In this document: piece by piece, positions 1-64,000 of the stretch | Numbering within the stretch: the stretch's first letter is position 1 | How the letters are laid out: each line of letters begins with the position of its first letter | The notes under the pieces: model-generated | Seen by the model: only the letters and a program-made list of their open reading frames with translations | Database searches by the model: none | Told to the model about the DNA's origin: nothing | Translations under genes and position numbers: made by a program | Source of the DNA: an uncultured Alphaproteobacteria bacterium | GTDB taxonomy: Bacteria; Electryoneota; RPQS01 | Direction: 5' to 3' | Assembly: GCA_964587105.1 (NCBI GenBank) | Contig: CAZPKG010000005.1 | Location: 132,540-196,539, forward strand | Length of the DNA stretch: 64,000 bases

Positions 1-1036
1 GGCGAAAGCGCGGGAATTGGGGTTTGATTTGTGCGGCTTTTCGCAGGCTGTGCCATCGCCCCGTGAAGCGAAAGTGCGCGAGTGGTTGGCGGACGGAATG
101 GCTGGGAATATGACCTATCTCAATCGCTCGGTGGAGCGGCGGGTGAATCCTGAACTGGTCTTGCCGGGGGTAAAGAGCGTGATTTCGGTGGGGCAATCGT
201 ACTTTACAGGTTTTTTGCCGGACGAGATTCGGAAAGATCCGTCACGCGGGATTATTGCGAGCTATGCTTGGGGGCAGGACTATCATGACTTGATGGGACA
301 TGCACTGGATGAGCTTGCAGAGTTTGTGCAAGGGATTTCGAGTGATGTCAAGACGAAAGTGTATGTGGATACGGGGCCGGTGCTTGAACGGGAAGTTGCG
401 GAACGCGCTGGGTTGGGGTTTGTGGGCAAGAACACGTTGTTGATTCATCCGAAGATGGGATCGAATCTGTTCTTGGGTGAGATTTTGACGACGCTTGAGC
501 TTGAACCTTCTCCTCTGCCGAAAAAAGTTTCGTGCGGGAGTTGTTCAAGGTGCTTGGATGTTTGTCCGACGCATGCTTTTCCGTCGGCTTATGTGTTGGA
601 TTCGAGGTTGTGTATTTCGTATTTGACGATTGAATTACGCGGCACAATTCCGATTGAATTGAGAGCAAAGATGGGGAATCACATTTTCGGATGCGATGAT
701 TGTCAAACATGCTGCCCGTGGGTGAATCGGTTTTCGACTTTGACACGACAGCAGGCTTTTGCGAATACGATTGAACGCAAAGCTCCACAACTTGACACGC
801 TTGCGCGACTAAGCGAAACAGAATTTGCGGAGATGTTTAGGGGAAGCGCAGTGCTACGACCGAAGTATGAGGGGTTCATGCGGAACGTGGCTGTCGCAAT
901 TGGGAATTGGAAAGAGAGAAAAGCATTGGACGCGCTGGCTCCATTGCTCAATCATGCGAGTGAGTTAGTGCGGGAACATGCGGAGTGGGCAAAATTAGAA
1001 ATTAGAAATAGGAAAGATACGGCGGAGGGGGTGTAA
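1..1036 (+). CDS. queG: tRNA epoxyqueuosine reductase QueG; 5' end lies outside the window
   Basis: The frame is open from nt 2 (..ARELGFDLCGF..). It has the 4Fe-4S motif CGSCSRCLDVCPTHAF and a second Cys cluster (CDDCQTCCPW). The C-terminal HEAT-like tail is typical of QueG. Confidence 0.85.
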   Translation, partial: AKARELGFDLCGFSQAVPSPREAKVREWLADGMAGNMTYLNRSVERRVNPELVLPGVKSVISVGQSYFTGFLPDEIRKDPSRGIIASYAWGQDYHDLMGHALDELAEFVQGISSDVKTKVYVDTGPVLEREVAERAGLGFVGKNTLLIHPKMGSNLFLGEILTTLELEPSPLPKKVSCGSCSRCLDVCPTHAFPSAYVLDSRLCISYLTIELRGTIPIELRAKMGNHIFGCDDCQTCCPWVNRFSTLTRQQAFANTIERKAPQLDTLARLSETEFAEMFRGSAVLRPKYEGFMRNVAVAIGNWKERKALDALAPLLNHASELVREHAEWAKLEIRNRKDTAEGV

Positions 1037-1270
1037 GGGGTTGTTTTTGTGTAAAACGCTAACAATTGGCGGAACGGGAGTTTTGGATAAACAAGGGCTT
1101 GACTTTTGGGGGTGCACCATAATTCACAAAGTCTAACTCCTTGTTATTTTTTATATCCACAATATGTGAAATTTTGAACGTTTGCGCAAGAGGTATTTTC
1201 TGAATATTGAACTTAGTAAGTTGTTGATGGGGTTGGGGTTGACTGAGAATTTTGTGCAATGGGGGCGTGC

Positions 1271-1297
1271 TCGCTCGGTCGGGGCACCCGCAGCGGG
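1271..1297. repeat. Small GC-rich palindrome GGGGCACCCGCAGCGGGTGCCGCC, copy 1 of 2
   Basis: GGCACCCGC-A-GCGGGTGCC is a perfect 9-bp inverted repeat. A near-identical copy lies at 52114-52140. Both copies are intergenic. Confidence 0.4.
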
Positions 1298-1506
1298 TGC
1301 CGCCGCGTTGAAGTTGTTGGGGTGCTTGACGAGATGCTTCCAGCATGACAATGGGCTGAAAGTAGTGGTGCGGTTTGGCGCGGGCGGATTGCCATCCGCC
1401 CCTACAGGATGCGAAACAAAGGTGCACAGATTCCGGCCGGGTTGCGGCGGCCTTAACCCGGCTCGGCGGAAATGGGGGTGCTTGAGGGGTCGGTTTGTCA
1501 AATATT

Positions 1507-1545
1507 TTACCCCCCTTTATCCCCCCGGAGGACTGGGGGGAAATA
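1507..1545 (+). repeat. Solo copy of the CCCCCC-GGAGGACT-GGGGGG hairpin repeat
   Basis: TTTTACCCCCCTTTATCCCCCCGGAGGACTGGGGGGAAAT is the same element as at 6724-6770 (reverse orientation), 7147-7195 and 7288-7336. Confidence 0.6.
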
Positions 1546-1550
1546 TGAAA

Positions 1551-1582
1551 GAAGGCAGCCTTACGGCTGCCTTCTTGTTTTT
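1551..1582 (+). terminator. Rho-independent terminator, likely bidirectional
   Basis: GAAGGCAGCC-TTAC-GGCTGCCTTC is a 10-bp GC stem followed by TTGTTTTT on the + strand. It sits directly at the 3' end of the minus-strand regulator gene. Confidence 0.6.
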
Positions 1583-3056
1583 ACATTTCGTCTTGAGGAT
1601 GCAGGTCTATGCCCAGCTCTTTGGCTTTTTTCCAGAGAGTTGTGCGGTCGATCTGTAACATGCGCGAGGCCTTGATAACGTGACCGTTGGCGGCGAGCAT
1701 GGCATTCTCGATAAACTGCTTTTCAAAATTACGGACGGCGGTTTTTAGCGGGCCGAGAGCCATAAGATTCTCGGGAGCTGACGTCGTTACCGTGTTCGTG
1801 TTAGTGGTGTTGCCTGCCGGAGTGTTGACCGGATAGTTCACCGACACCGGATTAAAGCTGTTGTTCTCGGTGGTGATGAACGGCTGCTTCAAGAACTGCA
1901 ACGTGGCGGCGGTGATGGTGGTGCCGGTAGATGCCAGGAGCGCGCGCTCGATGACATTTTCCAATTCACGCACGTTGCCGGGCCACGGGTGAGTCAACAA
2001 CAGAGCCATCGCGTCGTCGGTGAAGGTGAAGTTACCTTTTTGCAGACGGCCGCCGATTTTATCCAAGAAATGCGCACAGAGCATGGGAATATCTTCCTTG
2101 CGCTCACGCAGCGGCGGGATGGTAATCGGGACGACGTTCAGACGATAGTAGAGATCCATGCGGAAGCGGCCTTCCTGAATCATCCGCTCCAAGTCGCGGT
2201 TGGTAGCCGTGACGACACGGATATTGACGGGAATCTTGCGATTGCCGCCGAGCCGCTCAATTTCGCGATCCTGAAGGACATTCAGGAGCTTGACCTGAGT
2301 GGAAAGCGACAATTCGCCGATTTCGTCCAAGAAGATCGTTCCGCCGTTGGCCGCTTCAAACTTACCGATGCGAGTTTGCTTGGCATCGGTGAAGGCGCCC
2401 TTCTCGTGTCCGAAGAGTTCGGATTCGAGCAAGGTTTCCGGCAGTGCGGCGCAGTTTACCTTGATAAACGGCTTGTCACTGCGCGGGCCTTCAAAGTGCA
2501 GAGCGCGGGCCACGAGTTCCTTACCGGCGCCGGTTTCGGCCCGGATGAGAACGGTGGTATCGACTGCTGCCACTTCACGGATAGCATCAAAGACCTTGTG
2601 CATAGCGGCCGAGCGTCCCACCAAGCCGCCAAGCTTGTGATCCCCGCCGAGCCGACGCTTCAATTTTTCAACTTCGCCAACGAGACGAAGATTTGAGAGC
2701 GCGGCATCGACTGTGCGCGCGAGGAGCCGTGGCTCCATCGGCGAACTTACATAGTTAGTCGCGCCATTTTCCATAGCCTCGACGATCTTCTCGGAATTAT
2801 CGGTATCCGAGTAGATCACCACAGGCAGGCGCAAGTGACGCGCACGGATATCGCCGATCAGCGAGATTCCGGACGTCCCTTTCAGGTCCACGTCACAGAG
2901 GACCACATCTACTGATTCGGTTTCGAGCCGATTCAGCACATTACTGGGATTCATTTCGTGAATAACACGATATCCCCCCTCGCCTCGCAAGGAACGCGTG
3001 AAGCGTTCGATGGCTGAGGACTCTTCGTCAACAATCAAAAGCGTTGGTTCCGGCAT
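1581..3056 (-). CDS. Sigma-54-dependent response regulator (NtrC family enhancer-binding protein)
   Basis: Receiver domain ([17 protein letters not shown]). AAA+ sigma-54 activation domain ([30 protein letters not shown]). C-terminal Fis-type HTH. The likely start is MPEPTLL at 3056; the six-frame ORF extends to 3161. Confidence 0.85.
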
Positions 3057-3329
3057 CTTCCGGGTCTCCCGTTTCCATAATCCATTCGTTAGCACCCACA
3101 GAACATCCATTCCCTCGGCAAAAGACGGGCCGAGCTGATACATCGCAACCTCCTTGTTCATCCATTACAACATCGGGAAACGCCCGAGAACTATATCGAC
3201 TATCCTCCAAAAAATACTGGGGTAGGGTTCACTTATTAACATAACAGTTTGCAGAGCATAGGCCAAAGAGTCAAGAGTTCTGACCCATTTTTGTAGAAAA
3301 GTCACGACAGCGGAAATGGAACTCCAAAT

Positions 3330-3358
3330 TTGACAATCCAGCGACTCTACGGTATATT
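3330..3358 (+). promoter_or_regulatory. Sigma-70-type promoter for dapA-dapB
   Basis: TTGACA (3330-3335), 17-nt spacer, TATATT (3353-3358), about 70 nt upstream of the dapA ATG. Confidence 0.5.
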
Positions 3359-3428
3359 CTAATTCGGGAATAATAGACATGTTGCGAAGTCGCGACGTGA
3401 AGATTCGGAACACAAACCCTATAACAAT

Positions 3429-4316
3429 ATGAACTTCTACACAGGATTATGGATTGCCGTGGTCACACCGTTCAAAAACGGGCAAATTGACGAGGCTGCC
3501 CTGCAAAATTTGGTCAGTGACCTTGCGAATCGCGGCGCGGATGGATTTGTCCCTTTAGGCACCACAGGAGAGGCTTCATGCCTCTCACGGGACGAAAGAC
3601 GGCGTGTGATCCAGCTTGTTTTGGAGGCGGCCAAGGACCTGCCTGTCTCGCCAGGCTGCGGGACGAACGCGACGGAGCAGACGATTGAGTTTGTTCGAGA
3701 AGCTAAGCAATTGGGCGCGCAGGGGGCGATGGTGATCACGCCATATTACAACAAGCCGACGCAGGAAGGGCTGTTCCAGCACTATTCGGCTGTGCATGAT
3801 GCGACCGAGTTGCCGCTGCTCATGTACAATGTTCCGGGTCGGACGAGCGTGAACATGCTACCGGAGACTGTCGAGCGGCTGGCCGACTTGCCTCGAATTG
3901 CTTCGATTAAGGAAGCGAGTGGAAATTTGGAGCAAATCAGTGAAGTTGCGGCTCGAATTGAAGGCCGAATGACGGTTTTGTCAGGTGATGATGGGTTAAC
4001 TTTGCCGATCATGTCCGTCGGCGGAGTGGGAGTGGTGTCGGTGGTGGGGAATGTCGCGCCGGACTTGCTCAAGGGGATTATCAAGGCCTTTGACCGCCGC
4101 GACACGCACTCTGCATTGCTGGCGCATCAGACTCTGGCGCCGATCGCTAAGGCGATGTTCCTTGAAACGAATCCGTCACCCGTGAAGTATGCGCTGCACA
4201 CAATGGGCAAGATTGCCAACGAGTTCAGATTGCCGATGGTGCCGGTGAAGAAGGAAACGGAAGGCAAAATCCGCGCGGCAATTGCGGCGTATTTGGAGAA
4301 TCCGAATGTCGCGTGA
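3429..4316 (+). CDS. dapA: 4-hydroxy-tetrahydrodipicolinate synthase
   Basis: Full-length similarity to DapA/DHDPS. It has GTTGE and ITPYYNKP motifs and the active-site region around MYNVPGRT. Confidence 0.9.
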   Translation: MNFYTGLWIAVVTPFKNGQIDEAALQNLVSDLANRGADGFVPLGTTGEASCLSRDERRRVIQLVLEAAKDLPVSPGCGTNATEQTIEFVREAKQLGAQGAMVITPYYNKPTQEGLFQHYSAVHDATELPLLMYNVPGRTSVNMLPETVERLADLPRIASIKEASGNLEQISEVAARIEGRMTVLSGDDGLTLPIMSVGGVGVVSVVGNVAPDLLKGIIKAFDRRDTHSALLAHQTLAPIAKAMFLETNPSPVKYALHTMGKIANEFRLPMVPVKKETEGKIRAAIAAYLENPNVA

Positions 4317-5022
4317 GCCGATTCAAATCGCCTTGTTCGGCGCGGCGGGACGGATGGGTAAGGTGCTGCTGCATGAGGCGCGGGCATTCCCGAGCTTGAA
4401 GATTACTCATGCTTTCGATCCGGCGGGCGCGGGGCAATATTTTGATGATTTGATGATAGAACCGAAGTGCTACGGCGTGCATAATCATGTGAAGGTCGCG
4501 GTGGACTTTTCGACGGCCAATTCGGTCATTGAAAATGTGCAGTGCTGTCGGCAGAGCAAAGTGAATTATGTCTGCGGCGTAACGGGTGTGCCGGAAAATG
4601 TGAAGAAGGAATTGCGCGAAGCAGCGAAGGATATTGCTGTCTTGCACGCGCCGAATATGTCGCCGGGGATGAACGTGCTGTTTGCTCTCGTGGCGGAAGC
4701 GGCGGCGGCGTTGCCTGGGTATGAGGTGTATTTGTCGGAAGCGCATCACACGAAGAAGGTGGATGCTCCGTCGGGAACGGCGATTCGGATTGCCGAGATA
4801 ATCGAAGACACGATTGGGAAGAAGCCGGAGGTGTTTTCGCTCCGAGTCGGGGATGTTGTTGGTGAACACACGCTCGTGCTGGGTGGACATGGAGAGAGAT
4901 TGGAGATTACACATCGTGCCGATTCACGCGCGGTGTTTGCGCATGGAGCCTTGCGAGCGGCGGAATGGCTGGCGGATCAGCCTGCGGGTTTTTATGGGAT
5001 GGGGGATGTGTTGGGATTATAA
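4306..5022 (+). CDS. dapB: 4-hydroxy-tetrahydrodipicolinate reductase
   Basis: N-terminal Rossmann motif (IALFGAAGRMGK) and the DapB C-terminal EITHRA..SRAVFAHGALRAAEWL. It overlaps dapA by 11 nt. The six-frame ORF starts at 4282, but the ATG at 4306 fits better. Confidence 0.85.
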   Translation: MSREPIQIALFGAAGRMGKVLLHEARAFPSLKITHAFDPAGAGQYFDDLMIEPKCYGVHNHVKVAVDFSTANSVIENVQCCRQSKVNYVCGVTGVPENVKKELREAAKDIAVLHAPNMSPGMNVLFALVAEAAAALPGYEVYLSEAHHTKKVDAPSGTAIRIAEIIEDTIGKKPEVFSLRVGDVVGEHTLVLGGHGERLEITHRADSRAVFAHGALRAAEWLADQPAGFYGMGDVLGL

Positions 5023-5061
5023 GGCCGGAACAATGCTGGATCAACTTGAAAGGAGTTGGCC

Positions 5062-6723
5062 ATGTTGCTCGGAATATTATTGCTTTGTATTGGATCGATC
5101 TCATTCGGTCAACCGATGATTGTCGAGTGGGAGACGGATATTCTTCATGATGAACCGAATCGCTTTGTAGGGATTAACGACGTTTGCGCCGCAGAAGACG
5201 GCGAATTTTATTGGGCAGTTGGGGCCTGGGGAAACGCGATAGGGAGTTGGGAAGATTCGTCTGAGGCCTGGGTTGTCCGATTAGGGCTGGACGGACATGT
5301 AATCTCTTCGTCGAATCACCGCGACCCAGTGTCCGACGAGTTCTTTTGTGTTACACCGTACAGTGGTAGTCGGGCTCTTGCCGGAGCTAAGGGCAATATC
5401 TTGTACCAATTGAGCGAAATCGGTGGGATTGCCGGTGCACAGACAATTTGCGACTCCACGTGGGGGCCGGACTTGAATGATATCGTTGTCGTTTCGGATG
5501 ACTTGATCATTGCGGGCGGAAGGTGCAGTCGCATAGTTGACGATTATTGGTTCGAAAATGGGGTTGTTAGTGCGATAGCTGCAGATGGGAGTGTTGCTTG
5601 GGAAGTTGCATTTGATACAAGTCGCCATGCGACAATTGTTGACTTACACTTTACAATTGCCAACGAAATCGTCGCGTTAGTTGATTACTATAGCTCCGAC
5701 AATTCTCCCGCGATTGCGAGAATCAGTCTGACCGGGGAGCTTCTCAGCTATTCGCCGTTGTCAAACAATAATTCATCCAGTAGCGTCCTGATAAACGATG
5801 ACGGATCGTATTCGTATTGCGTGTTCAATTTAACAGATCATATGTGGCACTTGATCAAGAAGGATGCAACTGACGAGGTCGTGTCTGACGTCACAGTGTC
5901 CTTGGGGAGCCATTTCCACGGAACATTTGTCAAGTTGGATGACGGCCACTTACTTGCACAAGTTGATTCAGGTTTTGTTTGTTTGAGCAATTCTGGTGAC
6001 AGTCTGTGGGAGCAGCCTGTAACGGGATGGCCGAAAGCTTATCCGACTCCTGATGGTGGACTTCTGACAACAACCGAGTATCGCGCAGGAAATTTCTTTG
6101 GGATACACTTCAAAAAGTTTTCGAGCGCACAACCACGAATTGCAACGCATGTTGATTCATTGGAATTCGAGACAACGTTGGTTGGAAGCGAAAGCGGTTC
6201 ACTTTTGCCGATTTTCAACAGTGGGATTGACAGTTTTCAGATAAGTGCAGATGTACCGGAAGGTTTTCGCTTGTTTTTGCTTGACGATCTTTGGATCCAT
6301 CAAGGCGACACCACAACGGTTCCGGTAGTTTTCGCTCCAACAGAAGCACGTCACTATGAAGGGACGTTAACATTGCGCGCAATCCCCGGCGCCGGTGTGG
6401 TAACTGTTCATTTAGTTGCTGATGCGCAGGCGCTGAACGCACCTATTGAACAAGTTCCGCATTCCTTCGCCCTTCTTCCTCCCTATCCGAATCCGTTTAA
6501 CGCAACGACTACGATTGAGTTTGAGTTGCCGCGCAGCGCTGACGTTTCTTTGAAAGTGTATGACATGCAGGGACGGTTGGTGACTACGCTGGTGGATGAA
6601 GTTGCAGCGGCGGGGGTACATTCGGTGAGTTGGAGTTGTGTGGAATGTGCTTCGGGATTGTATTTTGTGCGGATGAATGCTGGGGGATTTGTGGCAACGC
6701 AGAAACTTATGTTGGTGAAGTAG
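5062..6723 (+). CDS. Secreted beta-propeller-like protein with T9SS C-terminal sorting domain
   Basis: AAGGAG RBS 6 nt before the ATG at 5062. Signal peptide (LLGILLLCIGSISFGQP). C-terminal domain YPNPFNATTTIEFELP...GLYFVRMNAGGFVATQKLMLVK. Confidence 0.75.
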   Translation: MLLGILLLCIGSISFGQPMIVEWETDILHDEPNRFVGINDVCAAEDGEFYWAVGAWGNAIGSWEDSSEAWVVRLGLDGHVISSSNHRDPVSDEFFCVTPYSGSRALAGAKGNILYQLSEIGGIAGAQTICDSTWGPDLNDIVVVSDDLIIAGGRCSRIVDDYWFENGVVSAIAADGSVAWEVAFDTSRHATIVDLHFTIANEIVALVDYYSSDNSPAIARISLTGELLSYSPLSNNNSSSSVLINDDGSYSYCVFNLTDHMWHLIKKDATDEVVSDVTVSLGSHFHGTFVKLDDGHLLAQVDSGFVCLSNSGDSLWEQPVTGWPKAYPTPDGGLLTTTEYRAGNFFGIHFKKFSSAQPRIATHVDSLEFETTLVGSESGSLLPIFNSGIDSFQISADVPEGFRLFLLDDLWIHQGDTTTVPVVFAPTEARHYEGTLTLRAIPGAGVVTVHLVADAQALNAPIEQVPHSFALLPPYPNPFNATTTIEFELPRSADVSLKVYDMQGRLVTTLVDEVAAAGVHSVSWSCVECASGLYFVRMNAGGFVATQKLMLVK

Positions 6724-6770
6724 GACTCTGATTTCCCACCAGTCCTCTGGGCGGAAAAAAGGGGGGTAAA
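6724..6770 (-). repeat. Hairpin repeat in reverse orientation; left inverted repeat flanking the DUF559 gene
   Basis: Its reverse complement, TTTACCCCCCTTTTTTCCGCCCAGAGGACTGGTGGGAAATCAGAGTC, matches the right-hand copies at 7147-7195 and 7288-7336. Confidence 0.6.
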
Positions 6771-6772
6771 CA

Positions 6773-7132
6773 GTGAGAGACTTCGACAAAGTTAAGTGGA
6801 AAACCTGGCAGCGTGCGCACGAGTTCCGACGAGATCAAACTCAAGCGGAAAGACTGCTTTGGTACAAGCTGCGAACTGAGCAGCTCGGAGTGAAATTTCG
6901 GCGACAGCATCCGGTTGGTGATTACATTGTAGATTTTATTTGCATCGAACGGCAACTCATTGTTGAAATAGACGGACCGTCTCACGGCGAAATCGCACAG
7001 CAGGAGCATGATGCGCGGCGCACGGAGCACTTGAATTTTCTTGGTTATCGAGTGGTCCGCTTTACCAACGGCCAAGTAAGGGACTCCATGTCTTATGTTC
7101 TCGAACAGATTATTGAAGAGCTTAAGCGGTAG
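6773..7132 (+). CDS. DUF559 endonuclease-domain protein (Vsr-like fold)
   Basis: 119 aa with the ..LW..LR...GVKFRRQHPVGDYIVDFICIERQLIVEIDGPSH.. pattern typical of DUF559. Its GTG start lies inside the left inverted repeat. Confidence 0.75.
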   Translation: MRDFDKVKWKTWQRAHEFRRDQTQAERLLWYKLRTEQLGVKFRRQHPVGDYIVDFICIERQLIVEIDGPSHGEIAQQEHDARRTEHLNFLGYRVVRFTNGQVRDSMSYVLEQIIEELKR

Positions 7133-7146
7133 TAAGCCGCTTGGGA

Positions 7147-7195
7147 TTTTACCCCCCCTTACCCCCCCAGAGGACTGGGGGGGAATCAGAATCGA
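7147..7195 (+). repeat. Hairpin repeat; right inverted repeat flanking the DUF559 gene
   Basis: TTTTACCCCCCCCTTACCCCCCCAGAGGACTGGGGGGGAATCAGAATCG, preceded by a terminator-like hairpin AAGCGG-TAGTAA-CCGCTT that spans the DUF559 stop codon. Confidence 0.6.
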
Positions 7196-7224
7196 GTTAT
7201 TCGAGTTACTAATTACAAGTTAAG

Positions 7225-7336
7225 GAGAGCATGCCCTATGTTCTCGAAACTATTCTTGATGCGCTCAAACGTAAATAAGCCGCTTGGGATTTTACCCCCC
7301 TTTACCCCCCCAGAGGACTGGGGGGGAATCAGAATC
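7225..7336 (+). repeat. Partial tandem duplication of the DUF559 3' end, hairpin and repeat
   Basis: 7234-7336 is about 85% identical to 7089-7195. It retains a remnant ORF MPYVLETILDALKRK* (compare MSYVLEQIIEELKR* at the end of DUF559). Confidence 0.6.
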
Positions 7337-9052
7337 GTGCTCTTTCTTATTCTCGCTTCTGCTTCTTTTGCTCAGCCGTTTCCGCCGGACTCGGTTTGGA
7401 CGTTTGCGTTTGACGATGGTGGGGACGAGTATTTTTATGATGCAATAGAAGTTAGTGACGGGTATTTGCTGTGCGGTGAGGCGCGAGAGTGGAATGCGAT
7501 GGCGGGGGAAGCGTTGTTGGTGAAGATTGACCGGGATGGGGAATTGGTTTGGAGCCGGAGGTATGCGGACAATGAGTACTGGAGGTTCAAGCAAATTGAC
7601 TCATCGCAGAACGGTTACTACTTAGCAACTGAAATTACCGCTTCCAGTGGACAACGTAGTCGGATTGCCGTCTATGAGCTTAACTCGCACGGTGACTTGG
7701 GAGCGCAGTTAGAGATTGACGGTGGTGACAGCGCGAATGCAAGCTTAGGCAGCGCATTCTACATGAACTCCAATGAGTGGCGAGTTTCGTATACCTTGTC
7801 AAGCAGCGCGAATGGCAGGCACCTATCTTACAAACGAAGAAGTGGTGCAGGAACAGAAACCAGTTACTTTGATGGGATTCGCATCAACGAAAACAGCGGG
7901 CACTTGTTGATGGGTCCGGACTTTGTGCTTTTTGGAAGCGTGCGGGACTCGGTCAACTCGAACTCAAATGGAGTGCTTCGATCCTCTGGTCAAAACAGCG
8001 AGTTTGGTGGTCCCGAAAATGATGCGATTTTTGGCGCAACCATAGATATTTCGAGTAATCAATTGGTCAGTACAGGTTTCACTGAATTGGATGGAGTAAC
8101 CAGCGACTTGTGGTTGTTTTCTGCCGTCATGTACGACATTGATTCATTGCTTTGGAACAAACATTACGGCGGCCTCGCGTACGAAGACGGCGTAGAAATC
8201 GTTAATGCATCTGACGGCGGATTCATCATTGCAGGGAATTTCTCTTCGGAAGACATTGAGTTTGAGCAATCGGATTATTGGCTGCTTAAAGTTGATGAAA
8301 ATGGGGACAGTGTTTGGTCGGTGGTGAAGGGCGGAGATGAAGCGGATCGGTGTGACGGGATGATTCAGACGGAGAACGGGTTTTTATTGTTTGGCGCATC
8401 GCAATCGTTTGCTGTGCCGGGGTGGGACGGGTGCGCGATGTTTTTGGCTTATGTACCGGATATTGCGGCTCTGCCTGCGAGTTTGAATTTCGGGCCGGTG
8501 GCGGTGGGAGACAGCTCTTCGCACTCGCTGGGGTTGATCAATACCGGATCGAACGTGCTGACGGTGACGGAGATTTCATCGACCGCGAACTATCACGCGA
8601 ATTTCACAGGTCCGGCAACGGTTGAAATTGGCGATACACTGAACGTGCCTGTGGTGTTCACGCCGCAGTCGGTTGGAACTCATGTGGACACACTGCGCAT
8701 TTTGAGTGATGCGGTTTCGGGTGTGAAGAACGTGCGGTGTTTGGGTGCGGGAACGGCGGCGGATGCGGATGACGGAAGTTTGCTGCCGAAAGAGTTTAAG
8801 CTTTATCCTCCCTACCCCAATCCGTTTAATCCTACTACTGTGATTCGGTTTGAATTGCCGAAAGCTCAATTTGTGAAGCTGGAGTTGCTTGACGTGACCG
8901 GAAGATTGGTGCAGAAGATCGTGGATCAGTCTTTTGCGGCGGGAGAGCATCAGATTATGATTGACGGTGCGAGGTTGGCTTCGGGGATTTATTTTGCGGC
9001 CATCAAGGCAGGGGAAAACTATGCGGTGCAAAAACTTCTCTTGGTTAAATAG
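7238..9052 (+). CDS. Secreted beta-propeller/choice-of-anchor-D protein with T9SS C-terminal sorting domain
   Basis: PQQ-like repeats (DGELVWSRRY), a choice-of-anchor-D/ASH-like segment (LNFGPVAVGDSSSHSLGLINTGSNVLTV) and C-terminal YPNPFNPTTVIRFELP...QKLLLVK. The start is uncertain. The ATG at 7238 reads through the duplicated repeat; the alternative GTG at 7337 gives VLFLILASASFAQP. Confidence 0.75.
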   Translation: MFSKLFLMRSNVNKPLGILPPFTPPEDWGGIRIVLFLILASASFAQPFPPDSVWTFAFDDGGDEYFYDAIEVSDGYLLCGEAREWNAMAGEALLVKIDRDGELVWSRRYADNEYWRFKQIDSSQNGYYLATEITASSGQRSRIAVYELNSHGDLGAQLEIDGGDSANASLGSAFYMNSNEWRVSYTLSSSANGRHLSYKRRSGAGTETSYFDGIRINENSGHLLMGPDFVLFGSVRDSVNSNSNGVLRSSGQNSEFGGPENDAIFGATIDISSNQLVSTGFTELDGVTSDLWLFSAVMYDIDSLLWNKHYGGLAYEDGVEIVNASDGGFIIAGNFSSEDIEFEQSDYWLLKVDENGDSVWSVVKGGDEADRCDGMIQTENGFLLFGASQSFAVPGWDGCAMFLAYVPDIAALPASLNFGPVAVGDSSSHSLGLINTGSNVLTVTEISSTANYHANFTGPATVEIGDTLNVPVVFTPQSVGTHVDTLRILSDAVSGVKNVRCLGAGTAADADDGSLLPKEFKLYPPYPNPFNPTTVIRFELPKAQFVKLELLDVTGRLVQKIVDQSFAAGEHQIMIDGARLASGIYFAAIKAGENYAVQKLLLVK

Positions 9053-11099
9053 TCTCGCAGCTTTGTTACTGACAAGCTGTCTGTCATGGGCGCAACCACA
9101 GGTGGATAGTGTGTTTGTGTTTGAGGGGATCGAGGGTGATTACACAATCTCTTTGCCGTTGCCGGGAGGGGATTTTGTTCTGGTGGGATATTCTTACGAG
9201 AACAATCAATCCTTGTCTCGGGTCTCGCGGATGACTCCTGAGCGCGAGATATTGTGGACGCGCTGCATACCAGCAACTTCAGGTTTCAGGAAAGAGATGA
9301 TTGCACTTGATGGGGAATATGTGGTCGGTATTGCACGCGCCCTGTTGCCTGCCGACACCGGATCATTCACGATTGATGATATTGCATTCAAATACTCTCT
9401 GGATGGAGACAGTATTTGGACAAGGAGATTCAGTGATTCAAATTTTGCGGCATTCCTAAACTCGATCATACCTGACGGCAATGGCGGATATTTTGTTTTA
9501 GGAAACGTAACTGTTTCCGCCGGGCCTTCATTCAATCAGCAGATTAATTTATACCGAATGAATGCCGCAGGAAACGTGCTATGGGAGCACAACTATGGGG
9601 GACCAAACCACGATCAAGCTGGAGGAATAGTAAAGCTCGACGGTGATTCGCTGTTGATCGCCACAGTGATGGATTTCGGTTCGAGCAACAACGTCGTTTT
9701 TTTGTGGACAAACCTCAATGGAGACAGCTTGACGAGCCGCACGTATGGTGATTTGGACATGGCCTCGTTCACTCGGCCCGCTTCACTTCATGCGCGCGAC
9801 GGGGGTTGGGAGTTTGTTTGGAAAGACGGAATGAATAGCGGCCCAAGTCTTAATTCGCTGCATTGGCTGCGCACGGAATATGACGGGACACTCATTCGCG
9901 AACTCAATCTTGATGTGCCTGAAAACTCTGTCCAGGGGTTCCAGCAATCGGAAGATGGTTTGAGGACAGTCGGGTACACTCCTTTCGGTGCGCCAATTCG
10001 CAATGCAGTGTTGGGCAGATTAAACGATCTCGGCCAGTGGTACTATTTAGACACGCTTGCGAGCGATGTAATTCAAGAAGGCTACGGGTTCCTTCCGACA
10101 AGCGATGGCACGATTACAATTCTTGGCAGAACTCAAGTCAGCGACACAGTAATCGACGCTTGCCTATTTTATGTCAATGATGGCGGTCATGAGGGCTATT
10201 TGTTCTCGTCACCTCCTGAAGTAGATTTCGGTGTAGTGCCTGTGGATGACGTTGCGGTTCAGAGTGTTTCATTTTTTGTGACGTGGGACTCTGCTACAAC
10301 GATTACGGATATTGAGCTTCCGGAGTTTATTGCAACCACTTTGGCGCCGCCTGTGCAGGTGATACCGGGAGATTCCGCGATTTTTCAATTTGGGTTTCGT
10401 CCGACTGAATTGGTGCGCTATGCGGATTCAATAGTAATACATTCGGATGCTCGGAATGGTTTGCTTACGATTCCGGTGTTCGGTCAGGCTCCATTTCCCG
10501 AATGCACGCCGGCACTACGCGATATCTATTTCACTTGGGCCGAGATAGGCGACAGTATCCGCCGTCCGTTTGCGGTGTTTAACACGGGGACGCTTCCGTT
10601 ACATATTGACCAGATTATTCAACCAGCGCCGTTCTATTTGGACAATACGGGGCCGTTCGTGGTTGAGCCGGACACAAATGCTTTGTTGTGGATTACATTT
10701 CGACCGGACAGCGTTATGCTCTATGAAGTCAATCTTGTGTTTCAGAGCGACGACCCGCAAGGGGCCGATAGCGTATTGCTGAGAGGGCGCGGACTTGAGT
10801 CACAAGAAGATGCTAACGATCCTGTTGAGTTGCCGCGTGAGTTCAAGATGCTTGCGGCTTATCCTAATCCGTTTAATGCAACGGCGGTGATTCGGTTTGA
10901 ATTGCCGAAGACGCAGCTTGTTAAGCTCGAGTTATTTGACATCACAGGTAGGTTGGTCAAGGAAGTTTTGACACAGACTTTCTCTGCGGGTGAACATCAG
11001 ATAATGATTGAGGGTGTGGGGTTGGCGTCGGGGATATATTTTGCGAACATGAATGCGGGAGAGTTTCGTGCGGTGCAGAAATTGGTGTTGCTGAAATGA
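9021..11099 (+). CDS. Secreted protein with T9SS C-terminal sorting domain
   Basis: Signal peptide MRCKNFSWLNSLAALLLTSCLSWAQ and C-terminal YPNPFNATAVIRFELP...QKLVLLK. It overlaps the upstream gene by 32 nt; the six-frame ORF starts at 8961. Confidence 0.75.
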   Translation: MRCKNFSWLNSLAALLLTSCLSWAQPQVDSVFVFEGIEGDYTISLPLPGGDFVLVGYSYENNQSLSRVSRMTPEREILWTRCIPATSGFRKEMIALDGEYVVGIARALLPADTGSFTIDDIAFKYSLDGDSIWTRRFSDSNFAAFLNSIIPDGNGGYFVLGNVTVSAGPSFNQQINLYRMNAAGNVLWEHNYGGPNHDQAGGIVKLDGDSLLIATVMDFGSSNNVVFLWTNLNGDSLTSRTYGDLDMASFTRPASLHARDGGWEFVWKDGMNSGPSLNSLHWLRTEYDGTLIRELNLDVPENSVQGFQQSEDGLRTVGYTPFGAPIRNAVLGRLNDLGQWYYLDTLASDVIQEGYGFLPTSDGTITILGRTQVSDTVIDACLFYVNDGGHEGYLFSSPPEVDFGVVPVDDVAVQSVSFFVTWDSATTITDIELPEFIATTLAPPVQVIPGDSAIFQFGFRPTELVRYADSIVIHSDARNGLLTIPVFGQAPFPECTPALRDIYFTWAEIGDSIRRPFAVFNTGTLPLHIDQIIQPAPFYLDNTGPFVVEPDTNALLWITFRPDSVMLYEVNLVFQSDDPQGADSVLLRGRGLESQEDANDPVELPREFKMLAAYPNPFNATAVIRFELPKTQLVKLELFDITGRLVKEVLTQTFSAGEHQIMIEGVGLASGIYFANMNAGEFRAVQKLVLLK

Positions 11100-11632
11100 G
11101 GCAATGGATTGCCATTATTGTGGCTGCGCTCGTGCTTGTGGCCTGTGAAGAGGGGGACAAGCCGCAGGATGGAACGGGCTATGACATCGTGGTTGGTGAT
11201 ACACTGATTTCGATTTCGGCTGAAGCTGTGCGGTTTGCAGCAGAGCATTTTGAATGGCACGCTTATATGCTGCGCGAATTTCAGATTGCGACGCTGCCGC
11301 GAGATGAAGGAAGTCCCTATTCGGGTTCGCTCGAGCAGTGGAAGAATTTGTCGTGGAGTTCGCGGCAGACATTTTTGTATCCGCCGTTTGTGCATAATTT
11401 GAGTACGGAATCGCTGGAACTCTATTACTATTTGATCGGGACGTATCCGGATCAGTTTGGGTTTGGGTGGGTGGATACATACGATCCCGAAGCGAATTTG
11501 TTTAACAGCGCTGTGAGGCCGTGGCTGCATCCGGCGGATTCGACGCTGACGCCCGACAATCCGGGCACGCTCGAATTTGACGGCGGTTTGGGAGATATGC
11601 TGGAATATCGTGGGATGTGGGGGATGGAATGA
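11096..11632 (+). CDS. Hypothetical lipoprotein
   Basis: Signal peptide plus lipobox (LVLVAC). Shares ATGA overlap with the upstream gene. No recognisable domain. Confidence 0.55.
   Translation: MRQWIAIIVAALVLVACEEGDKPQDGTGYDIVVGDTLISISAEAVRFAAEHFEWHAYMLREFQIATLPRDEGSPYSGSLEQWKNLSWSSRQTFLYPPFVHNLSTESLELYYYLIGTYPDQFGFGWVDTYDPEANLFNSAVRPWLHPADSTLTPDNPGTLEFDGGLGDMLEYRGMWGME
11543..11626 (+). repeat. 84-bp direct repeat copy 1 (3' end of lipoprotein gene)
   Basis: Near-identical to 12913-12996 (ACGCTGACGCCCGACAATCCGGGCACGCTCGAATTTGACGGCGGTTTGGGAGATATGCTGGAATATCG...). Confidence 0.7.
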
Positions 11633-11674
11633 AGAAACTTTCTGATTGCAATTTCGCAACAAGAGGAACTTAAA

Positions 11675-12781
11675 TTGTCGCAACGTCTAATTACAAATTT
11701 AAATCACCTTAAGAGTATTTCGGAGCAGCTGGATACGCTTTTTGGCACTCTTGAATTAGAGGATTTGTCGAAAAAAGTTACTCTCGTTGAGGACTTCGTG
11801 TACTTTCACCTTCCTCACGTGCACATTCTGAATACTCTCGTTTCAAACGGCGCTAAGGCATCGGACGATTTCAGCTTTTTTGGCTTTAACGGCATTACCT
11901 TCGAGCTAAGCTGTCATGAGTCAACAACAGAGCGCAGCATTTTGGAAGTTACCATCTTACCTAAACTGACAAAGAATGAGAAAAAAGCAATAGGTAAACC
12001 GGTACTGACAAGATTGCAACTTCATGACTCATACGGACGATTCGAAGAGGTTCGGATTATTGCGTCACCACTGTTATCTTATGTCGCTAGCCAGTTAGCG
12101 GAATTAGTTTGTGAAGTCATCCGCGAAGCGGAAACCTGGCTTGCAAAGCACTTGCATTTTCTTGCGCGTAGAATGACAACAAAGTTTGCAACGGAGTTTT
12201 ACACAGAGCTAAGACACCTACTAGTAACGAATCTGAAAAGTGATACCATAGCAGATTATGTATTCCTCGTGATGGTTGACAAGAACAGAGGAACATATGC
12301 CTTGGACTCTCATGCAGTTGATGCTTTTCTGGAAAGGTCTTCGAATAGCCAAGAGGACATGAGGATATCCCCGTATGCGGCATTGGCTGAGATATTCTCT
12401 CAAGAGATTCCATTTGATCAAATGCACTCTCGTTTTGCGATCAAAAGCAACAAGTGCATTTTCATTGATCTCGACCTTTCTGACTATTATATGAAAGCTA
12501 ATCAATTGGTGCATGCACAGCACGACTTTATAGGTTCAAAAGATACTTGTGTTTATCCGCTTTGTAGATCAGGTCAAACCTTCTTGCTACTTGCATATCC
12601 GCAGAGTATCTCGTCTCAGCTTAACCCGTTACTTGACCAATATAAGGATGAGCTTACAAAGATATATTTGAGCCATGCAGGATTGGTCAAGAGGATTGCA
12701 AGAAAGACATGGGCAGTAGTTAAGAGTCCGGACTTCGCAAAATGGCTCCGAGCCTTTACGCTCCCCGATGAACCAGCATAA
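11675..12781 (+). CDS. Hypothetical protein encoded in a low-GC insertion
   Basis: 368-aa ORF. It is markedly AT-rich compared with its neighbours. No transmembrane segment and no recognisable motif. Bounded by the 84-bp direct repeats. Confidence 0.6.
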   Translation: MSQRLITNLNHLKSISEQLDTLFGTLELEDLSKKVTLVEDFVYFHLPHVHILNTLVSNGAKASDDFSFFGFNGITFELSCHESTTERSILEVTILPKLTKNEKKAIGKPVLTRLQLHDSYGRFEEVRIIASPLLSYVASQLAELVCEVIREAETWLAKHLHFLARRMTTKFATEFYTELRHLLVTNLKSDTIADYVFLVMVDKNRGTYALDSHAVDAFLERSSNSQEDMRISPYAALAEIFSQEIPFDQMHSRFAIKSNKCIFIDLDLSDYYMKANQLVHAQHDFIGSKDTCVYPLCRSGQTFLLLAYPQSISSQLNPLLDQYKDELTKIYLSHAGLVKRIARKTWAVVKSPDFAKWLRAFTLPDEPA

Positions 12782-12794
12782 GTTGCCTATCCCC

Positions 12795-12917
12795 ATGCCT
12801 CTAATCACTCAAAAATACGATGGAAAAACGCTTGCTACGCCTGCGGATAATTTGTTGGTAGTGCGGGTGAAGTGCGGGATGCAGGTGGTGGTGTCGGCTT
12901 TGACGGAACTACGTTGA
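12795..12917 (+). pseudogene. Aspartokinase 5' fragment (remnant duplicate of the lysC N-terminus)
   Basis: MPLITQKYDGKTLATPADNLLVVRVKCGMQVVVSALTELR* aligns with the N-terminus of the intact gene at 14347 (MSLVIQKYGGKTLATPADILQVAGLVHARVKSGTQVVVVVSALADT). The nucleotide sequences align too. Confidence 0.6.
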
Positions 12918-12996
12918 CTCCGGACAATCCGGGCACGCTCGAATTTGACGGCGGTTTGGGAGATATGCTGGAGTATCGGGGGATGTGGGGGATTAA
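12913..12996 (+). repeat. 84-bp direct repeat copy 2
   Basis: Duplicate of 11543-11626, immediately upstream of the LVIVD/T9SS gene. Confidence 0.7.
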
Positions 12997-13083
12997 TTAG
13001 TGGATGACGACTTCGTCATAATTAAGAGATATATTAGTTTGCATTTATTTTGCAGCGCTTCAATCAGCCGAAAGGATTCCATT

Positions 13084-14343
13084 ATGTGTCGGCAGCTTTT
13101 TGCAGCAACTTTGAGCATTATACTCATGACAACAGTTGTTAGCTTTGGTCAGAACGTGGCGCCACTTGGATTTACCATTTTAAGGGATCATTCTTACGAT
13201 GTTGAGGTGAGCGGGTCGAACGCTTTTCTGGCTCACGAAACACGCGGACTGATGATACTTGACGTCAGCAATCCATCGAGTATTGAAGAGTTGGACTCGC
13301 TATTGTTTACCGATACCCCACGAGATGTGGTAATATCAGATACGCTTGCATACGTCACGGCAGATGACGGAATACACGTTGTTGACATATCGGATTTGAG
13401 AGATTTGGTAGAGGTTGGTTTCACCTCCTTAGAAATGGGTTACGGCTGCGAATCTGTGTTATACGGGCCATACTTGATTACAGGCGGATCAGGCCACCTG
13501 TTTGCTCTTGACATCAATGATCCGTTAACACCAGTTGTCGTAGGGACATTAGGGTTTGAAGATATGATAAGCATCGGCGGCATTGCAATTTGGGATCACT
13601 ACGCTGTAATTGCCCTTTCTGCATTCTTCGGCGGCATTGAGATTGTGGATCTTTCAGATCCAACAAATCCGCAATCCGTTGGACACGCTGATACAGATGA
13701 CTGGGCACACAGTGTGACCGTATTTGGCAATCATGCTGCATTGGCCGTTGACTATGCGGGTGTTCAAATCTTTGACATTAGCTTGCCCACGTCTCCGCAA
13801 CTCGAATCCACAATCGTAATGGAAGATGCAATTACAAATAGTATTGCATCGGCCGGGAATTTCGTATATGCGGCCGGACAGGATGAGAGGTTACACATAT
13901 TTAATCTTGACAATCCGTCAAATCCAATTTCCGTTGGAACGAGCCCTTACGATCTTGGGGGAACAGAGATCTTCGTATCCGCATCTGGAGAGATCATGTA
14001 CACAGCTGACGGTGTTAGATTTGAAATCTTTGACTGTTCTGCCGCGCTCCCCGTCGATGACGAGCCTACGCCATATTTGCCTGCTGATATCTCACTACTT
14101 GCATATCCCAATCCCTTCAATCCGACGACGACATTGACATTTTCAGTTGCGCATGAAGCCGAAGTGAGATTAATCGTGTTTGATGTTAACGGGCGATTGG
14201 TGAGCGAAGTGGTGCGCGGAAAGTTTACGGCAGGGACGCATGCAGTGAATTGGTCGTGCTCTGAGTGCACATCAGGGATTTACTTTGCAGCGATGAACGC
14301 CGGATCGTTTACGGCTTCGCAGAAACTACTTTTGTTAAAATAA
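13084..14343 (+). CDS. LVIVD-repeat beta-propeller protein with T9SS C-terminal sorting domain
   Basis: Repeated LxILDVSNP / IHVVDISD / IEIVDLSDPTNP / VQIFDISLPTSP / LHIFNLDNPSNP units (LVIVD repeats). Signal peptide MCRQLFAATLSIILMTTVVSFGQ. C-terminal YPNPFNPTTTLTFSV...QKLLLLK. Confidence 0.7.
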   Translation: MCRQLFAATLSIILMTTVVSFGQNVAPLGFTILRDHSYDVEVSGSNAFLAHETRGLMILDVSNPSSIEELDSLLFTDTPRDVVISDTLAYVTADDGIHVVDISDLRDLVEVGFTSLEMGYGCESVLYGPYLITGGSGHLFALDINDPLTPVVVGTLGFEDMISIGGIAIWDHYAVIALSAFFGGIEIVDLSDPTNPQSVGHADTDDWAHSVTVFGNHAALAVDYAGVQIFDISLPTSPQLESTIVMEDAITNSIASAGNFVYAAGQDERLHIFNLDNPSNPISVGTSPYDLGGTEIFVSASGEIMYTADGVRFEIFDCSAALPVDDEPTPYLPADISLLAYPNPFNPTTTLTFSVAHEAEVRLIVFDVNGRLVSEVVRGKFTAGTHAVNWSCSECTSGIYFAAMNAGSFTASQKLLLLK

Positions 14344-14346
14344 CTG

Positions 14347-15513
14347 ATGTCTCTGGTAATCCAAAAATACGGTGGAAAGACGCTTGCTACGCCTGCGGAT
14401 ATATTGCAGGTGGCGGGGCTGGTGCATGCGCGGGTGAAGAGCGGGACGCAGGTGGTGGTGGTGGTATCGGCTTTGGCGGATACGACGGACCAGTATGTGG
14501 CGATGGCGCGGGCGGTGAATCCTGAACCGCGAGGGCGGGAATTGGACGTGCTGCTTTCGACGGGCGAGCGGGTGGCGATAGCGATGCTGGCGCTGGCGCT
14601 GAACTCGATTGAGCCGGACATCGCGGTCTCGCTGACGGGCGCTCAGGCCGGAATCATCACGGACACACTGCACACGGCGGCGCGGATTGTTGAAGTCCGG
14701 CCTCTGCGGGTGCGGGAGGCGCTTGAACAGGGGAAAATCCCGGTGATTGCGGGCTATCAGGGGATTACGACCGAGAAGAACATCTCGACATTGGGCCGCG
14801 GCGGGACAGACGCTACGGCGGTGGCGCTGGCCGTGGCGCTGGGGGCCGAGTGTGTCGAGTTTATGAAAGACGTGGACGGCGTGGCGAGCGCGGACCCGAA
14901 GGTCGTGACATCGGCCAAGATACTGCCCGCTCTGGACTATGACGAGGCCCTGTCCATGATGGGGTTTGGCGCCAAGATTTTGCAGGTTCCGGCGGTGGAA
15001 ATGGCGGCGGAATTCGGGATGAAGCTGGCCATTGGGAACTCCAAGACGGGGGTCGCCGGGACGATAATCACAGAGAAGCCTCTGGCCAAACGGACGTTAG
15101 GCGCTGTTATTCATACCCCTGCGACAATTTTACCGCTTGCAAGTCTGCCTGAGTTTTCGTTTGTTGAACGGACTCTGCGCGAAACGGGGGTACTTCCGCT
15201 GTACCTGCGCGGCGGCCAAAACCCCGTGGTGGTTTTCAAGCAGAGCGATGAGCCGCAGCTGTTGTTCAAGCAATTTGCCCCGGCAATGGTGTCGGGCTAT
15301 GATTTGGTGGCGCTGTTTGGCCCGGGTACGGGCGGCGTAGGCTCGCTTGCAGACCGGATTTCGGCCTTGCTTTCCCCATGTCGGGACGCGATTCGGGAAG
15401 AGTTCCATCTGGAAAACCGATTGCTTTTGTTGGTCGAGCGGTCGCGCGCAACTGAGCTTGTGCGCGGACTTCATGCCTTGTGCGATTCAGGGATCGTGGC
15501 AACGGCTTCTTGA
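14347..15513 (+). CDS. lysC: Aspartate kinase
   Basis: Amino-acid-kinase fold with KYGGKTLA, VVVVSALADTTD, LLSTGERV and GRGGTDATAVALAVALGA. The C-terminal regulatory region is divergent. Confidence 0.8.
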   Translation: MSLVIQKYGGKTLATPADILQVAGLVHARVKSGTQVVVVVSALADTTDQYVAMARAVNPEPRGRELDVLLSTGERVAIAMLALALNSIEPDIAVSLTGAQAGIITDTLHTAARIVEVRPLRVREALEQGKIPVIAGYQGITTEKNISTLGRGGTDATAVALAVALGAECVEFMKDVDGVASADPKVVTSAKILPALDYDEALSMMGFGAKILQVPAVEMAAEFGMKLAIGNSKTGVAGTIITEKPLAKRTLGAVIHTPATILPLASLPEFSFVERTLRETGVLPLYLRGGQNPVVVFKQSDEPQLLFKQFAPAMVSGYDLVALFGPGTGGVGSLADRISALLSPCRDAIREEFHLENRLLLLVERSRATELVRGLHALCDSGIVATAS

Positions 15514-15590
15514 TTTGGCCTTGTGTCAGTATAGAATCGAACCGGGGCGGCTTCGATGATTAGCAGATTCTAAAACTTTACCCACTTCCT

Positions 15591-17168
15591 GTGAACACGC
15601 AACTTCAACCCTTCACCCCACCAGTCAGTGTGCGCGTCGGCCTGCTGGAAGGCTATGAACGGGTCACCTTCAGGTACACCGGCCGCTATCGGATCGAAAC
15701 GCGTTCCGGTGAACTATTGCGCGAGGCGGATGCTTCGCAACTCAAGTGGCGCGTGCTGCGCGAGAAGAGCACGCCGACGAAGTTTTTGTTCAGCGTGCTT
15801 GTGGCCTCGTTTACGACGCGTGAAGAGGCGATGGCCTTGGCCGAGCAGTTTGAAGACCGGGGTCTGCAAGCGGCGATGCGGCAGATCGGTGGGCCGATTG
15901 AAATTGACGGGCAGATCGTCGGAGACAATACGCTGTATCGCGTGCAGGTGGGGAATTTCCAGATTGAAGAAGACGCGCGGCATCTGCTGGCCAAGCTTGA
16001 ATTGGATTATGCGCCGAGATTGGTGCGCGAAGTGCTGACGCAATCTTCGGGCAGGCTTGAGATGTTTGATCAGAGCTTGGAACAGCACTACGAAAGCACG
16101 GACGGATTCAGATTAGTTCCAGTCGAACCGGAGTCGCGGTTGACGATTTTGGGGGTGCGGATGAACTCGGGTTTTGCTTATGAACCCACTGAAGACCGGA
16201 CCTACGAGGGGATGATTGAGTTTTATGTGGATCATGAAGGCGATATCGCGGCGCTGACGGAAATTCCGATTGACGTCTATCTGCGCGGCGTGGTCGCGAC
16301 TGAAATGCCGGTGGATTATCCCGAAGAGGCGTTGCGCGCGCAGGCGATTGCCTCGAGGAGCTTGGTGATTGCCACCAAGTCCATCAAGCATCTGAATGAT
16401 CCGTTTGAACTTTGTGCGCACGTTCATTGTCAGGTTTATAGCGGCGTGACGTATGAGAATCCGACTGTGACCCAAGCGGTGACGGATACGCGCGGGAATA
16501 TTCTGTTCAATAAAGGCATCGTGGTGGACGCACACTACTCAAAGGTTTGCGGCGGACACACGGAAGACGTGCTGGCAACTTGGATGACACCGCCGGTGTA
16601 TGCGGGCAAGGGTGTGCCATGTGATTGCACGGGTGAAATGGAAGTGCCGGATTTGACGACCGAGGGTGGAGCGCGTAGATGGATTCAATCGCGGCCCAAG
16701 TCGAGTTGCAATTTGGACGGTGTAGATTTACCTGTGTCGCGTGCCTATGGCCGCAAACATTTCAGATGGGAAACAACTTTGCTGCGCTCGGAGCTTGAAG
16801 AGATTATTCTCACCAAGACCGGTGTGGATATCGGCATGTTGTACGATATTCTCCCGATTAGGCGCGGGCGGAGTGGCCGCCTAATGGAGGTTGAAGTGCT
16901 TGGCTCGCTGGCTAATCTCAGGATCAAGCGCGAGTTGCGAATCAGGCGGCAGCTTTCGCACACGGCGTTGGAAAGTTCGGCATTTCTGGTCGAAGTGTTG
17001 ACTGACTCACAGGGAAATCCGATGGAGCTTGTGTTTACAGGCGCGGGTTGGGGGCACGGCGTTGGGATGTGTCAGGCAGGTGCCGCGCAAATGGCCAGCC
17101 GAGGGATGAGCGCGCTCCAAATTCTGGTACACTACTATCCCGATTGCATCGTCGAAAAGAAGTACTGA
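15591..17168 (+). CDS. SpoIID/LytB-domain protein with SPOR domain
   Basis: SPOR-like repeats (YRVQVGNFQIEEDARHLLAKL) and SpoIID motifs (CAHVHCQVYSG, YSKVCGGHTE, GHGVGMCQAGA). Confidence 0.8.
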   Translation: MNTQLQPFTPPVSVRVGLLEGYERVTFRYTGRYRIETRSGELLREADASQLKWRVLREKSTPTKFLFSVLVASFTTREEAMALAEQFEDRGLQAAMRQIGGPIEIDGQIVGDNTLYRVQVGNFQIEEDARHLLAKLELDYAPRLVREVLTQSSGRLEMFDQSLEQHYESTDGFRLVPVEPESRLTILGVRMNSGFAYEPTEDRTYEGMIEFYVDHEGDIAALTEIPIDVYLRGVVATEMPVDYPEEALRAQAIASRSLVIATKSIKHLNDPFELCAHVHCQVYSGVTYENPTVTQAVTDTRGNILFNKGIVVDAHYSKVCGGHTEDVLATWMTPPVYAGKGVPCDCTGEMEVPDLTTEGGARRWIQSRPKSSCNLDGVDLPVSRAYGRKHFRWETTLLRSELEEIILTKTGVDIGMLYDILPIRRGRSGRLMEVEVLGSLANLRIKRELRIRRQLSHTALESSAFLVEVLTDSQGNPMELVFTGAGWGHGVGMCQAGAAQMASRGMSALQILVHYYPDCIVEKKY

Positions 17169-17197
17169 TGATTCACCAACAGCGCTTGCGGTAGTCC

Positions 17198-18091
17198 ATG
17201 GTAATTGTCGCCTACTTGGCGCTGTGTATAATCTGGGGGACGACCTACCTTGTGATCAAGGTGGCGTTGGAAGGATTTCCACCGTTTCTGTTGGGTGCAG
17301 TGCGGTATGCAATCTCCAGCGCGGTGTTTCTGCCTTTGTTGTATAAGAATCGCGCGGCGCTGCCCAAGAGCAAGTCGCAATGGGGATTTCTTGCGCTGAC
17401 GGGCGTGCTGATGCTCGCGGGCGGAAACGGCTTGGTGAATTTTGCCGAACAGTATATGGATTCGGGCTTGACCGCGTTGACGGTAGCAACGAGTCCGACA
17501 TGGGCCGCGATATTGGGCGCGCTGTTTTTTCCAAGCACGGAGAAGCTTGACAAGTTCTCTATGCTTGGAATTTTGCTCGCGACGGCGGGCATCTACGTTT
17601 TGCATCACAATAATCTGAGTTTGACGGGGTCGCAGTGGCCGGGAATTGTGGCGGCGCTTGTTTGTCCGATTTTGTGGACATTGGGCTCACTTGGTGTGCG
17701 CAGACACGGTAAAGGGCTTGCGCCGACGACGGTTTCGGCGATTCAGATGCTGGCGGGAGCGGCTGCGTTCGTGGTGATTTCTCTTTCGATCGGTGAATCG
17801 TGGGATATTCATCCGAGCACGAAAGCGATTAGCGCGATGGCCTATTTGATTGTTCTGGGATCCGTTATTGCGATGACGGCTTATGCCTATTTGCTCTCGA
17901 AGATTCCGGCGGCCAAGGCGAATACTTATACGTTGGTGAATCCGTTAATCGCGTTGGCGTCGGGGGCGATTATTCTCGGTGAACCGATTACACCGGAAGT
18001 GATTCCCGCAACAATCTTGATTATCGCGGGATTGGTAATACTTTATATTATGCGAAATCGCGGCGCGTTGGCCGCGGCAAAGAACAAATAG
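17198..18091 (+). CDS. EamA/DMT-family transporter
   Basis: Ten predicted TM helices arranged as two EamA repeats. Confidence 0.8.
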   Translation: MVIVAYLALCIIWGTTYLVIKVALEGFPPFLLGAVRYAISSAVFLPLLYKNRAALPKSKSQWGFLALTGVLMLAGGNGLVNFAEQYMDSGLTALTVATSPTWAAILGALFFPSTEKLDKFSMLGILLATAGIYVLHHNNLSLTGSQWPGIVAALVCPILWTLGSLGVRRHGKGLAPTTVSAIQMLAGAAAFVVISLSIGESWDIHPSTKAISAMAYLIVLGSVIAMTAYAYLLSKIPAAKANTYTLVNPLIALASGAIILGEPITPEVIPATILIIAGLVILYIMRNRGALAAAKNK

Positions 18092-18097
18092 AGCGAC

Positions 18098-19250
18098 ATG
18101 AAACCTGAAGAATTGACACAGCAGATTGCGGAGTATCGACCGAAGTTAGATGTCTTGCGGAGGTCGCTTTGACTACTCCAAACGGCTGTCGGAAATTGAA
18201 CGATTAGAGACGCTGTCAGGCGGAGCGGGTTTTTGGGACGACCAAGAGCAGGCGCAAAAGGTGCTCCGACAGATTTCCGAGCACAAGTCATGGGTGCAGG
18301 CCTATCGCAAAGTGGAAACGGCGTTGGGGGATTTGGATGCACTGCGCGAGTTAGCTCAAGAGTCACCTGACGAATTCGGTTCGGACGATTTGGATAACGA
18401 AGCGAAGAAATTCGCGGAACTGTTTGACGACTTGGAAACGCGCGCGATGTTGAAAGACTCAAACGACACTCGCAGCGCGATTATTCATATACATCCGGGA
18501 GCAGGGGGAACAGAATCATCGGATTGGGCTGAGATGCTGTTCCGCATGTATATGCGATGGACTGAACAGCGCGGATGGAAGACCGACGTGCTCGATTTGG
18601 AACCGGCTGAAGAGGCGGGCATAAAGTCGGCAGTGATTGAAGTTTCGGGCGAGTTTGCCTACGGCTATTGCAAAGCAGAGACGGGTGTGCATCGGTTGGT
18701 GCGCATCTCTCCGTTTGACTCCAACGCGCGTCGGCACACGTCGTTTGCGAGCGTGTTTGTGTATCCTGAAGTCGAAGAAGTGCCCGAAATCGAGGTACGG
18801 CCCGAGGATTTGCGGATAGATACGTTTCGCGCGTCCGGCGCGGGCGGACAACATGTCAATCGAACGGAGTCGGCGATTCGCATCACGCATATTCCGACTA
18901 ACATCGTGGTGACGTGTCAGACGGATCGCTCGCAGCATCGCAACAAGGATTCGGCGATGAAAGTTTTGTATGCGAGGCTGTATCAAAAGTATCTCGACGA
19001 CGAGCGGGCCAAGAACGCCAACATCGAAAATTCCAAGACGGATATCGCGTGGGGGCATCAGATTCGCTCATATGTGTTCCAGCCGTACCAGATGGTGAAA
19101 GATCATCGCACAGGCGTGGAAACGTCGAGTATTCAGAAAGTGATGGATGGGGACTTGGATGAATTCGTACGCGCATTTTTGCTGTTGGGCGCGCAGGGCA
19201 AGTTTGCGCGCTCGCGGCAGCAAGCCTCGAATGATGAAGACGATCTGTAA
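18098..19250 (+). CDS. prfB: Peptide chain release factor 2 (programmed +1 frameshift at 18173)
   Basis: ORF1 MKPEELTQQIAEYRPKLDVLRRSL ends at CTT TGA C, preceded by AGGAGG. This is the classic RF2 frameshift cassette. The +1 frame continues DYSKRLSEIE... and includes GGQ (SGAGGQHVNRTESA). Confidence 0.9.
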
Positions 19251-19272
19251 ACAATAAACAGGGAGAAACCGA

Positions 19273-21327
19273 ATGAAGCGATTTGTAATTCTGATTGTGC
19301 TGTTGCTGGCTGTGTGTGCCTTTGCAAAGCCAAAACCTCTGGGCGCCGACGGCGAACCCTACTATGAGTTCGTGCCGAATCATGTCTTGGTGGCATTTTC
19401 AAAGGCCATCCCGCAAGCAAAGATCGACGAGATCATCACGCGGAGCGGCGGCAAGGTGGGCAGCTATTCAGAGTTATTAGACTTCTATCGGGTCGAGATG
19501 AGCACGTCCGCGCGGGAAGGCGTAGAGTATTTTCGTTCGCAGGACGACGTGCTGTGGGCTAACTACAACTATGTCGCGCACATGCAATTCGTGCCGAATG
19601 ATCAATACTATTCGTATCAATGGCACTATCCGTTGATCGGAATGGAGCAGGCTTGGGATATTACGCGCGGCGATCCGAGCGTTGTAGTGGCGGTGTTGGA
19701 TCAGGGATGGCAGTTTGATCACGAAGATTTCGCGGGAGTTGCGCGCATAAGTCCGCGCGACTTCATCGGCAACGATAATAATCCCGAAGAACCGAATCTT
19801 CAGGATTCACACGGTATGCACACGGCGGGAACAATATTCGCCTCTACAAATAACAGCACAGGAGTTGCGGGCGTCGCGCCGCTTTGCACTTTGATGCCTG
19901 TGCGCGTGTTGGACAATACCGGTTCAGGTTCGATTGAAGCGATCGCGAACGGCTTTGCATGGGCCGCGCAACAGGGCGCCGACGTCGTTAATGCAAGTTT
20001 AGGTTTTAGCAACCCCAACAATAATCCTCCTGTTGATCCGGGCCAGCCGCTGACGGGCGCGGTGCAGCAGTGCGCGGCGGCGAATGTGGTGATGGCGGTT
20101 TCTTCGGGCAATGATAATGCGGACTATGTTTCATATCCGGGGGCGTACACGGCGTGCATCGCGGTCGGCGCAACGGCGATAGATAATGCGATCGCGCCTT
20201 ATTCGAACAGAGGAACCGAACTTGACATTACTGCGCCGGGCGGCAATACCGATCAGGATTTAAATCAAGATGGTTATGTTGACGGTGTGCTCTCGACCGT
20301 GCGCAATGGTGATGGAGACTCCTATGTGTTTTGGCAAGGTACATCAATGGCCGCTCCGCATGTTGCCGGTCTCGCCGCTTTGATCTTAGCGCATGGTTGT
20401 CCTCCGGATCGCGTGCGTGACGCATTGCAAAACACTGCGGTTGATCTCGGCGCTCCGGGTTGGGACGTCGTGTTTGGATATGGCCGCATCAACGCACAGG
20501 CCGCCTTGCAATATAACTGTTCAGGCGGCGGCGGCGGTGAAACGGTGTTGTTTGACGGCCCGATGGAAAACAACTCTGAGGGATGGACGGTTTCCGAACA
20601 AGGACAAAACGGCGTGGGTTGGAGATTTTTGGATTTTGGCGCGCCTGATTGCGGTGCGACTCCTCACGGTGGTCAGAATGGCCTGTGGCACGATGACGAA
20701 CAGGGAGTCGGTTTGTTGGACGATTGGCTGTACACTCCACAAATCACCATTCCGTCGAATGCAGTCTCGGTCGCGCTGACATTTTGGCAGCGCAACTGTT
20801 ACGTCACACCGCAGTATTACGATTTGCACGCACTCTACTACTCGACCGATGGAAACAATTTCACACAGATTGTCGAGCTTGATGATCAAGCTCAGTCTTG
20901 GGAACAGGTTTCGATTGACGCATCCGCGCTGGCGGGAAACAACGTTTATTTTGGTTGGCGCTATCGCGGCGACTACGCAACCGAGTGGTTTTTGGATGAC
21001 GTGCGGGTAACGGCGACGACGAGTTCCGACGCAGCGCCGCGCAGTGACTACGTCATACCGGCGGAATTTACTCTGGGGAATCCGTTCCCGAATCCGTTTA
21101 ACAATGTGGTGCAAATTCCGTTTGAAGTGTCCCAGCCCCGCGAACTTACGCTGTCCGTTTACAACGTTACGGGGCAAAAAGTGGCAACGCTTGTCAACAA
21201 TAAAAAGCTTGCCGCCGGCGCGCATCGCGTGACGTGGCAGGCCGATCAAGTTGCAAGCGGTGTATATCTGGTGCAACTGACAAACGGCTCGCGCACCTTG
21301 ACGCAGAAGATTTTGCTGGTGAAATAA
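19273..21327 (+). CDS. S8-family subtilisin-like serine peptidase with T9SS C-terminal sorting domain
   Basis: Catalytic Asp/His/Ser motifs (VAVLDQG, HGMHTAGTI, GTSMAAPHVAG). C-terminal NPFPNPFNNVVQIPFEV...QKILLVK. Confidence 0.85.
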   Translation: MKRFVILIVLLLAVCAFAKPKPLGADGEPYYEFVPNHVLVAFSKAIPQAKIDEIITRSGGKVGSYSELLDFYRVEMSTSAREGVEYFRSQDDVLWANYNYVAHMQFVPNDQYYSYQWHYPLIGMEQAWDITRGDPSVVVAVLDQGWQFDHEDFAGVARISPRDFIGNDNNPEEPNLQDSHGMHTAGTIFASTNNSTGVAGVAPLCTLMPVRVLDNTGSGSIEAIANGFAWAAQQGADVVNASLGFSNPNNNPPVDPGQPLTGAVQQCAAANVVMAVSSGNDNADYVSYPGAYTACIAVGATAIDNAIAPYSNRGTELDITAPGGNTDQDLNQDGYVDGVLSTVRNGDGDSYVFWQGTSMAAPHVAGLAALILAHGCPPDRVRDALQNTAVDLGAPGWDVVFGYGRINAQAALQYNCSGGGGGETVLFDGPMENNSEGWTVSEQGQNGVGWRFLDFGAPDCGATPHGGQNGLWHDDEQGVGLLDDWLYTPQITIPSNAVSVALTFWQRNCYVTPQYYDLHALYYSTDGNNFTQIVELDDQAQSWEQVSIDASALAGNNVYFGWRYRGDYATEWFLDDVRVTATTSSDAAPRSDYVIPAEFTLGNPFPNPFNNVVQIPFEVSQPRELTLSVYNVTGQKVATLVNNKKLAAGAHRVTWQADQVASGVYLVQLTNGSRTLTQKILLVK

Positions 21328-21333
21328 CCCGCC

Positions 21334-22494
21334 TTGACTCCGCATACGCTCTCATTGCCGAACGTGATGTCGGCCGATGAAGTTCAACCTCATCGGCCGA
21401 CTTTTGCGCGCATCTATCGAGATGCGATTGCGGGGAATTTCAAACGGTTTCGCGAGCTTGCTCCGCAATCGCAATTGATGGCCGTGGTGAAAGCAGATGC
21501 TTATGGACACGGCCTGCTGCATTGCGCAAAACTGTTCAGCGAGTTAGGCACGGACAGTTTCGGAGTTGGTTTTGTCGAAGAGGGGATCGTCCTCAGACGA
21601 GCCGGGATTCGCGAGCCGATTCTTGTACTGGGCGGAATTGTCGGCTCGCAGATTGAATTGTTTCTCGAATACGATTTGGATTTGACGGCAAGCTCGCTAT
21701 TTAAACTTGAAGCGATTGAACGCGCGGCACAGGCAGCAGGTAAAGTCGCGAGGGTGCAACTCAAGATTGACACGGGAATGAACCGGATCGGGCAGAATTT
21801 TCGCACGGCGGAGAGTCTGCTCCGCGCGGCAAAAAATTCCAAGCATGTGCTGGTAACAGGAATCTATTCGCATTTGGCGACGGCGGAAGAGGTCGATCAG
21901 AGCTTCGCCCGCTTGCAGATATCACGGTTTGCAGAGATTCGCGAACTTGCCGACAGCATTGGATTCAGAGATGTAGTTTATCATCTTGCCAACTCTGCCG
22001 GAGCGATTCGCTTTGCCGATGCGCGGCTTGATTTGATTCGGCCGGGACTTGGCCTCTATGGCCAACACGCCGCAAGCGCATTGCAATCGGAATTCCCGCT
22101 CCTCCCTGCTCATCAGTTGGTGAGCGAAATTGTGTATGTGAAGGGTGTACGCAAGGGTGAGGGAGTCAGCTATAATTTGCGCTGGACGGCTCCGGAGAAT
22201 GTTTGGGTTGCGACCATTCCAGTGGGATACGGCGACGGATATCCGCGTTTGCTCTCGAACAAAGCAAATGTGTTGATTGGCGGAAAGAGATATCCTATTG
22301 TCGGAACGGTGTGCATGGATCAATTCATGGTGAATCTGGGACATGACAAACGCGCCGTCGGCGACGAAGTTGTGTTGTGGGGGAAACAGGGTGAAGACGA
22401 GATTTCGCTTTGGGAGTTGTGCGAGGCGGCAGGGTTTATTCCCTATGAACTGCCAATTTATTTGACGGGAAGAGTGCCGAGGCTGTTTGTATGA
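21334..22494 (+). CDS. alr: Alanine racemase
   Basis: PLP-lysine motif AVVKADAYGHG. C-terminal half has Alr signatures (..YGDGYPR.., ..GTVCMDQ..). The start may instead be at 21367. Confidence 0.85.
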   Translation: MTPHTLSLPNVMSADEVQPHRPTFARIYRDAIAGNFKRFRELAPQSQLMAVVKADAYGHGLLHCAKLFSELGTDSFGVGFVEEGIVLRRAGIREPILVLGGIVGSQIELFLEYDLDLTASSLFKLEAIERAAQAAGKVARVQLKIDTGMNRIGQNFRTAESLLRAAKNSKHVLVTGIYSHLATAEEVDQSFARLQISRFAEIRELADSIGFRDVVYHLANSAGAIRFADARLDLIRPGLGLYGQHAASALQSEFPLLPAHQLVSEIVYVKGVRKGEGVSYNLRWTAPENVWVATIPVGYGDGYPRLLSNKANVLIGGKRYPIVGTVCMDQFMVNLGHDKRAVGDEVVLWGKQGEDEISLWELCEAAGFIPYELPIYLTGRVPRLFV

Positions 22495-23915
22495 AGGAAA
22501 CAAAAGGCAAAAGTTACTTGGGGGACTTTTGGTTTCCAAGCAAGCCAGAACGCAAAGTACGTGGAAAGCTTATTATAGACGATTCCAATAAGTCTTCGCT
22601 TCAAACTGATGGTGCGCTTGAGGGTAACACATCAGATGATATCAATTCCTTTCCTCGAAGTCCAAAGCCAGACCTTGTAATTTGGGGTGAATTGGATGCG
22701 GGGGGAGTGGTCACCCTTTTTGACGTAATCCATTCCAGTGGGCATACATCTCCTTTTCGATGGGAAAGATACCAAGCAACTTACAACTCGCCTTTATGCG
22801 TCATGGGCGGACACTTCTCCCTCAAATCCGATTTGAAAGTAAGGGTGTTAAAACTATACTTCACAAATTTACGCGAATGGATTTGTTTCAGCCCTTTTGA
22901 TTATTCAATTCACAAGAAAGGTGAAGATATTGTTAAGATAAAGCATTGGCACGAGGAACAGTTTCGTATTTCTACGTCAATAGATTTTTGTATACAGTGT
23001 GGAATATCTCAAACGGCTGGGCCACTTGAGTTTCGGGCAGAAATCTTAGCTTGGGTTGCGTTAGTGTCAACTGACTCGCTAACACTCGATGAATGGTCAC
23101 CACACGTAAATTCATTCCAAAGGTTATTAATTTTTGCCTCCTCAAAACGTTCTATCGTTGAAAAGCTGCATGCATTCCCAATCACGCAAAATGAAGACGA
23201 ATTGAACATATTCATGCAAGTATCATTGCGCAATGTTGAAAAGCTTACGTCGAGGGAATTTCTATTTAGCTGGGATGACATCCTGTCAGATCGTAGGGGA
23301 GAGTTTCTGTCTAAGTGGTTCACACTTAATACTGATTTTGAGCAAGTGGTAAGTCTTTATATATCGAGCATAATTTGGAAGGATTCAAGCCAGTATCATG
23401 TTTTTCAGGTGTTAGTTCAGGCAATTGAGGCTTTTCACCGCGGCAAGTTTGATAGGCCACGCGTACCCAAAGGAGAGTTTAGAGTTTTGTGTGATGAAGT
23501 ACGCAAAACCATCAGTCAAGTAAAGGATGATGAGTGGAAAAGTAGATTTGCAACCGCAGTTTCAAACACTAACACACTTTCTTTGAGGGAGCGGATTGAA
23601 GAATTGCTTAATAAATATTCAATCGGAGCATCTGCTCTAATTGATAATAATGATAAGTTTGCAATGTTAATTTCAAAAACTCGAAATTTCCTTGCGCATA
23701 GAGGTGATGATCAAGATTTTGTGATCCATGAACGTGATATTTTTTGGTTCAATGAAGCAATGCGACACTTGCTTCAAATTGCTATCTTAGTTGAACTTGG
23801 TTATGTTGAAACGGATGCTGTTTCAATGATTCGTGAACATTCATTGAATCACAATCTGAAAAAATCACTCCGGTTGACTTCAGAAAAATACTTTCCCGAT
23901 GATCCGCCTTGCTAA
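22491..23915 (+). CDS. ApeA-like HEPN-domain protein (putative abortive-infection/defence nuclease), low-GC island
   Basis: 474 aa. N-terminus GDFWFPSKPERKVRGKLIID resembles ApeA N-terminal domains. C-terminal Rx4H HEPN motif (TRNFLAH). About 43% GC against about 58% in the flanks. Overlaps both neighbours. Confidence 0.5.
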   Translation: MKETKGKSYLGDFWFPSKPERKVRGKLIIDDSNKSSLQTDGALEGNTSDDINSFPRSPKPDLVIWGELDAGGVVTLFDVIHSSGHTSPFRWERYQATYNSPLCVMGGHFSLKSDLKVRVLKLYFTNLREWICFSPFDYSIHKKGEDIVKIKHWHEEQFRISTSIDFCIQCGISQTAGPLEFRAEILAWVALVSTDSLTLDEWSPHVNSFQRLLIFASSKRSIVEKLHAFPITQNEDELNIFMQVSLRNVEKLTSREFLFSWDDILSDRRGEFLSKWFTLNTDFEQVVSLYISSIIWKDSSQYHVFQVLVQAIEAFHRGKFDRPRVPKGEFRVLCDEVRKTISQVKDDEWKSRFATAVSNTNTLSLRERIEELLNKYSIGASALIDNNDKFAMLISKTRNFLAHRGDDQDFVIHERDIFWFNEAMRHLLQIAILVELGYVETDAVSMIREHSLNHNLKKSLRLTSEKYFPDDPPC

Positions 23916-24453
23916 TCCTTCCGACGCCGCGCAGATTTTGGATATTTACGCGCCGATCATTCGACACACGGCAATAACGTTTGAGTATGAGATTCCGGAG
24001 GTCGAGGAGTTTGAAGAGCGAATCCGGAAGACCTCTGAGTTCTATCCGTATTTGGTGTGGGAAGAGCACCGCGAGATTTTAGGCTATACGTATGCCACGC
24101 GGTTTCGTTCTCGTAAGGCCTATGACTGGATTTGCGAATCGGCGATATACATCTCTGAAAGCGCGCGCGGCAAAGGCCTTGGTCAAAAGCTCTATTTGAA
24201 ACTGTTTGACTGTCTGCGCGCGCAAGGTTTGGTTTCGGTTGTCGCTGTGGTAAGGCCGCATGCTCAAACAGTGGATTTTCATGAGGCTTTGGGATTTCAG
24301 AAAGTTGGAGTTATTCCCTTCGGTGGATATAAGCACAACGAATGGCACGATGCAGGCTTCTGGCAGCTTGTGCTGTTTGACCCGGCGCCGACGTCGCCCG
24401 CTCCGGTGAAGCCATTTCCCAGTATTTCTCATTTGATCTCGCTCGATGCCTAA
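23899..24453 (+). CDS. GNAT-family N-acetyltransferase (phosphinothricin acetyltransferase-like)
   Basis: GNAT motif A region ..ARGKGLGQKLY.. Global similarity to the PAT/YncA class. Confidence 0.8.
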   Translation: MIRLANPSDAAQILDIYAPIIRHTAITFEYEIPEVEEFEERIRKTSEFYPYLVWEEHREILGYTYATRFRSRKAYDWICESAIYISESARGKGLGQKLYLKLFDCLRAQGLVSVVAVVRPHAQTVDFHEALGFQKVGVIPFGGYKHNEWHDAGFWQLVLFDPAPTSPAPVKPFPSISHLISLDA

Positions 24454-25222
24454 AACGGCTTTGATCACGGGCGCATCGAGCGGAATCGGGCTTGAATTGG
24501 CGAAGCTGTTCGCGCGGGATAAGATCAATTTGGTGCTGGTTGCCCGGAGTGCGGAGCGACTTGATGAAATTGCGCGCGATTTGTCGGCGCAGTTCGGGGT
24601 TGCGACCGTTGTCATGATCGCCGATCTTTCCCAACCCAATTCCGCCGTGGAATTATTTCGCGAAACTCAAGTACGCGGTCTGACGATTGACTATCTCGTG
24701 AACAACGCGGGGTTTGGAATTCTTGATAGATTTCTGAATACGGACCTGAGTCGCGAACTCGAGATGATTCAATTACACGTGGCGACGACAACGACGCTGA
24801 CGAAGCTTTATGCCACCGAGATGACCGCGCATGGAGAGGGCAAAATTCTGAATGTGGCCTCGACAGCGGCCTTTCAGCCGGGACCGTGGATGGCTGTTTA
24901 CTACGCGACCAAAGCCTATATGCTGAGTTACAGCGAAGCGGCTAACGAGGCCCTGCGTAGTTCGGGTGTGACCGTGACATGCCTCTGTCCGGGACCGACA
25001 CCGACGAATTTTCAGGTCAGGGCGAAGAATCGCAAGAAGGGAATTTTGCGACATGTCAAGACGTCCGCTGAATATGTTGCTCTGAGTGGTTACAGGGCTA
25101 TGCACGCCGGGAAGCCACTTGTGATCCCCGGTGTTCTGAATCAAATCGGGGTGTTTGCCGTTCGTATTCTGCCGCGCAGAGTGGTCACCTATCTTTCGCG
25201 CAAGGCCTCAGAAAAATCGTAA
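24446..25222 (+). CDS. SDR-family oxidoreductase
   Basis: TGASSGIG glycine motif, NNAG, and the catalytic YxxxK (YYATKAY). Confidence 0.85.
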   Translation: MPKTALITGASSGIGLELAKLFARDKINLVLVARSAERLDEIARDLSAQFGVATVVMIADLSQPNSAVELFRETQVRGLTIDYLVNNAGFGILDRFLNTDLSRELEMIQLHVATTTTLTKLYATEMTAHGEGKILNVASTAAFQPGPWMAVYYATKAYMLSYSEAANEALRSSGVTVTCLCPGPTPTNFQVRAKNRKKGILRHVKTSAEYVALSGYRAMHAGKPLVIPGVLNQIGVFAVRILPRRVVTYLSRKASEKS

Positions 25223-25331
25223 ACCGGGTCTTAAACCTGCCACAAGTTTCGCATTTCCTCTCTCGTATTCTCTGGATCGGTGTGGTGTCGCCGTCCGAAA
25301 TCCTATATCTCCTATCCGTTCCGGAGGACCC

Positions 25332-27584
25332 ATGCCCCTGTTGACTGCCGTTTTGATTTTGATTTTGAGCCAGGTTGCGTGGGCGGACATGTCCGGCTAC
25401 GAAGTTGTGGCCAAGAAACTGACCGTGCCGATTGTGCTGGATGGTCGGATTGAAAAGACTTGGCTGGAAGGCGGCAAGGCCGACAACTTCATCCAACGCG
25501 AACCGGGCTACCCCGCTCCTGTGACTCAGAAGTCTGAAGTCTATGTTTATTACGACGAGAATGCGCTTTATTTTGCGTACATGCTCTATGACACGGCGCC
25601 CGACAGCATCGCGGGCCAGATTCAGCGGCGTGACAACGACTCCAACTCGGACTTCGTTGATCTCTACTTGGACACTTTTCATGATCACCGCACAGGCTAT
25701 TGGTTCACGGTTACTGCGGCGGGTGTGCAGGCGGAGGGAACGTTCTTCAGCGAGAATAATCTCTCAAACTCGTGGGATGCTGTCTGGGAATCTGCTGTTG
25801 CGATAACCGACAGCGGCTGGAGCGTTGAGTTGCGAATTCCGTTTCAGATTATGCGGCACGGCGGCCCGCGCGAAGATGGTTGGGGCGTCGCGTTCGCACG
25901 CAAGATATATCGCATTAACGAAGCAGGGTTCTGGCCGCCGGTTGATCCAGAGATTGGCTGGAAAGCATCGAAAATTGCTACGCTAAGCGGCTTGGACGAC
26001 ATCGCGTCCTCGGCACATCTTGAAGTGCTTCCACACGTTGTAGGCCGTTGGGATGCACCGGTCGAGCGCACTGAGGCATATGAACTGGCACAGGAGTTTC
26101 GCTCGGAGAACGAATGGGAGAACTTGGGTCTAACCTTGAAGTATGTTCCGTCGGCGGCTCTGAGTATTGACGCGGCTTATCAGCCGGACTTCGCGCAGGT
26201 TGACGTGGACGAAGCGGTTATCAATCTTACCGATTATCCAGTTTTTCTATCTGAGAAGCGTCCGTTCTTTCTTGAATCCAAAGAGTACTTTGAAGAGACG
26301 CCTTATACGTTTGTCTATACACGCCGAGTGGCCGATCCTGATTACGGCGGACGTGTAAACTATCAACAAGGGAACATTAAAGCGAGTTTTCTGGCGGGCA
26401 AGAATCGTTTGTCGTATTTCGACGAGCAATTTGAAACACGCGGACTCTTGCAAGATGCGTTTGTCGGACGTACGACATTAAATTCCGGCAGACATCGTTT
26501 CGGTTTGACAGGAACGTACCTTAACCAAACCGGATACTCGGCGGCAGCAGCAGGGTTTGACGCAAAATTCCGCTGGCGCGTGCGCGATCAACTCAATCTC
26601 TGGTTTGCCGGAGTAGATCGCAGCGGAACTCCGGTGCAGCATTGGTATCGCGTCACAGAAGTGAGCGATGAACAACCTGTTGAAGCTCGCGTCGGCTACA
26701 TTCGAGATTATGGCCCGTTCCGTTCAGAGCTTGCCGCAGCGTTTCGCGGAACGGACTATGACATTAACGATTTGGGGTGGGGTGATCCGTCAAATCAACT
26801 CCGACAAGCGCTGTGGATTGGGGACAACTACTATCTCAAAGGCACCGCGTTCCGTAATGTCGGATTTGACATCAACAGCCTCCGCACAACGTTGACGACG
26901 GGCGATGCGGCTGAAGGTTATGCGAATTTCAATCTCTTCACAACCACGCGCACGAATTGGGATCTTGGCGGCGGCATGGAGTGGGGTGATGATTTTCGCA
27001 GACGAAATGTAGGTCCGGATGGCGGCGAATTTCGCGACAACTTCGGTTCGTTTAATCATGAGTACTACAAATACTTTTGGCATTGGGCGTGGCTTTGGAG
27101 CGATCAAACGAAGCCCTTCCGTTATGGTTCTGACTTCCGCTATCGCACATTCCGCGACGGCAACGCTTTCGGATTTGAGCCTGAAATTTCTTGGCGTCCG
27201 CGCTCAAACATCGAACTTGGCGCCGAAGTGGATTGGACACGCGTGTGGGATTCGAAGACTTTTGTCGACACGAGCGGCGTACCAGAAGTCGCCGATTTTC
27301 GCAATTGGATCCTCAAAGCCAATTGGTCACCCAGCTTGAAACTCTCTTTCCGCGCAACCGTGCAATGGGTTGAAAAGGAGTGGGAAGATTACGGCACCCC
27401 ACGTCCCTACAGCGGTCGCAATCGACTCTATGGCAACTATCTGTTAGCATACAATTGGAGCCCGGGAAGTTGGTGCTATCTCGTGTACGACGAGACTTTC
27501 CGCGACGTTGAGACACGCGACAACAACGCCCCGAGTGAGCGCACTTTGCGCGCAAAACTAACTTACTTCTTCACGGTGCCGTAG
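25332..27584 (+). CDS. CBM9-like/DUF5916 outer-membrane-associated protein
   Basis: Signal peptide MPLLTAVLILILSQVAWA. N-terminal LDGRIEKTWLEGGKADNFIQREP...VYVYYDENALYFAYMLYD is typical of the carbohydrate-binding family 9-like domain that precedes DUF5916. Confidence 0.6.
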   Translation: MPLLTAVLILILSQVAWADMSGYEVVAKKLTVPIVLDGRIEKTWLEGGKADNFIQREPGYPAPVTQKSEVYVYYDENALYFAYMLYDTAPDSIAGQIQRRDNDSNSDFVDLYLDTFHDHRTGYWFTVTAAGVQAEGTFFSENNLSNSWDAVWESAVAITDSGWSVELRIPFQIMRHGGPREDGWGVAFARKIYRINEAGFWPPVDPEIGWKASKIATLSGLDDIASSAHLEVLPHVVGRWDAPVERTEAYELAQEFRSENEWENLGLTLKYVPSAALSIDAAYQPDFAQVDVDEAVINLTDYPVFLSEKRPFFLESKEYFEETPYTFVYTRRVADPDYGGRVNYQQGNIKASFLAGKNRLSYFDEQFETRGLLQDAFVGRTTLNSGRHRFGLTGTYLNQTGYSAAAAGFDAKFRWRVRDQLNLWFAGVDRSGTPVQHWYRVTEVSDEQPVEARVGYIRDYGPFRSELAAAFRGTDYDINDLGWGDPSNQLRQALWIGDNYYLKGTAFRNVGFDINSLRTTLTTGDAAEGYANFNLFTTTRTNWDLGGGMEWGDDFRRRNVGPDGGEFRDNFGSFNHEYYKYFWHWAWLWSDQTKPFRYGSDFRYRTFRDGNAFGFEPEISWRPRSNIELGAEVDWTRVWDSKTFVDTSGVPEVADFRNWILKANWSPSLKLSFRATVQWVEKEWEDYGTPRPYSGRNRLYGNYLLAYNWSPGSWCYLVYDETFRDVETRDNNAPSERTLRAKLTYFFTVP

Positions 27585-27617
27585 TCGGCGCCTTTGGTTC
27601 CGCAATCAAATTAGAAC

Positions 27618-29126
27618 ATGTCCGAACAAAACGATTCACAAGAACTTTCCGAACTTCTAAGACTACGCCGCGAAAAACTCGATACGCTGCGCAGTCACGG
27701 TGTCAATCCTTATCCCTATTCGTTTGAGAAGACGATTCACATTCCCGAACTGCTGGACAAGTTTGAGAGTGTGCAGGAGTCTGAAGATCATACGGGTCCT
27801 GAATTCGCGATTGCAGGCCGCATTGTATCCGTGAGAATCATGGGCAAGGCGGCTTTTTGTCATATGCGCGACGAATTCGGGCAGATGCAGGTGTATGTTC
27901 AGCGCGACAAGATCGGCGAAGAGGCCTTTGCGCTGTTTAAGCTTTACGATATCTCCGATTGGATCGGCGCTCGCGGAACAGTGTTCCTAACCAAGACAGG
28001 CGAGAAGTCGCTTCGAGCGAGCGAAGTGGTTATGCTCTCCAAGAGCGTCAAACCGCTTCCGGTCGTGAAGCAACAAGGCGATGAAGTGTTCGACGCATTC
28101 TCAGATAAAGAGTCCCGCTATCGCCAACGCTACATTGATTTGGCCGTGAATCCTGAGAATCGCGAAATCTTCAGAGCGCGCGCGAAGATTATTTCGGCGG
28201 TACGAGAGTTTCTGGATGCGCGCGGCTATCTTGAAGTTGAAACGCCGGCTCTTCAGCCGCTCTATGGTGGTGCGCTCGCGAGACCCTTCAGCACTCATTA
28301 CAACGCGCTCGACCGCACGTTTTACATGCGGATTGCTGACGAGTTGTATCTGAAGCGGCTACTCGTGGGCGGGTTTGAAAAAGTTTACGAGATTTGCAAG
28401 GACTTCCGCAACGAAGGTATGGACAGATTCCACAATCCAGAATTCACCATGCTCGAGTTCTACCAAGCCTTTGCGGATTTTGAAATGATTATGAACCTCT
28501 CTGAAGAGATGTTCCGGCACGTGGCGCTGCGCGCACTCGGAACAACGGAGGTGACCTATCAAGGCAAGTCGGTGGATTTCGCAAAGCCGTTTCGACGTGC
28601 GCGTTTTTTTGATTTGTTGAAAGAGGCGACCGGCAAGGATTTGTTGGGGATTCCGCTAAGTGAACTGGGTGAGATTGCAAAATCATTTGAAGTTGAAATC
28701 ACGCGCGAAATGGGCGAAGGCAAGATTTTGGATGAGATGATGAAGACGCTCGTGCGTCCCAAGCTTGTGGAGCCGACCTTTATCTACGATTATCCGCTTT
28801 CGCTCTCGCCGCTCGCAAAGAAGCATCGCACCGACCCAAGATTGGTCGAGCGCTTTCAACCGTTTGCCTTGGGCTTTGAATTGGGCAATGCCTTCTCCGA
28901 GTTGAACGATCCAATCGATCAGCGCGAACGCTTTGAAGCCCAGCGCAAGCTAAAAGAAGCGGGCGACGAAGAGACTCAGCCGATTGACGAGGATTTCCTG
29001 AACGCTCTCGAATACGGTATGCCCCCCACAGGCGGCATGGGCATTGGCATTGATCGTCTAACGATGTTGATGACTGATCAGGATTCGATCAGAGAAGTTA
29101 TTTTGTTTCCGCATTTGAGAAGTTAG
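27618..29126 (+). CDS. lysS: Lysine--tRNA ligase (class II)
   Basis: OB-fold N-terminus. Class II motifs (..FRNEG.., ..GGMGIGIDRL..). Confidence 0.9.
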   Translation: MSEQNDSQELSELLRLRREKLDTLRSHGVNPYPYSFEKTIHIPELLDKFESVQESEDHTGPEFAIAGRIVSVRIMGKAAFCHMRDEFGQMQVYVQRDKIGEEAFALFKLYDISDWIGARGTVFLTKTGEKSLRASEVVMLSKSVKPLPVVKQQGDEVFDAFSDKESRYRQRYIDLAVNPENREIFRARAKIISAVREFLDARGYLEVETPALQPLYGGALARPFSTHYNALDRTFYMRIADELYLKRLLVGGFEKVYEICKDFRNEGMDRFHNPEFTMLEFYQAFADFEMIMNLSEEMFRHVALRALGTTEVTYQGKSVDFAKPFRRARFFDLLKEATGKDLLGIPLSELGEIAKSFEVEITREMGEGKILDEMMKTLVRPKLVEPTFIYDYPLSLSPLAKKHRTDPRLVERFQPFALGFELGNAFSELNDPIDQRERFEAQRKLKEAGDEETQPIDEDFLNALEYGMPPTGGMGIGIDRLTMLMTDQDSIREVILFPHLRS

Positions 29127-29132
29127 CGCTTC

Positions 29133-30350
29133 TTGTCCACCCCATTTTTCATAGCAACACGTTATCTTCGCGCCCGCTCGCATGGCGGGTTTATCTCGTT
29201 GATTACCTATTTATCGGTGGGTGGGGTGACAATTGGCACGGCGGCGCTGATTATTGTGCTGTCGGTGATGAACGGATTTGAAACCGAAGTGCGCGCGCGG
29301 ATTTTGGGTGCGGACGCGCATCTACGACTTGAGACGTTTGATCAGGACGGTTTACCCGCGTGGCAGGACGCAAAGAAGATTGTTCAGGAAGTTCCGGAGG
29401 TAACCGGCGCGTCGCCCTTCATTTTCGAAAAAGGAATGGTGCGCGCGAAGAAGAAAGCCGAGGCGGCGGCCTTTCGCGGTGTGGATGAAACCTCGCTCGC
29501 CGAAGTTTCAGACCTTTCTCAGCACATGAAGTTCGGTAAACTTGAACTAAAACGCGATGGACTGCCCGGAATTGTGTTGGGCAGATTTTTGGCCGAGCGG
29601 CTTGATGTTGTGCCGGGTGACACGGTGGTCGTGTTCTCTCCGGCGGGTGTGACAGGTCCACTCTCAACTCCGCAGGTCAAACAGTTCGTGCTGACCGGAA
29701 CATTTCAAACGGGGCTCTTCGAGTTTGACGACGTGTTGGCCTACCTCGATATTGAGACCGCTCAAAAAGTGTTCTTACGCAAGGACAAAGTTGACGGCCT
29801 TGAAATCAAGATTGCCGATATGTTTGCCGCCGATCAAGTGCGCGATAAGATAGAAACCAAATTCAGCGCGGATTTTTTCGTGCGGACCTGGTATGAGTTG
29901 CGCTCGACCTTGTTTTCATGGATGAAAATCGAGAAATGGATGTGGACGGTAATTCTCTCGATTATTATTATCGTGGCGGCGTTCAACATACTTTCGACCT
30001 TGATAATGGTTTCAATGGAAAAGCGGCGCGATATCGGCATCCTGAAAGCGATGGGGGCGCGTGACAAGGACATTGCGGCGGTGTTTTCGCTGCAAGGATT
30101 GATTGTAGGAGTCAGCGGCGCACTATTCGGAACCGTCTTCGGCTTTGTCATTTGCTTTGGGCAACTTCGATTTAAGTGGATATCGCTTCCTTCAGACATC
30201 TATTTTCTCGATGCACTCCCTGTTAAAATGATGCCGCTTGATTTTGCCATTGTCATTGTCATTGCAATCTTGCTGGCGTATTTGGGATCGCTCTATCCGG
30301 CGCGCAAAGCCTCGATGCTCTCACCCGTTGAGGCGATTCGTGAAGGCTAA
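29133..30350 (+). CDS. Lipoprotein-releasing system permease (LolC/E family, FtsX-like)
   Basis: N-terminal TM helix, MacB-type periplasmic domain, and C-terminal FtsX four-helix bundle. Confidence 0.8.
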   Translation: MSTPFFIATRYLRARSHGGFISLITYLSVGGVTIGTAALIIVLSVMNGFETEVRARILGADAHLRLETFDQDGLPAWQDAKKIVQEVPEVTGASPFIFEKGMVRAKKKAEAAAFRGVDETSLAEVSDLSQHMKFGKLELKRDGLPGIVLGRFLAERLDVVPGDTVVVFSPAGVTGPLSTPQVKQFVLTGTFQTGLFEFDDVLAYLDIETAQKVFLRKDKVDGLEIKIADMFAADQVRDKIETKFSADFFVRTWYELRSTLFSWMKIEKWMWTVILSIIIIVAAFNILSTLIMVSMEKRRDIGILKAMGARDKDIAAVFSLQGLIVGVSGALFGTVFGFVICFGQLRFKWISLPSDIYFLDALPVKMMPLDFAIVIVIAILLAYLGSLYPARKASMLSPVEAIREG

Positions 30351-31818
30351 TCCGGCAGCAGAACAGCAGAATTATCCTGCGTGGCTGGTTGTTGTGATTA
30401 CAGCGGCGGCATTGCTCGCACGTTTGCCGCTGTTAGATTACAGCTTTTACGGCGACGAAGGGTTTTCTCTGCTTCGGGACAGTTCGCAGCTCATTACGAG
30501 CACGGAAGATCGTTTTCGACCGCTGTTCTTCTCTCTCCTGTATATATGGCGGCAACTCGGTTTTGAAGGTGAAATCGGCCTCAGATTGTTGCCGTTGATT
30601 TTTGGCGTCGCGCAGATTCCGCTCGCATTTCTTGTAGGCCGCAAGCTTCGTGACGACCGCTTGGGAGTGCTGCTCGCTGTGCTGACAGCGGCGTCACCGA
30701 TGCTGATTGAGTTTTCGCAGGAATTGCGAATGTACTCGATGGTGGCGGCAATTGCGCTGGCTCAGATTTATGTGATGCTGTTGATGCTTGAGCGGTTCTC
30801 GTGGTGGCGCTGGAGCGCCTTTGTGTTGGTCGCGCTGCTTGGCGTTTACACGCACCTGCTTTATTGGCTATTTTTGATGGGCGTCACGCTGACATTCTTG
30901 CGCGAACGGAAACGACTGTCGATTGTGAAAAGCTGGGGCGCGCTGGCCGCTACCGTCTTGCTCTATTTGCCGAATCTGCCTAATCTGATGCGTTTTCAGG
31001 AGACTCGCGGCGGCGAGTATCAAATGGATTTCATCAGTGCGATCCCAAAGCTCCTTGCGGCATTCACGGTCGGATTCAGTTATTTTGACGTCGGTGAGCA
31101 GGGAGCCGGTCGCGCCGTTGGAATGCAAGAGGTAACTGCAAATCTGCCGCTCGTACTATTGGCGCTTGCAGCGGGCTTGGTAATTGTTTGGAAACTAATC
31201 TGGTTGCACTTGCGTAAAGAGGATCGGAACCTGCTGTGGATTGGCCACGAGCTTTTTACCGTTCCGGTTGTCGTTGCAACTCTGGCCAGCGCTGCGACAG
31301 GGAAGTATTTTTTGCAGCCGAAGTATCTGATTTTCTCCGCACCGTTCGCGATCTTGTTTGTCGCGCTGGCCTTTGATGACCTGCGAAACATCTATGGCAG
31401 AAAGCTAATGGCTGTGCTGGGTTCTCTGATTGCTTTTATTGCCTTGGCTCACTATTGGGAACCTATTGAGCATGGTCGAAAGGAAAATTGGCGGACGGCA
31501 GCCGAAGTACTTTCAACTTCCATAAATGACTCGACTGCATTTGTTGTGCTTCCAGGACATTATCGATTGCTAATCTATTATGCTCCCGGTATTGAGAAAC
31601 AGTGGGAGCAAATTGACGTGCAGGCCGACGCTGCGGCGGCAGAGCGCAGAACAGCGGAGCTTGCCCGGACAAAACGCGACATCTATTATTTGAGACATGA
31701 CGTTGTTCAGAATTTGCGGGATCCTGACGACAAAATGATTGCTGCACTAAGCAGATCAGGCAAACCGCTTTCAGTAACGCAACTAAATCCGCGCTTCAAA
31801 ATATACCGTTGGGGATAA
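30340..31818 (+). CDS. GT-C-type membrane glycosyltransferase (ArnT/PMT-like)
   Basis: Multiple TM helices with a YGDEG motif in the first loop. The start is uncertain; GTG at 30340 overlaps the lolE stop. Confidence 0.5.
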   Translation: MKANPAAEQQNYPAWLVVVITAAALLARLPLLDYSFYGDEGFSLLRDSSQLITSTEDRFRPLFFSLLYIWRQLGFEGEIGLRLLPLIFGVAQIPLAFLVGRKLRDDRLGVLLAVLTAASPMLIEFSQELRMYSMVAAIALAQIYVMLLMLERFSWWRWSAFVLVALLGVYTHLLYWLFLMGVTLTFLRERKRLSIVKSWGALAATVLLYLPNLPNLMRFQETRGGEYQMDFISAIPKLLAAFTVGFSYFDVGEQGAGRAVGMQEVTANLPLVLLALAAGLVIVWKLIWLHLRKEDRNLLWIGHELFTVPVVVATLASAATGKYFLQPKYLIFSAPFAILFVALAFDDLRNIYGRKLMAVLGSLIAFIALAHYWEPIEHGRKENWRTAAEVLSTSINDSTAFVVLPGHYRLLIYYAPGIEKQWEQIDVQADAAAAERRTAELARTKRDIYYLRHDVVQNLRDPDDKMIAALSRSGKPLSVTQLNPRFKIYRWG

Positions 31819-31819
31819 G

Positions 31820-32284
31820 ATGCTGCTCTCGCGACCATCCACTTATGCCATTCGCGCGCTCCTGTATTTGGCCAAACAGGATACAACCGACCCGATTCTT
31901 GCTCCCACGATTGCGAGGGAAGAAAACTTGCCGGCTCCGTTTTTGGCTAAACTATTGCGTACGTTATCCGAAGCAAGGATATTGACGTCGAACCGTGGAC
32001 CGGGCGGAGGCTATCGGTTGGCCAAGACAGCCGATCAGATTTCGTTGCAGGAGGTTTCGGAGTTGTTCGATGGCGTCACATTGGCCAATGAGTGTTTACT
32101 CGGCTATGGAAAGTGCTCATCGACAACACCGTGTCCCGTCCATACGCTGTGGGGGCCGCGCAAGGAATACATGCAGGAGTTTCTGTCCAGCACAACCATT
32201 GCGGGGCTACTTGCGCTCGATTCCAAACGCCTCGCACCAATCATCGACGAACCTCGACGAGGACGGCGACGGAAGAGTAGTTGA
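31820..32284 (+). CDS. Rrf2-family transcriptional regulator
   Basis: Winged HTH (YAIRALLYLAK...) and a Cys triad (C..C.....C) typical of Fe-S Rrf2 regulators. Confidence 0.8.
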   Translation: MLLSRPSTYAIRALLYLAKQDTTDPILAPTIAREENLPAPFLAKLLRTLSEARILTSNRGPGGGYRLAKTADQISLQEVSELFDGVTLANECLLGYGKCSSTTPCPVHTLWGPRKEYMQEFLSSTTIAGLLALDSKRLAPIIDEPRRGRRRKSS

Positions 32285-32351
32285 AAAGTTTAGAGATAAG
32301 AAGGGCTGTGCAAATGCACAGCCCTTCTTACGTACCGAATGATCTTCGAGC

Positions 32352-32870
32352 CTAATTCGCGAGGAAGAAGAAGTAATAGACATTCGCCACAATGGCCAGC
32401 TGACTGGCGACGGACGCGACATCCGAGACCAACTGCCAGGCAGAACCGTGCACGACGATCGTGTCTTCGGGTTTCAAGTCGGGAATCAGCCGTTTGTCGC
32501 CGGTCTTGATGTACTTGCGGACATTGACCGTTATGACGTCTTGCTCGCCTGAATCTTCTTCGCGCACAACTTTGACGTCCGACAATCGCGAACGCGCGCT
32601 CGGGCCGCCGGCCAGAGACATGAGTGCGACAAGATCTGTTTCAGCCGGAACATAGTACTGGCCGGGCCGCTGCACACGTCCCCAGATGTTCACGCGAATC
32701 AGCAGTTCATTGGCTTCATTAAGATAGTACTTGCTGCCTTCGCCAACGCGCTTGACCTGCGGAATTTTGAAAGATGCAGGTCCAACCTGAAGGTCAGATT
32801 GTGCGAACAGGCTGCCGACGGAAAGTGTCAGCAGCAGGAAAAGAAATGAAAACAATCGTGCGAGCCTCAT
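32352..32870 (-). CDS. Polysaccharide-export (Wza/SLBB)-like periplasmic protein
   Basis: Signal peptide. Poly_export/SLBB pattern (LIRVNIWGRVQRPGQYYVP...LMSLAGGPS...VKVVR). C-terminal hydrophobic helix. Confidence 0.5.
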   Translation of the reverse strand: MRLARLFSFLFLLLTLSVGSLFAQSDLQVGPASFKIPQVKRVGEGSKYYLNEANELLIRVNIWGRVQRPGQYYVPAETDLVALMSLAGGPSARSRLSDVKVVREEDSGEQDVITVNVRKYIKTGDKRLIPDLKPEDTIVVHGSAWQLVSDVASVASQLAIVANVYYFFFLAN

Positions 32871-32887
32871 TCGGCCTCCGTTTCGAC

Positions 32888-33712
32888 TCACTCTTGATAG
32901 ATAAATGTTGTGTACATTGCAGATCCGGCCAGCGGAAGGTCGTTTGTTTCCGACGCCGCATAGCTGATCGCATTCAATTGCCAGACATACGTACAGTCGT
33001 GAGTCATCGGGGTGAACGCACCGTTCACACCTATGGTCAACGCATTAGAGTTTTCGTAGAGCTGCACGTCATAATCCCAAATCAATGAATCCACTCCGTA
33101 CCACTCTGAATAGACTCGTATTTTGTAAAATGACAGATACGTACTGGTGCCGCCAATTGGATAATTCCACATGATCTGCGTGTCGTTGCCCGTACCTTGA
33201 ACAGACAGATTGTACGGATTGTAAATCATACGGTAATACACGGAATCGCTCCATTCCGAGCGATTGCCGGCGGTGTCATACGCCTGTACCTGCCACCAGA
33301 AGCCGTGTGTAATTCCTTGATCATCTGGCGCGAGCAGATTCGCTGGGTCGCCAAACTGATCCTCGCCGCGGTCTATCCAAAACAATACATAGTTGTTGGG
33401 TAGTTGGACATTCATGGCCAAGTCGGCAACGATGGGCGCTTCACTCGCGCTTGTCGTCTCAGCCCAGCGGCGCACACGGTAGCCTGCAAGATCGTCTTCA
33501 GGATTGCGATACCACTCGATGCGCGTCCAGTAGTTCCGATCCGTTAGCGTCGGTTCGGCGCGTACTCCCGTTTGAGGATAAATCGCGTCATCGCTGCGCG
33601 GCGCCATGCTCGGTTGCTGAGGCGGAATGTCGTCTCGGCTTTCAGTGTCCTGTCCGCAGCCGACAATCAGCGCAACGACAGAGAAAAGGAACGAGAAATA
33701 TAGATATTTCAT
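32888..33712 (-). CDS. Lipoprotein with Fn3-like domains
   Basis: Lipobox (ALIVGCGQ). W/Y-rich beta-sandwich repeats (..WYRNPEDDLAGYRVRRW..). Confidence 0.45.
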   Translation of the reverse strand: MKYLYFSFLFSVVALIVGCGQDTESRDDIPPQQPSMAPRSDDAIYPQTGVRAEPTLTDRNYWTRIEWYRNPEDDLAGYRVRRWAETTSASEAPIVADLAMNVQLPNNYVLFWIDRGEDQFGDPANLLAPDDQGITHGFWWQVQAYDTAGNRSEWSDSVYYRMIYNPYNLSVQGTGNDTQIMWNYPIGGTSTYLSFYKIRVYSEWYGVDSLIWDYDVQLYENSNALTIGVNGAFTPMTHDCTYVWQLNAISYAASETNDLPLAGSAMYTTFIYQE

Positions 33713-33719
33713 GCGCGCC

Positions 33720-34778
33720 TCACTTAATCTTGATGGACACGCTAACGCGGTGCGTTGTACCCAAGTCACGCGCATAGTAGGCGTAATCCGCGCTCATGCG
33801 CCAAAACATGACCCCTGCACCAGCGGACCACTCGTCATGCCAAAATCCGCCGCGCAGTGCAATGACATTCTCAAAATTATACTCAAGCCCAACGTGGCGG
33901 CGGCGTTCGTACCGCTTTTCCGTTTCATAGGCCAGGGTCATACGGCTGTTGCGTCCCGGCATCTTCTGTTCGAGAGCAACGGAGCTATAGAAGTTCGTCG
34001 GAACGGCATCTTTGACTCCTTCACCCCAATCAAGTTCGGTGCGGGTAAGGTCTTTTACCACAGCTCCGTAACACAACTTGGCGCGCCAATTTTCTAAGAC
34101 GATTTCGTCAAGCGGAAAGCGGAATTGAATTCCTGCATCAGCGCCGATTCCGGTGCCCGAAGATTCACCGAGCTTGTTGTTTAGCAGCTTAAGGTTGACA
34201 CCCACCGGCATTTCCAAGGGAACCGTGAAGTACGACCAGCCGAGATCAAGCGTGAACTGATTGTACTTGGCAAATGTAAAGAAGATTGCGGATTCGGTGT
34301 CCGAGAATAGGCCCGCGGGAGACGCTCCGGTGGCCGCCAGATATTCCTGAACCGAGTTGATGAATATAGTATCGCCATCTACAACCACGAAGCGAAACGC
34401 CGGCGCGCGCGCCAATATTTCAGCGACAGCCAAATCGTAATCGGGATGCTTCTGAATATCCGGCACGCCGAGTCTGACATAGTTAATTGCAAACACGGAT
34501 CCCGTCACAGGGAGCGTGACACCGGTTGACGAGAAATTCGCCAAGCCGTCCCACAGATCGGCATACATTCCCGTCGCCTGAATTCCGGTAACGTAACCCA
34601 TACCTGCGGGATTCCAGTAGAAGCTCGAACCGTCGTAGGTGTGTGCGGCCATCGCGCCACCCATCGCAATTCCGCGCGCACCAACACCGAGTTCGAGAAA
34701 CTCCCCTGCGTACTTCGCGGCATGTGCGGGAATAACGATGATCAACGCAAGAGTGAGGATGCGGATGAGATTCTTCAT
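33720..34778 (-). CDS. porV: PorV-like (FadL/TodX family) outer-membrane beta-barrel; T9SS shuttle protein candidate
   Basis: N-terminus AGEFLELGVGARGIAMGGAMAA..DGSSFYWNPAGMG matches the PorV/LptO and FadL signature (..ARP.AMG.A.....D.SA.YWNPAGL). It ends in an aromatic-rich beta-strand. It lies directly downstream of porU with a 4-nt overlap. Confidence 0.55.
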   Translation of the reverse strand: MKNLIRILTLALIIVIPAHAAKYAGEFLELGVGARGIAMGGAMAAHTYDGSSFYWNPAGMGYVTGIQATGMYADLWDGLANFSSTGVTLPVTGSVFAINYVRLGVPDIQKHPDYDLAVAEILARAPAFRFVVVDGDTIFINSVQEYLAATGASPAGLFSDTESAIFFTFAKYNQFTLDLGWSYFTVPLEMPVGVNLKLLNNKLGESSGTGIGADAGIQFRFPLDEIVLENWRAKLCYGAVVKDLTRTELDWGEGVKDAVPTNFYSSVALEQKMPGRNSRMTLAYETEKRYERRRHVGLEYNFENVIALRGGFWHDEWSAGAGVMFWRMSADYAYYARDLGTTHRVSVSIKIK

Positions 34779-37700
34779 TTGCGCACCTTCGCGATCTTAA
34801 CGGTTTCTTCGATGGTTTGCTCGCCCTGTTTGGCTGTAATACGCGCGAAGTACACTCCATTGGCGACTTCATTTCCGTCGTCGTCACGGCCATCCCACTG
34901 CTGCGTCCGATAGTTTGCGGTGGACCGTTCAGAATCGTGGAGCGTTTTGATGAGTCGTCCCGACACAGTGTAAATCTTGATTTGCGTGAAGTCGTCGGTT
35001 ACGCCGGTCAGAACGTAAGCAATCGTCGTGTTGCTCTCGAACGGGTTAGGATAGTTGATGGCCCATTCAAAACCGAAGTCTCCGCGAACTTCAAACTGCG
35101 TCACATAGGTGGAGGTATTGCCATGATTGTCCGTGGCAAATATCTTGACTTCGTGCTGACCCGTGTCCAAGTCAGGTTCGATCATTGCGGTCAGGCTGGA
35201 ACCTGACGTCGAAGTGTCGTTCCACGCGATCAATTCTTCACGAACAGTATCGCCATCCAGCACGACGTAAAATGCGCCGGGAGTTCGCTGGACTCCGGCC
35301 GCATCTGAGAAGGTGGCAAAGAGTTGAGGATTACGGGGCACAAGCGCGCCTTTGGTGTAGCGCAAACCGCCGACGGCGAGTTCGATATTGGGGCCGCGGC
35401 TGTCAGTTTTCTGGAAGATCCCGATTTCACCCAAGTACGGAATATCTCCCGTAGCTCGCAGGCGCCAGATGATAAACGTGTCAAGCGGAGACGGCTGCGT
35501 CGGCACGGGAAACGCGCGCACAAATCCGATACTGTCGCGGGTGACTTCGTTATTCCTTGCCGCGAGCCAATGGTCGCGAGCGGGATCTTTGACGTAAAGT
35601 TGATAGGGCACAATCGGAACGCGGCTGCGTAATGTATCGCGTCCTTCAATTGAAACCGTGACATGTGCAGTCATGCTGTCCGATAGCGTTGCAACCGTGT
35701 CATCAAACATCGCCTTAAACGTTCCGTACGACCCTTGCGAAAACGGCTGGCGCAAACCCTGCCCCGACAACACGGCAATCTCAGCTTGTGAGTAGGTGCG
35801 TGGCTGAGTGTATCCAATCGCTGCGCTGTCCCGGTCCAGCACGTTTGGCGGAACTTGCAGGTACAGCGTGTCATTCTTCGTCAGCGACCAATAGCGATGC
35901 GGGCCGATTTGGAACGGACGCTCCAGAAAAGTTCCGCGGGGTCTTGAAGCGGGATAATAACTTGGAATTTGCAAAACGAAGTCACGGCGGTTGTTGTTCT
36001 CGCTGGACTCGTCATAGACGCTATCCGGGTCAACGATAACGGACACTTCGTAGCGACCGGGCTGGAAACTCGTGGGAATATACACTCCCTGCTCCGCTTC
36101 GCCGCTGCCAAGTGTGGAAATTGTGCTCTCCACAGTAAATGAATCAAGCACAACCGTGATGGTGTCGCCGCCCGTAATGTAAGTGGAATCTCTATCGGCA
36201 TGAAGCCGCAACTTTACGTCACCGATTGTACCGGTTACGGAGCTTCTTTCAACGCGTACAGGCTGGAAATAATACGGTCTGCGGCCGCCGCTTTCACCGG
36301 GCGACGTCGAAAGCAAGAAGTTGAGGTTGAAGTCAGGCTTCTGTTCCAGCCTTAATGCAAAGTAATCCGACTCATACTCATCTTCGCCAACCGGCTTCAC
36401 AAAGAACTTTACCCGATAGGAGCCGCCCTCAAGCTCATACGGCCCGAGCAAAGCCGGCTCTTGCCAGAAACCGGGATTGACTTGCACCATGTTCAACGTA
36501 TCGAGTCTGATCGGCCCCTGAGCAGGCGTGTAAAGGCCGCGAAAACGCACATACTCGATATTATTCTGATGCAGAATTGTTGCGCCGACCCGGAACGGCA
36601 CACCGTCATAGAGCACCGGGCCGGGAATTGGAGCGACGTCAAAAATCTGTACGGTTTCAAGACTGTCGGCAAGGAAGACCGGGAAGCAACCGATAGCATT
36701 CCGATTGAGAGTCAGGTCTGTCAGATAGACAACAACTTGGCCTCGCGGTGACACAAAACTCGGCGCAGGAATAGGGGGCGAAATCCAGTTGCGGTCAAAA
36801 ACATCATAGAATTCAATATTCTCGGGATCAAATGCCGGCGAATGCACGGAAATAAGGTTTCGGAAAACACGTCCTGACAGCGAATCCAGTCGATATCTGT
36901 ATAGTTCTTCATTGTAGGGAAGAATGTACGCTCTGGTGAGGCTGTCATCCGGTATATCCCACGGTACAGTCAACGACACTTGAAAAGTACTATCGCCGGT
37001 TGTGTCGTGCGGAGTAATGACATTCGTCTCGCCAACAATTTCAGGATCGATCACCTCGCGCGGGACAAATAGCTGAACGCCCGGATCACCAAGCAGGTTC
37101 ATCATCATCATCATCGAGTATGGCGACGTAAACGAAACCGGCGTGTTCAGCGAACTCCAGTAGCGGGTTTTGTTGAGTTGCGTGATTTCACCTAACGTGT
37201 AACCCGGTGGAGCGAGCGCGAAGTCAAACAGCTTTCTCTGCATGGCCTGACCTGCCACGGCCCACCCGACTCCAGATGAACTGTAAAATCCGATGGCTCC
37301 AACAATATCGTTATTATTGTTGCGCGTGAACATAAACGCTTCACCGAGCACGGCGGCTTGACTGCGGTCGTCAAACGCGCCGACATAGCAGGTGAAATTC
37401 GTAATGAACGGAAATGTCTCACGGTTATTCAGCAGTCGCACGCCTGATACGTCGATCAGCTTGCTGCCGGACCACACACCACCACCGCCGTGACCGTTGT
37501 AGTTCACCACAACACATCCGCGACGCAACTCATCACGCAAACGCGTCGGACCCTGTCCGCCGGGAATACTGTCCAGATACAGCCGGGTGACGTTTACACA
37601 TTCATTGTCAACAAGCTGCTGAATAGTCGGCTCAGAAAAACCCGCCGCGAAATTAAACTGATTGTCCGCAACATCCGAAATCATGAGCACGTTGCTTTGA

Positions 37701-40198
37701 AACAACCCTTCGAAATCGGGGTTGTTTTCGTACCGGATGACTTTGCCGACATACGTTTGCAATTCTTGCGGGGTGCGGCACGAGATACGGCCGACAGCAA
37801 TATCAGGAATGATGTCAAACTCTGGTCCGGAAACACAGCCGAATAGAACGTCGCCGGACGCCGTTCCAAATTCGAGCGTTGAAGGCGAAAACGACGGCAA
37901 CTGATTGCCGGGAATACTTCCTTCGCGCTGTTCAAGGACGGCGTCACCGACCAAGCAAACGTGCGTCGGACGAACATCCCAGTTGTCGTAGGCATACTTC
38001 AGGAAATCGCGGATGGCAAACGGAGTACTCAAACCACCGGAGAATTGCTCATATACTTCCGTCAACGGAACGGTCAAGACCGAGTTGTTGAAGTTGATCC
38101 GGCGGAGACTGTCGAGAATATGAATTGACGAGTCGGCAAAGTACGGATCATAGACAATCATCACATATTCTGCGCCGGGATTATTTCTCAAATCAATCTC
38201 GATCGTATCCGGAACCATTGAGAACGGATGCAACACAAAGTTCTCGCCCCACACCAGCACGTCGTGCGGCGCGTCCGCGATCATCGGGAACCGCACGGCC
38301 CAGCTTGCGCTTTCGTCAGCGGGAGTCACTCGACGCACGTCAAGTGATGTCAAACGGCTCTGCCCAAGCTTCCAGACTTGAATATTGCGCGTATTAAAAC
38401 CGCGAATGTCATAACCGACGGTATCGCGCAGCGTCGCATTGAAATCAAATCTGAACTCGCCGTTGCGCGAACGCATGTCGCGTTCATACTCCACTTCAAA
38501 CCAGTTGACCAGAATCTTGTCCGCATTTCCCGATAGCGCATTTCCGGGAACAGTAACAGTAAACGTGTTGATGCCGTTAATCAAATCTTCAGTTTGAATA
38601 TTGTTCTGCGAGCCGGAAAGTTTAGTCTGGAAGATAACTGGAGATTGCCCACCCCAGACCGCAGCCGTATCGCTACTATTTTGGCGCCCGACTGTCAAGC
38701 CGTTATCCGTCAAACCATTCAGCGAAACGGTGACATAGTGATTGAATCCGGGCGTTGCGCTGAAACCGGTAAGACAAGCGCGCACGACGACCGGTTCAAA
38801 GCTGTACGGCGGCGTAGGATTCGGGAAAGGGATAAAACCTTCGTAGTCGCGTGACGTAAGCGCGTCCACACGCTCGTCCATGAACCAATTGTCTTGAACG
38901 AGTCCGAGCGGACCCAGCCGTGTCAGCCTTTGACCAAGGAACTGTGGCGCATCACCTAACCGGTCGAAATAACGGTCGCGTTCAAAGTGAATTGTCGTGC
39001 GAACGCTGCGCTCGAGATCAAGATTCCACGTCGGCTGCCACGAACCGTTCTCTTCGCCCATCCGCAGGCCCGGCAAACCGTCGCCCCAATAGAGTTGATA
39101 GCAATTCTCAACCGTGAACGGATCTTGGTACAGAGACGGTTCGACGTCGATGAAAGTCTTTTCGTTCTTCTCACCGAAGAAATCTATGTGATCATAGAGA
39201 TCAAACCGCCCATCGGCTTGTCCGTCCACGACAATTGGGATCTCGTGACCCTTATTATAGATATGCAGGTCCCACGGAGAAATCCGGTCAATCGGCACAC
39301 CGGCCAGATGCATGTACTCACCAGTGAGCCTGACGATGCTGGTCTCACGGACGTAAATTCGCCAACTATTGACGTTGTAGATCGGGCCGTCGTGGTCGTC
39401 GAGATTTTGATTGTCTCGCGCTTCACGATGGTCAGGCGCCCGTGACGGCAAAGCTGTGTCAGCTAATTTTCCGAGCATCCCGCGCAGGGCTCTGGTCTCA
39501 TTTGCCCGGTCTGAGAGCCTCATTTCGCCATTTGCCGAATTAGGCCTGATTATTTGAATCCGTGCCTTCTTGAGGTACCGGCCTTGACCCGTTAAAGCAT
39601 TGATTTGAACGGGCCTAAGATTCAAGGCCAGCAGTCTGTGGCCGCGATAGATACCTGATTCCGAAAGCTCAACAATCCGCGTTGGCCAGAGTTCAGCCTT
39701 CTTTTCGGTGCGTAGTTGGCGCTCTCGCATCCCAACAGAGTCGCTGGAGGATTCCTTGGCCCACACGGTGTTCGGAGTTGAGGACGAGGGGCGCGGGTCC
39801 AAGATAAAATCCTCGGGCATAGGGAGGCACGGGCCGAGATCAAACGGCTCGTACTCTGCCTCAACAAGCGTGACGCTTGCCGCTCCGGGCAACGCATCGA
39901 GAAGCTCTGTCACACCGGGTAAGAGCACGACACCCGGTTCGTGAACAGGGTCACACCCAGCCATTTGAATCGCAGTGAGCATTCCGCTTTCCTGGTCGCG
40001 GATCGGTTCAAGCGGCGGGGCCACCCAATCGAGAACCACTCTCTCTCCGGAAATCTCGCGCAGCGTGATGCCGGGCTCGACCGATTTTGCAAGCTGGAGA
40101 GCTTTCTTCGTTGCCTGATTTTTGCCAGCCGAGAAGCCTTGCCAGAACAGACCGGCAAGGGCGACTAAGACTATGACTATGATACCTTTAGATTTCAT
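34775..40198 (-). CDS. porU: Peptidase C25 (gingipain-fold) T9SS sortase PorU homologue, unusually large
   Basis: C25 catalytic motifs (VVNYNGHGGGGVWSG His; ITNFTCYVGAFDD Cys). Its own T9SS C-terminal domain (YPNPFESNTTIAYVL...KIAKVRK). Signal peptide MKSKGIIVIVLVALAGLFWQGFSA. The gene order porU then porV matches Bacteroidetes. Confidence 0.7.
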   Translation of the reverse strand: MKSKGIIVIVLVALAGLFWQGFSAGKNQATKKALQLAKSVEPGITLREISGERVVLDWVAPPLEPIRDQESGMLTAIQMAGCDPVHEPGVVLLPGVTELLDALPGAASVTLVEAEYEPFDLGPCLPMPEDFILDPRPSSSTPNTVWAKESSSDSVGMRERQLRTEKKAELWPTRIVELSESGIYRGHRLLALNLRPVQINALTGQGRYLKKARIQIIRPNSANGEMRLSDRANETRALRGMLGKLADTALPSRAPDHREARDNQNLDDHDGPIYNVNSWRIYVRETSIVRLTGEYMHLAGVPIDRISPWDLHIYNKGHEIPIVVDGQADGRFDLYDHIDFFGEKNEKTFIDVEPSLYQDPFTVENCYQLYWGDGLPGLRMGEENGSWQPTWNLDLERSVRTTIHFERDRYFDRLGDAPQFLGQRLTRLGPLGLVQDNWFMDERVDALTSRDYEGFIPFPNPTPPYSFEPVVVRACLTGFSATPGFNHYVTVSLNGLTDNGLTVGRQNSSDTAAVWGGQSPVIFQTKLSGSQNNIQTEDLINGINTFTVTVPGNALSGNADKILVNWFEVEYERDMRSRNGEFRFDFNATLRDTVGYDIRGFNTRNIQVWKLGQSRLTSLDVRRVTPADESASWAVRFPMIADAPHDVLVWGENFVLHPFSMVPDTIEIDLRNNPGAEYVMIVYDPYFADSSIHILDSLRRINFNNSVLTVPLTEVYEQFSGGLSTPFAIRDFLKYAYDNWDVRPTHVCLVGDAVLEQREGSIPGNQLPSFSPSTLEFGTASGDVLFGCVSGPEFDIIPDIAVGRISCRTPQELQTYVGKVIRYENNPDFEGLFQSNVLMISDVADNQFNFAAGFSEPTIQQLVDNECVNVTRLYLDSIPGGQGPTRLRDELRRGCVVVNYNGHGGGGVWSGSKLIDVSGVRLLNNRETFPFITNFTCYVGAFDDRSQAAVLGEAFMFTRNNNNDIVGAIGFYSSSGVGWAVAGQAMQRKLFDFALAPPGYTLGEITQLNKTRYWSSLNTPVSFTSPYSMMMMMNLLGDPGVQLFVPREVIDPEIVGETNVITPHDTTGDSTFQVSLTVPWDIPDDSLTRAYILPYNEELYRYRLDSLSGRVFRNLISVHSPAFDPENIEFYDVFDRNWISPPIPAPSFVSPRGQVVVYLTDLTLNRNAIGCFPVFLADSLETVQIFDVAPIPGPVLYDGVPFRVGATILHQNNIEYVRFRGLYTPAQGPIRLDTLNMVQVNPGFWQEPALLGPYELEGGSYRVKFFVKPVGEDEYESDYFALRLEQKPDFNLNFLLSTSPGESGGRRPYYFQPVRVERSSVTGTIGDVKLRLHADRDSTYITGGDTITVVLDSFTVESTISTLGSGEAEQGVYIPTSFQPGRYEVSVIVDPDSVYDESSENNNRRDFVLQIPSYYPASRPRGTFLERPFQIGPHRYWSLTKNDTLYLQVPPNVLDRDSAAIGYTQPRTYSQAEIAVLSGQGLRQPFSQGSYGTFKAMFDDTVATLSDSMTAHVTVSIEGRDTLRSRVPIVPYQLYVKDPARDHWLAARNNEVTRDSIGFVRAFPVPTQPSPLDTFIIWRLRATGDIPYLGEIGIFQKTDSRGPNIELAVGGLRYTKGALVPRNPQLFATFSDAAGVQRTPGAFYVVLDGDTVREELIAWNDTSTSGSSLTAMIEPDLDTGQHEVKIFATDNHGNTSTYVTQFEVRGDFGFEWAINYPNPFESNTTIAYVLTGVTDDFTQIKIYTVSGRLIKTLHDSERSTANYRTQQWDGRDDDGNEVANGVYFARITAKQGEQTIEETVKIAKVRK

Positions 40199-40537
40199 GT
40201 TGCTATAGAGTTGGCCACAAACAAAAAATTCGCTGACCTCTCCTCCATTCCATGCAACGCCCCAAAGGGAGGCCATCCCTGAGGGATAGCTTCCAGAGTT
40301 CTACGAGGTTACATCGAACGGAAGAAAAGTTAGCGAATTTTCGCTGGTGGTCTCTCGTTTCCGAATTACCTCGGAGTATAGGTATCTTTTTCCAGCTTGT
40401 CAAGCGAAAAGTGGGGCTTAAACCTAATATTTCCGTGCTTATGGCGCGCATTGGGATATTCAGGCTTCATAGTGCAAATGCCAGACCTCGGTTGACCCAC
40501 TTCCCTCAGAAAGTGGGGGGAAAGTGGGGTTTTTGCC

Positions 40538-40566
40538 TTGAAGTCCAGCATAAATTTCGCTATAAT
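40538..40566 (+). promoter_or_regulatory. Sigma-70-type promoter for pgi
   Basis: TTGAAG (40538-40543), 17-nt spacer, TATAAT (40561-40566). Confidence 0.5.
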
Positions 40567-40603
40567 GTTGAGTTCCGGAAACTGATTTTACTCGACTTGG
40601 CCT

Positions 40604-41983
40604 TTGGGAGGGCCGTTCATGTCACTTGCCGTAAATTTCGGCTTTGCTTATTCCAAGAAGCTTGCCGGCCACGGAATTTCCAATGAGATGCTGAAGCCCG
40701 CGCTCGAACGCACGGCTAAGGCTTTGGATCATATTCGCACCGAACGAGGAGCCAACAAACTCCCCTATTTGGACTTGCCTGAAGATGGCAAGACCAAGGC
40801 CGCCTGCAAAGAGCTTGCGGATAGATTCGCAGGTTATGAGAATTTCCTGCTTTCAGGCATCGGTGGCAGTTCGCTTGGGCCATTGGCGATTTTCAATGCG
40901 CTCGGTCACCCGCTGCACAATATGCTCTCCGGAGCCAAGCGCAAGAATCATCCACGATTTTTCGCGCTCGACAATGTCGATCCCGTGCAAGCGGACGCGC
41001 TGTTCAATTTCTGCAAGCCGGAAAAAACGGTTTACAATATCATCTCCAAGAGCGGCGCAACGGCTGAAACGGCTGCGGCGTCGCTGATCATTTTTGATCT
41101 GCTGAAGAAGCGGATGGGCAATGATTGGAAGAAGAATATCGTCTGCACGACGGATCCGACGAGCGGCGATTTGCGCAAGCTCTGCAACGATGAAAAATTT
41201 CAGACGCTGCCGCTGCATCCGGGAGTCGGCGGACGCTTTTCGGTTCTGACTCCGGTGGGCCTATTCCCATCCTATTGCTTGGGCTTTGACGTGGATGCGA
41301 TGCTTGCCGGTGCGGCGGAAATGCGCGAGCGTTGTTTGGATAGCGACGTACAAAAAAATCCCGCCGCGCAGATGGCCGCCTTGCTCTATCTGTTCGACAG
41401 CACGCAGCACAAGAAGATGCACGTGATGATGGCCTACGCGAATGGACTTTACGGCATGGCCGATTGGTTCAGGCAGTTGTGGGCCGAATCGCTTGGTAAA
41501 GAGGCCGATAACGAAGGCCGTATCGTGAACGTCGGCCCGACTCCGCTGAAAGCTCTCGGCGCGACCGACCAGCATTCGCAAGTTCAACTCTACATCGAAG
41601 GCCCCTACGACAAGGTGTTCCTGTTCCTCGAATGCAAGAAATTCGGTAAGCGCATGAAACTCCCCGAACTTTATGACAACGTTTCTTCGTTGAACTATCT
41701 TGGCGGGCAAACGATGAACAAACTCATCGCCGCCGAATTTGCCGCGACGCGCGAAGCTCTCGCTCAGCGCGGACGTCCTTCGATTTCCATCACTTTCCCC
41801 GAAGTTGACGCACATGCCGTCGGTGAATTTTTCATGCTATGGGAAATCACGACATCCATCGCAGGCGCGCTCTACCGCATCAACCCCTACGACCAGCCCG
41901 GCGTCGAATTAGGCAAGCAGTTGACCTACGGCTTGATGGGCAGAGCGGGTTTTGAAGACAAGGCCAAAGGGATTAAGGTGTAA
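40604..41983 (+). CDS. pgi: Glucose-6-phosphate isomerase (short bacterial/archaeal PGI type)
   Basis: Two SIS domains: GIGGSSLGP, GGRFSVLTPVG. Confidence 0.85.
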   Translation: MGGPFMSLAVNFGFAYSKKLAGHGISNEMLKPALERTAKALDHIRTERGANKLPYLDLPEDGKTKAACKELADRFAGYENFLLSGIGGSSLGPLAIFNALGHPLHNMLSGAKRKNHPRFFALDNVDPVQADALFNFCKPEKTVYNIISKSGATAETAAASLIIFDLLKKRMGNDWKKNIVCTTDPTSGDLRKLCNDEKFQTLPLHPGVGGRFSVLTPVGLFPSYCLGFDVDAMLAGAAEMRERCLDSDVQKNPAAQMAALLYLFDSTQHKKMHVMMAYANGLYGMADWFRQLWAESLGKEADNEGRIVNVGPTPLKALGATDQHSQVQLYIEGPYDKVFLFLECKKFGKRMKLPELYDNVSSLNYLGGQTMNKLIAAEFAATREALAQRGRPSISITFPEVDAHAVGEFFMLWEITTSIAGALYRINPYDQPGVELGKQLTYGLMGRAGFEDKAKGIKV

Positions 41984-41984
41984 T

Positions 41985-43187
41985 ATGAAGCTATCCGTAC
42001 AAAACTTCCGCTCGATCAAGGACGAGACATTTGATCTTGCCCCCATCACGGTCTTCTATGGACCGAACGGCTCAGGCAAATCAACAGTTTTGTACTCGCT
42101 TCTGACGTTCAAGAATATTGTTTTGAATCCGAATCAAAGGGTGGAGGCATTTTTTGACTACGGGTTCTTGAATTTAGGTGATTTTCGCGATGTAGTCTTT
42201 AATCATGACAGAAGATCGAAAATCCGTCTCAAGTTATTAGAACCTGAGAACAACCCAAAAGCATTCTACGAGATATCATTCAGCGGTGAGACTGCTCAAG
42301 CAGAAATATCGTTTGATTATCCTCTATTTGACAAACCTATTGGTGCCAAAACAGACATATACTTCCCATACAGGTTGACTCAGCAGGTTTTCGTAGAAAC
42401 TAAGTTCCGTGACGGTGACGCAATAACGCTATATTGGAACGGTATTACGTTTACAGGATCGGCGATGCGTACAGATATTGCAGACGTACATGCAGATAAG
42501 ATTCGCGAGGCTGGGTCTTTTGCTCAAACAGAGCTCAACCATGTTGGAATTGTGCCACTGAAACGGGGTTTCACGCGACCTTTTTATTCACCTCTTCCAA
42601 TTTCTACATCACAGACTACCGAGGAAGATATTGCAACGTTTCTTGCTATTGAAAGATACTTCGACGGGAAGCTAAGTGGCTATTTAGAAGAAATCGCAAA
42701 GAGAGAATTTCGAGTCAATTCAGCGGGGGGAACTGGTGTTTACTCATTTGATCTTATTGATCGAGCTTCACGAGTTCCATGCAACATAGTAAATGATGGA
42801 TTTGGAATAAATCAATTAGTTCACTTGCTTGCGATATGCCTGCAAGATAGGCATTCGTTTGTTTGTATTGAGGAACCAGAAATCCATCTTCACCCTTCCG
42901 CAGTTCGCGCACTTGCTCAAGCCTTTATTAAGATGACAAAGGAAGAGGGAAAGCGCTTTGTCATTGCGACACATAGCGAAGTATTTATCTCGACGTTGCT
43001 TGCTGAAGTTGCAAGGGGCAACCTTAAGGCTGACGATTTGAGTTGTTATCTGACAACAAAGGAAGGCAAGGAATCCAAGTTCGAAAAGCAGGAAGTGAAC
43101 GAGAAGGGGCAGATTTCAGGAGGGTTGCAAGCCTTTGCTCAAGCTGAGCTTGAAAACACGAAAATCTTGCTTGGATTGTCTGACTAA
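41985..43187 (+). CDS. ABC-type AAA ATPase of the OLD/PtuA/AriA class (AAA_15/21-like)
   Basis: N-terminus MKLSVQNFRSIK...ITVFYGPNGSGKSTVL (Walker A). C-terminal D-loop/H-loop CIEEPEIHLHPS and ATHSEVFI. No fused nuclease domain. Lies in a low-GC segment. Confidence 0.7.
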   Translation: MKLSVQNFRSIKDETFDLAPITVFYGPNGSGKSTVLYSLLTFKNIVLNPNQRVEAFFDYGFLNLGDFRDVVFNHDRRSKIRLKLLEPENNPKAFYEISFSGETAQAEISFDYPLFDKPIGAKTDIYFPYRLTQQVFVETKFRDGDAITLYWNGITFTGSAMRTDIADVHADKIREAGSFAQTELNHVGIVPLKRGFTRPFYSPLPISTSQTTEEDIATFLAIERYFDGKLSGYLEEIAKREFRVNSAGGTGVYSFDLIDRASRVPCNIVNDGFGINQLVHLLAICLQDRHSFVCIEEPEIHLHPSAVRALAQAFIKMTKEEGKRFVIATHSEVFISTLLAEVARGNLKADDLSCYLTTKEGKESKFEKQEVNEKGQISGGLQAFAQAELENTKILLGLSD

Positions 43188-43198
43188 TTATCCGATTT

Positions 43199-43657
43199 AT
43201 GCGGATTGTCATCAATGAATGGTTGATCGAAGACGCTCTGGGAAACAACGGAGAACATCGACAAGCCTTGTCACTCTTAGTGTTCGAACAGTTTACAGTT
43301 CGCGAAGATTTGTTGATTGTGCTTGAAAAAAGCAAATGGACATGGAAGGCGCTTCAGTTGTGGAAGCTCCAAAATCAAGGAGCGCGCAGGGTATCAAAAC
43401 TCTTCATGGGTTCAGTTTGGGAAGATCCCGCAAACTGCGAGAGGATTCCAAGAGACGAACGTTTTGCTTTGCCGGAGTCTCTAAGCCATGTGGATGACGA
43501 CGACCGCTATCTTATCGAAGCATATTTGAACGGGAATGCCGAACTACTTGTGACGACGGACAAGCAACTAATCGAATTCTGCAAAAGATCTGAGAATCCT
43601 CGAGTAGTTGCTATCCACCGCGACGACTTCCTCCGCTCATGGAACATCGCACCCTAA
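43199..43657 (+). CDS. Small protein with PIN-like motifs; candidate nuclease partner of the ATPase
   Basis: 152 aa with RIVINEWLIEDA at the N-terminus (Asn where the first PIN Asp is expected), then HVDDDDRYLIEAYL and LLVTTDKQL. No detectable homology beyond this pattern. Confidence 0.4.
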   Translation: MRIVINEWLIEDALGNNGEHRQALSLLVFEQFTVREDLLIVLEKSKWTWKALQLWKLQNQGARRVSKLFMGSVWEDPANCERIPRDERFALPESLSHVDDDDRYLIEAYLNGNAELLVTTDKQLIEFCKRSENPRVVAIHRDDFLRSWNIAP

Positions 43658-44193
43658 TCATACTTTTCATCTCTGCCACCCTTTCCGGTTGCGCGCACAC
43701 ATTCACAATCGAAAAGAATGCGCCGCCGCAAAGATATGCTGAAGCGCAAAATTTCTTGCATCAGCGTCCGGCGAGATTGTTTACGAAAGTCGGAAAGCAC
43801 ATGCGCGTCACCGATTGGCACATCGGTCCTGATTCAACCGTGTTTCGGATTGATGGTGCCAGCGACAGAATTGTGATGCTGAACGACCGCATTCGCACGC
43901 TGACCACACAGGATTCTCGCAGGGGTTTGCGCGACGGAGCGCTGATCGGCGGATTCAGTGGTGGCATTGTCGGGCTGTTTATCGGGTCAATCATGGCAAC
44001 AATGCAAGGGAGTTGCGACGATTGTAGTATGAATGATCATAGTGGAACGTATGTGTTTTCAGGACTCGGCATCGGTGCAGGCATCGGCGCTGTCACCGGA
44101 GCACTAATCGGTACACATACCGGCGCAATGCGTACTGTTGTTTTTCACCCCGACCCGCACGACCCACGCCGCTGGGAATATTTGCCTCGATAG
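43639..44193 (+). CDS. Glycine-zipper lipoprotein (paralogue 1)
   Basis: Lipobox LSGCAH. Conserved VTDWHIGPDSTVFRIDGASDRIVMLNDRIRTLTTQD. Glycine-zipper GALIGGFSGGIVGLFIGSIM. Ends RRWEYLPR. Confidence 0.5.
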   Translation: MEHRTLIILFISATLSGCAHTFTIEKNAPPQRYAEAQNFLHQRPARLFTKVGKHMRVTDWHIGPDSTVFRIDGASDRIVMLNDRIRTLTTQDSRRGLRDGALIGGFSGGIVGLFIGSIMATMQGSCDDCSMNDHSGTYVFSGLGIGAGIGAVTGALIGTHTGAMRTVVFHPDPHDPRRWEYLPR

Positions 44194-44249
44194 ATAAGAC
44201 AATTATTGATCTTTACAAGTAGATTCGGAACACACCTTAGAGGTGGCTT

Positions 44250-44870
44250 ATGGATTCCGACAAGATACGCCGGATTAGAATTGTAATGAGAAGTTTATCG
44301 CTTTTTATTTTGATAATATCCCTCTCCGGCTGCGCGCACGTCTTGTATATCGAGAAAAGTGCACCTTCTGAAAAGTATGTGCAGGCGCAAACTTTTTTGC
44401 ATCCGAAGCCTGCAAATCTGTATCTGAATACCGGGAAGAAATTTCTGGTAACGGATTTGCACATCGGGCAAGACTCGACAGTGTTTCGGATTGACGGAAC
44501 TACAGATCGAATTGTGATGATGAACGACAAGATTCGCAGCATCACAACACAAGACGAGCGGAAAGCGACAATCAAAGGCGCGAAAATCGGAGCTGTTGTC
44601 GGAGGTGTTCTTGGTCTTGCGGTCGGTGGCTTGATTTCTTCTTGGGACAATTCCAAAGATTGCGAAACCGGACCCGCAGATTACGACTACGGGAGTTGCG
44701 GTCAAGATGACGACAATGACGCTTTGATTGTACTTTCGAGTATTGGTTCTGGAATTCTTGTCGGAGCTTTGACAGGCGGAGTCATCGGCAGTCAATCAGG
44801 AACGTATCGAACGATTATGCTAAACTGGGATCCGAAAGACGCAAGACGATGGGAATATTTGCCTCGATAA
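44250..44870 (+). CDS. Glycine-zipper lipoprotein (paralogue 2)
   Basis: Same architecture as 43639-44193 (LSGCAH, VTDLHIGQDSTVFRIDGTTDRIVMMNDKIRSITTQD, GAKIGAVVGGVLGLAVGG, ends RRWEYLPR) but lower GC. Confidence 0.5.
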   Translation: MDSDKIRRIRIVMRSLSLFILIISLSGCAHVLYIEKSAPSEKYVQAQTFLHPKPANLYLNTGKKFLVTDLHIGQDSTVFRIDGTTDRIVMMNDKIRSITTQDERKATIKGAKIGAVVGGVLGLAVGGLISSWDNSKDCETGPADYDYGSCGQDDDNDALIVLSSIGSGILVGALTGGVIGSQSGTYRTIMLNWDPKDARRWEYLPR

Positions 44871-45394
44871 TTATTTTGATGATGCCGATTTCGATAATGG
44901 CTTCCGACCTTACTTCAATCCCCTTTCAAACCAATTCCGGTGACACGACGACGCTTGAATCTTTCAAGGGTCAAGTTGTGCTGATTGTGAACACAGCCAG
45001 CGAGTGCGGGCACACGCCGCAATATGCCGGTATGGAAGCGATTTACGAGAAATATAGAAGTCAAGGCTTCACGATAGTCGCTTTTCCGTCGAACGATTTC
45101 GGCGAACAAGAACCCGGTACGGACGCGCAAATCAGAAATTTCTGCACGACGATGTACGGTGTGCAATTCCCGTTGATGAAGAAGATTTTGGTGTTGGGTG
45201 AGAACAAGCATCCGCTCTACAAATATCTGGTCGAGCACAGCGAACCCGCCGACGAAATTCAGTGGAACTTCACGAAGTTCTTGCTTGACCGCAACGGAAA
45301 CGTTGCCGCGCGATTTCACTACAAAGTGAAGCCCGATTCCCCCGAAGTAATTGCGAAAATTGAAGAGTTGCTGGGAGATAAACCTTCGGAATGA
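44849..45394 (+). CDS. Glutathione peroxidase family protein
   Basis: VVLIVNTASECGHTPQY, FPSNDFGEQEPG, and WNFTKFL motifs. Confidence 0.85.
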   Translation: MGIFASIIILMMPISIMASDLTSIPFQTNSGDTTTLESFKGQVVLIVNTASECGHTPQYAGMEAIYEKYRSQGFTIVAFPSNDFGEQEPGTDAQIRNFCTTMYGVQFPLMKKILVLGENKHPLYKYLVEHSEPADEIQWNFTKFLLDRNGNVAARFHYKVKPDSPEVIAKIEELLGDKPSE

Positions 45395-46869
45395 CACGCA
45401 GTCCGGTTTTTCTGCCCGCTTCAGATAAGTACCTCCCGTTAGCCTTCGCTCTGCTGCCCGTTGTGGTTGTATTTTGGGCCACACAGGTTTGGGGGATCGC
45501 GGTATCCAAGGAACAATTTGTTTGGCTTGCGCAGGCCAACGAACTTGCCGCCGGTGCAAAGCTCTCGTTTGCCAATGCAAATTATCCCGCCGGTCCTCTC
45601 TGGCCGCAGCTGTTGTCATATTTCGCCAAAGGCGGCTTCGCGATTGAGTTTGTCGCGCGCATTTGGCAAGGTTTGATGCTTGGATCGCTGCTCTATACCA
45701 TCACGCGGTTTTATTTGCGGCATTTGCTCTCGCGCGTCGTCGTTGCCGGAGCATCGCTCGCAGCGTTTACGGGATTCCTGCTATTGTCGGAAGTTTTCTC
45801 GCTGTCACCCTTGCCGACGGCGCTCTTGCTTTGCACGTTAGGACTCTTGGCGCTCGCGAGATTCTTGCTCGAAGAAGAGATTCTGGCTTTTCTCGCCGCC
45901 GCTCTTTCTATTGGAGCCGCTACACTCATCTGGATTCCAGCACTTGTAATCGCGTTGGGTTGCGCACTGGCAATCTTGCTGGGCGGACGCGGCAATCTCG
46001 GACGCAGATTTTCCGGCGTCATCTTTTTCAGCGCGGCGGCAGTTGCTCCCGCCCTTTATTTTTTATCACAAGTATCGGCGCCGCGCTATGAATGGTTCGG
46101 CGGCATTCTTCCGGCGGTAGATGCAATTTCCGCTTGGACGATGTGGGCAACGTGGCCGGTTTGGCTGCGTGTTTTGTTGACGCTCGCGGTATTGATAAGT
46201 TTGCTCTATGTCTATCTGGCCACTCGCGGCCCGGCGGGTATCGGTCCTGCGCTGAAGCGGCGTGAATTGCAAGTTTGGATTCTGCTCTGTTTTGTCTGGC
46301 TGTTGCACCTGTTGCTGTTTCCTTTGACAACCACATTGGTGGTGCTCATTCCGGCATTTGTCTTGTGGCCCGCGCTCGGAATTGACAGCTTCAGAGATTT
46401 TACTCCCGTGTCAACAGCATGGGCCGGCAAAGGCACCGCTGTTGCCGTCTGGTCATGTTTGATACTTTTACTGATTCCGGTTTGGCAAGCGGGCGCATTC
46501 GGTTGGAAGACCTTTCAAGCAGGTGACGGCGTGCGCGGATTTGAATTTCAATCCTCTCCCCTGCTGACTGAACTACGCGCTGATCAGAAACGTCCGCTCT
46601 ATTCTGATGATCCTGAACTCTTGACTTTCGCGCTAAATCGCGAGATTAAGAAATTGCCGGATGACTTGAAATCGCTTGAGTTGGTAGAAAGCCGCGTCGT
46701 CATTCTTGGAGATTCCTGCCCTCCCGGAATTTGCAAGGATGACAGCGCCACTCATCCAACGCTAACATTTGCTTCGAAACTTGCCGTGCGCGAAGGGTTA
46801 CTTTACGATGTAACATTCCGCGCACCGGAACCCGCCTTGACCGCCTCGGATTCCCTCACAATTCCGTAA
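45391..46869 (+). CDS. Polytopic integral membrane protein (possibly GT-C-like)
   Basis: About 12 hydrophobic helices. No firm family assignment. Confidence 0.45.
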   Translation: MTRSPVFLPASDKYLPLAFALLPVVVVFWATQVWGIAVSKEQFVWLAQANELAAGAKLSFANANYPAGPLWPQLLSYFAKGGFAIEFVARIWQGLMLGSLLYTITRFYLRHLLSRVVVAGASLAAFTGFLLLSEVFSLSPLPTALLLCTLGLLALARFLLEEEILAFLAAALSIGAATLIWIPALVIALGCALAILLGGRGNLGRRFSGVIFFSAAAVAPALYFLSQVSAPRYEWFGGILPAVDAISAWTMWATWPVWLRVLLTLAVLISLLYVYLATRGPAGIGPALKRRELQVWILLCFVWLLHLLLFPLTTTLVVLIPAFVLWPALGIDSFRDFTPVSTAWAGKGTAVAVWSCLILLLIPVWQAGAFGWKTFQAGDGVRGFEFQSSPLLTELRADQKRPLYSDDPELLTFALNREIKKLPDDLKSLELVESRVVILGDSCPPGICKDDSATHPTLTFASKLAVREGLLYDVTFRAPEPALTASDSLTIP

Positions 46870-46897
46870 TCTTTTTCACTTATCATACTCCTTTCCC

Positions 46898-48151
46898 ATG
46901 ACGTTGCGCATCTTCGTAACTTTGTTGTTGTTGTCCGCTTGCTCATTTGCGCAAGCACCGCAGCCTGACAACGGCGCAGGCACTCGCCCCGGCGCATTCT
47001 CGCCACGCTCTTTAAGCCTCGGTCACACTTATCTCACGAATCAATTGGGTTCGGCATCATTGATGGGCAATCCAGCCACGCTCGCTGACCAGACAAGCCC
47101 GTGGGATCTCGGATTGAACGCAGACGTGGCGCGCATCAAGGAGACACGCTCATACCCGTTCTATGACGCCTTCGACGGAGTGCTGGGGTATAACAACTAT
47201 GCGCTAAATGATCACGTCTATTCCAAACTTGACGGCGGCGCGGCCTATCGTCTCAAGCAGGATAAACTCGAATCAATGGTCTTTTCTGTCGGAACGTATT
47301 CGGCTTATCAATTCGGCTACACGTATCACGAAGAAGTGCGCAATCGTTTCACTTCAGGTGGTGTGCAGGATTTGATTTTGGGACAAAACGTGCTCGAAGT
47401 TGAAGGCGACTTGCGCGCCTATTCGCTTGGCGCCGCAGCGGCTGAGGGTAAGCTGGCGATGGGTTTCAGTCTCTCCTTTTTGAGCGGAGATTGGGGCTAC
47501 GTCAACGGAGTCTATTTTGCAAGCCCTGACTCGCTCGATTTAGTCAACCGCGTGGATTACACGCCCGACGGCACTCCTGCTGAATTGAATTTCGGTGGAA
47601 CTTACGACGTCAACGATCGCATTCGCGTGGGCGCCCGCGCACTCTTCCCGACGGGAGAATTGAAGTACAAGTTTACGAGCAATCAATCCGTTGGCGACAC
47701 GACCACAAGATTTGAAGGAACGTCTTCTGTAAAATATCCGTCGCATCTTGCAGTAGGTTTGCAATATCGTCCGCAAAATGAATTCCGCCCGCAAGTCTAT
47801 CTTGAAACGGAAATGCACACGTTCAGTGAAGTCAGCGATGAGTTGAACGACGTGCTTGAGTTCCGCGCCGGCGCCGAACAACAGATTGTTCCGGGCACTC
47901 CGGCGCGCTTCGGGTTGGTCTATTCAACATCACCGACCGACAAAGACCGCGCCTCCGCATTGTTCACAGCGGGCGTCGGCTTCATTCTGCGGAACATGCG
48001 CGCCGACTTCGGACTCGAGTTTGGTGAAATGAATTATGCCGCCGACGATCTCTTCCCACAGTCGCTTTACGGCGAAACGAATCGTGAAGATCGCGACCGC
48101 GTCGAAACGGCGGTATTTCGCGGCATGATTTCACTCGGCTGGGAACTATAG
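46898..48151 (+). CDS. Outer-membrane beta-barrel protein with FadL/PorV-like N-terminal motif
   Basis: Signal peptide. ..LGSASLMGNPATLA.. resembles the NPAGL box. Amphipathic beta-strand periodicity. Ends LGWEL. Confidence 0.4.
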   Translation: MTLRIFVTLLLLSACSFAQAPQPDNGAGTRPGAFSPRSLSLGHTYLTNQLGSASLMGNPATLADQTSPWDLGLNADVARIKETRSYPFYDAFDGVLGYNNYALNDHVYSKLDGGAAYRLKQDKLESMVFSVGTYSAYQFGYTYHEEVRNRFTSGGVQDLILGQNVLEVEGDLRAYSLGAAAAEGKLAMGFSLSFLSGDWGYVNGVYFASPDSLDLVNRVDYTPDGTPAELNFGGTYDVNDRIRVGARALFPTGELKYKFTSNQSVGDTTTRFEGTSSVKYPSHLAVGLQYRPQNEFRPQVYLETEMHTFSEVSDELNDVLEFRAGAEQQIVPGTPARFGLVYSTSPTDKDRASALFTAGVGFILRNMRADFGLEFGEMNYAADDLFPQSLYGETNREDRDRVETAVFRGMISLGWEL

Positions 48152-48156
48152 ACAAA

Positions 48157-48948
48157 GTGGAACCGCTGGTTACGATCGGGCTTCCAATCTACAATGCGGA
48201 AGCGTATTTGGCTGAGTGTATTGAATCAATCAAGGCGCAGACGCTGAGAGAATTCGTTGTCTTGGCAGTATTAGATGGCCCAACAGACGACTCGGCAAGT
48301 GTCTTGCGAAAGCATGCCGATTCTCGGTTTCAGATAATCGAGAACATGGAGAACCTCGGGGTCGCAAAAACGAGTGACCTCATTTTGCATCATTGTCAGA
48401 CTGAATTGATTGCTAACATGGATTCTGATGATGTAATGGTACATGATCGAATTGAAAAGCAGTACGGCTATATGCAGGCACACCCAAGTATTGACATGCT
48501 TGGCACATACTTCGACAAAATTGATAGGTCAGGTAGTAGGATCGAGTTACCCTACCGTTTCGGCGTAACGCCTGAAGAGATTCGTGAAGAATTTCGTCTA
48601 TATCCGGCACTTCACAAACCTACTCTGATGTGCCGTACCGAAAGAATTAGACAATTGGGTGGCTATCAAAGCAAGTACTCTGAAGATTCAGTAATGTGGC
48701 TCAAAGGTCTTGCAAACAACTATCAATACGCCAATCTACCCGAATGTCTGCATCACTATCGAATCCATTCTTCCTCCATTATGGTCCGCTTGCGCGAGCC
48801 CTCGCTCAAAGCATTGGACGACGCTTACGCCGAGTTCGGGCCGCAGATTTGGGGTGCCCGCGCTCCTGATTATGTTTCCGGCGCAACTCGGATGGAGCGT
48901 CTGAAACGCCGTCTAAAACGAAATCTCACTTCTTTCTTTTCCAAATGA
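48157..48948 (+). CDS. Glycosyltransferase family 2
   Basis: VTIGLPIYNAEAYLAECIESI N-terminus. DxD-like NMDSDD. Confidence 0.8.
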   Translation: MEPLVTIGLPIYNAEAYLAECIESIKAQTLREFVVLAVLDGPTDDSASVLRKHADSRFQIIENMENLGVAKTSDLILHHCQTELIANMDSDDVMVHDRIEKQYGYMQAHPSIDMLGTYFDKIDRSGSRIELPYRFGVTPEEIREEFRLYPALHKPTLMCRTERIRQLGGYQSKYSEDSVMWLKGLANNYQYANLPECLHHYRIHSSSIMVRLREPSLKALDDAYAEFGPQIWGARAPDYVSGATRMERLKRRLKRNLTSFFSK

Positions 48949-50564
48949 AACATGTTCTCATTCTCATATCGCTCTTAATGAGTTCCGCTCTGTTTGCGTC
49001 TGCACCGGAAACCTACTCCATCGTGATTTGTCACACCAATGACGTGCATGGCGGCGTGGACTCTTCTCAAGCGACGTTCATGAATCCGGAATTTCCACCG
49101 GAGTTAGGCGGCGGCGCCTCGCTTTCAACGCTTGTGACACGGTTGCGGAAATATGCAGTGGACAACGGCAAAGGGTTCTTGCTGCTGGACACTGGAGATA
49201 TTTTTCAAGGCACGCTTGTTGGCACGAAGAGCGAAGGCGAGGCCGTTGTTCGCTATATGAATGAAGTGAACTACGACGCGTGGGTATTGGGCAATCATGA
49301 ATTTGATCTTGGACGACAGATAACTGAACGATTGATGAAACAGGCGACGTTTCCAGTTTTGTCAGCCAACACGTACGACATCAAAAATGGCGACACGACT
49401 CATTTTGCTGGAACGTATATCATCAAACAACTTGGGCCGCTAAAAGTTGGCGTGGTCGGCATTACGACAACCGGAACCGAGCGCGCAAGTTTTGCGGACA
49501 ATGTGCGCGATTTATACTTCGCGCCGGAAACTTCCACGCTTGCGATGTATCGCGATAGCTTGCGTGCGATGGGCTGCAATGTTGTTGTTGCCGCTTGTCA
49601 TTTGGGACTGCCATTCGACCGTTGGGATGCTTGGGACGACCTTGAACGCCACGAGCAGGAAGGCTGGAAATCGGATTATGTGCGCAATGCGTTTGAGCTT
49701 GCCCGCCGCGTCTCGGGGATTGATATTTTGTACGCGGGCGATATTCACGTCGGCTATGTCGAGCCGTGGGTTGATCCGGTGACACATACGCCGTGCTTTC
49801 AGGGTTACGGTCGCGGCACGAATTTGATGGCGGTCGAGTTTGAGTTTGACGTGGCGACAGGACAACTACTCGGATGGAAGAATTTCTCCGACGAGAGCAC
49901 GTTGATTACATTGTTCTCGGATCAGTTTCCGCGTGATCGAAAGGTTGCTGAAACGATTGACACCGTCGTCGCGCGAGTGGAAGTTGGATTTAATGAAGTC
50001 ATCGGCGAGGCCGAGCAGCCGATTACTCGTATCGGTGAGGCTGAATCTGCTTTAGGAAATCTCGTCTGCGATGCAATGCTCTGGCGACTCAAAGGAGATA
50101 TTTCGATCACCAACAAGGGTGGTGTTCGAACGGACCTGCCGGGTGGGAATCTGACACCGCAGGACGTGTTCAACGTTTTGCCCTTTGACAATACGCTCGG
50201 ATCTGTTGAAGTCAGTGGAACCTTTGTCAAAGAGATGATCGAAGACAAAGTTGCTTACGGTGGGAGCGGCTTGTACGTCGGCGGAATGCGTGTGAAAGTG
50301 GATCGTACGCGCGAAAAAGGCGACCGAGTGGTTCTATTGGAGATCGGCGGGAAGCCCGTTGAAGCCGATAAGACCTATCGCTTGGTGACGACGGACTATT
50401 TGTTGGAAGGCAATTCGGGAATGGAGAAACTCTCAGCCTTACGCAGTCAGGCTGCCGTTGAGTCGGGCGTCTTCATGCGCGAAGCGATTATCGAGTACAT
50501 CAAGTCACACACACCGCTGCATCCGAAGTTGGATGGCAGATGGCAGTTTGTTGACAGAAGCTAA
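48945..50564 (+). CDS. Bifunctional metallophosphatase / 5'-nucleotidase (UshA-like)
   Basis: Signal peptide. Calcineurin-like motifs (HTNDVHGG, DTGDIFQG, GNHEFD). 5'-nucleotidase C-terminal domain. Confidence 0.8.
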   Translation: MKHVLILISLLMSSALFASAPETYSIVICHTNDVHGGVDSSQATFMNPEFPPELGGGASLSTLVTRLRKYAVDNGKGFLLLDTGDIFQGTLVGTKSEGEAVVRYMNEVNYDAWVLGNHEFDLGRQITERLMKQATFPVLSANTYDIKNGDTTHFAGTYIIKQLGPLKVGVVGITTTGTERASFADNVRDLYFAPETSTLAMYRDSLRAMGCNVVVAACHLGLPFDRWDAWDDLERHEQEGWKSDYVRNAFELARRVSGIDILYAGDIHVGYVEPWVDPVTHTPCFQGYGRGTNLMAVEFEFDVATGQLLGWKNFSDESTLITLFSDQFPRDRKVAETIDTVVARVEVGFNEVIGEAEQPITRIGEAESALGNLVCDAMLWRLKGDISITNKGGVRTDLPGGNLTPQDVFNVLPFDNTLGSVEVSGTFVKEMIEDKVAYGGSGLYVGGMRVKVDRTREKGDRVVLLEIGGKPVEADKTYRLVTTDYLLEGNSGMEKLSALRSQAAVESGVFMREAIIEYIKSHTPLHPKLDGRWQFVDRS

Positions 50565-50604
50565 TTTACATTTCTTTTCAGAAGATAAATCAGGAGACGG
50601 TAAG

Positions 50605-52107
50605 ATGCGATTGAAAGCAATTTTATTGCTGTGCTTGTTAGCCCCGATGGCATTCGGGCAGGTTATGCTGAACGAAGTGCTGTATGACAATCAGGGTACA
50701 GATGATCCGGGGATTCTTTACACAGAAATTTACGGCCCAGCGGGAACGAGTCTCGCGGGCTGGTCAATTGTCGGCATTAACGGCAACGGCGGCGCAGTTT
50801 ATCTTACGGTTAACTTAACCGGCACGATTCCTGATGACGGTTATTACGTTGTCGGCGGTGCGAATGTGCCGAACGTGGATCAAGTTTCTCCGCACGACTG
50901 GCAGAACGCCGGCAGCGCAGATGCTGTTTCGTGCGACGGACTTGACTTGCGGAACAGTCAGGGACAAACGGTCGATCACCTTTGTTACGGTCAGTGCGAC
51001 GCAGACGACAATTGCACCGGCGAAGGCGGCACGAATGCTCCCGATCCGTTCCCGTCACAGGGCGTGAACTATCCAGTTGCTCGTATTCCTGATCATACTG
51101 ACACTGACAACAACGGAAATGATTGGGCGAGCGCAGATTCGCAATCACCCGGCGCGCCGAACAGCGGTGAGCCGTGCGATCCGTTGAATGTTGTATTGGA
51201 AGAGATTCGTGAAAACGATGACATGGGAGTTCCCGCTCTGCTTGGAACGTTTGTCGTTGTGCGCGGAATCGTGAACGTAAATAACTACACACTTGACAGT
51301 TTGACTGAGTCAAATTTCTTCATTCAAGATGACAACGCGGGTGTCAATGTATTTCGGGGAACGGTTCCGGCAGGAATCGCGGAAGGCGATTGCGTTGAAG
51401 TATCTGGCTGGGTTGGTCAGTTTAACGGCTTGACTGAAATCGTGACTTCAGGAGCGGGCAACTGTACGTTTGGAGTTGAAATGCTGGAAGGCCCCGGACC
51501 TTTGTCTCCGCTCGTATTGACCGGCGCATCCTTCCTCGAAGCATTCGAAGGCATGTTGGTTGAAATTCGCAATGTCACCATCGTAGGCGGCGACCCGTGG
51601 CCTTCGGGTGCAGGGCAAAACGCGAATGTGAATGTCACCGATGGAAATGGAACGCTGACGATTCGCTTCGACGGTGATTCACAAGCGGGAACTGCGCCAC
51701 AACCGTCGGGCGCTTTCACGGTGCGCGGTATCGTGACGCAATTTGACAACAGCTCGCCCTATGAAGACGGATATCAAATCACCTTGCGTTATCCGACGGA
51801 CGTGATTGCGGGTTCAGCGGTGGGTGATGAGCCGATTGCAGTGGCTGAGAGTTTCACACTTGTGAACAGCTATCCGAATCCGTTCAACGGGATTGCAAAT
51901 ATCGAGTTCTCGGTCGGCAGCGCGCATGAAATCAACGTGACCATCACTGACGTGCTGGGCCGCGAAGTGTTCACGAATAATTTGACGAATCTCGCTCCGG
52001 GCACGCATCGTATGCAGTGGTCACCTGAAGGCGCGGCGGGATTGTATTTCGTGCGCGCGACATCCGGTGCGACGGTCCAGTCCACAAAGCTGTTGTATCT
52101 GAAATAG
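50605..52107 (+). CDS. Lamin-tail-domain protein with T9SS C-terminal sorting domain
   Basis: Signal peptide MRLKAILLLCLLAPMAFGQ. LTD motif VMLNEVLYDN...EIYGPAGTSLAGWSIVG. C-terminal YPNPFNGIANIEFSV...STKLLYLK. Confidence 0.7.
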   Translation: MRLKAILLLCLLAPMAFGQVMLNEVLYDNQGTDDPGILYTEIYGPAGTSLAGWSIVGINGNGGAVYLTVNLTGTIPDDGYYVVGGANVPNVDQVSPHDWQNAGSADAVSCDGLDLRNSQGQTVDHLCYGQCDADDNCTGEGGTNAPDPFPSQGVNYPVARIPDHTDTDNNGNDWASADSQSPGAPNSGEPCDPLNVVLEEIRENDDMGVPALLGTFVVVRGIVNVNNYTLDSLTESNFFIQDDNAGVNVFRGTVPAGIAEGDCVEVSGWVGQFNGLTEIVTSGAGNCTFGVEMLEGPGPLSPLVLTGASFLEAFEGMLVEIRNVTIVGGDPWPSGAGQNANVNVTDGNGTLTIRFDGDSQAGTAPQPSGAFTVRGIVTQFDNSSPYEDGYQITLRYPTDVIAGSAVGDEPIAVAESFTLVNSYPNPFNGIANIEFSVGSAHEINVTITDVLGREVFTNNLTNLAPGTHRMQWSPEGAAGLYFVRATSGATVQSTKLLYLK

Positions 52108-52113
52108 TTTGAC

Positions 52114-52140
52114 TGGGGCACCCGCAGTGAGTGCCGCCGG
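52114..52140. repeat. Small GC-rich palindrome, copy 2 of 2
   Basis: GGGGCACCCGCAGTGAGTGCCGCCGG, matching 1271-1297. Confidence 0.4.
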
Positions 52141-52213
52141 GAATATGAATTGTGAACGCTGATATTCAATGGTAGCGGCTGCCATTGTGGCCATTGGATT
52201 CAGTCAAACAAAG

Positions 52214-52248
52214 AGCGGGCGACCTTATGGGCCGCCCGCTTTCATTTG
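52214..52248. terminator. Bidirectional rho-independent terminator between convergent genes
   Basis: AGCGGGCG-ACCTTATGGGC-CGCCCGCT followed by TTTCATTTG. Confidence 0.55.
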
Positions 52249-52260
52249 CATTGGTTGCGC

Positions 52261-54657
52261 TCAGTACAACTCGACGACTGTGCTGCCGTAGTCATCTTGA
52301 TTAGCGCCGCCGTCGTGCATGTGCTTGACGAGCGGATGGCGTTGCAGGAATTCACGTACACGGACTCGCAATGCGCCGGTACCTTTGCCGTGAATGATTT
52401 TTACGCTGGGGTATCGCTGTTCTGATGCCACGGCGAGATAGCGGTCAATCATCGGAACGGCCTCGTCGCCGAGTTTGCCGCGCAGGTCAAGCTCGCCCGT
52501 AATACGCTCGTCGGACATCTTGACATTGACTTTGATTTGTTCGGATTTCTTCTTCTTGACCAGCTCAGGCATGAACAGTTTTTCCGAATCAAACCACAAG
52601 CGGACGCCGTTCATCTCAACTTCAACTTGCTTGCCGCCGCGCTTCGTGTTTGTGATGACGCCATCGCCTTCCACACCGTCGACGCCAACTCGCAAACCGA
52701 CTTTGATGGCCTGCGGTCGTCTGCGCTCAGGAGTCGGCTCTTTGAGTTCTTTGGCGGTCTTGACTTTCTCGACATCGAGTTTTGAGCGCAGTTCGCGGAG
52801 TTTCTCACGCGCGGATGTGACGGCGGCTTTTTCAGCTTGTTGCTCTTTGATATCGCGAACGAGTTTTTCGATTTCGCCGCGCGAGTCTTCAATCAGCTGC
52901 TCAGCTTCAACTAAAGCTTGCTTGCGGGCTTGCGCTTTGGTGCGTTTCAGGTCTTCCGAGCGCTCTTGATAGAGCTTTGCCAATCCTTCATACTGAGTCA
53001 TCTTGAGATCGGACTCTTTGCGCAGCTTTTCATACTCTTCGATCTTGCGCGAGAGTTCGCTGACAAGCTCCTCAAGACCAAGCGCCCCCTTATCAAGAAA
53101 ATTGCGAGCGCGCGTCAAGACGCGTTCAGGAAATCCGACACGCTGGGCAATTTCAAGGGCGTAACTTGATCCGGGCAGGCCTTCCCGAAAATGGTATGTC
53201 GGCACAAGACTTTCTTCATCAAACGCCATCGAGCCGTTGACCAAGCCTTCGGTTTCGTGGGCGAAAGCTTTGAGAGCGCCATGATGAGTTGTCACGATGC
53301 TCACGGCATTTTGCAAAGTCCACTCAAGCAGCGTCGCCTGCGCAAGCGCGGCTCCGATGGCAGGATCAGTTGACGACCCGATTTCATCGACGAGCAGCAG
53401 CTTGTTGCGTGCGGGTTCTTCGGTCATTTTTCGTAGCCGCGCAACGTGCCCCGTGAAGGTTGACAGATCTCCTTCGAGCGATTGCGCGTCGCCGATATCG
53501 GCCCAGATGCTCTCGAAGTGCGGGAGTTGACTTCCTGATGACGCTGGAATAAATAACCCTGCGCCGGCCATTAGACTCAATAGTCCAACGGTTTTCAACG
53601 CAACGGTTTTGCCGCCTGCGTTCGGGCCGGAAATTACCACACTGCGAACGGGAGGAACCACTTCAATCGTGAGCGGAACGACCGTTTGCAGTTTGCGCTC
53701 GCGGACGCGTTCGAGCAATAATGGATGCTTGGCGCGCCATAACCGAATGACACCGGAATCGTTTAGCTCCGGCGCAGATGCTTCCCAACGTAATGCCAAT
53801 CGTGCGCGCGCATAGAGTTCATCAAACTCGGCCATAATCTCAAGCGAGAGTACGATCTCTTCAAGATGCTCATGCACGAGAGCCGTAAGCTTCAACATGA
53901 TACGGTGAATCTCGCGCTTCTCTTCGAGTTCAAGTTGGCGGAGTTTATTCGAGATCGGCAGCGTTTCCACAGGTTCAAGAAAAACCGTTGCGCCGGAAGC
54001 GCTCGTGTCCACCATCACGCCCTGGACTTTGTGTTTGGCGTCATCGCGCACGGGCAAGACGAGTTTTCCGTCGCGAAAGTTCACGACACTATCCTGCAAG
54101 AAGCCCTGGTCGGCCCATTTTTGCATAATGGAACCCAAGCGATCTTCGAGATGCTTGCTCTCTTTTCTGCGGTCGTGACGCAAACGCTTCAGTTCGGGCG
54201 AAGCGTCGTCAAAGAGTTCTCCGTCTTGATCAATGGCGGACTCGATGGCTTTGGCGATTTTTCCGTGATCCCACAAGCGGTTGGCGAGCCCGGCAAGCTC
54301 CGGCAAATACTCACCGCGAGTGTGCAGTTGTGTGCGGATGCGGTTGTAGCAGGAAATCGTCTCGGCAATTTTGCGCAGCTCGAACGGATCGAGGCTCGCA
54401 CCCTCGATGCTTGCGCGGGACAACGATTCGCGCGTGTCGGCCAGTCCATCAATAGGTAAACCGCCATCGGTCTCGGTCAACACACGCACCATCTCTTGCG
54501 TGCGAATCAAAAGCAATTCCGCGCGGTTTTTCGAGACGGGAACTTCGAGTGCTAAAAGCCGCTCCGCCCCCAAGGGCGAAGCGGCCAATTCTGCGGCAAT
54601 ATTAATCACGCGCTCCCATTCGAGCGCGTGCAGTGTTTCTTCTCCAATCATACCCAA
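52261..54657 (-). CDS. mutS2: Endonuclease MutS2
   Basis: MutS domain III/ATPase (ISGPNAGGKTVALKTVG). C-terminal Smr domain (..IIHGKGTGALRVRVREFL..). Confidence 0.9.
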   Translation of the reverse strand: MGMIGEETLHALEWERVINIAAELAASPLGAERLLALEVPVSKNRAELLLIRTQEMVRVLTETDGGLPIDGLADTRESLSRASIEGASLDPFELRKIAETISCYNRIRTQLHTRGEYLPELAGLANRLWDHGKIAKAIESAIDQDGELFDDASPELKRLRHDRRKESKHLEDRLGSIMQKWADQGFLQDSVVNFRDGKLVLPVRDDAKHKVQGVMVDTSASGATVFLEPVETLPISNKLRQLELEEKREIHRIMLKLTALVHEHLEEIVLSLEIMAEFDELYARARLALRWEASAPELNDSGVIRLWRAKHPLLLERVRERKLQTVVPLTIEVVPPVRSVVISGPNAGGKTVALKTVGLLSLMAGAGLFIPASSGSQLPHFESIWADIGDAQSLEGDLSTFTGHVARLRKMTEEPARNKLLLVDEIGSSTDPAIGAALAQATLLEWTLQNAVSIVTTHHGALKAFAHETEGLVNGSMAFDEESLVPTYHFREGLPGSSYALEIAQRVGFPERVLTRARNFLDKGALGLEELVSELSRKIEEYEKLRKESDLKMTQYEGLAKLYQERSEDLKRTKAQARKQALVEAEQLIEDSRGEIEKLVRDIKEQQAEKAAVTSAREKLRELRSKLDVEKVKTAKELKEPTPERRRPQAIKVGLRVGVDGVEGDGVITNTKRGGKQVEVEMNGVRLWFDSEKLFMPELVKKKKSEQIKVNVKMSDERITGELDLRGKLGDEAVPMIDRYLAVASEQRYPSVKIIHGKGTGALRVRVREFLQRHPLVKHMHDGGANQDDYGSTVVELY

Positions 54658-55145
54658 TTACGTTTTTCCCAATTCTCCCAGTGCGTGATGTCGTATGCTA
54701 CTTTCTTGCCGACCCGAATCAATTTTGATTTGTTCATGAACTCGCTCATGTGCCCGCTCGCATCGGCCCATTGAATCACGAGCACAAGCGCTGCCAGCAG
54801 AAAAATTCCTTTCGCGGTTCCGCCGAACAAACCGAGTATTCGATCCGGCCATTTCAGTTTTGTTCCGTCAATCCACGTGTGCAATCGATGACCAAAATAG
54901 GCAAACACAAGATAGATGAGCAGGAAGAACAACAGAAACACCAGTCCCGACGCCCACCGCAATTCCCAACCCGGATCGGCAAAGCGGCCCGCAAGTTCCT
55001 GCAACTGATCGCGGAATAACAGCGTCATGAGCAAGCTTGCCGCAAGTCCGATGGTAATCATCAGCTCGAACAAAAAGCCGCGCCGGATTCCGCCAATGCC
55101 GAAACCGATGAGCAGGAAGATGATTAGGATATCTAAGATGTGCAT
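54648..55145 (-). CDS. cvpA: CvpA-family membrane protein
   Basis: MHILDILIIFLLIGFGIGGIRRGF N-terminus typical of CvpA. Four TM helices. Confidence 0.8.
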   Translation of the reverse strand: MHILDILIIFLLIGFGIGGIRRGFLFELMITIGLAASLLMTLLFRDQLQELAGRFADPGWELRWASGLVFLLFFLLIYLVFAYFGHRLHTWIDGTKLKWPDRILGLFGGTAKGIFLLAALVLVIQWADASGHMSEFMNKSKLIRVGKKVAYDITHWENWEKRNWV

Positions 55146-55154
55146 GTTCGAGAA

Positions 55155-55904
55155 TTATTCCGGCACTTGACCAAATCCAAGTAGTTTTTCCATTCGGCTG
55201 AACACGTATGAAAAGCCTTGCACCTTCGGGCTTTTGTTGCCTTCGATGGTGTAAAGAAATCCGTCTTTGACGGAATGAACAAGTCCAACGTGCCCTTGCC
55301 AACCGTCTGCTCTGACACGCCACCAAACAACGACGTCGCCGGGCTCAGGCGAGTAGCCGCTTTGTGGTTCGTGAGCCCAACCTCGGCTTTTGAATTGCTT
55401 AAGAATATCGCGGGCGCCGAGTGAGTAGTTGAAGGGACAGCCGCCGGAGTTTTGATCATAACACCAACTTGTAAAAGCGGCGCACCAACTTGATCCTTCT
55501 GGGCCGAATCCGTTCAAGTATTTCCGAACCCATTTACCTTTGTTGTTCCCGCCTTCTTCACCGGCACCGGCTTTTAGTTCGCCGATTGCAATTTTGAGCG
55601 CGGCTCGTCCGAACGCACTTCCGCCTAATGCAGCAGGCGGCATTTTGGTGAAGTCAACTGCGCTGACGGGTTCAATGAGCGGTTTACGATGTGTCAGACT
55701 CCACCATGTCAAAGGACCGACTTTTCCATCCACCACGAGCGGTTGGCCAAGTTGATCGAGATTCTGGGATTGGAATGCTCTGACTGCATTCTTGGTTTTT
55801 GTCCCGAAATCGCCATCAACTTCGACAGGATAACCGCGTTCATTCAACAATCGTTGCAGTTCGCGGACTTCTGCGCCGCGCGATCCAATGGTAAGTTGGG
55901 ACAT
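55155..55904 (-). CDS. Peptidoglycan-binding domain plus CHAP-domain hydrolase
   Basis: PG_binding_1 (GSRGAEVRELQRLLNERGY...DGDFG). CHAP Cys/His (GSSWCAAFTSWCY; GDVVVWW...GHVGLV). Confidence 0.7.
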   Translation of the reverse strand: MSQLTIGSRGAEVRELQRLLNERGYPVEVDGDFGTKTKNAVRAFQSQNLDQLGQPLVVDGKVGPLTWWSLTHRKPLIEPVSAVDFTKMPPAALGGSAFGRAALKIAIGELKAGAGEEGGNNKGKWVRKYLNGFGPEGSSWCAAFTSWCYDQNSGGCPFNYSLGARDILKQFKSRGWAHEPQSGYSPEPGDVVVWWRVRADGWQGHVGLVHSVKDGFLYTIEGNKSPKVQGFSYVFSRMEKLLGFGQVPE

Positions 55905-56045
55905 TGGTTACTCTCCCCTGAAAGACAGAATTGTCGCGTTGCTCTATGGCAGTAAGATACCCAAGCGCGAGCAATCGTGCAATACATTTACAAAAAAATC
56001 GCCCGAGCAGGAAGCTGTCGGGCGATTATGGAATGCGTTCAGAAC

Positions 56046-56246
56046 TTAGCGGTTACGCAGAATTCGGTTGATTTTACGAATCTTACGTTCGGTCTGGCTG
56101 CGTTCGCGCTTGGCCGTTTCACACGGTTTTTCGTAGAATTGGCGGCGGCGGACTTCGGAGAGGATTCCGGACTTTTCACAGGCCTTCTGAAAGCGGCGCA
56201 CAAGACGCTCCATGGGTTCACCCTCACGGGCTTTGACGAATGGCAT
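56046..56246 (-). CDS. rpsU: 30S ribosomal protein S21
   Basis: [41 protein letters not shown]. Confidence 0.9.
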
Positions 56247-56516
56247 GGCTAAAAGTTCACCTCCTTCCGGACAGCGGTTAGTTCATGGTTTTGAATAGAC
56301 ACATAAGATACAATGTCCGGGCCAGAGATGCAACTCTGTAGCACTTAAGTGCAATAATGCAGAATAAATAGCAAAATTGCGCCTCTCAATTTTAGACTTG
56401 TTTATCCTAAATAAAGTAATTTCTGTAATTAAGAGTGAAACGGTCGAGAAAGCAGGTTATTGATTTCCAACCTCCTTGGCAGTATCTTGTGGGTAACCTA
56501 CGTGAGGAACACATTA

Positions 56517-57869
56517 ATGAAGAAGATATTTTTGTCACGCGGCGCGGCCGCACCCTGGCTACTGTTCATATTGAGTGCCATCGGCGTCTTGGCTCTTGTC
56601 TGGCTGCTAACGGATATTTTTGAGAAGAAACAGGAGTCGCGATACTCCTATATAAAGACGCAGGAAATCGCTTGGGGTGAACCCGACCCCGACAAATGGA
56701 AAGCGAATTTTCCGCGCGAGTATGCAGCCTACATGAAAACGCTCAAGACCTCTGAGCTTGCGAAGATCAGCCCGTACGCACGCTATGGTGGATCAGAGCA
56801 GGTCTCGAACTTAGAAAAAGATCCGCGTATGAAACGGCTGTTCGCCGGCTATGCATTTGCGGTGGAATACAATGAAGATCGCGGACACATGAACGCCGTG
56901 CCGGACATGGTCAACATTAAGCGGCTTGGCGACAAGAAGCCGGGGACGTGCATGACCTGCAAGAGTCCGCAGGTGCCGTTGTTTATCGAAGAGCATGGGG
57001 CAGAAGCGTTCTATAATACGCCCGTGAAAGACCTTGTCGAGAAGCACGGTTTCAAGCACTCGATTTCATGCGGCGATTGTCACAACTCGGAAACGATGGA
57101 GTTGCTTGTTCGGAGGCCGGCTTATATTGAAGCGCAGGCGAAGCGCGGAATCGACATTTCGACACACGAACAAAATCTGAAACGTACCGATGCCTGCGCG
57201 CAATGTCACGTAGAATACTATTGGCCGAAAGAGACGAAGTATCTGACGTTCCCGTGGGCAAAAGGTACTTCGATTGACTCGATTGAAGCATACTATGATT
57301 CTATCGGCTTCTATGACTGGGTGCACGCCGAAACCGGCGCTCACATGGTCAAGATGCAGCATCCCGAATATGAAATGTGGAGCAGCGGTATTCACTCACG
57401 CAGCGGCGTGGGATGCGCGGATTGCCACATGCCTTATACTCGTGACGGATCAATTAAGGTGACGGATCACTGGATTCGCTCCCCTTATATGAATTTGACG
57501 AACGCTTGTTTAACTTGCCATCGTGACAGCGAAGATGAGATGGCATCACGCATCCGCGAAATTCAGGACCGCACATACAACTTGATGGATCGGTCCGAAG
57601 TTGCTCTGATTGCGGCGATTGACGCCATTAAGGCGGCGGTTGAAGCGGGAGCAACGGAGGAAGAGCTTGCCGAGTGCCGCCATTTGCATCGCCGATCACA
57701 TATCCGCTGGGACTTTGTGTCGGCGGAGAACTCGATGGGGTTCCACAGTCCGCAGGAAGCCACACGCATGCTGGGTGACGCGATTGATTTTGCACGTCAG
57801 GCAGAGCTTTCTGCCACGAAACTTTTGGCCAAACACGGTAAGCTCGAAGTCGCTGCGGTCGTGAAGTAA
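56517..57869 (+). CDS. nrfA: Cytochrome c552 nitrite reductase (ammonia-forming)
   Basis: Heme 1 motif CMTCK (CXXCK) plus four CXXCH motifs (CGDCH, CAQCH, CADCH, CLTCH). Signal anchor. Confidence 0.85.
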   Translation: MKKIFLSRGAAAPWLLFILSAIGVLALVWLLTDIFEKKQESRYSYIKTQEIAWGEPDPDKWKANFPREYAAYMKTLKTSELAKISPYARYGGSEQVSNLEKDPRMKRLFAGYAFAVEYNEDRGHMNAVPDMVNIKRLGDKKPGTCMTCKSPQVPLFIEEHGAEAFYNTPVKDLVEKHGFKHSISCGDCHNSETMELLVRRPAYIEAQAKRGIDISTHEQNLKRTDACAQCHVEYYWPKETKYLTFPWAKGTSIDSIEAYYDSIGFYDWVHAETGAHMVKMQHPEYEMWSSGIHSRSGVGCADCHMPYTRDGSIKVTDHWIRSPYMNLTNACLTCHRDSEDEMASRIREIQDRTYNLMDRSEVALIAAIDAIKAAVEAGATEEELAECRHLHRRSHIRWDFVSAENSMGFHSPQEATRMLGDAIDFARQAELSATKLLAKHGKLEVAAVVK

Positions 57870-57884
57870 TCCATGGAGGGCAAA

Positions 57885-58343
57885 ATGAACAAACCCTCAT
57901 ATCTCGTTGCGCTGACGGCGATTTTGATGGGCGCTTTTGTCGCGATTGGCGGATACCTTGCATACTACAGCAAGGCATACTCATACATGCAAGATGATCC
58001 GATGGCATGTATGAACTGCCATGTCATGAAAGATGCTTACGACGGCTGGAAAGTTTCAAGCCACCGTAATGTTACATGCAATCAATGTCACACACCGAGT
58101 GATTTCGTCGGCAAGTATGCCACAAAAATGGAGCACGGCGCACGACACTCATATGTGTTCACGTTCGGTGATCCGCAGTTGATGCGGCTGAAAGAGTCAG
58201 GTGAAGATATTGTGACGGACAATTGCGTCGCGTGTCATCAGACGATGGTGAACTCGATTTTACCTGAACATGCTAACGAGCGGCGGTGTTTGCAATGCCA
58301 TGAAGGCGTCGCGCACGGACGGATGGCGAACCGGAGAAGATAG
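57885..58343 (+). CDS. nrfH: Cytochrome c nitrite reductase small subunit (NapC/NirT family)
   Basis: N-terminal TM anchor and four CXXCH motifs (CMNCH, CNQCH, CVACH, CLQCH). Confidence 0.85.
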   Translation: MNKPSYLVALTAILMGAFVAIGGYLAYYSKAYSYMQDDPMACMNCHVMKDAYDGWKVSSHRNVTCNQCHTPSDFVGKYATKMEHGARHSYVFTFGDPQLMRLKESGEDIVTDNCVACHQTMVNSILPEHANERRCLQCHEGVAHGRMANRRR

Positions 58344-58364
58344 CCCGAAAAAAGGAATATACTA

Positions 58365-58395
58365 AGAAAGCCCGCTCGATTTGAGCGGGCTTTCT
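58365..58395. terminator. Terminator-like hairpin between nrfH and the convergent gene
   Basis: AGAAAGCCCGCTC-GATTT-GAGCGGGCTTTCT. The U-tract is weak on both strands. Confidence 0.45.
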
Positions 58396-58442
58396 ACATT
58401 CTGATTCCGGCGCGGCGTGGACGCCCCGCTCGGCGAACAAAA

Positions 58443-59369
58443 CTACTTTTCTGCGGCCTTATCGAAATTGGCCCAGTTGTACACCAAGCCGATATTCAAA
58501 CCTTGCTTCAAGCGTCCGCCGAGGTCGATCTCTTTATCATACAAAAGCTGCCACGAGAAACCGACATTGATAAGCGATGACACTTTCACGCGCAGGCTGT
58601 TGTCCCAATTCAAATCGGCGGTTTTCCAATAGTCATTGGGAAGTTCGTCGGATTTTGAATTGAAGAAAGATTGAAAGACCGTCAGCTTCGAGTTAAAACT
58701 GTACTTACTCTTGGCATTACCGAGCAGCAAATCCGTCACCCATTCAGCGCCGCCATCCACAGTTGTTTCGGATAGAGTCTCAGGTGAAGATGTCGAATCC
58801 GCCGGATCGTCAAAACGTGTGAAGCGTTCACGCAAACCCAAACCGATACGCGACGTGAGCAGGGTCTTGTCCGGAACTTCAACAATCGTGCGGGCAAGAC
58901 CAGACGACTCGGTGAACTCAAGCGGATTGACGTAGCGCGTATTGTACGGGCTTGACGCATCAAGAAACTGCGATTCAACGGAGAGCGCGAAGTACGGATC
59001 CGCAAACCAACCTTTTGTTAGACGCAAAATTGCATCGCCGCGAATCTTGTCTTCAGATTTCGTCGGTGATTGCCAATCTTTTGTCTCTTTGTCCTGAATA
59101 TGCGTTTGTCCGAACGAGAGCTTCCAATCGTATTGGTTATACCAATTACGCGTAAGCTGCCGTTTGGTCATGCTGGTATAGAATGCCACCCAATTGATCG
59201 AGCCGGCTTCCCCACCGGTCCAGTTATCGGAGTATGCGGTTTGCGTCGTAACAATTCCGGTTGAGACGTCCACTTTCCACGGGCCGGGTTCCGGTTGTGC
59301 GGCGCGAACGGACGATACAGTTACAAATAGCGCGAGAATACAGAGTGAAAATTTAGTCAAGGTGTTCAT
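58443..59369 (-). CDS. DUF3078-like outer-membrane beta-barrel protein
   Basis: Signal peptide. NWTGGE motif and alternating amphipathic strands. Confidence 0.5.
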   Translation of the reverse strand: MNTLTKFSLCILALFVTVSSVRAAQPEPGPWKVDVSTGIVTTQTAYSDNWTGGEAGSINWVAFYTSMTKRQLTRNWYNQYDWKLSFGQTHIQDKETKDWQSPTKSEDKIRGDAILRLTKGWFADPYFALSVESQFLDASSPYNTRYVNPLEFTESSGLARTIVEVPDKTLLTSRIGLGLRERFTRFDDPADSTSSPETLSETTVDGGAEWVTDLLLGNAKSKYSFNSKLTVFQSFFNSKSDELPNDYWKTADLNWDNSLRVKVSSLINVGFSWQLLYDKEIDLGGRLKQGLNIGLVYNWANFDKAAEK

Positions 59370-59377
59370 CGTACAAA

Positions 59378-59806
59378 TTATTTTTTCTTCAACAGGTCGC
59401 GGATTTCTTCAAGCAGGACTTCGGACTTCGGCGGCGCAGGTGGAGTAGCGGGAGCAGCTTCTTGTTTTCTGCGCGCGGCGTTAGCAGCTTTCACAACCAT
59501 GAAGATTGCAAATGCCGTGATCAAGAAAGTGATAATCGTGTTAAACCACTCACCCCAAGCCATCACAATAGCTCCAGCGCTCTTTGCAGCTGCGATGGAA
59601 GCATATGGTCCGGGTGCAGCGCCTTCTTTCAATACCAAGAAGATATTTGAGAAGTCAACATTGCCCAACACAAGGCCAAGCGGCGGCATCAAAATACCGT
59701 CCACGAGCTTACCAACAATTGGCCCAAACGCAGCACCCATGATAATACCAACAGCCATGTCGAGTACGTTGCCGCGCATTACGAACTCTTTGAATTCCTT
59801 AAACAT
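59378..59806 (-). CDS. mscL: Large-conductance mechanosensitive channel
   Basis: [28 protein letters not shown]... Confidence 0.9.
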
Positions 59807-59939
59807 ACGTTTCTCCTTTTGGGGTTAGGGAAGCGATTTGAATATAGGGTATTCTATGTAATTAGTCAATTTGTCCGTACTAAACAAAAAGAACCGCTTT
59901 GTCAGCGGTTCTTCGTCATTCTAATCGGAGCTTACGTAT

Positions 59940-60860
59940 TTAGTAATCGTCGTCTCCACCGGAGTCATCCGATCCTCCGTAGCCAGAGTAATCTTCATCC
60001 TTCTTGCGTTGAGCAACGCGCTTCTTCAGGCAATTGAAACAAACTTTTTCAATGGAGAGCCAACCATATTGTTGTCCGCAATCGGCACACGTCTGCATGC
60101 GCGGCGCCAGCCGTTTCGGGCGGGGAGGCAATTGTGATACTGGAGCAGGCGGCGGACCGGCAAGTTCAGGATCAAGAATCAACGCGCTGGAGAAAGGATC
60201 GAGATCGTCGAGGATTTCCACATCCTCGACCTCATCAACTTCTTCCATGTCTTCTTCAAGGAATTCTTCGGTCGCGCTACGCTTGCGCGCACGCACACCT
60301 TTCTTTCCACCGTCTTTCTTACGACTGCGCGCAGGACGGTCATCGTCGTCCGCATCTTCATCATCGTCAAAGTCGTCGGCGTCAATTTCGTCGTCTTCAT
60401 CATCATCAAGGTCATTTACAGCCTTCTTGCGATTCTTCCCCGGAAACTTCTCTTCCTTGTCGATGATATCGTCATCTTCTTCGTCGAGAATATCAGGCTT
60501 TCCTTTACGCACGCGCTTTGCGGGCTTTGTTTCTTCAACCTCGACAACAGGCGCCGCTTTCGCAGGTGATTTCTTCTTTGCGGCAGCCTTGGCTTCCGCG
60601 ACAGGCTTAAATTCTTCCTTGACGGCTTCAACCGTTTCCGGAGCTTCTGGCTTTTTGCTCTTTATAGTTTTGGGCAATTTTTCTGGAGTTTTTTTAGCTG
60701 GAGGTTTTGGTGAGGCAGGCTTCGTCGATTTTGCTCGTGCCGTTCCCTTCTCCGCAGGCTTAGCCTTGGAGACGGCAGATTTCTTGCTCTTTTCAGCTTT
60801 CGAGGGGGGTGTTTTTGCCCGCGTGGCCATAAGCAGCATACCTCGTTTCGAACTATTGGT
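59940..60860 (-). CDS. Histone H1-like Lys/Ala/Pro-rich protein with acidic central region and C-terminal zinc ribbon
   Basis: N-terminal KAKPAEK/PAKKTP repeats. Asp/Glu run in the centre. C-terminal CADCG...CFNC. The six-frame ORF extends to 60938. Confidence 0.5.
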   Translation of the reverse strand, partial: TNSSKRGMLLMATRAKTPPSKAEKSKKSAVSKAKPAEKGTARAKSTKPASPKPPAKKTPEKLPKTIKSKKPEAPETVEAVKEEFKPVAEAKAAAKKKSPAKAAPVVEVEETKPAKRVRKGKPDILDEEDDDIIDKEEKFPGKNRKKAVNDLDDDEDDEIDADDFDDDEDADDDDRPARSRKKDGGKKGVRARKRSATEEFLEEDMEEVDEVEDVEILDDLDPFSSALILDPELAGPPPAPVSQLPPRPKRLAPRMQTCADCGQQYGWLSIEKVCFNCLKKRVAQRKKDEDYSGYGGSDDSGGDDDY

Positions 60861-61129
60861 GCGATCGGTGCAGTCAGATAGACCAAAAACCCGCATCACT
60901 GCCGACAGGTTCCCGGTCGGAAGTGGCAAATATAGCACCGTTTTGCCAAAGGCGAACCAATATAGCCGACCGCAGGCACCCAGTCAAGAGTATAGCCGAT
61001 TGTTTTCTATGAACCTGACAGATGGGGAACAAATTTAAAACTTTGTTTATAAATAATTTGAAGTGAAATCTTGTTTTAATATTCAACGCTCTCTGGAGGC
61101 AAGGAAGCTTCCAGCTCAGCTTGTTGGGA

Positions 61130-61145
61130 TGGCACCTTACTTGCA
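61130..61145 (+). promoter_or_regulatory. Sigma-54 (-24/-12) promoter
   Basis: TGGCAC-CTTAC-TTGCA is a perfect match to the TGGCAC-N5-TTGCA consensus, about 35 nt upstream of the histidine kinase ORF. Confidence 0.6.
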
Positions 61146-61178
61146 CTTAGACCTTTCATTCAATCTTCTGACAAGCTT

Positions 61179-62807
61179 GTGAACAGTAGTCCAGGACCGA
61201 CAACCACGCAGATTTCTGTAAGTTCGACTGCTCAATACCCTTTCGCAACGGAAGGGCGGGTTCTGCTTTTGTGCGGTGAAGGGAAGCCAAATCTGGGCGC
61301 GGTCGAACAGCTTCGCTGGCGTGGTCTGGAAGTTAGAGTGACTTCGAGCAGCCTCGTGGCATTAGGGTTGATTGTTGACTTTGATCCCGAAGTCCTATGG
61401 ATTGAAAGCACAGATGGTGATGTCTCCATCGATGAGATTCTGGACGCTTTGGTAACTCCCCGGCTTGTCCGTCCGATTAGCATCGCGATCTCGATGCGTT
61501 TGAATGCAGAATCGCCGAACCTTGACCTAAGTCAGGCAGATGAAGTGCTTGATCTTGTGGCGATCGGCAGTAATCCCGCACAACTCATGCAGCTGATCAA
61601 GGTGACGCGGCTCGAGCGTCAGATCATTCAGCGGGAGAATGAAATTCTCAATTCGCTTCCGCACGCGCTGTTAGTGCTGGATCGTCAATTGATTCTGTGG
61701 AAAGTGAATACGCAAGTTGAGAAGCTCTTGGAGATATACGACTCGAACTATCGCAAGAACGCACTTGGGCGTCCGTTCGGCGTAGGGTTAGCAGCGGCGG
61801 GACTTCCGTATGATGTTGACACTCCTTTGCCTAAGCTTGTACATGAACTTGAACGCTCATTACAAAATGGCCGTGGACGATTTCGAGTGAAGGAGATTGT
61901 TGGTGGCGCGGAGCGGCTCTTCAGCGGTGAGATTACGCGCCTCGTTCATAGTCCTGACCATTACTTGATTGACTTGCGCGATATTACGGCTGACGAGCAA
62001 GCGGTGCTGGTGGAAGCTCGCCGCGAGCGACTCGCGACGATCGGTAATCTTTCGGTTGGTGTTGCCCACGAAATTCAGAACCCCAACACCTTTAGCCGCG
62101 TGAATGCTGCAAACCTGAAGATGATGGTTGAAGCAATAAAGCCAATTCTTTCACAGGCTGCGGCCGCAACTGGTGGGAAGTTGGGTAACATGCCTGCGGA
62201 AACATTCGTATTGAAAATGTCCGAGGCCGTTGGCGCAGTGGATATGGCCAGCCGCCGCATTGAAGCGGTGCTCACGACGTTGAAAGCTTTCGGCAGACAA
62301 GATGACGGTCATCTCGATGCGATCAATATCAAAACGGTTGTCGATGAGGCAGTGATGCTTGTCAAACATGAAACGCGCGGAAAGTGCGAGATGGATGTTG
62401 ACGTCGCAGAAGATTTACCGTTGGTCACGGCCTCGGCAACGGGACTGAGTCAAGTGTTGGTGAATCTATTGCAGAACTCGGTGCAGGCATTCGGCAACAA
62501 TTCGCCGCAGGGACATGGCCCGGATGGAGCAAGAATCACCATACGCACTGAAGCGGTTAATCAAGATGAAATAATTCTCTCGGTTTCGGATAACGGTCCG
62601 GGAATTCCTGAGAATTTGCAAGAAAAAATATTTCGCCCCTATTTTACCACGAAACCTCAGGGCCAAGGGACGGGTCTTGGGCTTTCGATATCGTCTGACA
62701 TGCTGCACCGGTTCGGCGGAGATTTGACATTGCGCAGTCGCGCAGGCGAAGGGGCCACCTTTTACATAAAGCTTCGGCGGCACGACGAGCCGTCGGCACA
62801 TTCATAA
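61179..62807 (+). CDS. Sensor histidine kinase (cytoplasmic, no TM segment)
   Basis: H-box (GVAHEIQNPNTF). HATPase_c N, G1 and G2 boxes (DNGPGIPE, GTGLGLSIS). Confidence 0.8.
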   Translation: MNSSPGPTTTQISVSSTAQYPFATEGRVLLLCGEGKPNLGAVEQLRWRGLEVRVTSSSLVALGLIVDFDPEVLWIESTDGDVSIDEILDALVTPRLVRPISIAISMRLNAESPNLDLSQADEVLDLVAIGSNPAQLMQLIKVTRLERQIIQRENEILNSLPHALLVLDRQLILWKVNTQVEKLLEIYDSNYRKNALGRPFGVGLAAAGLPYDVDTPLPKLVHELERSLQNGRGRFRVKEIVGGAERLFSGEITRLVHSPDHYLIDLRDITADEQAVLVEARRERLATIGNLSVGVAHEIQNPNTFSRVNAANLKMMVEAIKPILSQAAAATGGKLGNMPAETFVLKMSEAVGAVDMASRRIEAVLTTLKAFGRQDDGHLDAINIKTVVDEAVMLVKHETRGKCEMDVDVAEDLPLVTASATGLSQVLVNLLQNSVQAFGNNSPQGHGPDGARITIRTEAVNQDEIILSVSDNGPGIPENLQEKIFRPYFTTKPQGQGTGLGLSISSDMLHRFGGDLTLRSRAGEGATFYIKLRRHDEPSAHS

Positions 62808-62816
62808 GGAGCAGGT

Positions 62817-63251
62817 ATGGCGTACAAGGTAATGATCGTTGACGACGAAGACTTGATTCTGTCGTCTCTGGAAACATTTTTGACGATGCGCGGTTACGAA
62901 GTTCACACGTCGAACAACCCGATCGAAGCGCTCGAGCGCATCGAATTTGAGAAGTTCCACGTTGTATTGATGGACATCAATATGCCTCAGATGACCGGAC
63001 TTGAATTGTTGAAGCGCGTGAAGACCGCGCGTCCGACGGTGCAAGTTATCATGATGACGGCATACACGACCATCCAAAAATGCATCGAGTGCGTCGAGCG
63101 CGGCGCCAGTGATTACCTGCTCAAACCGTTTGAAGACATGGAACAACTCGCGAATCTGCTTGATGAAACGAGCCGCCGCGTCTCACGTTGGGAAGCGATC
63201 GCCAAGGAAAGCTTGCGCCATCCGCGCGACGTGACCGCACATCAAATGTAG
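62817..63251 (+). CDS. Stand-alone receiver-domain response regulator (CheY-like)
   Basis: MIVDDE, phospho-acceptor VLMDINMP, and the T and K residues (MMTAY, LLKPF). Confidence 0.85.
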   Translation: MAYKVMIVDDEDLILSSLETFLTMRGYEVHTSNNPIEALERIEFEKFHVVLMDINMPQMTGLELLKRVKTARPTVQVIMMTAYTTIQKCIECVERGASDYLLKPFEDMEQLANLLDETSRRVSRWEAIAKESLRHPRDVTAHQM

Positions 63252-63356
63252 AATATCGCGGCGCTTCGCCGAGCAGGGATTTAGCGCGCCAGCGCGGTTC
63301 CCTGCCGGAATTAGAGTGTACACTCGCGGCCATGATGTGCCGCGAATAAAAAGAAA

Positions 63357-63392
63357 CCGCAAACACGGGATGTGTTTGCGGCTTTTTGTTTT
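63357..63392 (+). terminator. Rho-independent terminator
   Basis: CCGCAAACAC-GGGAT-GTGTTTGCGG followed by CTTTTTGTTTT. Confidence 0.65.
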
Positions 63393-63406
63393 CAGTCGAT
63401 TGATTC

Positions 63407-64000
63407 TTAGAAATAGATTTGCGCGCCGAGTTGATATGTCAGATAGGAGATGCTGAACTCGACATTCAGGTCTTCATTCTCAAATGAGGCCTTGTACCGA
63501 TGATACTGTATTGCTCCGTTAAACACAATCGGTGTTTGAGGAGGCCTCAGTGCCGCTCCGCCTTCCAAAAACCAACCCCATGTGTTGTCTGACGTCAGTT
63601 CGGCGATGATGATATCACCCGGACCCGGCTGCTTGAAGATTCCTTCGGTCTTGCCCGCGCTGACTCCGGCACCGAGTATCGGAGTGATCGGACTCTCAAG
63701 TGTTCCTAACATGTGCCAACGAACTCCAGCAAGCCAGCGGCTGTTGTTGCGCCACTCCACACTACCGTCAGACTGTTTCTCATCAAAGTCCACGATACGA
63801 TAGCCGGCATAGACTTGACCGTTATCAGAGATGATTCCGGCGTCAAATTGTCCACCCATCACTCCGACCGCGTTACCATCCCAAACTGTGCCTTCGACTT
63901 CGTCAGCCGCATCACCAAAGTCACCGGTAGGTTCATTCCATTGCGCATTAGCGCCAATGAAGAAGTGCGGCGTGACGGCAAAGCTCTGGTTTAGCCCTAT
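63407..64000 (-). CDS. Outer-membrane beta-barrel protein (5' end outside window)
   Basis: C-terminal ...SYLTYQLGAQIYF with a terminal Phe. The frame stays open to the window edge. Confidence 0.5.
   Translation of the reverse strand: MGLNQSFAVTPHFFIGANAQWNEPTGDFGDAADEVEGTVWDGNAVGVMGGQFDAGIISDNGQVYAGYRIVDFDEKQSDGSVEWRNNSRWLAGVRWHMLGTLESPITPILGAGVSAGKTEGIFKQPGPGDIIIAELTSDNTWGWFLEGGAALRPPQTPIVFNGAIQYHRYKASFENEDLNVEFSISYLTYQLGAQIYF

What the first reader, a model, noticed from the sequence alone, without database searches (positions are those of the whole stretch)
11543..13083. Orphan low-GC gene and a lysC 5' pseudogene fragment trapped between 84-bp direct repeats; remnant of a duplicated lipoprotein-cargo-lysC junction with cassette replacement
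Seen in sequence: the last 84 nt of the lipoprotein gene (11543-11626) reappear almost identically at 12913-12996, immediately upstream of the LVIVD/T9SS gene. Between them lie the AT-rich 368-aa ORF (11675-12781) and a 41-codon degraded copy of the lysC 5' end (12795-12917) that aligns with the intact lysC start at 14347. The simplest history is a tandem duplication of the unit [lipoprotein 3' end - cargo gene - lysC 5' end] in which the first cargo copy was replaced by a foreign low-GC gene. The 84-bp repeats would allow excision or further shuffling by homologous recombination.
Basis: seen in the sequence. Interest (0 to 1): 0.6.

Follow-up and report, generated by a model that had tools for sequence, protein, structure and literature searches.

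The report
Foreign gene insertion scar beside lysC
A 1.4-kb block carrying one foreign gene of unknown function was recombined into the end of a lipoprotein gene in an uncultured bacterium, leaving an 83-base duplication and a dead piece of the lysC gene as a scar, at a site where related genomes hold other accessory genes, including a restriction-modification system.

Summary
An 83-nt direct repeat (11543-11625 / 12911-12993, 94%) brackets an intact low-GC 368-aa ORF (11675-12781) and a decayed lysC 5' fragment (12795-12907). An independent Logan contig matches 11575-12952 exactly and spans the lysC'::lipoprotein junction. The closest relative found (L031) has lipoprotein-LVIVD-lysC with no insert, so the window equals that haplotype plus 1368 bp. 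Both breakpoints lie in a 12/13-nt microhomology (GGCGGATWCGACG; 2 of 5000 shuffles reach it). The fragment carries lysC allele states (MPLI...) and copy 1 carries a gene tail (WGME*) that occur in other haplotypes. This favours import of a pre-existing [lipoprotein 3' end-ORF368-lysC 5' end] block through one homologous and one illegitimate junction, rather than in-situ duplication followed by cargo replacement. The lipoprotein|lysC slot varies across about 20 related loci: empty, T9SS cargo genes, unknown genes, or a BglII-type R-M pair. ORF368 is not a true orphan. It belongs to an unnamed family (190 cluster representatives, 20-27% identity) with a confident two-lobed, weakly GAF-like model. 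A few relatives are fused to TIR, DUF4062, nucleoside-phosphorylase or SARP domains. A defence-related sensor role is plausible but unproven. The mechanism is known, so interest is moderate.

The parts
11096..11632 (+). Conserved 178-aa lipoprotein gene (lipobox Cys17). In relatives it lies just upstream of the variable slot and lysC. Its last 9 nt are 'tail A' (ATGGAATGA, WGME*).
   Evidence: ORF list. 20 homologues at 37-95% identity. Synteny in relatives.
11533..11545 (+). Microhomology patch GGCGGATTCGACG at the lipoprotein breakpoint.
   Evidence: 12/13 match to lysC 14475-14487. 2 of 5000 shuffles reach this.
11543..11625 (+). Direct repeat copy 1 (83 nt), part of the functional lipoprotein gene.
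11675..12781 (+). ORF368: intact, low-GC, cytoplasmic protein of an unnamed family. The model has two alpha/beta lobes with long helical linkers and resembles GAF domains only weakly.
   Evidence: GC. No Pfam, PADLOC, PHROGs or NCBIfam hit. 190 remote relatives. AF2 model with pLDDT 90.4, pTM 0.86. Foldseek GAF-type hits at E 0.02-0.1. Domain fusions in relatives.
12795..12907 (+). lysC' pseudogene: a decayed 5' fragment of an aspartokinase gene of the MPLI allele type. The frame stops at 12915-12917.
12908..12910 (.). Illegitimate junction (ACT) between lysC' and lipoprotein copy 2, inside the shared GGCGGA...ACG patch.
   Evidence: Sequence. Microhomology test. Spanned by the Logan contig.
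12911..13000 (+). Direct repeat copy 2 (83 nt) plus 'tail B' (ATTAATTAG, WGIN*): a detached lipoprotein 3' end.
   Evidence: Tail and downstream spacer match L031 (spacer 76/83).
13084..14343 (+). LVIVD-repeat protein with a T9SS C-terminal sorting domain. The CTD starts at about 14104, which is where homology with L002, L003 and L033 resumes.
   Evidence: Pfam LVIVD 7e-27 and Por_Secre_tail at residues 341-415. blastn boundaries at 14100-14104.
14347..15513 (+). Intact lysC (aspartokinase), MSLV allele. Holds the microhomology patch GGCGGATACGACG at 14475-14487.
   Evidence: AA_kinase 4.8e-41..

Best explanation
The region is the scar of a recombinational gene gain at a variable slot between a conserved lipoprotein gene and lysC. 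The ancestral local haplotype was lipoprotein(...WGIN*)-LVIVD/T9SS gene-lysC, as still seen in the closest relative. A 1368-bp block was inserted into the lipoprotein 3' end. The block came from a different haplotype of the same lineage, in which ORF368 sat directly between lipoprotein(...WGME*) and an MPLI-type lysC. One side of the insertion is a homologous exchange within the 83 nt now present twice. The other side is an illegitimate join of lysC (about +134 in resident coordinates) to lipoprotein (-87) inside a 13-nt microhomology. The join may have been made beforehand in the donor, as a tandem-duplication junction or an excised circle that later entered by Campbell-type single crossover. 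Alternatively it was made at integration by homology-facilitated illegitimate recombination. No recombinase is involved. The 83-nt repeats (49 nt identical) should allow RecA-dependent loss of ORF368 plus lysC', restoring the L031 arrangement. ORF368 is most likely an accessory, conflict-related cytoplasmic protein: a two-lobed sensor-type module that lacks an effector domain of its own. Shown: the structure, the uninserted comparator, the microhomology, the allele mosaic and the slot variability. Inferred: the order of events, the excision, and ORF368's function.
For: Uninserted haplotype: L031 1-598 matches window 11028-11625 (93.6%) and L031 516-2736 matches 12911-15131 (91.8%). Four-fold-site divergence from L031 is the same on both flanks (lipoprotein 0.169, LVIVD 0.185, lysC 0.184). 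Microhomology is 12/13 at both breakpoints, reached by 2 of 5000 shuffles. Of the 19 lysC' differences, 9 are allele states shared with other genomes. The other 10 are seen in no relative, and 9 of them fall at codon positions 1 or 2, as expected for decay. Tail A and tail B each occur separately in other genomes. lysC' has 10/113 such changes against 1/90 in copy 2 (Fisher p=0.025), so the fragment looks older than copy 2. The scar is unique among 14 loci probed. Slot contents in relatives are empty (L004-6, L041/42), T9SS cargo (L002, L003, L033-35), non-T9SS genes (L024, L032), or an N6_N4 methylase plus BglII endonuclease (L039). For ORF368: the other two lowest-GC islands of the window are defence genes, ApeA and an NsnB-like ATPase. 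Family members are fused to TIR_2, DUF4062 or PNP_UDP_1. Some lie next to HsdR, CHAT-TPR and a serine recombinase, or next to an integrase, HNH, IS and PIN genes. DUF4062 is reported as a TIR-like NADase defence effector joined to variable sensor regions (bioRxiv 10.64898/2026.05.01.722283 and 10.64898/2026.06.25.731849). Single crossover of a circular molecule leaving 109-950-bp duplications of the homology is documented in E. coli (PMC3240628).
Against: The donor haplotype (lipoprotein-ORF368-lysC) was not found in any collection. Both repeat copies share states (GAA/E, GGT, CTG) that L031 and L002 lack. This needs either a very close donor or later gene conversion. With copy 2 counted at 3 such changes, the decay contrast is not significant (p=0.15). 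L031 could in principle be a secondary loss. For ORF368 there is no hit in PADLOC, Pfam, NCBIfam, PHROGs or PDB sequences. Fold matches are weak (TM 0.2-0.5). Most family members are stand-alone with no conserved partner, and several sit among housekeeping genes. No catalytic motif is evident.
Confidence: 0.6

Rival explanations
1. In-situ tandem duplication of [lipoprotein 3' end-LVIVD-lysC 5' end] through the same microhomology, followed by replacement of the first LVIVD copy by ORF368 through homologous exchange with a lipoprotein-ORF368-lysC donor.
For: The junction order and the microhomology are what a tandem duplication gives. The two repeat copies resemble each other (76/81) more than either resembles any relative. 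The middle of lysC' (nt 16-55) is identical to the resident allele.
Against: It needs two events plus the same unsampled donor. Non-resident states reach position 70 of the 113-nt fragment, which leaves 43 nt or less of decayed homology for the right-hand crossover. The unequal decay of lysC' and copy 2 also fits poorly. No relative carries a duplicated LVIVD.
Confidence: 0.2
2. Mirror image: the resident haplotype was lipoprotein(WGME)-ORF368-lysC(MPLI). An incoming L031-like fragment [lipoprotein 3'-LVIVD-lysC...] joined illegitimately on its left and homologously on its right. This truncated the old lysC and supplied a new one.
For: It yields the same architecture. It also explains why lysC' is of a different allele type from the intact lysC.
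Against: The lipoprotein body and the LVIVD-lysC flank are equally distant from L031 at four-fold sites (0.169 vs 0.185), and both flanks are about 86-87% identical to L002. This argues that both flanks share one history with the LVIVD haplotype.
Confidence: 0.08
3. Assembly artefact or strain chimera in the MAG.
For: The source is a metagenome assembly. Repeats of 83 nt can mislead assemblers. No read data could be examined.
Against: An independent de Bruijn contig reproduces 11575-12952 exactly, including the junction. The copies differ at 5 positions. No shared k-mer could join lysC +134 to lipoprotein -87 by error.
Confidence: 0.03
4. ORF368 is the cargo of a site-specific mobile element (IS, transposon, integron cassette or integrase island), and the repeats are its attachment sites or a target duplication.
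For: The insert is flanked by direct repeats and carries foreign cargo. Some family members lie next to recombinases elsewhere.
Against: There is no recombinase or transposase ORF and no terminal inverted repeat between 11.5 and 13.1 kb. The repeat is coding sequence of the target gene and is far longer than a target-site duplication. The insert carries a piece of the neighbouring chromosomal gene. Other slot occupants differ and show no common ends.
Confidence: 0.03

Closest known systems
Campbell-type single-crossover integration of a circular DNA carrying a short chromosomal homology (documented in E. coli conjugation experiments, PMC3240628)
   Same: The insert is flanked by direct repeats equal to the homology carried by the incoming molecule (109-950 bp there, 83 bp here). 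No site-specific recombinase is needed. The insertion can be reversed by recombination between the repeats.
   Different: Here the case is natural and in an uncultured lineage. The circle or junction would have been closed by a 13-nt microhomology between two chromosomal genes. The event is inferred, not observed.
Homology-facilitated illegitimate recombination (de Vries & Wackernagel 2002, Prudhomme et al. 2002 and Meier & Wackernagel 2003, as cited in PMC5361080 and PMC3240628)
   Same: One homologous anchor plus one illegitimate, microhomology-associated joint brings in foreign DNA.
   Different: Classic HFIR usually deletes recipient DNA between anchor and joint, whereas here a recipient segment is duplicated. 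Natural competence of this organism is unknown.
Orphan arrays at T6SS effector-immunity and Rhs/CDI loci (PMC5361080)
   Same: Incoming modules displace rather than replace resident ones. They leave detached gene ends and a mosaic of alleles at a slot bounded by conserved sequence.
   Different: No toxin-immunity logic is evident here. The displaced pieces are a lipoprotein 3' end and a lysC 5' end. Only one displacement is seen.
Chromosomal hotspots of gene transfer and core defence hotspots flanked by conserved core genes (PMC5635113, PMC10250203)
   Same: One intergenic slot between conserved genes holds different accessory genes in different genomes, including an R-M system. Some occupants have no mobility genes.
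   Different: The slot is very small (0-3.4 kb). Many occupants are T9SS surface proteins rather than defence genes. The lineage is uncultured.
GAF/PAS-like small-molecule sensor domains and the auxiliary sensor regions of DUF4062 (Swarozyc, Evangelion) and TIR defence proteins (bioRxiv 10.64898/2026.05.01.722283, 10.64898/2026.06.25.731849)
   Same: ORF368's model gives weak GAF-type fold matches. In a few relatives the ORF368-like region takes the place of a sensor region next to TIR, DUF4062 or PNP effector domains.
   Different: There is no sequence match to GAF or to any solved structure. ORF368 itself has no effector domain, and neither ligand nor trigger is known.

Membership tests
Recombinational insertion with one homologous and one illegitimate junction (Campbell-type single crossover or HFIR) | Insert absent from the same site in a close relative | tested here: met
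   L031 has lipoprotein-83-nt spacer-LVIVD-lysC, and its nt 516-598 match both repeat copies.
Recombinational insertion with one homologous and one illegitimate junction (Campbell-type single crossover or HFIR) | Direct duplication of target sequence flanking the insert | tested here: met
   83 nt at 94% identity with a 49-nt identical core.
Recombinational insertion with one homologous and one illegitimate junction (Campbell-type single crossover or HFIR) | Illegitimate joint at a microhomology | tested here: met
   GGCGGATACGACG vs GGCGGATTCGACG at both breakpoints, reached by 2 of 5000 shuffles.
Recombinational insertion with one homologous and one illegitimate junction (Campbell-type single crossover or HFIR) | Incoming DNA derived from a different genome or haplotype | tested here: met
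   ORF368 GC3 is 0.43 against 0.52-0.71 in neighbours. lysC' carries MPLI-type allele states. Tail A vs tail B. The donor itself was not found.
Recombinational insertion with one homologous and one illegitimate junction (Campbell-type single crossover or HFIR) | DNA uptake or transfer route and RecA dependence | not testable with these tools
Simple tandem duplication | Head-to-tail junction (end of unit joined to start of unit) | tested here: met
   lysC 5' end is followed by lipoprotein 3' end at 12907-12911.
Simple tandem duplication | Both copies contain the same internal sequence | tested here: not met
   ORF368 and the LVIVD gene are unrelated. Only 83 nt and about 113 nt are shared.
Simple tandem duplication | Duplicate segments equally diverged from their partners | tested here: inconclusive
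   94% identity for the lipoprotein repeat against 83% plus two deletions for lysC'. Changes seen in no relative are 1-3/90 against 10/113, giving p=0.025 to 0.15.
Site-specific mobile element (IS, transposon, integron cassette, integrative island) | Recombinase or transposase gene, or attC / terminal inverted repeats | tested here: not met
   No such ORF and no relevant inverted repeat in 11.0-14.4 kb.
Aspartokinase (lysC) for 12795-12917 | Full AA_kinase domain with the N-terminal K-x-G-G motif | tested here: not met
   Only 40 codons remain, with KYDG in place of KYGG and 5- and 2-codon deletions. It is a pseudogene fragment.
GAF domain proteins (for ORF368) | Significant match to a GAF profile or a GAF fold | tested here: inconclusive
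Known anti-phage defence families (PADLOC-DB v2) | Profile match | tested here: not met
   0 of 61 family members match.
Accessory-gene or defence hotspot between core genes | Same flanking genes with different cargo across genomes, including recognised defence systems | tested here: met
   Slot contents across about 20 loci. L039 holds N6_N4_Mtase (1.7e-54) and Endonuc-BglII (1.3e-18).

The most novel reading that the evidence does not exclude
ORF368 founds an undescribed family of single-gene, GAF-like sensing proteins of bacterial conflict or anti-phage systems. The same module would be reused as the sensor region next to TIR, DUF4062/NIR and nucleoside-phosphorylase effectors. In addition, the repeat-flanked [ORF368-lysC'] block would be a recombinase-free cassette that moves in and out of the lipoprotein 3' end within the population by homologous recombination alone.
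Probability: 0.25. Interest if true: 0.65.

Novelty: new member of a known kind. Interest (0 to 1): 0.4.

Why it matters
This is an unusually legible natural record of how a bacterium without obvious mobile-element machinery gains a foreign gene. The uninserted comparator, both junctions, the microhomology and the allele mosaic can all be read directly. It also marks a very small chromosomal slot between a lipoprotein gene and lysC as a turnover site. In this uncultured FCB-type lineage the slot holds both surface (T9SS) proteins and defence genes. Finally, it flags an unnamed protein family with a confident predicted fold and effector-domain fusions as a candidate for functional testing.

Tried and rejected
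These ORF368 searches found nothing:
- Pfam, PADLOC and PHROGs.
- Pfam, NCBIfam and PADLOC on 61 family members.
- PDB sequence profile search.
- tblastn of ORF368 and three relatives against plasmids and phages.
- IMG/VR scan.

Other ORF368 work with limited return:
- The word-indexed protein search found only ORF368 itself. The profile version was limited by its candidate cap.
- The single-sequence AF2 model was useless (pLDDT 41).
- Foldseek against PDB and BFVD gave only weak GAF-type matches.
- The family alignment was too divergent for a degenerate-pattern scan.

Searches on the scar and region that came back negative:
- The junction 28-mer is absent from JGI metagenomes.
- The hybrid lipoprotein expected from the excised or uninserted form (window sequence ending WGIN) is not in the protein collection as an exact sequence.
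- There is no Rfam family, and so no lysine riboswitch, in 10.5-15 kb.
- Promoter-like and terminator-like sites do not exceed shuffles.
- No flanking repeats surround the window's other two low-GC islands.

Two ideas were dropped:
- I first read the all-synonymous repeat differences as proof of a foreign allele. Polarising against relatives shows two of the five are private to the functional copy 1, where only synonymous changes would survive.
- I tried to place the crossover point inside the repeat. This is not resolvable, because the resident sequence is not identical to L031.
Full report
**1. What is in the sequence**

All genes in 7.2-18 kb lie on the + strand:
- Two T9SS-tailed Ig-like proteins (7238-9052, 8961-11099).
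- A 178-aa lipoprotein (11096-11632).
- ORF368 (11675-12781).
- A 40-codon lysC-like ORF (12795-12917).
- A detached lipoprotein 3' end (12911-13000).
- An LVIVD-repeat protein with a T9SS sorting domain (13084-14343).
- lysC (14347-15513), then a SpoIID/SPOR protein and an EamA transporter.

The repeat finder returns the 83-nt direct repeat 11543-11625 / 12911-12993 at 94%. It also returns the lysC 5' similarity (12795-12907 vs 14347-14480) in three collinear pieces. The repeat is 83 nt rather than 84.

**2. Is it real?**

A Logan contig from run SRR14271333 (L001, 1378 nt) is identical to window 11575-12952. It starts and ends inside the 49-nt stretch where the two repeat copies are identical, which is where a k=31 graph must branch. 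It contains copy-1-specific bases on the left, copy-2-specific bases on the right, and the lysC'::lipoprotein junction. The copies differ at five positions, and no shared k-mer could create that junction. Mis-assembly is therefore unlikely. The reads are probably the same ones used for the MAG, so read-level confirmation is still outstanding.

**3. Comparative anatomy of the slot**

The lipoprotein is a conserved family in uncultured 'Calditrichaeota/bacterium' MAGs. I recovered about 20 related loci from genomes, metagenomes and Logan assemblies. The order T9SS genes-lipoprotein-[slot]-lysC-spoIID(-eamA) holds in the loci long enough to show it. The slot content varies:

| Loci | Slot content |
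|---|---|
| L004, L005, L006, L041/42 | empty (about 4-50 bp) |
| L003, L033/34/35 | one T9SS gene |
| L002 | two T9SS genes |
| L031 | the LVIVD gene alone |
| L032 | two unknown non-T9SS genes |
| L024 | a gene whose N-terminus ends in ...VPIFQR (by my recollection reminiscent of DUF262; no Pfam hit) |
| L039 | type II R-M pair: N6_N4_Mtase 1.7e-54, Endonuc-BglII 1.3e-18 |

In T9SS-type haplotypes, nucleotide homology with the window resumes at 14100-14104. Pfam places the start of the sorting domain there, at residue 341.

**4. The uninserted comparator**

L031 (Logan, run SRR33452767) is the closest relative at this locus. Its nt 1-598 match window 11028-11625 (93.6%), and its nt 516-2736 match 12911-15131 (91.8%). 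Its single lipoprotein 3' end therefore corresponds to both repeat copies, and it has no ORF368 and no lysC'. The window equals an L031-type haplotype plus 1368 bp. Four-fold-site divergence from L031 is uniform across the lipoprotein gene (0.169), LVIVD (0.185) and lysC (0.184). Both flanks therefore share one history with the LVIVD haplotype. None of 14 loci probed has a second lipoprotein-3' or lysC-5' copy.

**5. The junctions**

The resident lysC has GGCGGATACGACG at 14475-14487, and the lipoprotein gene has GGCGGATTCGACG at 11533-11545. These 12/13-identical patches sit exactly at the two breakpoints, and only 2 of 5000 shuffles of the surrounding 40 nt reach such a match. The right junction is therefore a microhomology-mediated illegitimate join. 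The left junction is homologous, lying within the 83 nt.

**6. Where did the inserted block come from?**

- *lysC' fragment.* It differs from the resident lysC at 19 of 113 aligned positions and by two deletions. Nine of the differences are states found in other genomes' lysC. These include S2P and V4I (MPLI..., as in L032, L003, L005, L006) and position 70, where the window's own lysC and L031 differ from the fragment. The other ten occur in no relative, and nine of those ten fall at codon positions 1 or 2. They hit conserved residues (KYGG to KYDG), which is the pattern of decay.
- *Gene tails.* Copy 1 ends ATGGAATGA (WGME*), as in L024. Copy 2 ends ATTAATTAG (WGIN*), as in L031, L002, L003 and L033, and is followed by a spacer matching L031 at 76 of 83 positions.
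- *Proximity.* ORF368 lies 42 nt after tail A and 13 nt before the lysC' start codon.

The simplest source is a haplotype lipoprotein(WGME)-ORF368-lysC(MPLI). That is a non-T9SS slot type like L032 or L039.

**7. One step or two?**

Donor-type states run to position 70 of the 113-nt fragment, so 43 nt or less of now-decayed homology remain for that crossover. The fragment has 10/113 changes seen in no relative, against 1-3/90 for copy 2 (p=0.025-0.15). Two neutral fragments born together should look alike.

A block whose lysC'::lipoprotein junction already existed explains both points. Such a junction could be a donor tandem-duplication junction or an excised circle. The block would later have entered by homologous exchange within the lipoprotein 3' end. 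The three differences crowded into the first 12 nt of copy 2 also fit this route.

Single crossover of circular molecules leaving 109-950-bp duplications, and HFIR, are both documented (PMC3240628; PMC5361080). I cannot separate these sub-variants. Both repeat copies share GAA/GGT/CTG states that L031 and L002 lack, which needs a close donor or later gene conversion. I give about 0.6 to import with one homologous and one illegitimate junction, and about 0.2 to in-situ duplication plus replacement.

**8. ORF368**

It is intact and full-length for its family, with no signal peptide evident on inspection. Its GC is 0.425 (1.7th percentile). The only other comparably low-GC islands in the 64 kb are two defence-type islands:
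- An ApeA-type HEPN gene at 22491-23915.
- An NsnB-like AAA_21 ATPase with a small partner at 41952-43657.

The word-indexed search found only ORF368 itself. Exhaustive HMMER found 190 cluster representatives at E<=1e-3, with 20-27% identity and mostly 355-385 aa. The 20 representatives looked up sit in 90%-identity clusters of one or two sequences, and those that carry a name are called 'hypothetical', apart from two fusion proteins named for their added domain. No member gives a credible match in Pfam, NCBIfam or PADLOC, and none matches PDB sequences.

With the family alignment, AlphaFold gives pLDDT 90.4 and pTM 0.86. The model has two N-terminal helices, an alpha/beta lobe, a long helical hairpin, a second alpha/beta lobe and C-terminal helices. 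Foldseek finds only weak GAF or LuxR-LBD-type matches (E 0.02-0.1).

Longer relatives carry extra domains:
- PNP_UDP_1 (P0040).
- DUF4062 (P0152).
- TIR_2 (P0126).
- Trans_reg_C plus BTAD (P0144).

DUF4062 was recently reported as a TIR-like NADase defence effector attached to variable sensor regions. Neighbourhoods are mixed:
- P0022 lies next to HsdR, CHAT-TPR and a serine recombinase.
- P0040 lies among an integrase, HNH, IS and PIN genes.
- Others are solitary genes between housekeeping genes, with no conserved partner.

My reading is that ORF368 is an accessory, conflict-related sensor-type protein without its own effector. This is an inference from location, composition, fusions and some contexts, at roughly even odds.

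**9. Verdict**

The mechanism belongs to known kinds: a transfer hotspot, and single-crossover or HFIR integration. It is a clean natural example in an uncultured lineage, and it points to an unnamed protein family worth testing.

Noticed in passing
window 22491-23915 (+): A 474-aa low-GC gene (the lowest-GC 1.1-kb windows of the 64 kb) sits between alanine racemase and an acetyltransferase. It matches ApeA_NTD1 (3e-29), HEPN_Apea (1e-18) and PADLOC PDC-S58 (3e-46). It overlaps both neighbours by a few bases and has no flanking repeats.
   Followed up: partly
window 41952-43657 (+): A third low-GC island. It holds a 411-aa AAA_21/AAA_15 ATPase (best PADLOC match NsnB, 3e-40) and a 152-aa partner with no family match, directly after the gene at 40604-41983. 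It looks like a two-gene defence module.
   Followed up: partly
window 14100-14343; L002 11702-, L003 10020-, L033 9248-: Homology between the window and relatives with different T9SS cargo genes resumes exactly at the start of the T9SS C-terminal sorting domain. The passenger part of the last cargo gene is swapped while its CTD and lysC are kept. The CTD may serve as a recombination arm for passenger exchange.
   Followed up: partly
L039 2966-4442: In a JGI metagenome relative, the lipoprotein|lysC slot holds a type II R-M pair (N6_N4 methylase plus BglII-family endonuclease) that abuts an MPLII-type lysC.
   Followed up: yes
L032 8552-10098; L024 2337-2552: Other non-T9SS slot occupants. L032 has a 224-aa protein and a 291-aa TM/coiled-coil protein with only weak SMC-like matches. 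L024 has a gene start ending ...DIVVPIFQR, reminiscent of DUF262 by my recollection only, and it is cut by the contig end.
   Followed up: partly
L007 8040-9214; L044 3014-4054: More distant relatives carry two tandem paralogues of the lipoprotein gene.
   Followed up: no
window 12911-13000: The detached lipoprotein 3' end has stayed almost undecayed, with an in-frame stop and only 1-3 changes not seen in relatives. The adjacent lysC fragment is heavily decayed. Possible causes are gene conversion from copy 1, younger age, or some constraint such as upstream signals for the LVIVD gene. This is unexplained.
   Followed up: partly
window 13084-14103: The LVIVD passenger region also has low GC (gene GC3 0.45, against 0.52-0.71 in neighbours). 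It is shared only with L031 among the relatives examined, so it too may be a fairly recent acquisition.
   Followed up: no

Follow-up and report, generated by a model that had tools for sequence, protein, structure and literature searches.

Within the window, by which we mean the whole 64-kb stretch of DNA that was analysed, a single foreign gene lies between alr, encoding alanine racemase, and a gene for a GNAT acetyltransferase, and overlaps both of them. The features of the locus are as follows.

21334..22494, forward strand: alr (alanine racemase), the upstream host gene (TIGR00492, 7.8e-102)
22491..22494, forward strand: left ATGA copy, the ORF start codon over the alr TGA, equivalent to the ATGA or GTGA at the alr stop and GNAT start of relatives
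22491..23915, forward strand: gene for an ApeA_NTD1 + HEPN_Apea protein (PADLOC candidate PDC-S58), the sole gene of the insertion
22495..23898, forward strand: foreign DNA between the ATGA copies, 1404 nt and entirely coding (1408 bp counting one ATGA)
22512..23318, forward strand: ApeA_NTD1 N-terminal domain (aa 8-276), beta-rich, a presumed sensor or regulatory domain
23412..23804, forward strand: HEPN_Apea domain (aa 308-438), all alpha-helical
23682..23699, forward strand: predicted HEPN catalytic motif R398-N-F-L-A-H403 (Rx4H with a conserved Asn), from the family alignment and the AF2 model
23899..23902, forward strand: right ATGA copy, the GNAT start codon, where host sequence resumes in register with the L001 empty site
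23899..23915, forward strand: 3' end of the ORF as supplied by host DNA, the final codons (…DDPPC) and TAA being the GNAT 5' region read in another frame
23899..24453, forward strand: GNAT acetyltransferase, the downstream host gene, of the ArsN1b / phosphinothricin-acetyltransferase (PPT-like) type (8.4e-53)

The inserted ORF (22491..23915, forward strand) encodes 474 amino acids between an ATG start and a TAA stop at 23913-23915. It shares the four nucleotides ATGA with alr, the ORF's ATG occupying 22491-22493 and the alr stop TGA 22492-22494, and it shares 17 nt with the GNAT gene, which starts with the ATG at 23899 and is entered by the ORF up to the end of its TAA at 23915. This placement of the GNAT start is supported by GNAT profiles, which align from residue 2. 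The coordinates bear out what an earlier note, made from the letters of the DNA, had said of the ORF's length and its two overlaps, and the motif that it had read near the C-terminus, TRNFLAH, is located at aa 397-403; the N-terminal peptide GDFWFPSKPERKVRGKLIID corresponds to aa 11-30. Its figure of about 43% for the GC content of the ORF was too high, the computed value being 0.399. Both this value and the GC3 of 0.362 are the lowest among the 49 long ORFs of the window (mean GC 0.515 +/- 0.037 and GC3 0.566 +/- 0.068; z = -3.15 and -3.0), and sliding-window GC drops from ~0.53 to 0.38-0.41 exactly across the inserted ORF. Furthermore, the foreign 1404 nt had no blastn match in the related genomes L001-L008 and matched only itself within the window.

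Related genomes preserve the site without the gene. In six relatives (L001, L002, L003, L004, L006 and L008), with alr identities spanning 67-92%, alr and GNAT are directly coupled by an (A/G)TGA overlap, and GNAT begins in the last alr codon. The inserted gene is also absent at L005 and L007, and hence from the alr-GNAT junction in 8 of 8 related genomes. Relative to this empty site the window has exactly 1408 extra bp, with ATGA repeated directly on either side. Specifically, its junctions read ...CTGTTTGT/ATGA/AGGAAAC...TTTCCCG/ATGA/TCCGCC, and the empty junction of L001 reads ...TTGTTTGT/ATGA/TCCGCC. Deleting 22495-23902 yields a site that aligns with L001 over 400 nt without a gap, at 85.8% identity, and the megablast alignment of the window with L001 ends exactly at 22494. 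At its 3' end alr is the same as in relatives, down to a GAGG that lies 8 nt before the ATGA. What entered the ATGA overlap that coupled alr to GNAT is a 1408-bp stretch of foreign DNA made up of essentially one ORF, and it arrived once this lineage had already separated from the closest available relative, whose alr is 92% identical. Horizontal acquisition had been proposed in the earlier note, as had precise insertion into an operon, with later compaction as the alternative; the empty-site comparison, together with the foreign GC, establishes the acquisition and resolves the insertion to the base. The gene's place between alr and GNAT is not conserved among relatives, its GC is non-native and, as described below, HEPN and Apea profiles match its product strongly.

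The inserted ORF took over the former start position of GNAT and terminates at a TAA in host GNAT sequence. The direct coupling of GNAT to alr is gone, and the GNAT start codon now lies inside the end of the inserted ORF. The TAA spans the GNAT codons GCT-AAT; in L001 the corresponding GCC-AAA holds no stop, and in L004 the GCT-AAG gives a stop at the same place in an empty site. The last residues of the ORF are disordered in the AF2 model (block pLDDT 53). The 1408-bp insert came without a promoter, terminator, spacer, repeat or mobility gene of its own. A promoter scan stayed at chance level (13 promoter-like sites vs 10.3 +/- 3.7 expected) and terminators were fewer than expected, results that do not enter into this conclusion. 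A repeat scan of the insertion returned short chance-level repeats only and no terminal inverted repeats. An integron cassette, an IS element or transposon, and an integrative element were all rejected on the grounds that there is no attC, inverted repeat, transposase/integrase or tRNA, only the 4-bp ATGA repeat; the 64-kb window contains no tRNA genes. No junction with window-type flanks and without the insertion turned up in a scan of metagenomes.

Expression of the gene would depend on its host. Transcription would reach it by read-through from the co-directional host array running from prfB to lysS, the ORF would be translated by coupling to alr, and GNAT by re-initiation at the ORF end. 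It is only the absence of spacer DNA that points to co-transcription and translational coupling. The GAGG 8 nt upstream of the ATG was considered as a captured Shine-Dalgarno and downgraded: it lies within conserved alr coding sequence, and it is weak evidence because few genes of this genome have an SD-like motif (found at 8 of 37 starts, with a background of 12.6%).

Judged by its sequence, the encoded protein is a very divergent member of the known PDC-S58 / Pfam Apea family. It matches ApeA_NTD1 (PF18862; 3.4e-29, 102.6 bits vs a cut-off of 25.5) with aa 8-276 over profile positions 1-271 of 271, and HEPN_Apea (PF18739; 1.1e-18, 68.4 bits vs a cut-off of 24.4) with aa 308-438. PADLOC PDC-S58 models match at full length (PDLC05048 at 3.3e-46, with aa 9-454 on profile positions 6-447 of 461; PDLC05046 at 4.9e-40), so that ApeA_NTD1, HEPN_Apea and PDC-S58 are all strong matches, and 27 of 27 aligned family members likewise match PDC-S58. 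The family comprises ~2,900 representative clusters at 50% identity, and the window protein is at most 26% identical to any of them. Its nearest relative, only ~26% identical, came from an exhaustive HMMER search of 1.84 billion representatives, which was needed because word-indexed searches found only the protein itself when started from the protein, and itself plus one relative when started from the family alignment. With tblastn there were three weak plasmid matches annotated 'HEPN domain-containing protein' and no phage match.

The family alignment, whose 27 sequences include the window protein, shows no variation at R398, N399, H403, E313, H316, N361 or R368. The AF2 model (pLDDT 83.6, pTM 0.82) has strands through aa 7-242 and helices across aa 266-467, with the motif at the end of the helix 387-403. 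Anantharaman et al. (2013; PMC3710099) described an 'ApeA/BMEI1217' HEPN family whose N-terminal domain, ~300 aa long, consists of 'mostly beta strands', and the modelled strands of the window protein agree with that description. Foldseek against PDB and BFVD gave nothing at E<=0.001, only weak, partial and non-significant Hcp/tail-tube-like matches to the N-terminal domain, and searching PDB sequences with the family profile brought up no relevant entry. The gene encodes an intact Apea / PDC-S58 protein whose two domains fold confidently in the model and whose HEPN domain keeps every invariant residue.

A role in defence is suggested by the genomic context of the family. Anantharaman et al. 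(2013; PMC3710099) reported ApeA/BMEI1217 genes embedded in R-M operons. Among the relatives that we sampled, P0025 has an MTase/helicase pair on one side and HD and SIR2 genes on the other, P0024 adjoins an integrase, a PDDEXK protein and an HATPase, P0007 sits in an integrase-flanked island, and P0172 and P0019 adjoin BrnT and PemK toxins. At all 6 other loci for which DNA was available, the family gene is lower in GC than its flanking sequence. The window gene lies outside any defence island, with housekeeping genes as neighbours. In the literature we found no experimental test of the ApeA_NTD1/PDC-S58 family, and PDC-S58 is mentioned in a single paper, only as a PADLOC candidate.

By analogy with other HEPN proteins, the HEPN domain would dimerise to build a composite, metal-independent RNase site. 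The Rx4-6H HEPN RNase fold must dimerise to form its active site. The N-terminal domain may hold the protein inactive until an infection cue is sensed, and cleavage of tRNA, mRNA or phage RNA would then stop phage replication, whether via growth arrest or by direct restriction. In HEPN Rx4-6H RNases, including the unrelated Ec1ApeA and Ec2ApeA, the arginine is needed for defence (bioRxiv 10.64898/2026.01.26.701840 and 10.64898/2026.03.20.713152). Taken together, the best explanation of the locus is a foreign PDC-S58 gene that was inserted at the ATGA, owes its expression to the host and encodes a predicted infection-activated HEPN RNase, a reading to which we assign a probability of about 0.72.

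The insertion itself could have arisen in more than one way. A single illegitimate or staggered-cut event might have left the ATGA as a 4-bp duplication or as microhomology; alternatively, a larger insertion might have been trimmed later under selection that kept the operon working. A 4-bp repeat is expected by chance at ~0.4% of random breakpoint pairs (arithmetic, 4^-4) and is too short to identify an enzyme. The trimming route, by which a larger mobile island that included regulatory DNA was reduced to a bare ORF by operon-restoring deletions, is a real if tentative possibility. Upstream spacers of 87-620 nt accompany the relatives P0008 and P0172, and kilobase flanks accompany P0007; the flanks of the window insertion are 15% diverged from L001 in nucleotide sequence, a distance that allows time for deletions to have followed, and the native stop codon is missing, its place taken by a TAA in host sequence. 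Nevertheless, the left edge of the insertion falls exactly at the N-terminus that is usual for the family, the right edge is no more than a few codons away from the usual C-terminal end, the same 4-bp ATGA stands at both junctions, as one event at one target would predict, and the GC has not been ameliorated.

We consider it unlikely that the gene encodes a horizontally acquired HEPN RNase without a phage-defence role. Such a gene could be a toxin-like selfish passenger whose excision disrupts the alr-GNAT-SDR operon, an RNA-processing or stress nuclease, or a gene heading for decay. The defence activity of PDC-S58 is, after all, a matter of inference, the window copy has no defence-island context, and some relatives adjoin toxin-antitoxin genes. 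Moreover, loss of the gene or a polar mutation could harm the genes downstream, GNAT having lost its former coupling. Yet the insert contains no antitoxin-sized partner ORF, the reading frame is undamaged, its product keeps all invariant residues and folds confidently in the model, and the family, a PADLOC defence candidate, recurs in R-M, SIR2 and integrase islands.

A more far-reaching proposal is that PDC-S58 genes are promoter-less ORF cassettes placed into ATGA overlaps, with an N-terminal domain that is a tail-tube-related sensor; we regard this combination as improbable. Its mechanism would be trans-acting, unrecognised and such as to leave a 4-bp duplication, or else a very efficient capture through microhomology. 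Two further instances would be P0002, a lone, co-directional gene between a carA-like gene and a gene that starts at the P0002 stop codon, and P0027, likewise lone and co-directional, with a 22-nt gap. Going by the repeated weak Hcp/tail-tube-like matches, the beta-rich N-terminal domain could be related to phage tail-tube proteins. If PDC-S58 genes did move in this manner, the host operon would supply both transcription and ribosomes, and clean deletion of the gene would become hard. Spacer-free operon insertion as a family-wide rule was rejected, only some of nine sampled relatives being tightly packed.

Despite the shared name, the window protein differs from the experimentally studied ApeA (Ec1ApeA) by every test run here. 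Ec1ApeA, of 601 aa with an alpha-helical N-terminus (bioRxiv 10.64898/2026.01.26.701840), and Ec2ApeA have been characterised (bioRxiv 10.64898/2026.01.26.701840 and 10.64898/2026.03.20.713152; PDB 9hxn, 9hxi), and cryo-EM shows ApeA as a predominantly alpha-helical protein of ~600 aa whose N-terminal and Mid domains form a ligand pocket with HEPN. The PADLOC ApeA model PDLC02157, which scores Ec1ApeA at 1389 bits, matched neither the window protein (E<=1) nor any of the 27 family members (E<=0.001). Conversely, none of 15 sequences, Ec1ApeA and 14 homologues, matched Pfam ApeA_NTD1 or HEPN_Apea at E<=1, and the family profile missed, at E<=1, the chains of Ec1-Ec4ApeA that the PDB sequence file contains. 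The hhalign comparison of the window family with the Ec1ApeA family returned a probability of 0.24%. No ApeA entry appears among the best 50 Foldseek matches listed against PDB, a library in which the presence of those entries is unconfirmed.

True orthology of the window protein with the ApeA that Gao et al. (2020) defined, represented by Ec1ApeA and Ec2ApeA, is therefore very unlikely. An orthologue would form a doughnut-shaped decamer or dodecamer cleaving tRNA anticodon loops or phage RNA, with an N-terminal/HEPN pocket that binds 5'-phosphorylated deoxydinucleotides or an RNA structure. Orthology is suggested by the common name, by both being single-gene HEPN proteins with R-N-x3-H, by one source that calls an Ec1ApeA homologue an 'Apea-like HEPN domain-containing protein', and by the only stretch that hhalign aligned, the conserved-Glu HEPN helix of both families; it is opposed by the failure of the PDLC02157, hhalign, Pfam and PDB-chain comparisons to find a match, and by the differences in length and N-terminal fold. 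The ApeA-like N-terminus claimed in the earlier note holds in the sense of a Pfam ApeA_NTD1 match and fails as identity with the ApeA of Gao et al. Its argument that ApeA is a single-gene abortive-infection system, and this hence a defence gene, does not carry over, since that knowledge concerns Ec1ApeA, which belongs to a different family.

It is highly improbable that the PDC-S58 gene is ancestral at this site and was lost in relatives by deletion between the ATGA repeats. Such a deletion would regenerate exactly the coupled alr-GNAT junction of the relatives; however, because the gene is missing from the six coupled genomes across the whole range of alr identities (67-92%), as well as from L005 and L007, several independent base-perfect deletions would be needed. 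In addition, GC and GC3 are 3 sd below those of the genome's genes, and no relative exceeds 26% identity. Finally, an assembly or binning chimera, which a metagenome-assembled contig with an abrupt composition change at the ORF boundaries might bring to mind, is ruled out because Logan contigs from two different runs (SRR14271333 and SRR35571890) are 100% identical to the window over 5645 and 1938 nt and span both junctions, so that three assemblies agree; the reading frames are also continuous, with functional overlaps on both sides.

Our analysis provides a base-resolved case, with empty sites, of a candidate defence gene entering a core operon via an existing start-stop overlap and with no regulatory DNA of its own. 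It also exposes a naming trap: the Pfam ApeA_NTD1/HEPN_Apea proteins (PADLOC PDC-S58) are not the experimentally studied ApeA, and the mechanism described for ApeA in 2026, with a decameric ring, a deoxydinucleotide pocket and tRNA cleavage, is not simply transferable to PDC-S58. As a large candidate HEPN family with an unexplained beta-rich N-terminal domain, PDC-S58 is a reasonable experimental target. Current understanding is not overturned. Although very divergent, the gene is an unremarkable representative of a candidate family that is already catalogued; what is unusual about it is the seamlessness of its insertion.

Among known arrangements, single-gene islets between core genes resemble this locus in that a foreign, low-GC candidate defence gene occupies, in one lineage, a junction that is empty in relatives. 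In contrast, the window insertion lies inside a translational-coupling overlap with zero non-coding DNA, and it has a 4-bp direct repeat in place of an integrase, tRNA, attC or inverted repeats. Compared with other PDC-S58 genes, the window gene is likewise a single-gene unit of patchy, low-GC occurrence, and its product is of similar length (474 aa vs 450-480) with a beta-rich N-terminal domain and the RNxxxH kept; it differs in standing without spacer DNA inside a housekeeping operon and in having its stop codon in host sequence, whereas most of the sampled relatives are set off by intergenic regions of their own or belong to islands.

The HEPN-MNT (HepT/MntA) toxins share the Rx4-6H HEPN RNase fold. 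Unlike them, the window gene has no adjacent MNT or antitoxin gene, the insert being 100% one ORF between the conserved host genes alr and GNAT, and its product carries a fused N-terminal domain of ~300 aa. With that domain fused and no MNT or antitoxin neighbour, control is presumably intramolecular. Ec1ApeA shares the HEPN R-N-x3-H motif (RNKITH, vs RNFLAH at aa 398-403 of the window protein) and differs in size (~600 aa vs 474 aa) and in its alpha-helical N-terminal and Mid domains, where the window protein is beta-rich, so that the latter has no demonstrable counterpart of the Ec2ApeA ligand pocket. What the window protein has in common with the ApeA of Gao et al. (2020) is the general design of a single gene encoding a C-terminal HEPN domain and a non-catalytic N-terminal region presumed to sense infection, an analogy that suggests that it may be an RNase switched on by infection.

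The ORF at 22491-23915 lies between an alanine racemase gene (alr; TIGR00492, 7.8e-102) and a GNAT acetyltransferase gene of the ArsN1b/phosphinothricin type, and its coordinates bear out the overlaps of 4 and 17 nt described in an earlier note:

22491-23915, + strand, inserted ORF, 474 aa, ATG start
22491-22494, left ATGA, formed by the ATG of the ORF (22491-22493) and the TGA stop of alr (22492-22494)
23899-23915, right overlap, in which the ORF, ending in TAA (23913-23915), runs 17 nt into the GNAT gene, with its ATG at 23899

The GNAT start is sound, because GNAT profile alignments begin from residue 2. The two peptides quoted in the note were located at aa 11-30 and aa 397-403 (TRNFLAH). 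The ORF is indeed low in GC, but the measured value is 0.399 rather than "about 43%". Both this value and GC3 (0.362) are the minimum among 49 long ORFs in the window (mean GC 0.515 +/- 0.037, mean GC3 0.566 +/- 0.068; z = -3.15 and -3.0), and sliding GC drops from ~0.53 to 0.38-0.41 exactly at the ORF.

Comparison with related genomes demonstrates an insertion and defines its boundaries. Using alr as the query, we retrieved eight relatives with 66-92% identity, all of them unclassified MAGs (one labelled Calditrichaeota). The inserted gene is absent from all eight, and in six (L001, L002, L003, L004, L006, and L008) the GNAT start lies inside the last alr codon in an ATGA or GTGA overlap with no intervening gene. 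The order prfB - S8 peptidase - alr - GNAT - SDR - DUF5916 protein - lysS is kept in the closer relatives. In L001, the closest, the junction reads ...TTGTTTGT ATGA TCCGCC..., and in the window the junctions read ...CTGTTTGT ATGA AGGAAAC...TTTCCCG ATGA TCCGCC.... Compared base by base, the window therefore differs from the empty site by an addition of exactly 1408 bp, and ATGA now stands at both junctions. Removal of 22495-23902 rebuilds a gap-free site that is 85.8% identical to L001 over 400 nt, and position 22494 is exactly where the megablast alignment of the window with L001 stops. No match to the 1404 nt separating the two ATGA copies was found in the eight loci or in the rest of the window. 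All of the insert is coding: the ORF opens at the left ATGA and crosses the right one into host sequence, so that the 5' region of GNAT, in a different frame, supplies its last residues (DDPPC) and its stop. This TAA spans the GNAT codons GCT-AAT; at the same position L001 has no stop (GCC-AAA), and the L004 sequence (GCT-AAG) would yield an identical stop. Thus, the TAA may predate the insertion as a synonymous variant, and an origin after insertion is not required. We found no tRNA genes in the 64-kb window and no terminal inverted repeats, or direct repeats longer than ATGA, around the insert.

The two more distant relatives carry other native-looking genes 3' of alr in place of a directly coupled GNAT gene (L007 7130-8486; L005 7373-9782). 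These include homologous ORFs of 260 and 273 aa; L007 has an additional ORF of 147 aa and L005 one of 460 aa. In L005, tblastn found no GNAT, SDR, or DUF5916 gene. Gene content 3' of alr thus varies among relatives at family-level distance. Separately, the S8 peptidase and SDR genes of L001 were matched by tblastn in 2-3 pieces in different frames (3939-4064/4063-5991 and 7705-8440), which suggests frameshifts, possibly long-read assembly errors given the 'tig' contig names, and not real pseudogenes.

Together, the empty sites and foreign GC substantiate the earlier inference of horizontal acquisition and the earlier suggestion of a precise insertion into an operon, and we regard both the insertion and the family assignment as near certain. 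A 4-bp ATGA repeat is expected for ~0.4% of random breakpoint pairs by our own arithmetic, and its presence points to one event at one target, through microhomology-mediated joining or a staggered cut. A larger insert may also have been trimmed later. That the gene was ancestral at the junction and then lost in the relatives is highly improbable, as several relatives would each have had to delete it independently and to the exact base, and the foreign composition would be left unexplained. An assembly artefact is ruled out by two Logan contigs from different runs (SRR14271333 and SRR35571890), which encode the identical protein in the same context. Their alignments with the window cover 5645 and 1938 nt at 100% identity, and each runs across both junctions. 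What stands out is a seamless insertion into a translational-coupling overlap, documented by empty sites.

The ORF encodes an intact two-domain protein. As the earlier note anticipated, it matches Pfam ApeA_NTD1 (aa 8-276, the entire profile, 3.4e-29) and HEPN_Apea (aa 308-438, 1.1e-18), each far over its gathering score. PADLOC matched it over its full length to the candidate single-gene system PDC-S58 (3.3e-46), while a search of NCBIfam gave no match. Exhaustive HMMER searching of 1.84 billion representatives returned 2,878 clusters at E<=0.001 (726 at E<=1e-10), the best 150 of which are all ~450-480 aa and align end to end. The best non-self match has only ~26% identity (8e-26), which places the window copy at the far edge of a large family. 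It is a new and very divergent member of an already catalogued candidate family. Alignment with 26 relatives revealed seven invariant residues (E313, H316, N361, R368, R398, N399, and H403). The catalytic residues are thus kept and the HEPN R-N-x3-H motif is intact, with R398, N399, and H403 forming the R-N-xxx-H version of the Rx4H signature that had been read from the sequence. A confident AlphaFold2 model built on the 27-sequence alignment (pLDDT 83.6, pTM 0.82) has a beta-rich N-terminal domain with strands through aa 7-242, an all-alpha C-terminal domain (aa 266-467) in which the catalytic motif ends helix 387-403, and disordered final residues.

Foldseek searches of the PDB and a viral library with the model of 22491-23912 gave no significant match. 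Weak partial matches with high 'prob' recurred in both, namely, to Hcp (the T6SS tube), phage tail tube, and tail terminator proteins, for example 9vne_E (TM 0.66 over 102 columns, E 0.25) and a myovirus tail tube protein (E 0.064). The matches 9khy_A and A0A8S5TPU3 belong to this group too. We treat a possible Hcp/tail-tube beta-barrel resemblance of part of the model as a lead only. The Foldseek output does not give the aligned query residues, and placing the matches in the beta-rich N-terminal domain is our guess. It is unlikely that bare-ORF cassettes with a tail-tube-like sensor domain are targeted to ATGA overlaps.

The insert leaves no room for its own promoter or ribosome-binding region, so transcripts of the ORF would have to come from the host array, and its translation would begin where that of GNAT formerly did. 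From prfB to lysS (18150-29126, + strand), genes which form an operon in E. coli, the five intervening host genes and the insert are all co-directional, with gaps of -17 to +33 nt. The GNAT start now lies 14 nt upstream of the stop codon of the inserted ORF, and GNAT translation probably depends on re-initiation. A conserved GAGG lies 8 nt upstream of the ORF's ATG; we do not rely on it, since few starts in this genome carry an SD-like motif (8/37 versus a background of 12.6%). Promoter and terminator scans gave chance-level results. A terminator-like hairpin was seen at 27575-27592, immediately before lysS. On the model of other HEPN proteins, the product would dimerise via its HEPN domain to form an RNase site, the N-terminal domain would directly or indirectly keep the RNase inactive until an infection signal, and RNA would then be cut. 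RNase activity is likely, and we lean toward a role in defence. For this picture as a whole, we estimate a probability of about 0.72.

Other features of the window include the following:

41952-43187, + strand, AAA_15/AAA_21 ATPase ORF, GC 0.429 (z -2.3), the second strongly low-GC ORF
43199-43657, small ORF downstream of the ATPase, 152 aa, GC 0.473
11675-12781, + strand, low-GC ORF, GC 0.425
13000-14343, + strand, low-GC ORF (GC 0.462), LVIVD-repeat protein with a Por_Secre_tail (T9SS) sorting domain
18099-18172, + strand, RF2 programmed +1 frameshift site, upstream of the prfB ORF (18150-19250)

The ATPase has NsnB as its best PADLOC match (3e-40, near full length) and also matches AriA, HEC-01A, Old, and GajA-type models; the small ORF had no PADLOC match. 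The pair is possibly a further acquired defence islet. The ORF at 11675-12781 matched nothing in Pfam or PADLOC. At the frameshift site, a short ORF from ATG 18099, with GGAGG before its end, finishes in CTT TGA C (18166-18172), and the main prfB frame then continues. This is the canonical RF2 arrangement, already well known, and it explains the listed prfB start at 18150.

The genomic context of nine other family members was as follows:

P0025, between an N6/N4 methyltransferase-helicase pair and HD and SIR2 genes, mobile/defence-type island
P0024, beside an integrase, a PDDEXK protein, and a HATPase, mobile/defence-type island
P0007, integrase-flanked island adjoining groEL, mobile/defence-type island
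P0172, adjoining a BrnT toxin gene
P0019, adjoining a PemK toxin gene
P0002, lone among housekeeping genes, between a carA-like gene and a long gene starting at the P0002 stop codon
P0008, lone among housekeeping genes, upstream spacer 87 nt
P0027, lone among housekeeping genes, 22 nt upstream, after a Memo/AMMECR1 gene
P0005, on a 1.5-kb contig, context uninformative

The family gene was lower in GC than its flanks in all six loci with DNA. These contexts support the PDC-S58 family being horizontally mobile and defence associated, and they indicate that the window's total lack of spacer DNA is extreme and not the rule.

The name ApeA covers two unrelated families, a collision that our comparison clarifies. 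The ApeA anti-phage system was defined experimentally on Ec1ApeA, a ~600-aa E. coli protein. ApeA is predominantly alpha-helical and is built of N-terminal, Mid, and split HEPN domains; it assembles into decameric or dodecameric rings and cleaves tRNA anticodon loops. Ec2ApeA is activated by 5'-phosphorylated deoxydinucleotides, which bind in a pocket where its N-terminal and HEPN domains meet (bioRxiv 10.64898/2026.01.26.701840). A further activity of Ec1ApeA is cleavage of RNA-phage genomes, which leaves the cell alive (bioRxiv 10.64898/2026.03.20.713152). The main text of the same preprint ascribes a 467-aa distant 'minimal homolog' to 'Brucella pseudomallei' and describes Bp1ApeA as untransformable; according to its Fig. 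S1C legend, it is Bm1ApeA that lacks BLAST similarity. When the N-terminal ~130 residues of Bm1ApeA (Table S5 insert) were translated by eye, they did not seem to us to resemble the N-terminus of the ApeA_NTD1 family, a comparison likewise made by eye. The other usage dates to a 2013 HEPN survey, which coined 'ApeA-NTD1' for a region of ~300 aa of 'mostly beta strands' and described the family as embedded in R-M operons in some bacteria (PMC3710099). In the literature, we found PDC-S58 mentioned by a single paper, solely as a PADLOC candidate, and found no experimental test of it.

Using its first 399 nt (Table S5, bioRxiv 10.64898/2026.03.20.713152), we retrieved the full Ec1ApeA gene from E. 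coli CFSAN061763 (L080 3001-4806; RefSeq 'HEPN family anti-phage protein ApeA'). Ec1ApeA scored 1389 bits against the PADLOC 'ApeA' model and did not match the Pfam Apea models, and neither ApeA_NTD1 nor HEPN_Apea was found in Ec1ApeA-family proteins (0/15 at E<=1). Despite this, its homologue P0155 is named 'Apea-like HEPN domain-containing protein' in UniRef. Conversely, the window protein and 26/26 aligned relatives matched PDC-S58, and none matched 'ApeA'. The profile-profile probability between the families was 0.2%, with a conserved-Glu helix as the sole aligned stretch, and the window-family profile left the Ec1-Ec4ApeA chains present in the PDB sequence file unmatched. The N-terminal folds differ as well, being beta-rich in the model of the window protein and alpha-helical in ApeA. 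The ApeA identity proposed earlier therefore stands for the Pfam domains and the PADLOC candidate but not for the validated family: the window protein belongs to Pfam Apea/PDC-S58. In outline, and by analogy, it may nevertheless work like ApeA, as an infection-gated HEPN RNase.

Follow-up and report, generated by a model that had tools for sequence, protein, structure and literature searches.

An accessory ATPase–PIN gene pair at a pgi–gpx insertion hot spot, a candidate nuclease-based immunity cassette

The window analysed here, a stretch of 64,000 nucleotides from an uncultured bacterium, contains between positions 41985 and 44870 an ABC-type ATPase gene, a gene for a small protein with a PIN-like fold and two lipoprotein genes (Table 1). 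Pfam recognized the flanking products as PGI and GSHPx, confirming the pgi and gpx flanks named in a preliminary description of this DNA, and the reading frames were found at the positions given there. The ATPase gene begins 1 nt past the pgi stop codon in a co-directional pgi-to-gpx array, a placement from which the inserted pair is probably co-transcribed with pgi in the source lineage; a scan for promoters and terminators returned no more sites than expected by chance and was uninformative. Two details needed revision. The ATPase frame stands, though its length of 411 aa does not: that version starts at a TTG (41952) inside pgi, whereas homologues favour the ATG at 41985 and hence a protein of 400 aa. 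The PIN gene indeed adjoins it, across a gap of 11 rather than 12 nt, and its 3' end contains the start codon of lipoprotein 1, the two genes overlapping by 19 nt.

Table 1. Genes and sequence features at the pgi–gpx locus, in window coordinates.
Feature	Position	Strand	Basis
pgi, product PGI	upstream of 41985-44870		Pfam
ABC ATPase, OLD/AAA_15 class, 400 aa, closest to Menshen NsnB	41985..43187	+	Pfam, PADLOC
Walker A, GPNGSGKST (K32)	42060..42086	+	translation
PLKRGFT, R194 invariant	42555..42575	+	homologue alignment, translation
NDGFGINQ, GxG variant of the ABC signature motif	42792..42815	+	translation
Walker B and D-loop region, EEPEIHLHP	42870..42896	+	translation
H-loop, ATHS (H330)	42966..42977	+	homologue alignment, translation
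C-terminal beta-hairpin (residues 352-371) and terminal helix (382-396)	43038..43187	+	AF2 secondary structure
Stand-alone PIN-fold protein, 152 aa, presumed effector, unannotated family	43199..43657	+	predicted structure
N6-E7-W8, end of beta-1, first PIN acidic position	43214..43222	+	family alignment
K50, 99% conserved	43346..43348	+	family alignment, 174 members
D102, 99% conserved, third PIN acidic position; followed by Y104, L105	43502..43504	+	family alignment
T119-T120-D121, [ST]-x-D after beta-4, fourth PIN acidic position	43553..43561	+	family alignment
Lipoprotein 1, 184 aa, glycine zipper, resident gene	43639..44193	+	orthologues in relatives
Lipoprotein 2, extra paralogue, 195 aa from ATG 44283 (206 aa from 44250)	44283..44870	+	paralogy
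gpx, product GSHPx	downstream of 41985-44870		Pfam

The whole interval had been described as a single island about 15% lower in GC than its surroundings. A drop is present: GC is 0.461 over the block and 0.441 over the ATPase and PIN genes, against 0.517-0.529 in the flanks, corresponding to relative reductions of about 12% and 16%, respectively (6-9 GC points). Its supposed uniformity does not hold, with values of 0.430 for the ATPase, 0.473 for the PIN gene, 0.532 (flank level) for lipoprotein 1, 0.464 for lipoprotein 2, 0.478 for gpx and 0.541 for pgi. Nor is the interval one island. Comparison with relatives and their junction sequences reveals that only 41985-43657, the two-gene cassette of ATPase and PIN, is accessory; its deficit of 8-9 GC points relative to the flanks recurs in both cassette-bearing relatives, L001 and L092.

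Inspection of the pgi–gpx locus in related genomes, a check proposed in the preliminary description, showed pgi, a lipoprotein gene and gpx without the pair in L094, L098 and L097 (PGI 96, 94 and 85% identical to that of the window), while in L096 the same gap holds a Y1 transposase and REP-like repeats. Because close relatives carry the locus without the pair, one of them with a transposase in its place, we conclude that 41985-43657 is an accessory cassette at an insertion hot spot. The cassette ends are not bordered by direct or inverted repeats, and no adjoining integrase was found. Between the window and L001, PGI is 94% identical, the ATPase 57% and the PIN protein 76%; the corresponding values for L092 are 87, 56 and 43%. 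Comparison with L001 shows saturation at synonymous sites of the cassette (pS 0.75-0.77, compared with 0.46-0.56 in pgi, lipoprotein 1 and gpx and 0.67-0.70 in two other flanking genes), so that dN/dS is unable to tell ancient alleles apart from rapid evolution.

The two lipoproteins are paralogues, as proposed (48% identity, E 4e-58, with LSGCAH and a terminal RRWEYLPR in both). The further suggestion that they might be cargo or membrane effectors fails, since lipoproteins are kept at the pgi–gpx locus in relatives that lack the pair: an orthologue of lipoprotein 1 (61-68% identity) directly follows pgi in the cassette-free L094, L097 and L098. The number of lipoprotein copies is one in L001 and, save for a remnant, zero in L092. 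We also considered the lipoproteins as part of the module and rejected this on their presence in cassette-free relatives, their copy number of 0-2, the flank-level GC of lipoprotein 1 and their absence beside the pair in the loci searched from other phyla (L011-L090). They are resident genes, and both lie outside the cassette, neither cargo nor effectors.

Beyond this lineage, the ATPase and PIN genes are strictly linked. In each of the 25 uncut loci with an ATPase above 300 bits against the family HMM, a PIN family gene lies directly downstream of it; the spacing, measured for 21 pairs, ranges from -11 to +18 nt, and the hosts include Chloroflexota, Spirochaetota, WOR-3, Acidobacteriota, Bacteroidota, Gammaproteobacteria and Thermoplasmatales archaea; failure of the two families to co-occur had been named beforehand as grounds for abandoning the two-gene proposal. 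Clustering of the flanking genes in these 25 loci recovered the ATPase and PIN families and no third conserved gene. Divergence of the two proteins is correlated across loci (Mantel r 0.80; none of 2,000 permutations as high), a pattern also expected of a cassette that moved as a unit, so that it supports joint inheritance and does not prove interaction. Among cultured hosts no intact copy came to light; the only isolate genome found, that of Paraflavitalea (L035), has split ORFs. In 20 other genomes housekeeping genes predominate in the neighbourhood, and only about 7 of 141 neighbours match defence models (one pAgo and SIR2 pair, one AbiE pair, one extra ATPase, PDC-S01 and mad2), making the defence-island signal weak. 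No close relatives appeared among the matches listed from IMG/VR viral contigs.

Pfam AAA_21 (4e-24) and AAA_15 (1e-23) both match the entire length of the ATPase, in agreement with the earlier assignment of this protein as a stand-alone OLD/AAA_15-type ABC ATPase without a fused nuclease. Its top PADLOC matches are all defence ABC ATPases, led by NsnB of the Menshen system (3e-40, 137 bits, profile positions 4-327 of 345) and including PDC-M55A, HEC-03 and AriA; each of the 29 family members matches NsnB better than any other PADLOC model, at scores that are moderate (3e-40 for the best). The family spans many phyla at about 40-57% identity. The Walker A, Walker B/D-loop and H-loop motifs reported previously are all present, and every catalytic motif is invariant across the 29 homologues, including G26, N28, G31, K32 and S33 in Walker A, N270, G272, G274 and Q277 in the signature region, and E296, E297, P298, E299, H301, L302 and H303 in the Walker B/D-loop region. 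Judged by position only, R194 lies in the stretch where the Q-loop Gln is replaced by Arg in NsnB and WonA. The AF2 model (pLDDT 87) has its best Foldseek matches in SMC, Rad50, OLD and PtuA heads, and confidence drops to a pLDDT of 53-60 at the C-terminal end. This end contains further invariant residues (Y355, K359, G375, G379, G380, L381, F384, E388 and E390), and analogy with the DUF3696 of NsnB and with WonA makes its hairpin and helix a candidate docking element for the PIN protein; Pfam DUF3696 (PF12476) itself gave no match to the ATPase at E<=0.1 and is absent from the precomputed Pfam assignments of its homologues.

Such an ATPase might instead serve a housekeeping role, as a RecF/SbcC/SMC-like partner of a processing nuclease in nucleic-acid maintenance or RNA processing, co-expressed with pgi. 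The SMC and Rad50 heads among its structural matches would suit such a role, as would the mostly metabolic neighbours in other genomes and, in three related genomes, the position of the pair 1 nt past pgi in a co-directional housekeeping array. We consider it very improbable nonetheless: the pair is missing from relatives with 85-96% identical PGI, has no conserved context across phyla, deviates in GC and encodes proteins that diverge far faster than their flanks, and the NCBIfam RecF and Rad50 models match the P-loop only, at scores far below their cut-offs. No characterized housekeeping family fits; a match of the ATPase to such a family, in a conserved housekeeping context, was among the outcomes that the preliminary description had listed as speaking against its proposal.

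The 152-aa protein is more elusive at the sequence level. Queried singly or as a profile against Pfam, NCBIfam, PADLOC and PDB sequences it gave no significant match, the Pfam PIN_3 hit staying below threshold (E 0.03); the family surfaced only by exhaustive search, a word-indexed search having returned two proteins. The predicted structure nevertheless bears out the PIN-like fold suspected earlier. The model alternates beta-strands and alpha-helices in a Rossmann-like order, with acidic residues after beta-1, beta-3 and beta-4, and the fold is predicted at high confidence, yet Foldseek support is marginal (E about 0.01, TM about 0.5). The Asn at the first catalytic position and the acidic motifs noted from the translation are in place as N6, DDDD99-102 and TTD119-121, and the weak PIN_3 and TIGR00305 alignments span the D102 region. 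Among 174 family members, position 6 is N in 59% and D in 37%, E7 is conserved in 92%, W8 in 95%, T/S119 in 97% and D121 in 96%. Three canonical PIN positions and K50 are thus near-invariant in a family whose mean identity is only about 29-34%; in the model, K50 appears to occupy the helix after beta-2, where canonical PINs have their second acidic residue, a Glu. Family members measure about 94-175 aa (exhaustive-search matches and 50 of 50 profile matches), and in neither set was a fusion to an effector domain found; the sole long match, P0146, proved to be a spurious repeat protein and was discarded.

With Asn in 59% of members at position 1 and Lys in place of Glu, the site is non-canonical and catalysis is not assured. 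The protein may therefore be a dead adaptor or ligand-binding module, in which case the pair would sense or regulate and depend on an effector encoded elsewhere, or activity would reside in the ATPase. Similarity to Menshen lends this some weight: NsnB, the closest PADLOC match of the ATPase, is predicted to bind the PIN-like domain of NsnC, and such inPIN domains are reported to lack catalytic residues and are thought to be inactive adaptors (PMC12065111). Here, unlike in inPINs, the acidic residues of the family are retained, with E7, D102, T/S119 and D121 kept at 92-99%. Moreover, with no third conserved gene and no fusion, an adaptor would leave the system without any effector, and we regard this explanation as unlikely.

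The resemblance to Menshen extends further. NsnB has GxG instead of SGG and Arg instead of the Q-loop Gln (PMC12065111); the ATPase described here, besides its near full-length match to the NsnB model, has the GxG motif and a short C-terminal extension, and the gene directly downstream starts with, and in this case consists of, a PIN-like fold. By contrast, NsnA (ParB-DUF262) is missing, with pgi in the upstream position and no third gene conserved in the 25 loci; the partner is PIN-only, without the C-terminal nuclease domain of NsnC; Walker B carries EE rather than EN; and DUF3696 goes unmatched. None of the PADLOC NsnC models was matched.

The preliminary description held that a PIN partner fits no named pair, a view now outdated: HEC-03 combines an ABC ATPase with a VapC-like PIN protein in a system with demonstrated defence, for which both genes are required (bioRxiv 10.1101/2024.01.29.577857), and pairs of OLD-ABC proteins with PIN endoRNases have been noted (PMC12839542). 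What is new here is thus the specific family, not the architecture of adjacent stand-alone ATPase and PIN proteins. The ATPase matches the ATPase-sized HEC-03 model at 94 bits, chiefly in the C-terminal third and not as its best match; 0 of 80 PIN family members match HEC-03 models at E<=0.01, and the VapC-like PIN of that system differs from the N/D-E, K, D and TxD pattern seen here. PARIS and Septu likewise use an ABC ATPase oligomer to govern a separate nuclease. Partial matches to AriA (79-94 bits) and PtuA (45 bits) models are accompanied by different partners: AriB is a Toprim/DUF4435 protein, whose PADLOC models the PIN protein does not match, and PtuB is an HNH protein. WonAB also has an OLD-type ABC ATPase, on whose dimerized C-terminal extensions a small nuclease is predicted to be seated, and its activation blocks translation (PMC12137116). 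K34, R182, E300 and H333 of WonA lie at positions similar to K32, R194, E297 and H330, whereas the WonAB effector has a PD-(D/E)xK rather than a PIN fold. Models for WonAB, PD-T4-4 and 'OLD-ABC plus novel REase' were not among the top matches of the ATPase in PADLOC, the one sequence comparison made with them.

Building on the two-gene linkage, correlated divergence, folds, intact motifs and accessory status of the pair, we favour, with modest confidence, the interpretation that 41985-43657 is a self-contained, horizontally spread cassette encoding an ATPase-gated nuclease immunity module of the abortive-infection type. The 400-aa OLD/NsnB-like ATPase would form ATP-dependent dimers or tetramers and hold the 152-aa PIN protein by its C-terminal hairpin and helix; an invader cue would be sensed, and ATP binding or hydrolysis would activate or free the PIN protein, whose site (N/D-E, K, D, T-x-D) might then cut RNA and so stop translation. 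The physical interaction, nuclease activity, trigger and phage protection are extrapolated from HEC-03, WonAB, PARIS, Septu and Menshen.

A PIN toxin neutralized by its neighbour might instead belong to a selfish addiction cassette, which would persist by post-segregational killing and bring no anti-phage benefit. We find this distinctly unlikely. The loci have no conserved small VapB-like ORF upstream of the PIN gene; that position is held by a 400-aa ABC ATPase with all catalytic motifs conserved, and the canonical D-E-D-D quartet of VapC-type proteins is altered (N/D at position 1, K50 for Glu). In the comparable WonAB, the ATPase is needed for toxicity, ruling out simple sequestration (PMC12137116). 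Toxin–antitoxin and abortive-infection roles overlap.

More tentatively, NsnB-like ATPases with stand-alone PIN partners might constitute a distinct, as yet unnamed defence family of bacteria and archaea, and might represent the catalytically active, ancestor-like minimal core that gave rise to NsnB–NsnC of Menshen. The PIN domain would then have been demoted to an adaptor in Menshen after nuclease fusion and the gain of the NsnA sensor, and the family could have been overlooked because most of its members belong to uncultured lineages and lie away from defence islands.

If active, the pair would extend the ABC-ATPase defence superfamily by a compact family of ATPase-gated PIN nucleases, whose PIN partner has no model in Pfam or PADLOC 2.0. 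Its members are found in Chloroflexota, Bacteroidota, Acidobacteriota, Spirochaetota and archaea, groups in which little of the defence repertoire has been charted. With just two proteins, the system is also a convenient one in which to study the control of a PIN domain by NsnB-type ATPases, a question that applies to Menshen as well. The pgi–gpx locus itself illustrates an insertion hot spot clearly, since empty, cassette-filled and transposase-filled versions of one site occur in related genomes.

The ABC ATPase and the 152-aa protein encoded directly behind it form a strict two-gene module. Scanning one genome per species gave 80 loci, and HMMs of both families run on all ORFs placed a gene of the 152-aa (PIN) family directly downstream in 25 of 25 uncut loci with an ATPase above 300 bits (a 786-bp fragment, L033, falls outside this set), with spacings between -11 and +18 nt in the 21 pairs for which they were determined. 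The hosts span Anaerolineae, Dehalococcoidia, SAR202, Spirochaetota, WOR-3, Acidobacteriota, Bacteroidota, one gammaproteobacterium and one Thermoplasmatales archaeon, so that the co-occurrence on which an earlier proposal of a defence module depended is borne out; clustering of all flanking genes revealed no third conserved family. Pairwise identities of the two proteins are correlated (Mantel r 0.80, reached by 0 of 2,000 permutations), which fits joint inheritance and transfer, although correlation alone does not prove interaction.

In the window, the genes from pgi to gpx all run in the same direction with very short gaps. The downstream gene for a 492-aa membrane protein overlaps gpx by 4 nt, the two together spanning 44849-46869. 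Everything between pgi and at least 46869 resembles a single long co-directional array, within which a scan found no convincing terminator. The Peptidase_C25 gene upstream of pgi is kept in all relatives; its product, with a type IX secretion tail, suggests an FCB-group host.

Features of the window locus and of loci from other genomes
Feature	Position	GC	Junction or remark
Peptidase_C25 (gingipain-like) protein, 1833 aa	window 34775-40276 (-)		type IX secretion C-terminal tail
pgi	window 40619-41983	0.541	1 nt to ABC ATPase
ABC ATPase, 400 aa	window 41985-43187	0.430	11 nt to 152-aa ORF
152-aa ORF (PIN)	window 43199-43657	0.473	19-nt overlap with lipoprotein 1
lipoprotein 1	window 43639-44193	0.532	about 56-89 nt to lipoprotein 2
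lipoprotein 2	window 44250 or 44283 to 44870	0.464	22-nt overlap with gpx
gpx	window 44849-45394	0.478	array runs on beyond
lipoprotein remnant	L092:9669-9740		after PIN gene
Y1 transposase ORF and REP-like repeats	L096:6363-7104		pgi/lipoprotein gap
second ABC ATPase	L012:4132-5214		just upstream of ATPase-PIN pair
sister-clade examples	L038:5989-7511; L045:5989-7439		ATPase, then ORF of about 158 aa

The preliminary description had joined four genes, lipoproteins included, in one low-GC module between pgi and gpx. Anchoring on PGI in metagenomes, we found relatives with a pgi-lipoprotein(-gpx) arrangement from which both ATPase and PIN genes are missing: L094 (PGI 96% identical), L098 (94%) and L097 (85%), with gpx visible in the latter two only, the short L094 contig stopping within the lipoprotein region. 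In all three the lipoprotein gene comes with a GGAGG ribosome-binding site of its own. A further relative, L096 (PGI 85% identical), has, in the same pgi/lipoprotein gap, an IS200/RAYT-like Y1 transposase ORF (...VMPDHIHFIARM...) and, behind it, two REP-like repeats, each about 80 nt long, which marks the gap as a recurrent insertion site. Together these loci indicate that pgi-lipoprotein-gpx is the resident state and the gap an insertion hot spot. The insert is 41985-43657 only, and no terminal repeats were found at its ends. The unit is therefore two genes; the lipoproteins, which are indeed paralogues (48% identity), are residents rather than cargo or effectors, occurring without the pair in L094, L097 and L098 and being absent from the other-phyla loci searched (L011-L090). 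Low GC likewise holds for the cassette (0.441 versus 0.52-0.53 in the flanks) but not uniformly for the block, lipoprotein 1 standing at 0.532.

In cassette-bearing genomes the lipoprotein start is rebuilt within the 3' end of the PIN gene (43639-43657 in the window), and the signal-peptide N-terminus of lipoprotein 1 is unlike that of cassette-free relatives; insertion apparently remodelled the 5' end of this gene, which would tie its translation to the cassette. Two cassette-bearing relatives, L001 and L092, share the order C25 peptidase-pgi-ATPase-PIN-gpx. L001 retains one lipoprotein gene; L092 has lost it, keeping just a truncated signal peptide (..LLSGCAQTFAIKK, stop). Identities to the window are 94% for PGI, 57% for the ATPase and 76% for the PIN protein in L001, and 87%, 56% and 43% in L092, so divergence in the cassette proteins far outpaces that of their flanks; with synonymous sites saturated, allele age lies beyond the resolution of this comparison.

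The 152-aa protein matched nothing significant in sequence libraries, and a word-indexed search returned only itself and one 76% relative. Exhaustive HMMER searching recovered 212 representative clusters, the best 150 of them about 95-175 aa long bar one spurious 724-aa repeat protein, and a later profile search of the family found only unnamed stand-alone proteins (about 94-168 aa) without a Pfam domain. The PIN-like fold suspected earlier is supported by an AlphaFold2 model built on an 80-sequence alignment (pLDDT 96.7) and by the Foldseek ranking, albeit with E near 0.01 and TM near 0.5; on this model, the protein is a divergent PIN in a family without annotation. Across 174 members, position 6 is N (59%) or D (37%), and E7 (92%), W8 (95%), D12 (86%), S/T45 (86%), K50 (99%), D102 (99%), Y104 (98%), L105 (99%), T/S119 (97%) and D121 (96%) are conserved. 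Projected on the secondary structure of the model, these would follow strands beta-1 and beta-4 and lie within the helix that succeeds beta-2 and at the start of the one that succeeds beta-3, presumably the canonical catalytic positions with the usual Glu replaced by Lys. So non-canonical a site counts against defence, and might be read as that of an inactive adaptor whose effector is unlinked, a reading that must accommodate the conserved positions and that we consider unlikely. No PADLOC model matched the family relevantly; JetB and Csn2 each matched one member at chance level.

The ATPase is covered over its full length by AAA_21 and AAA_15, with no further Pfam domain. It has hundreds of full-length relatives, 40-57% identical, in widely differing phyla; across 29 homologues the ATP-site motifs and a C-terminal block are invariant. 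Among PADLOC models it matches Menshen NsnB best (3e-40, over nearly the whole length), with PDC-M55A, HEC-03 and AriA next; the leading matches are all defence ABC ATPases. The structure model (pLDDT 87) resembles SMC, Rad50, OLD and PtuA heads, its best match being 5h68, the reference structure given for NsnB (PMC12065111). The preliminary description was largely correct, its quoted motifs all being found in the translated sequence, and its PIN fold and linkage standing, but not its four-gene unit.

Menshen comprises NsnA (ParB-DUF262), NsnB (AAA_15 + DUF3696), which is predicted to grip the inPIN domain with its C-termini, and NsnC, an inactive PIN with a C-terminal nuclease (PMC12065111). 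The window locus lacks both NsnA and the NsnC nuclease domain, and its PIN family site is conserved whereas that of Menshen is degenerate; the pair is therefore not a Menshen system. Because the Menshen survey was seeded from NsnA (PMC12065111), NsnA-less pairs would escape it. The most attractive idea is that ours may be a minimal, catalytically active counterpart of the NsnB-NsnC core. The claim that a PIN partner fits no named pair fails on HEC-03, an ABC ATPase with a VapC-like PIN, experimentally defensive and requiring both genes (bioRxiv 10.1101/2024.01.29.577857). Pairs of OLD-ABC ATPases with PIN endoRNases are mentioned in a survey by the Aravind laboratory (PMC12839542), and in WonAB an OLD-type ATPase works with a small nuclease that, by prediction, sits on the C-terminal extensions of the ATPase, activation leading to translation arrest (PMC12137116). 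Architecture and logic are thus already known: judged by sequence the family is distinct, and the cassette is a variant within the ABC-ATPase + nuclease defence superfamily, no new kind of system.

We favour, with moderate confidence, an immunity module of the abortive-infection type in which the ATPase gates a PIN nuclease. A C-terminal hairpin and helix of the ATPase (residues 352-396) would hold the PIN protein, which would cleave RNA once the module is triggered, protecting the host. This defence reading is reasonable. What the analysis itself shows is that the two genes are linked and diverge in step, which folds they encode, that their motifs are intact, and that the pair is accessory, fast-diverging and of deviant GC. 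Against the defence reading, neighbourhoods in other genomes are mostly housekeeping genes, only about 7 of 141 neighbours match defence models, and no viral carriage of the pair appears among the IMG/VR matches listed. A housekeeping role for the pair would suit such neighbourhoods, sits poorly with its accessory status and seems very improbable; a purely selfish toxin-antitoxin cassette is quite unlikely. Nor do the close matches include an intact copy from a cultured strain: the sole isolate genome, L035 (Paraflavitalea speifideaquila BL16E, NZ_CP135920.1), has a split copy. There, as in L023 and L031, ATPase and/or PIN ORFs lie in two pieces, which could be pseudogenisation or assembly error.

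In a Spirochaetota MAG (L012), the pair is preceded by another ABC ATPase from the same broad cluster, which may be the source of the AbiLi and PDC-M38A neighbour matches in the PADLOC scan. A more distant sister clade of NsnB-like ATPases (L038-L053; 144-171 bits to PADLOC NsnB), mainly from Dehalococcoidia and archaea, likewise has a downstream ORF of roughly 158 aa, which matches the PIN-family HMM weakly (E 1e-7 to 1e-3) and no PADLOC model; these loci probably represent another branch of the ATPase-PIN pair, one that has diverged further.
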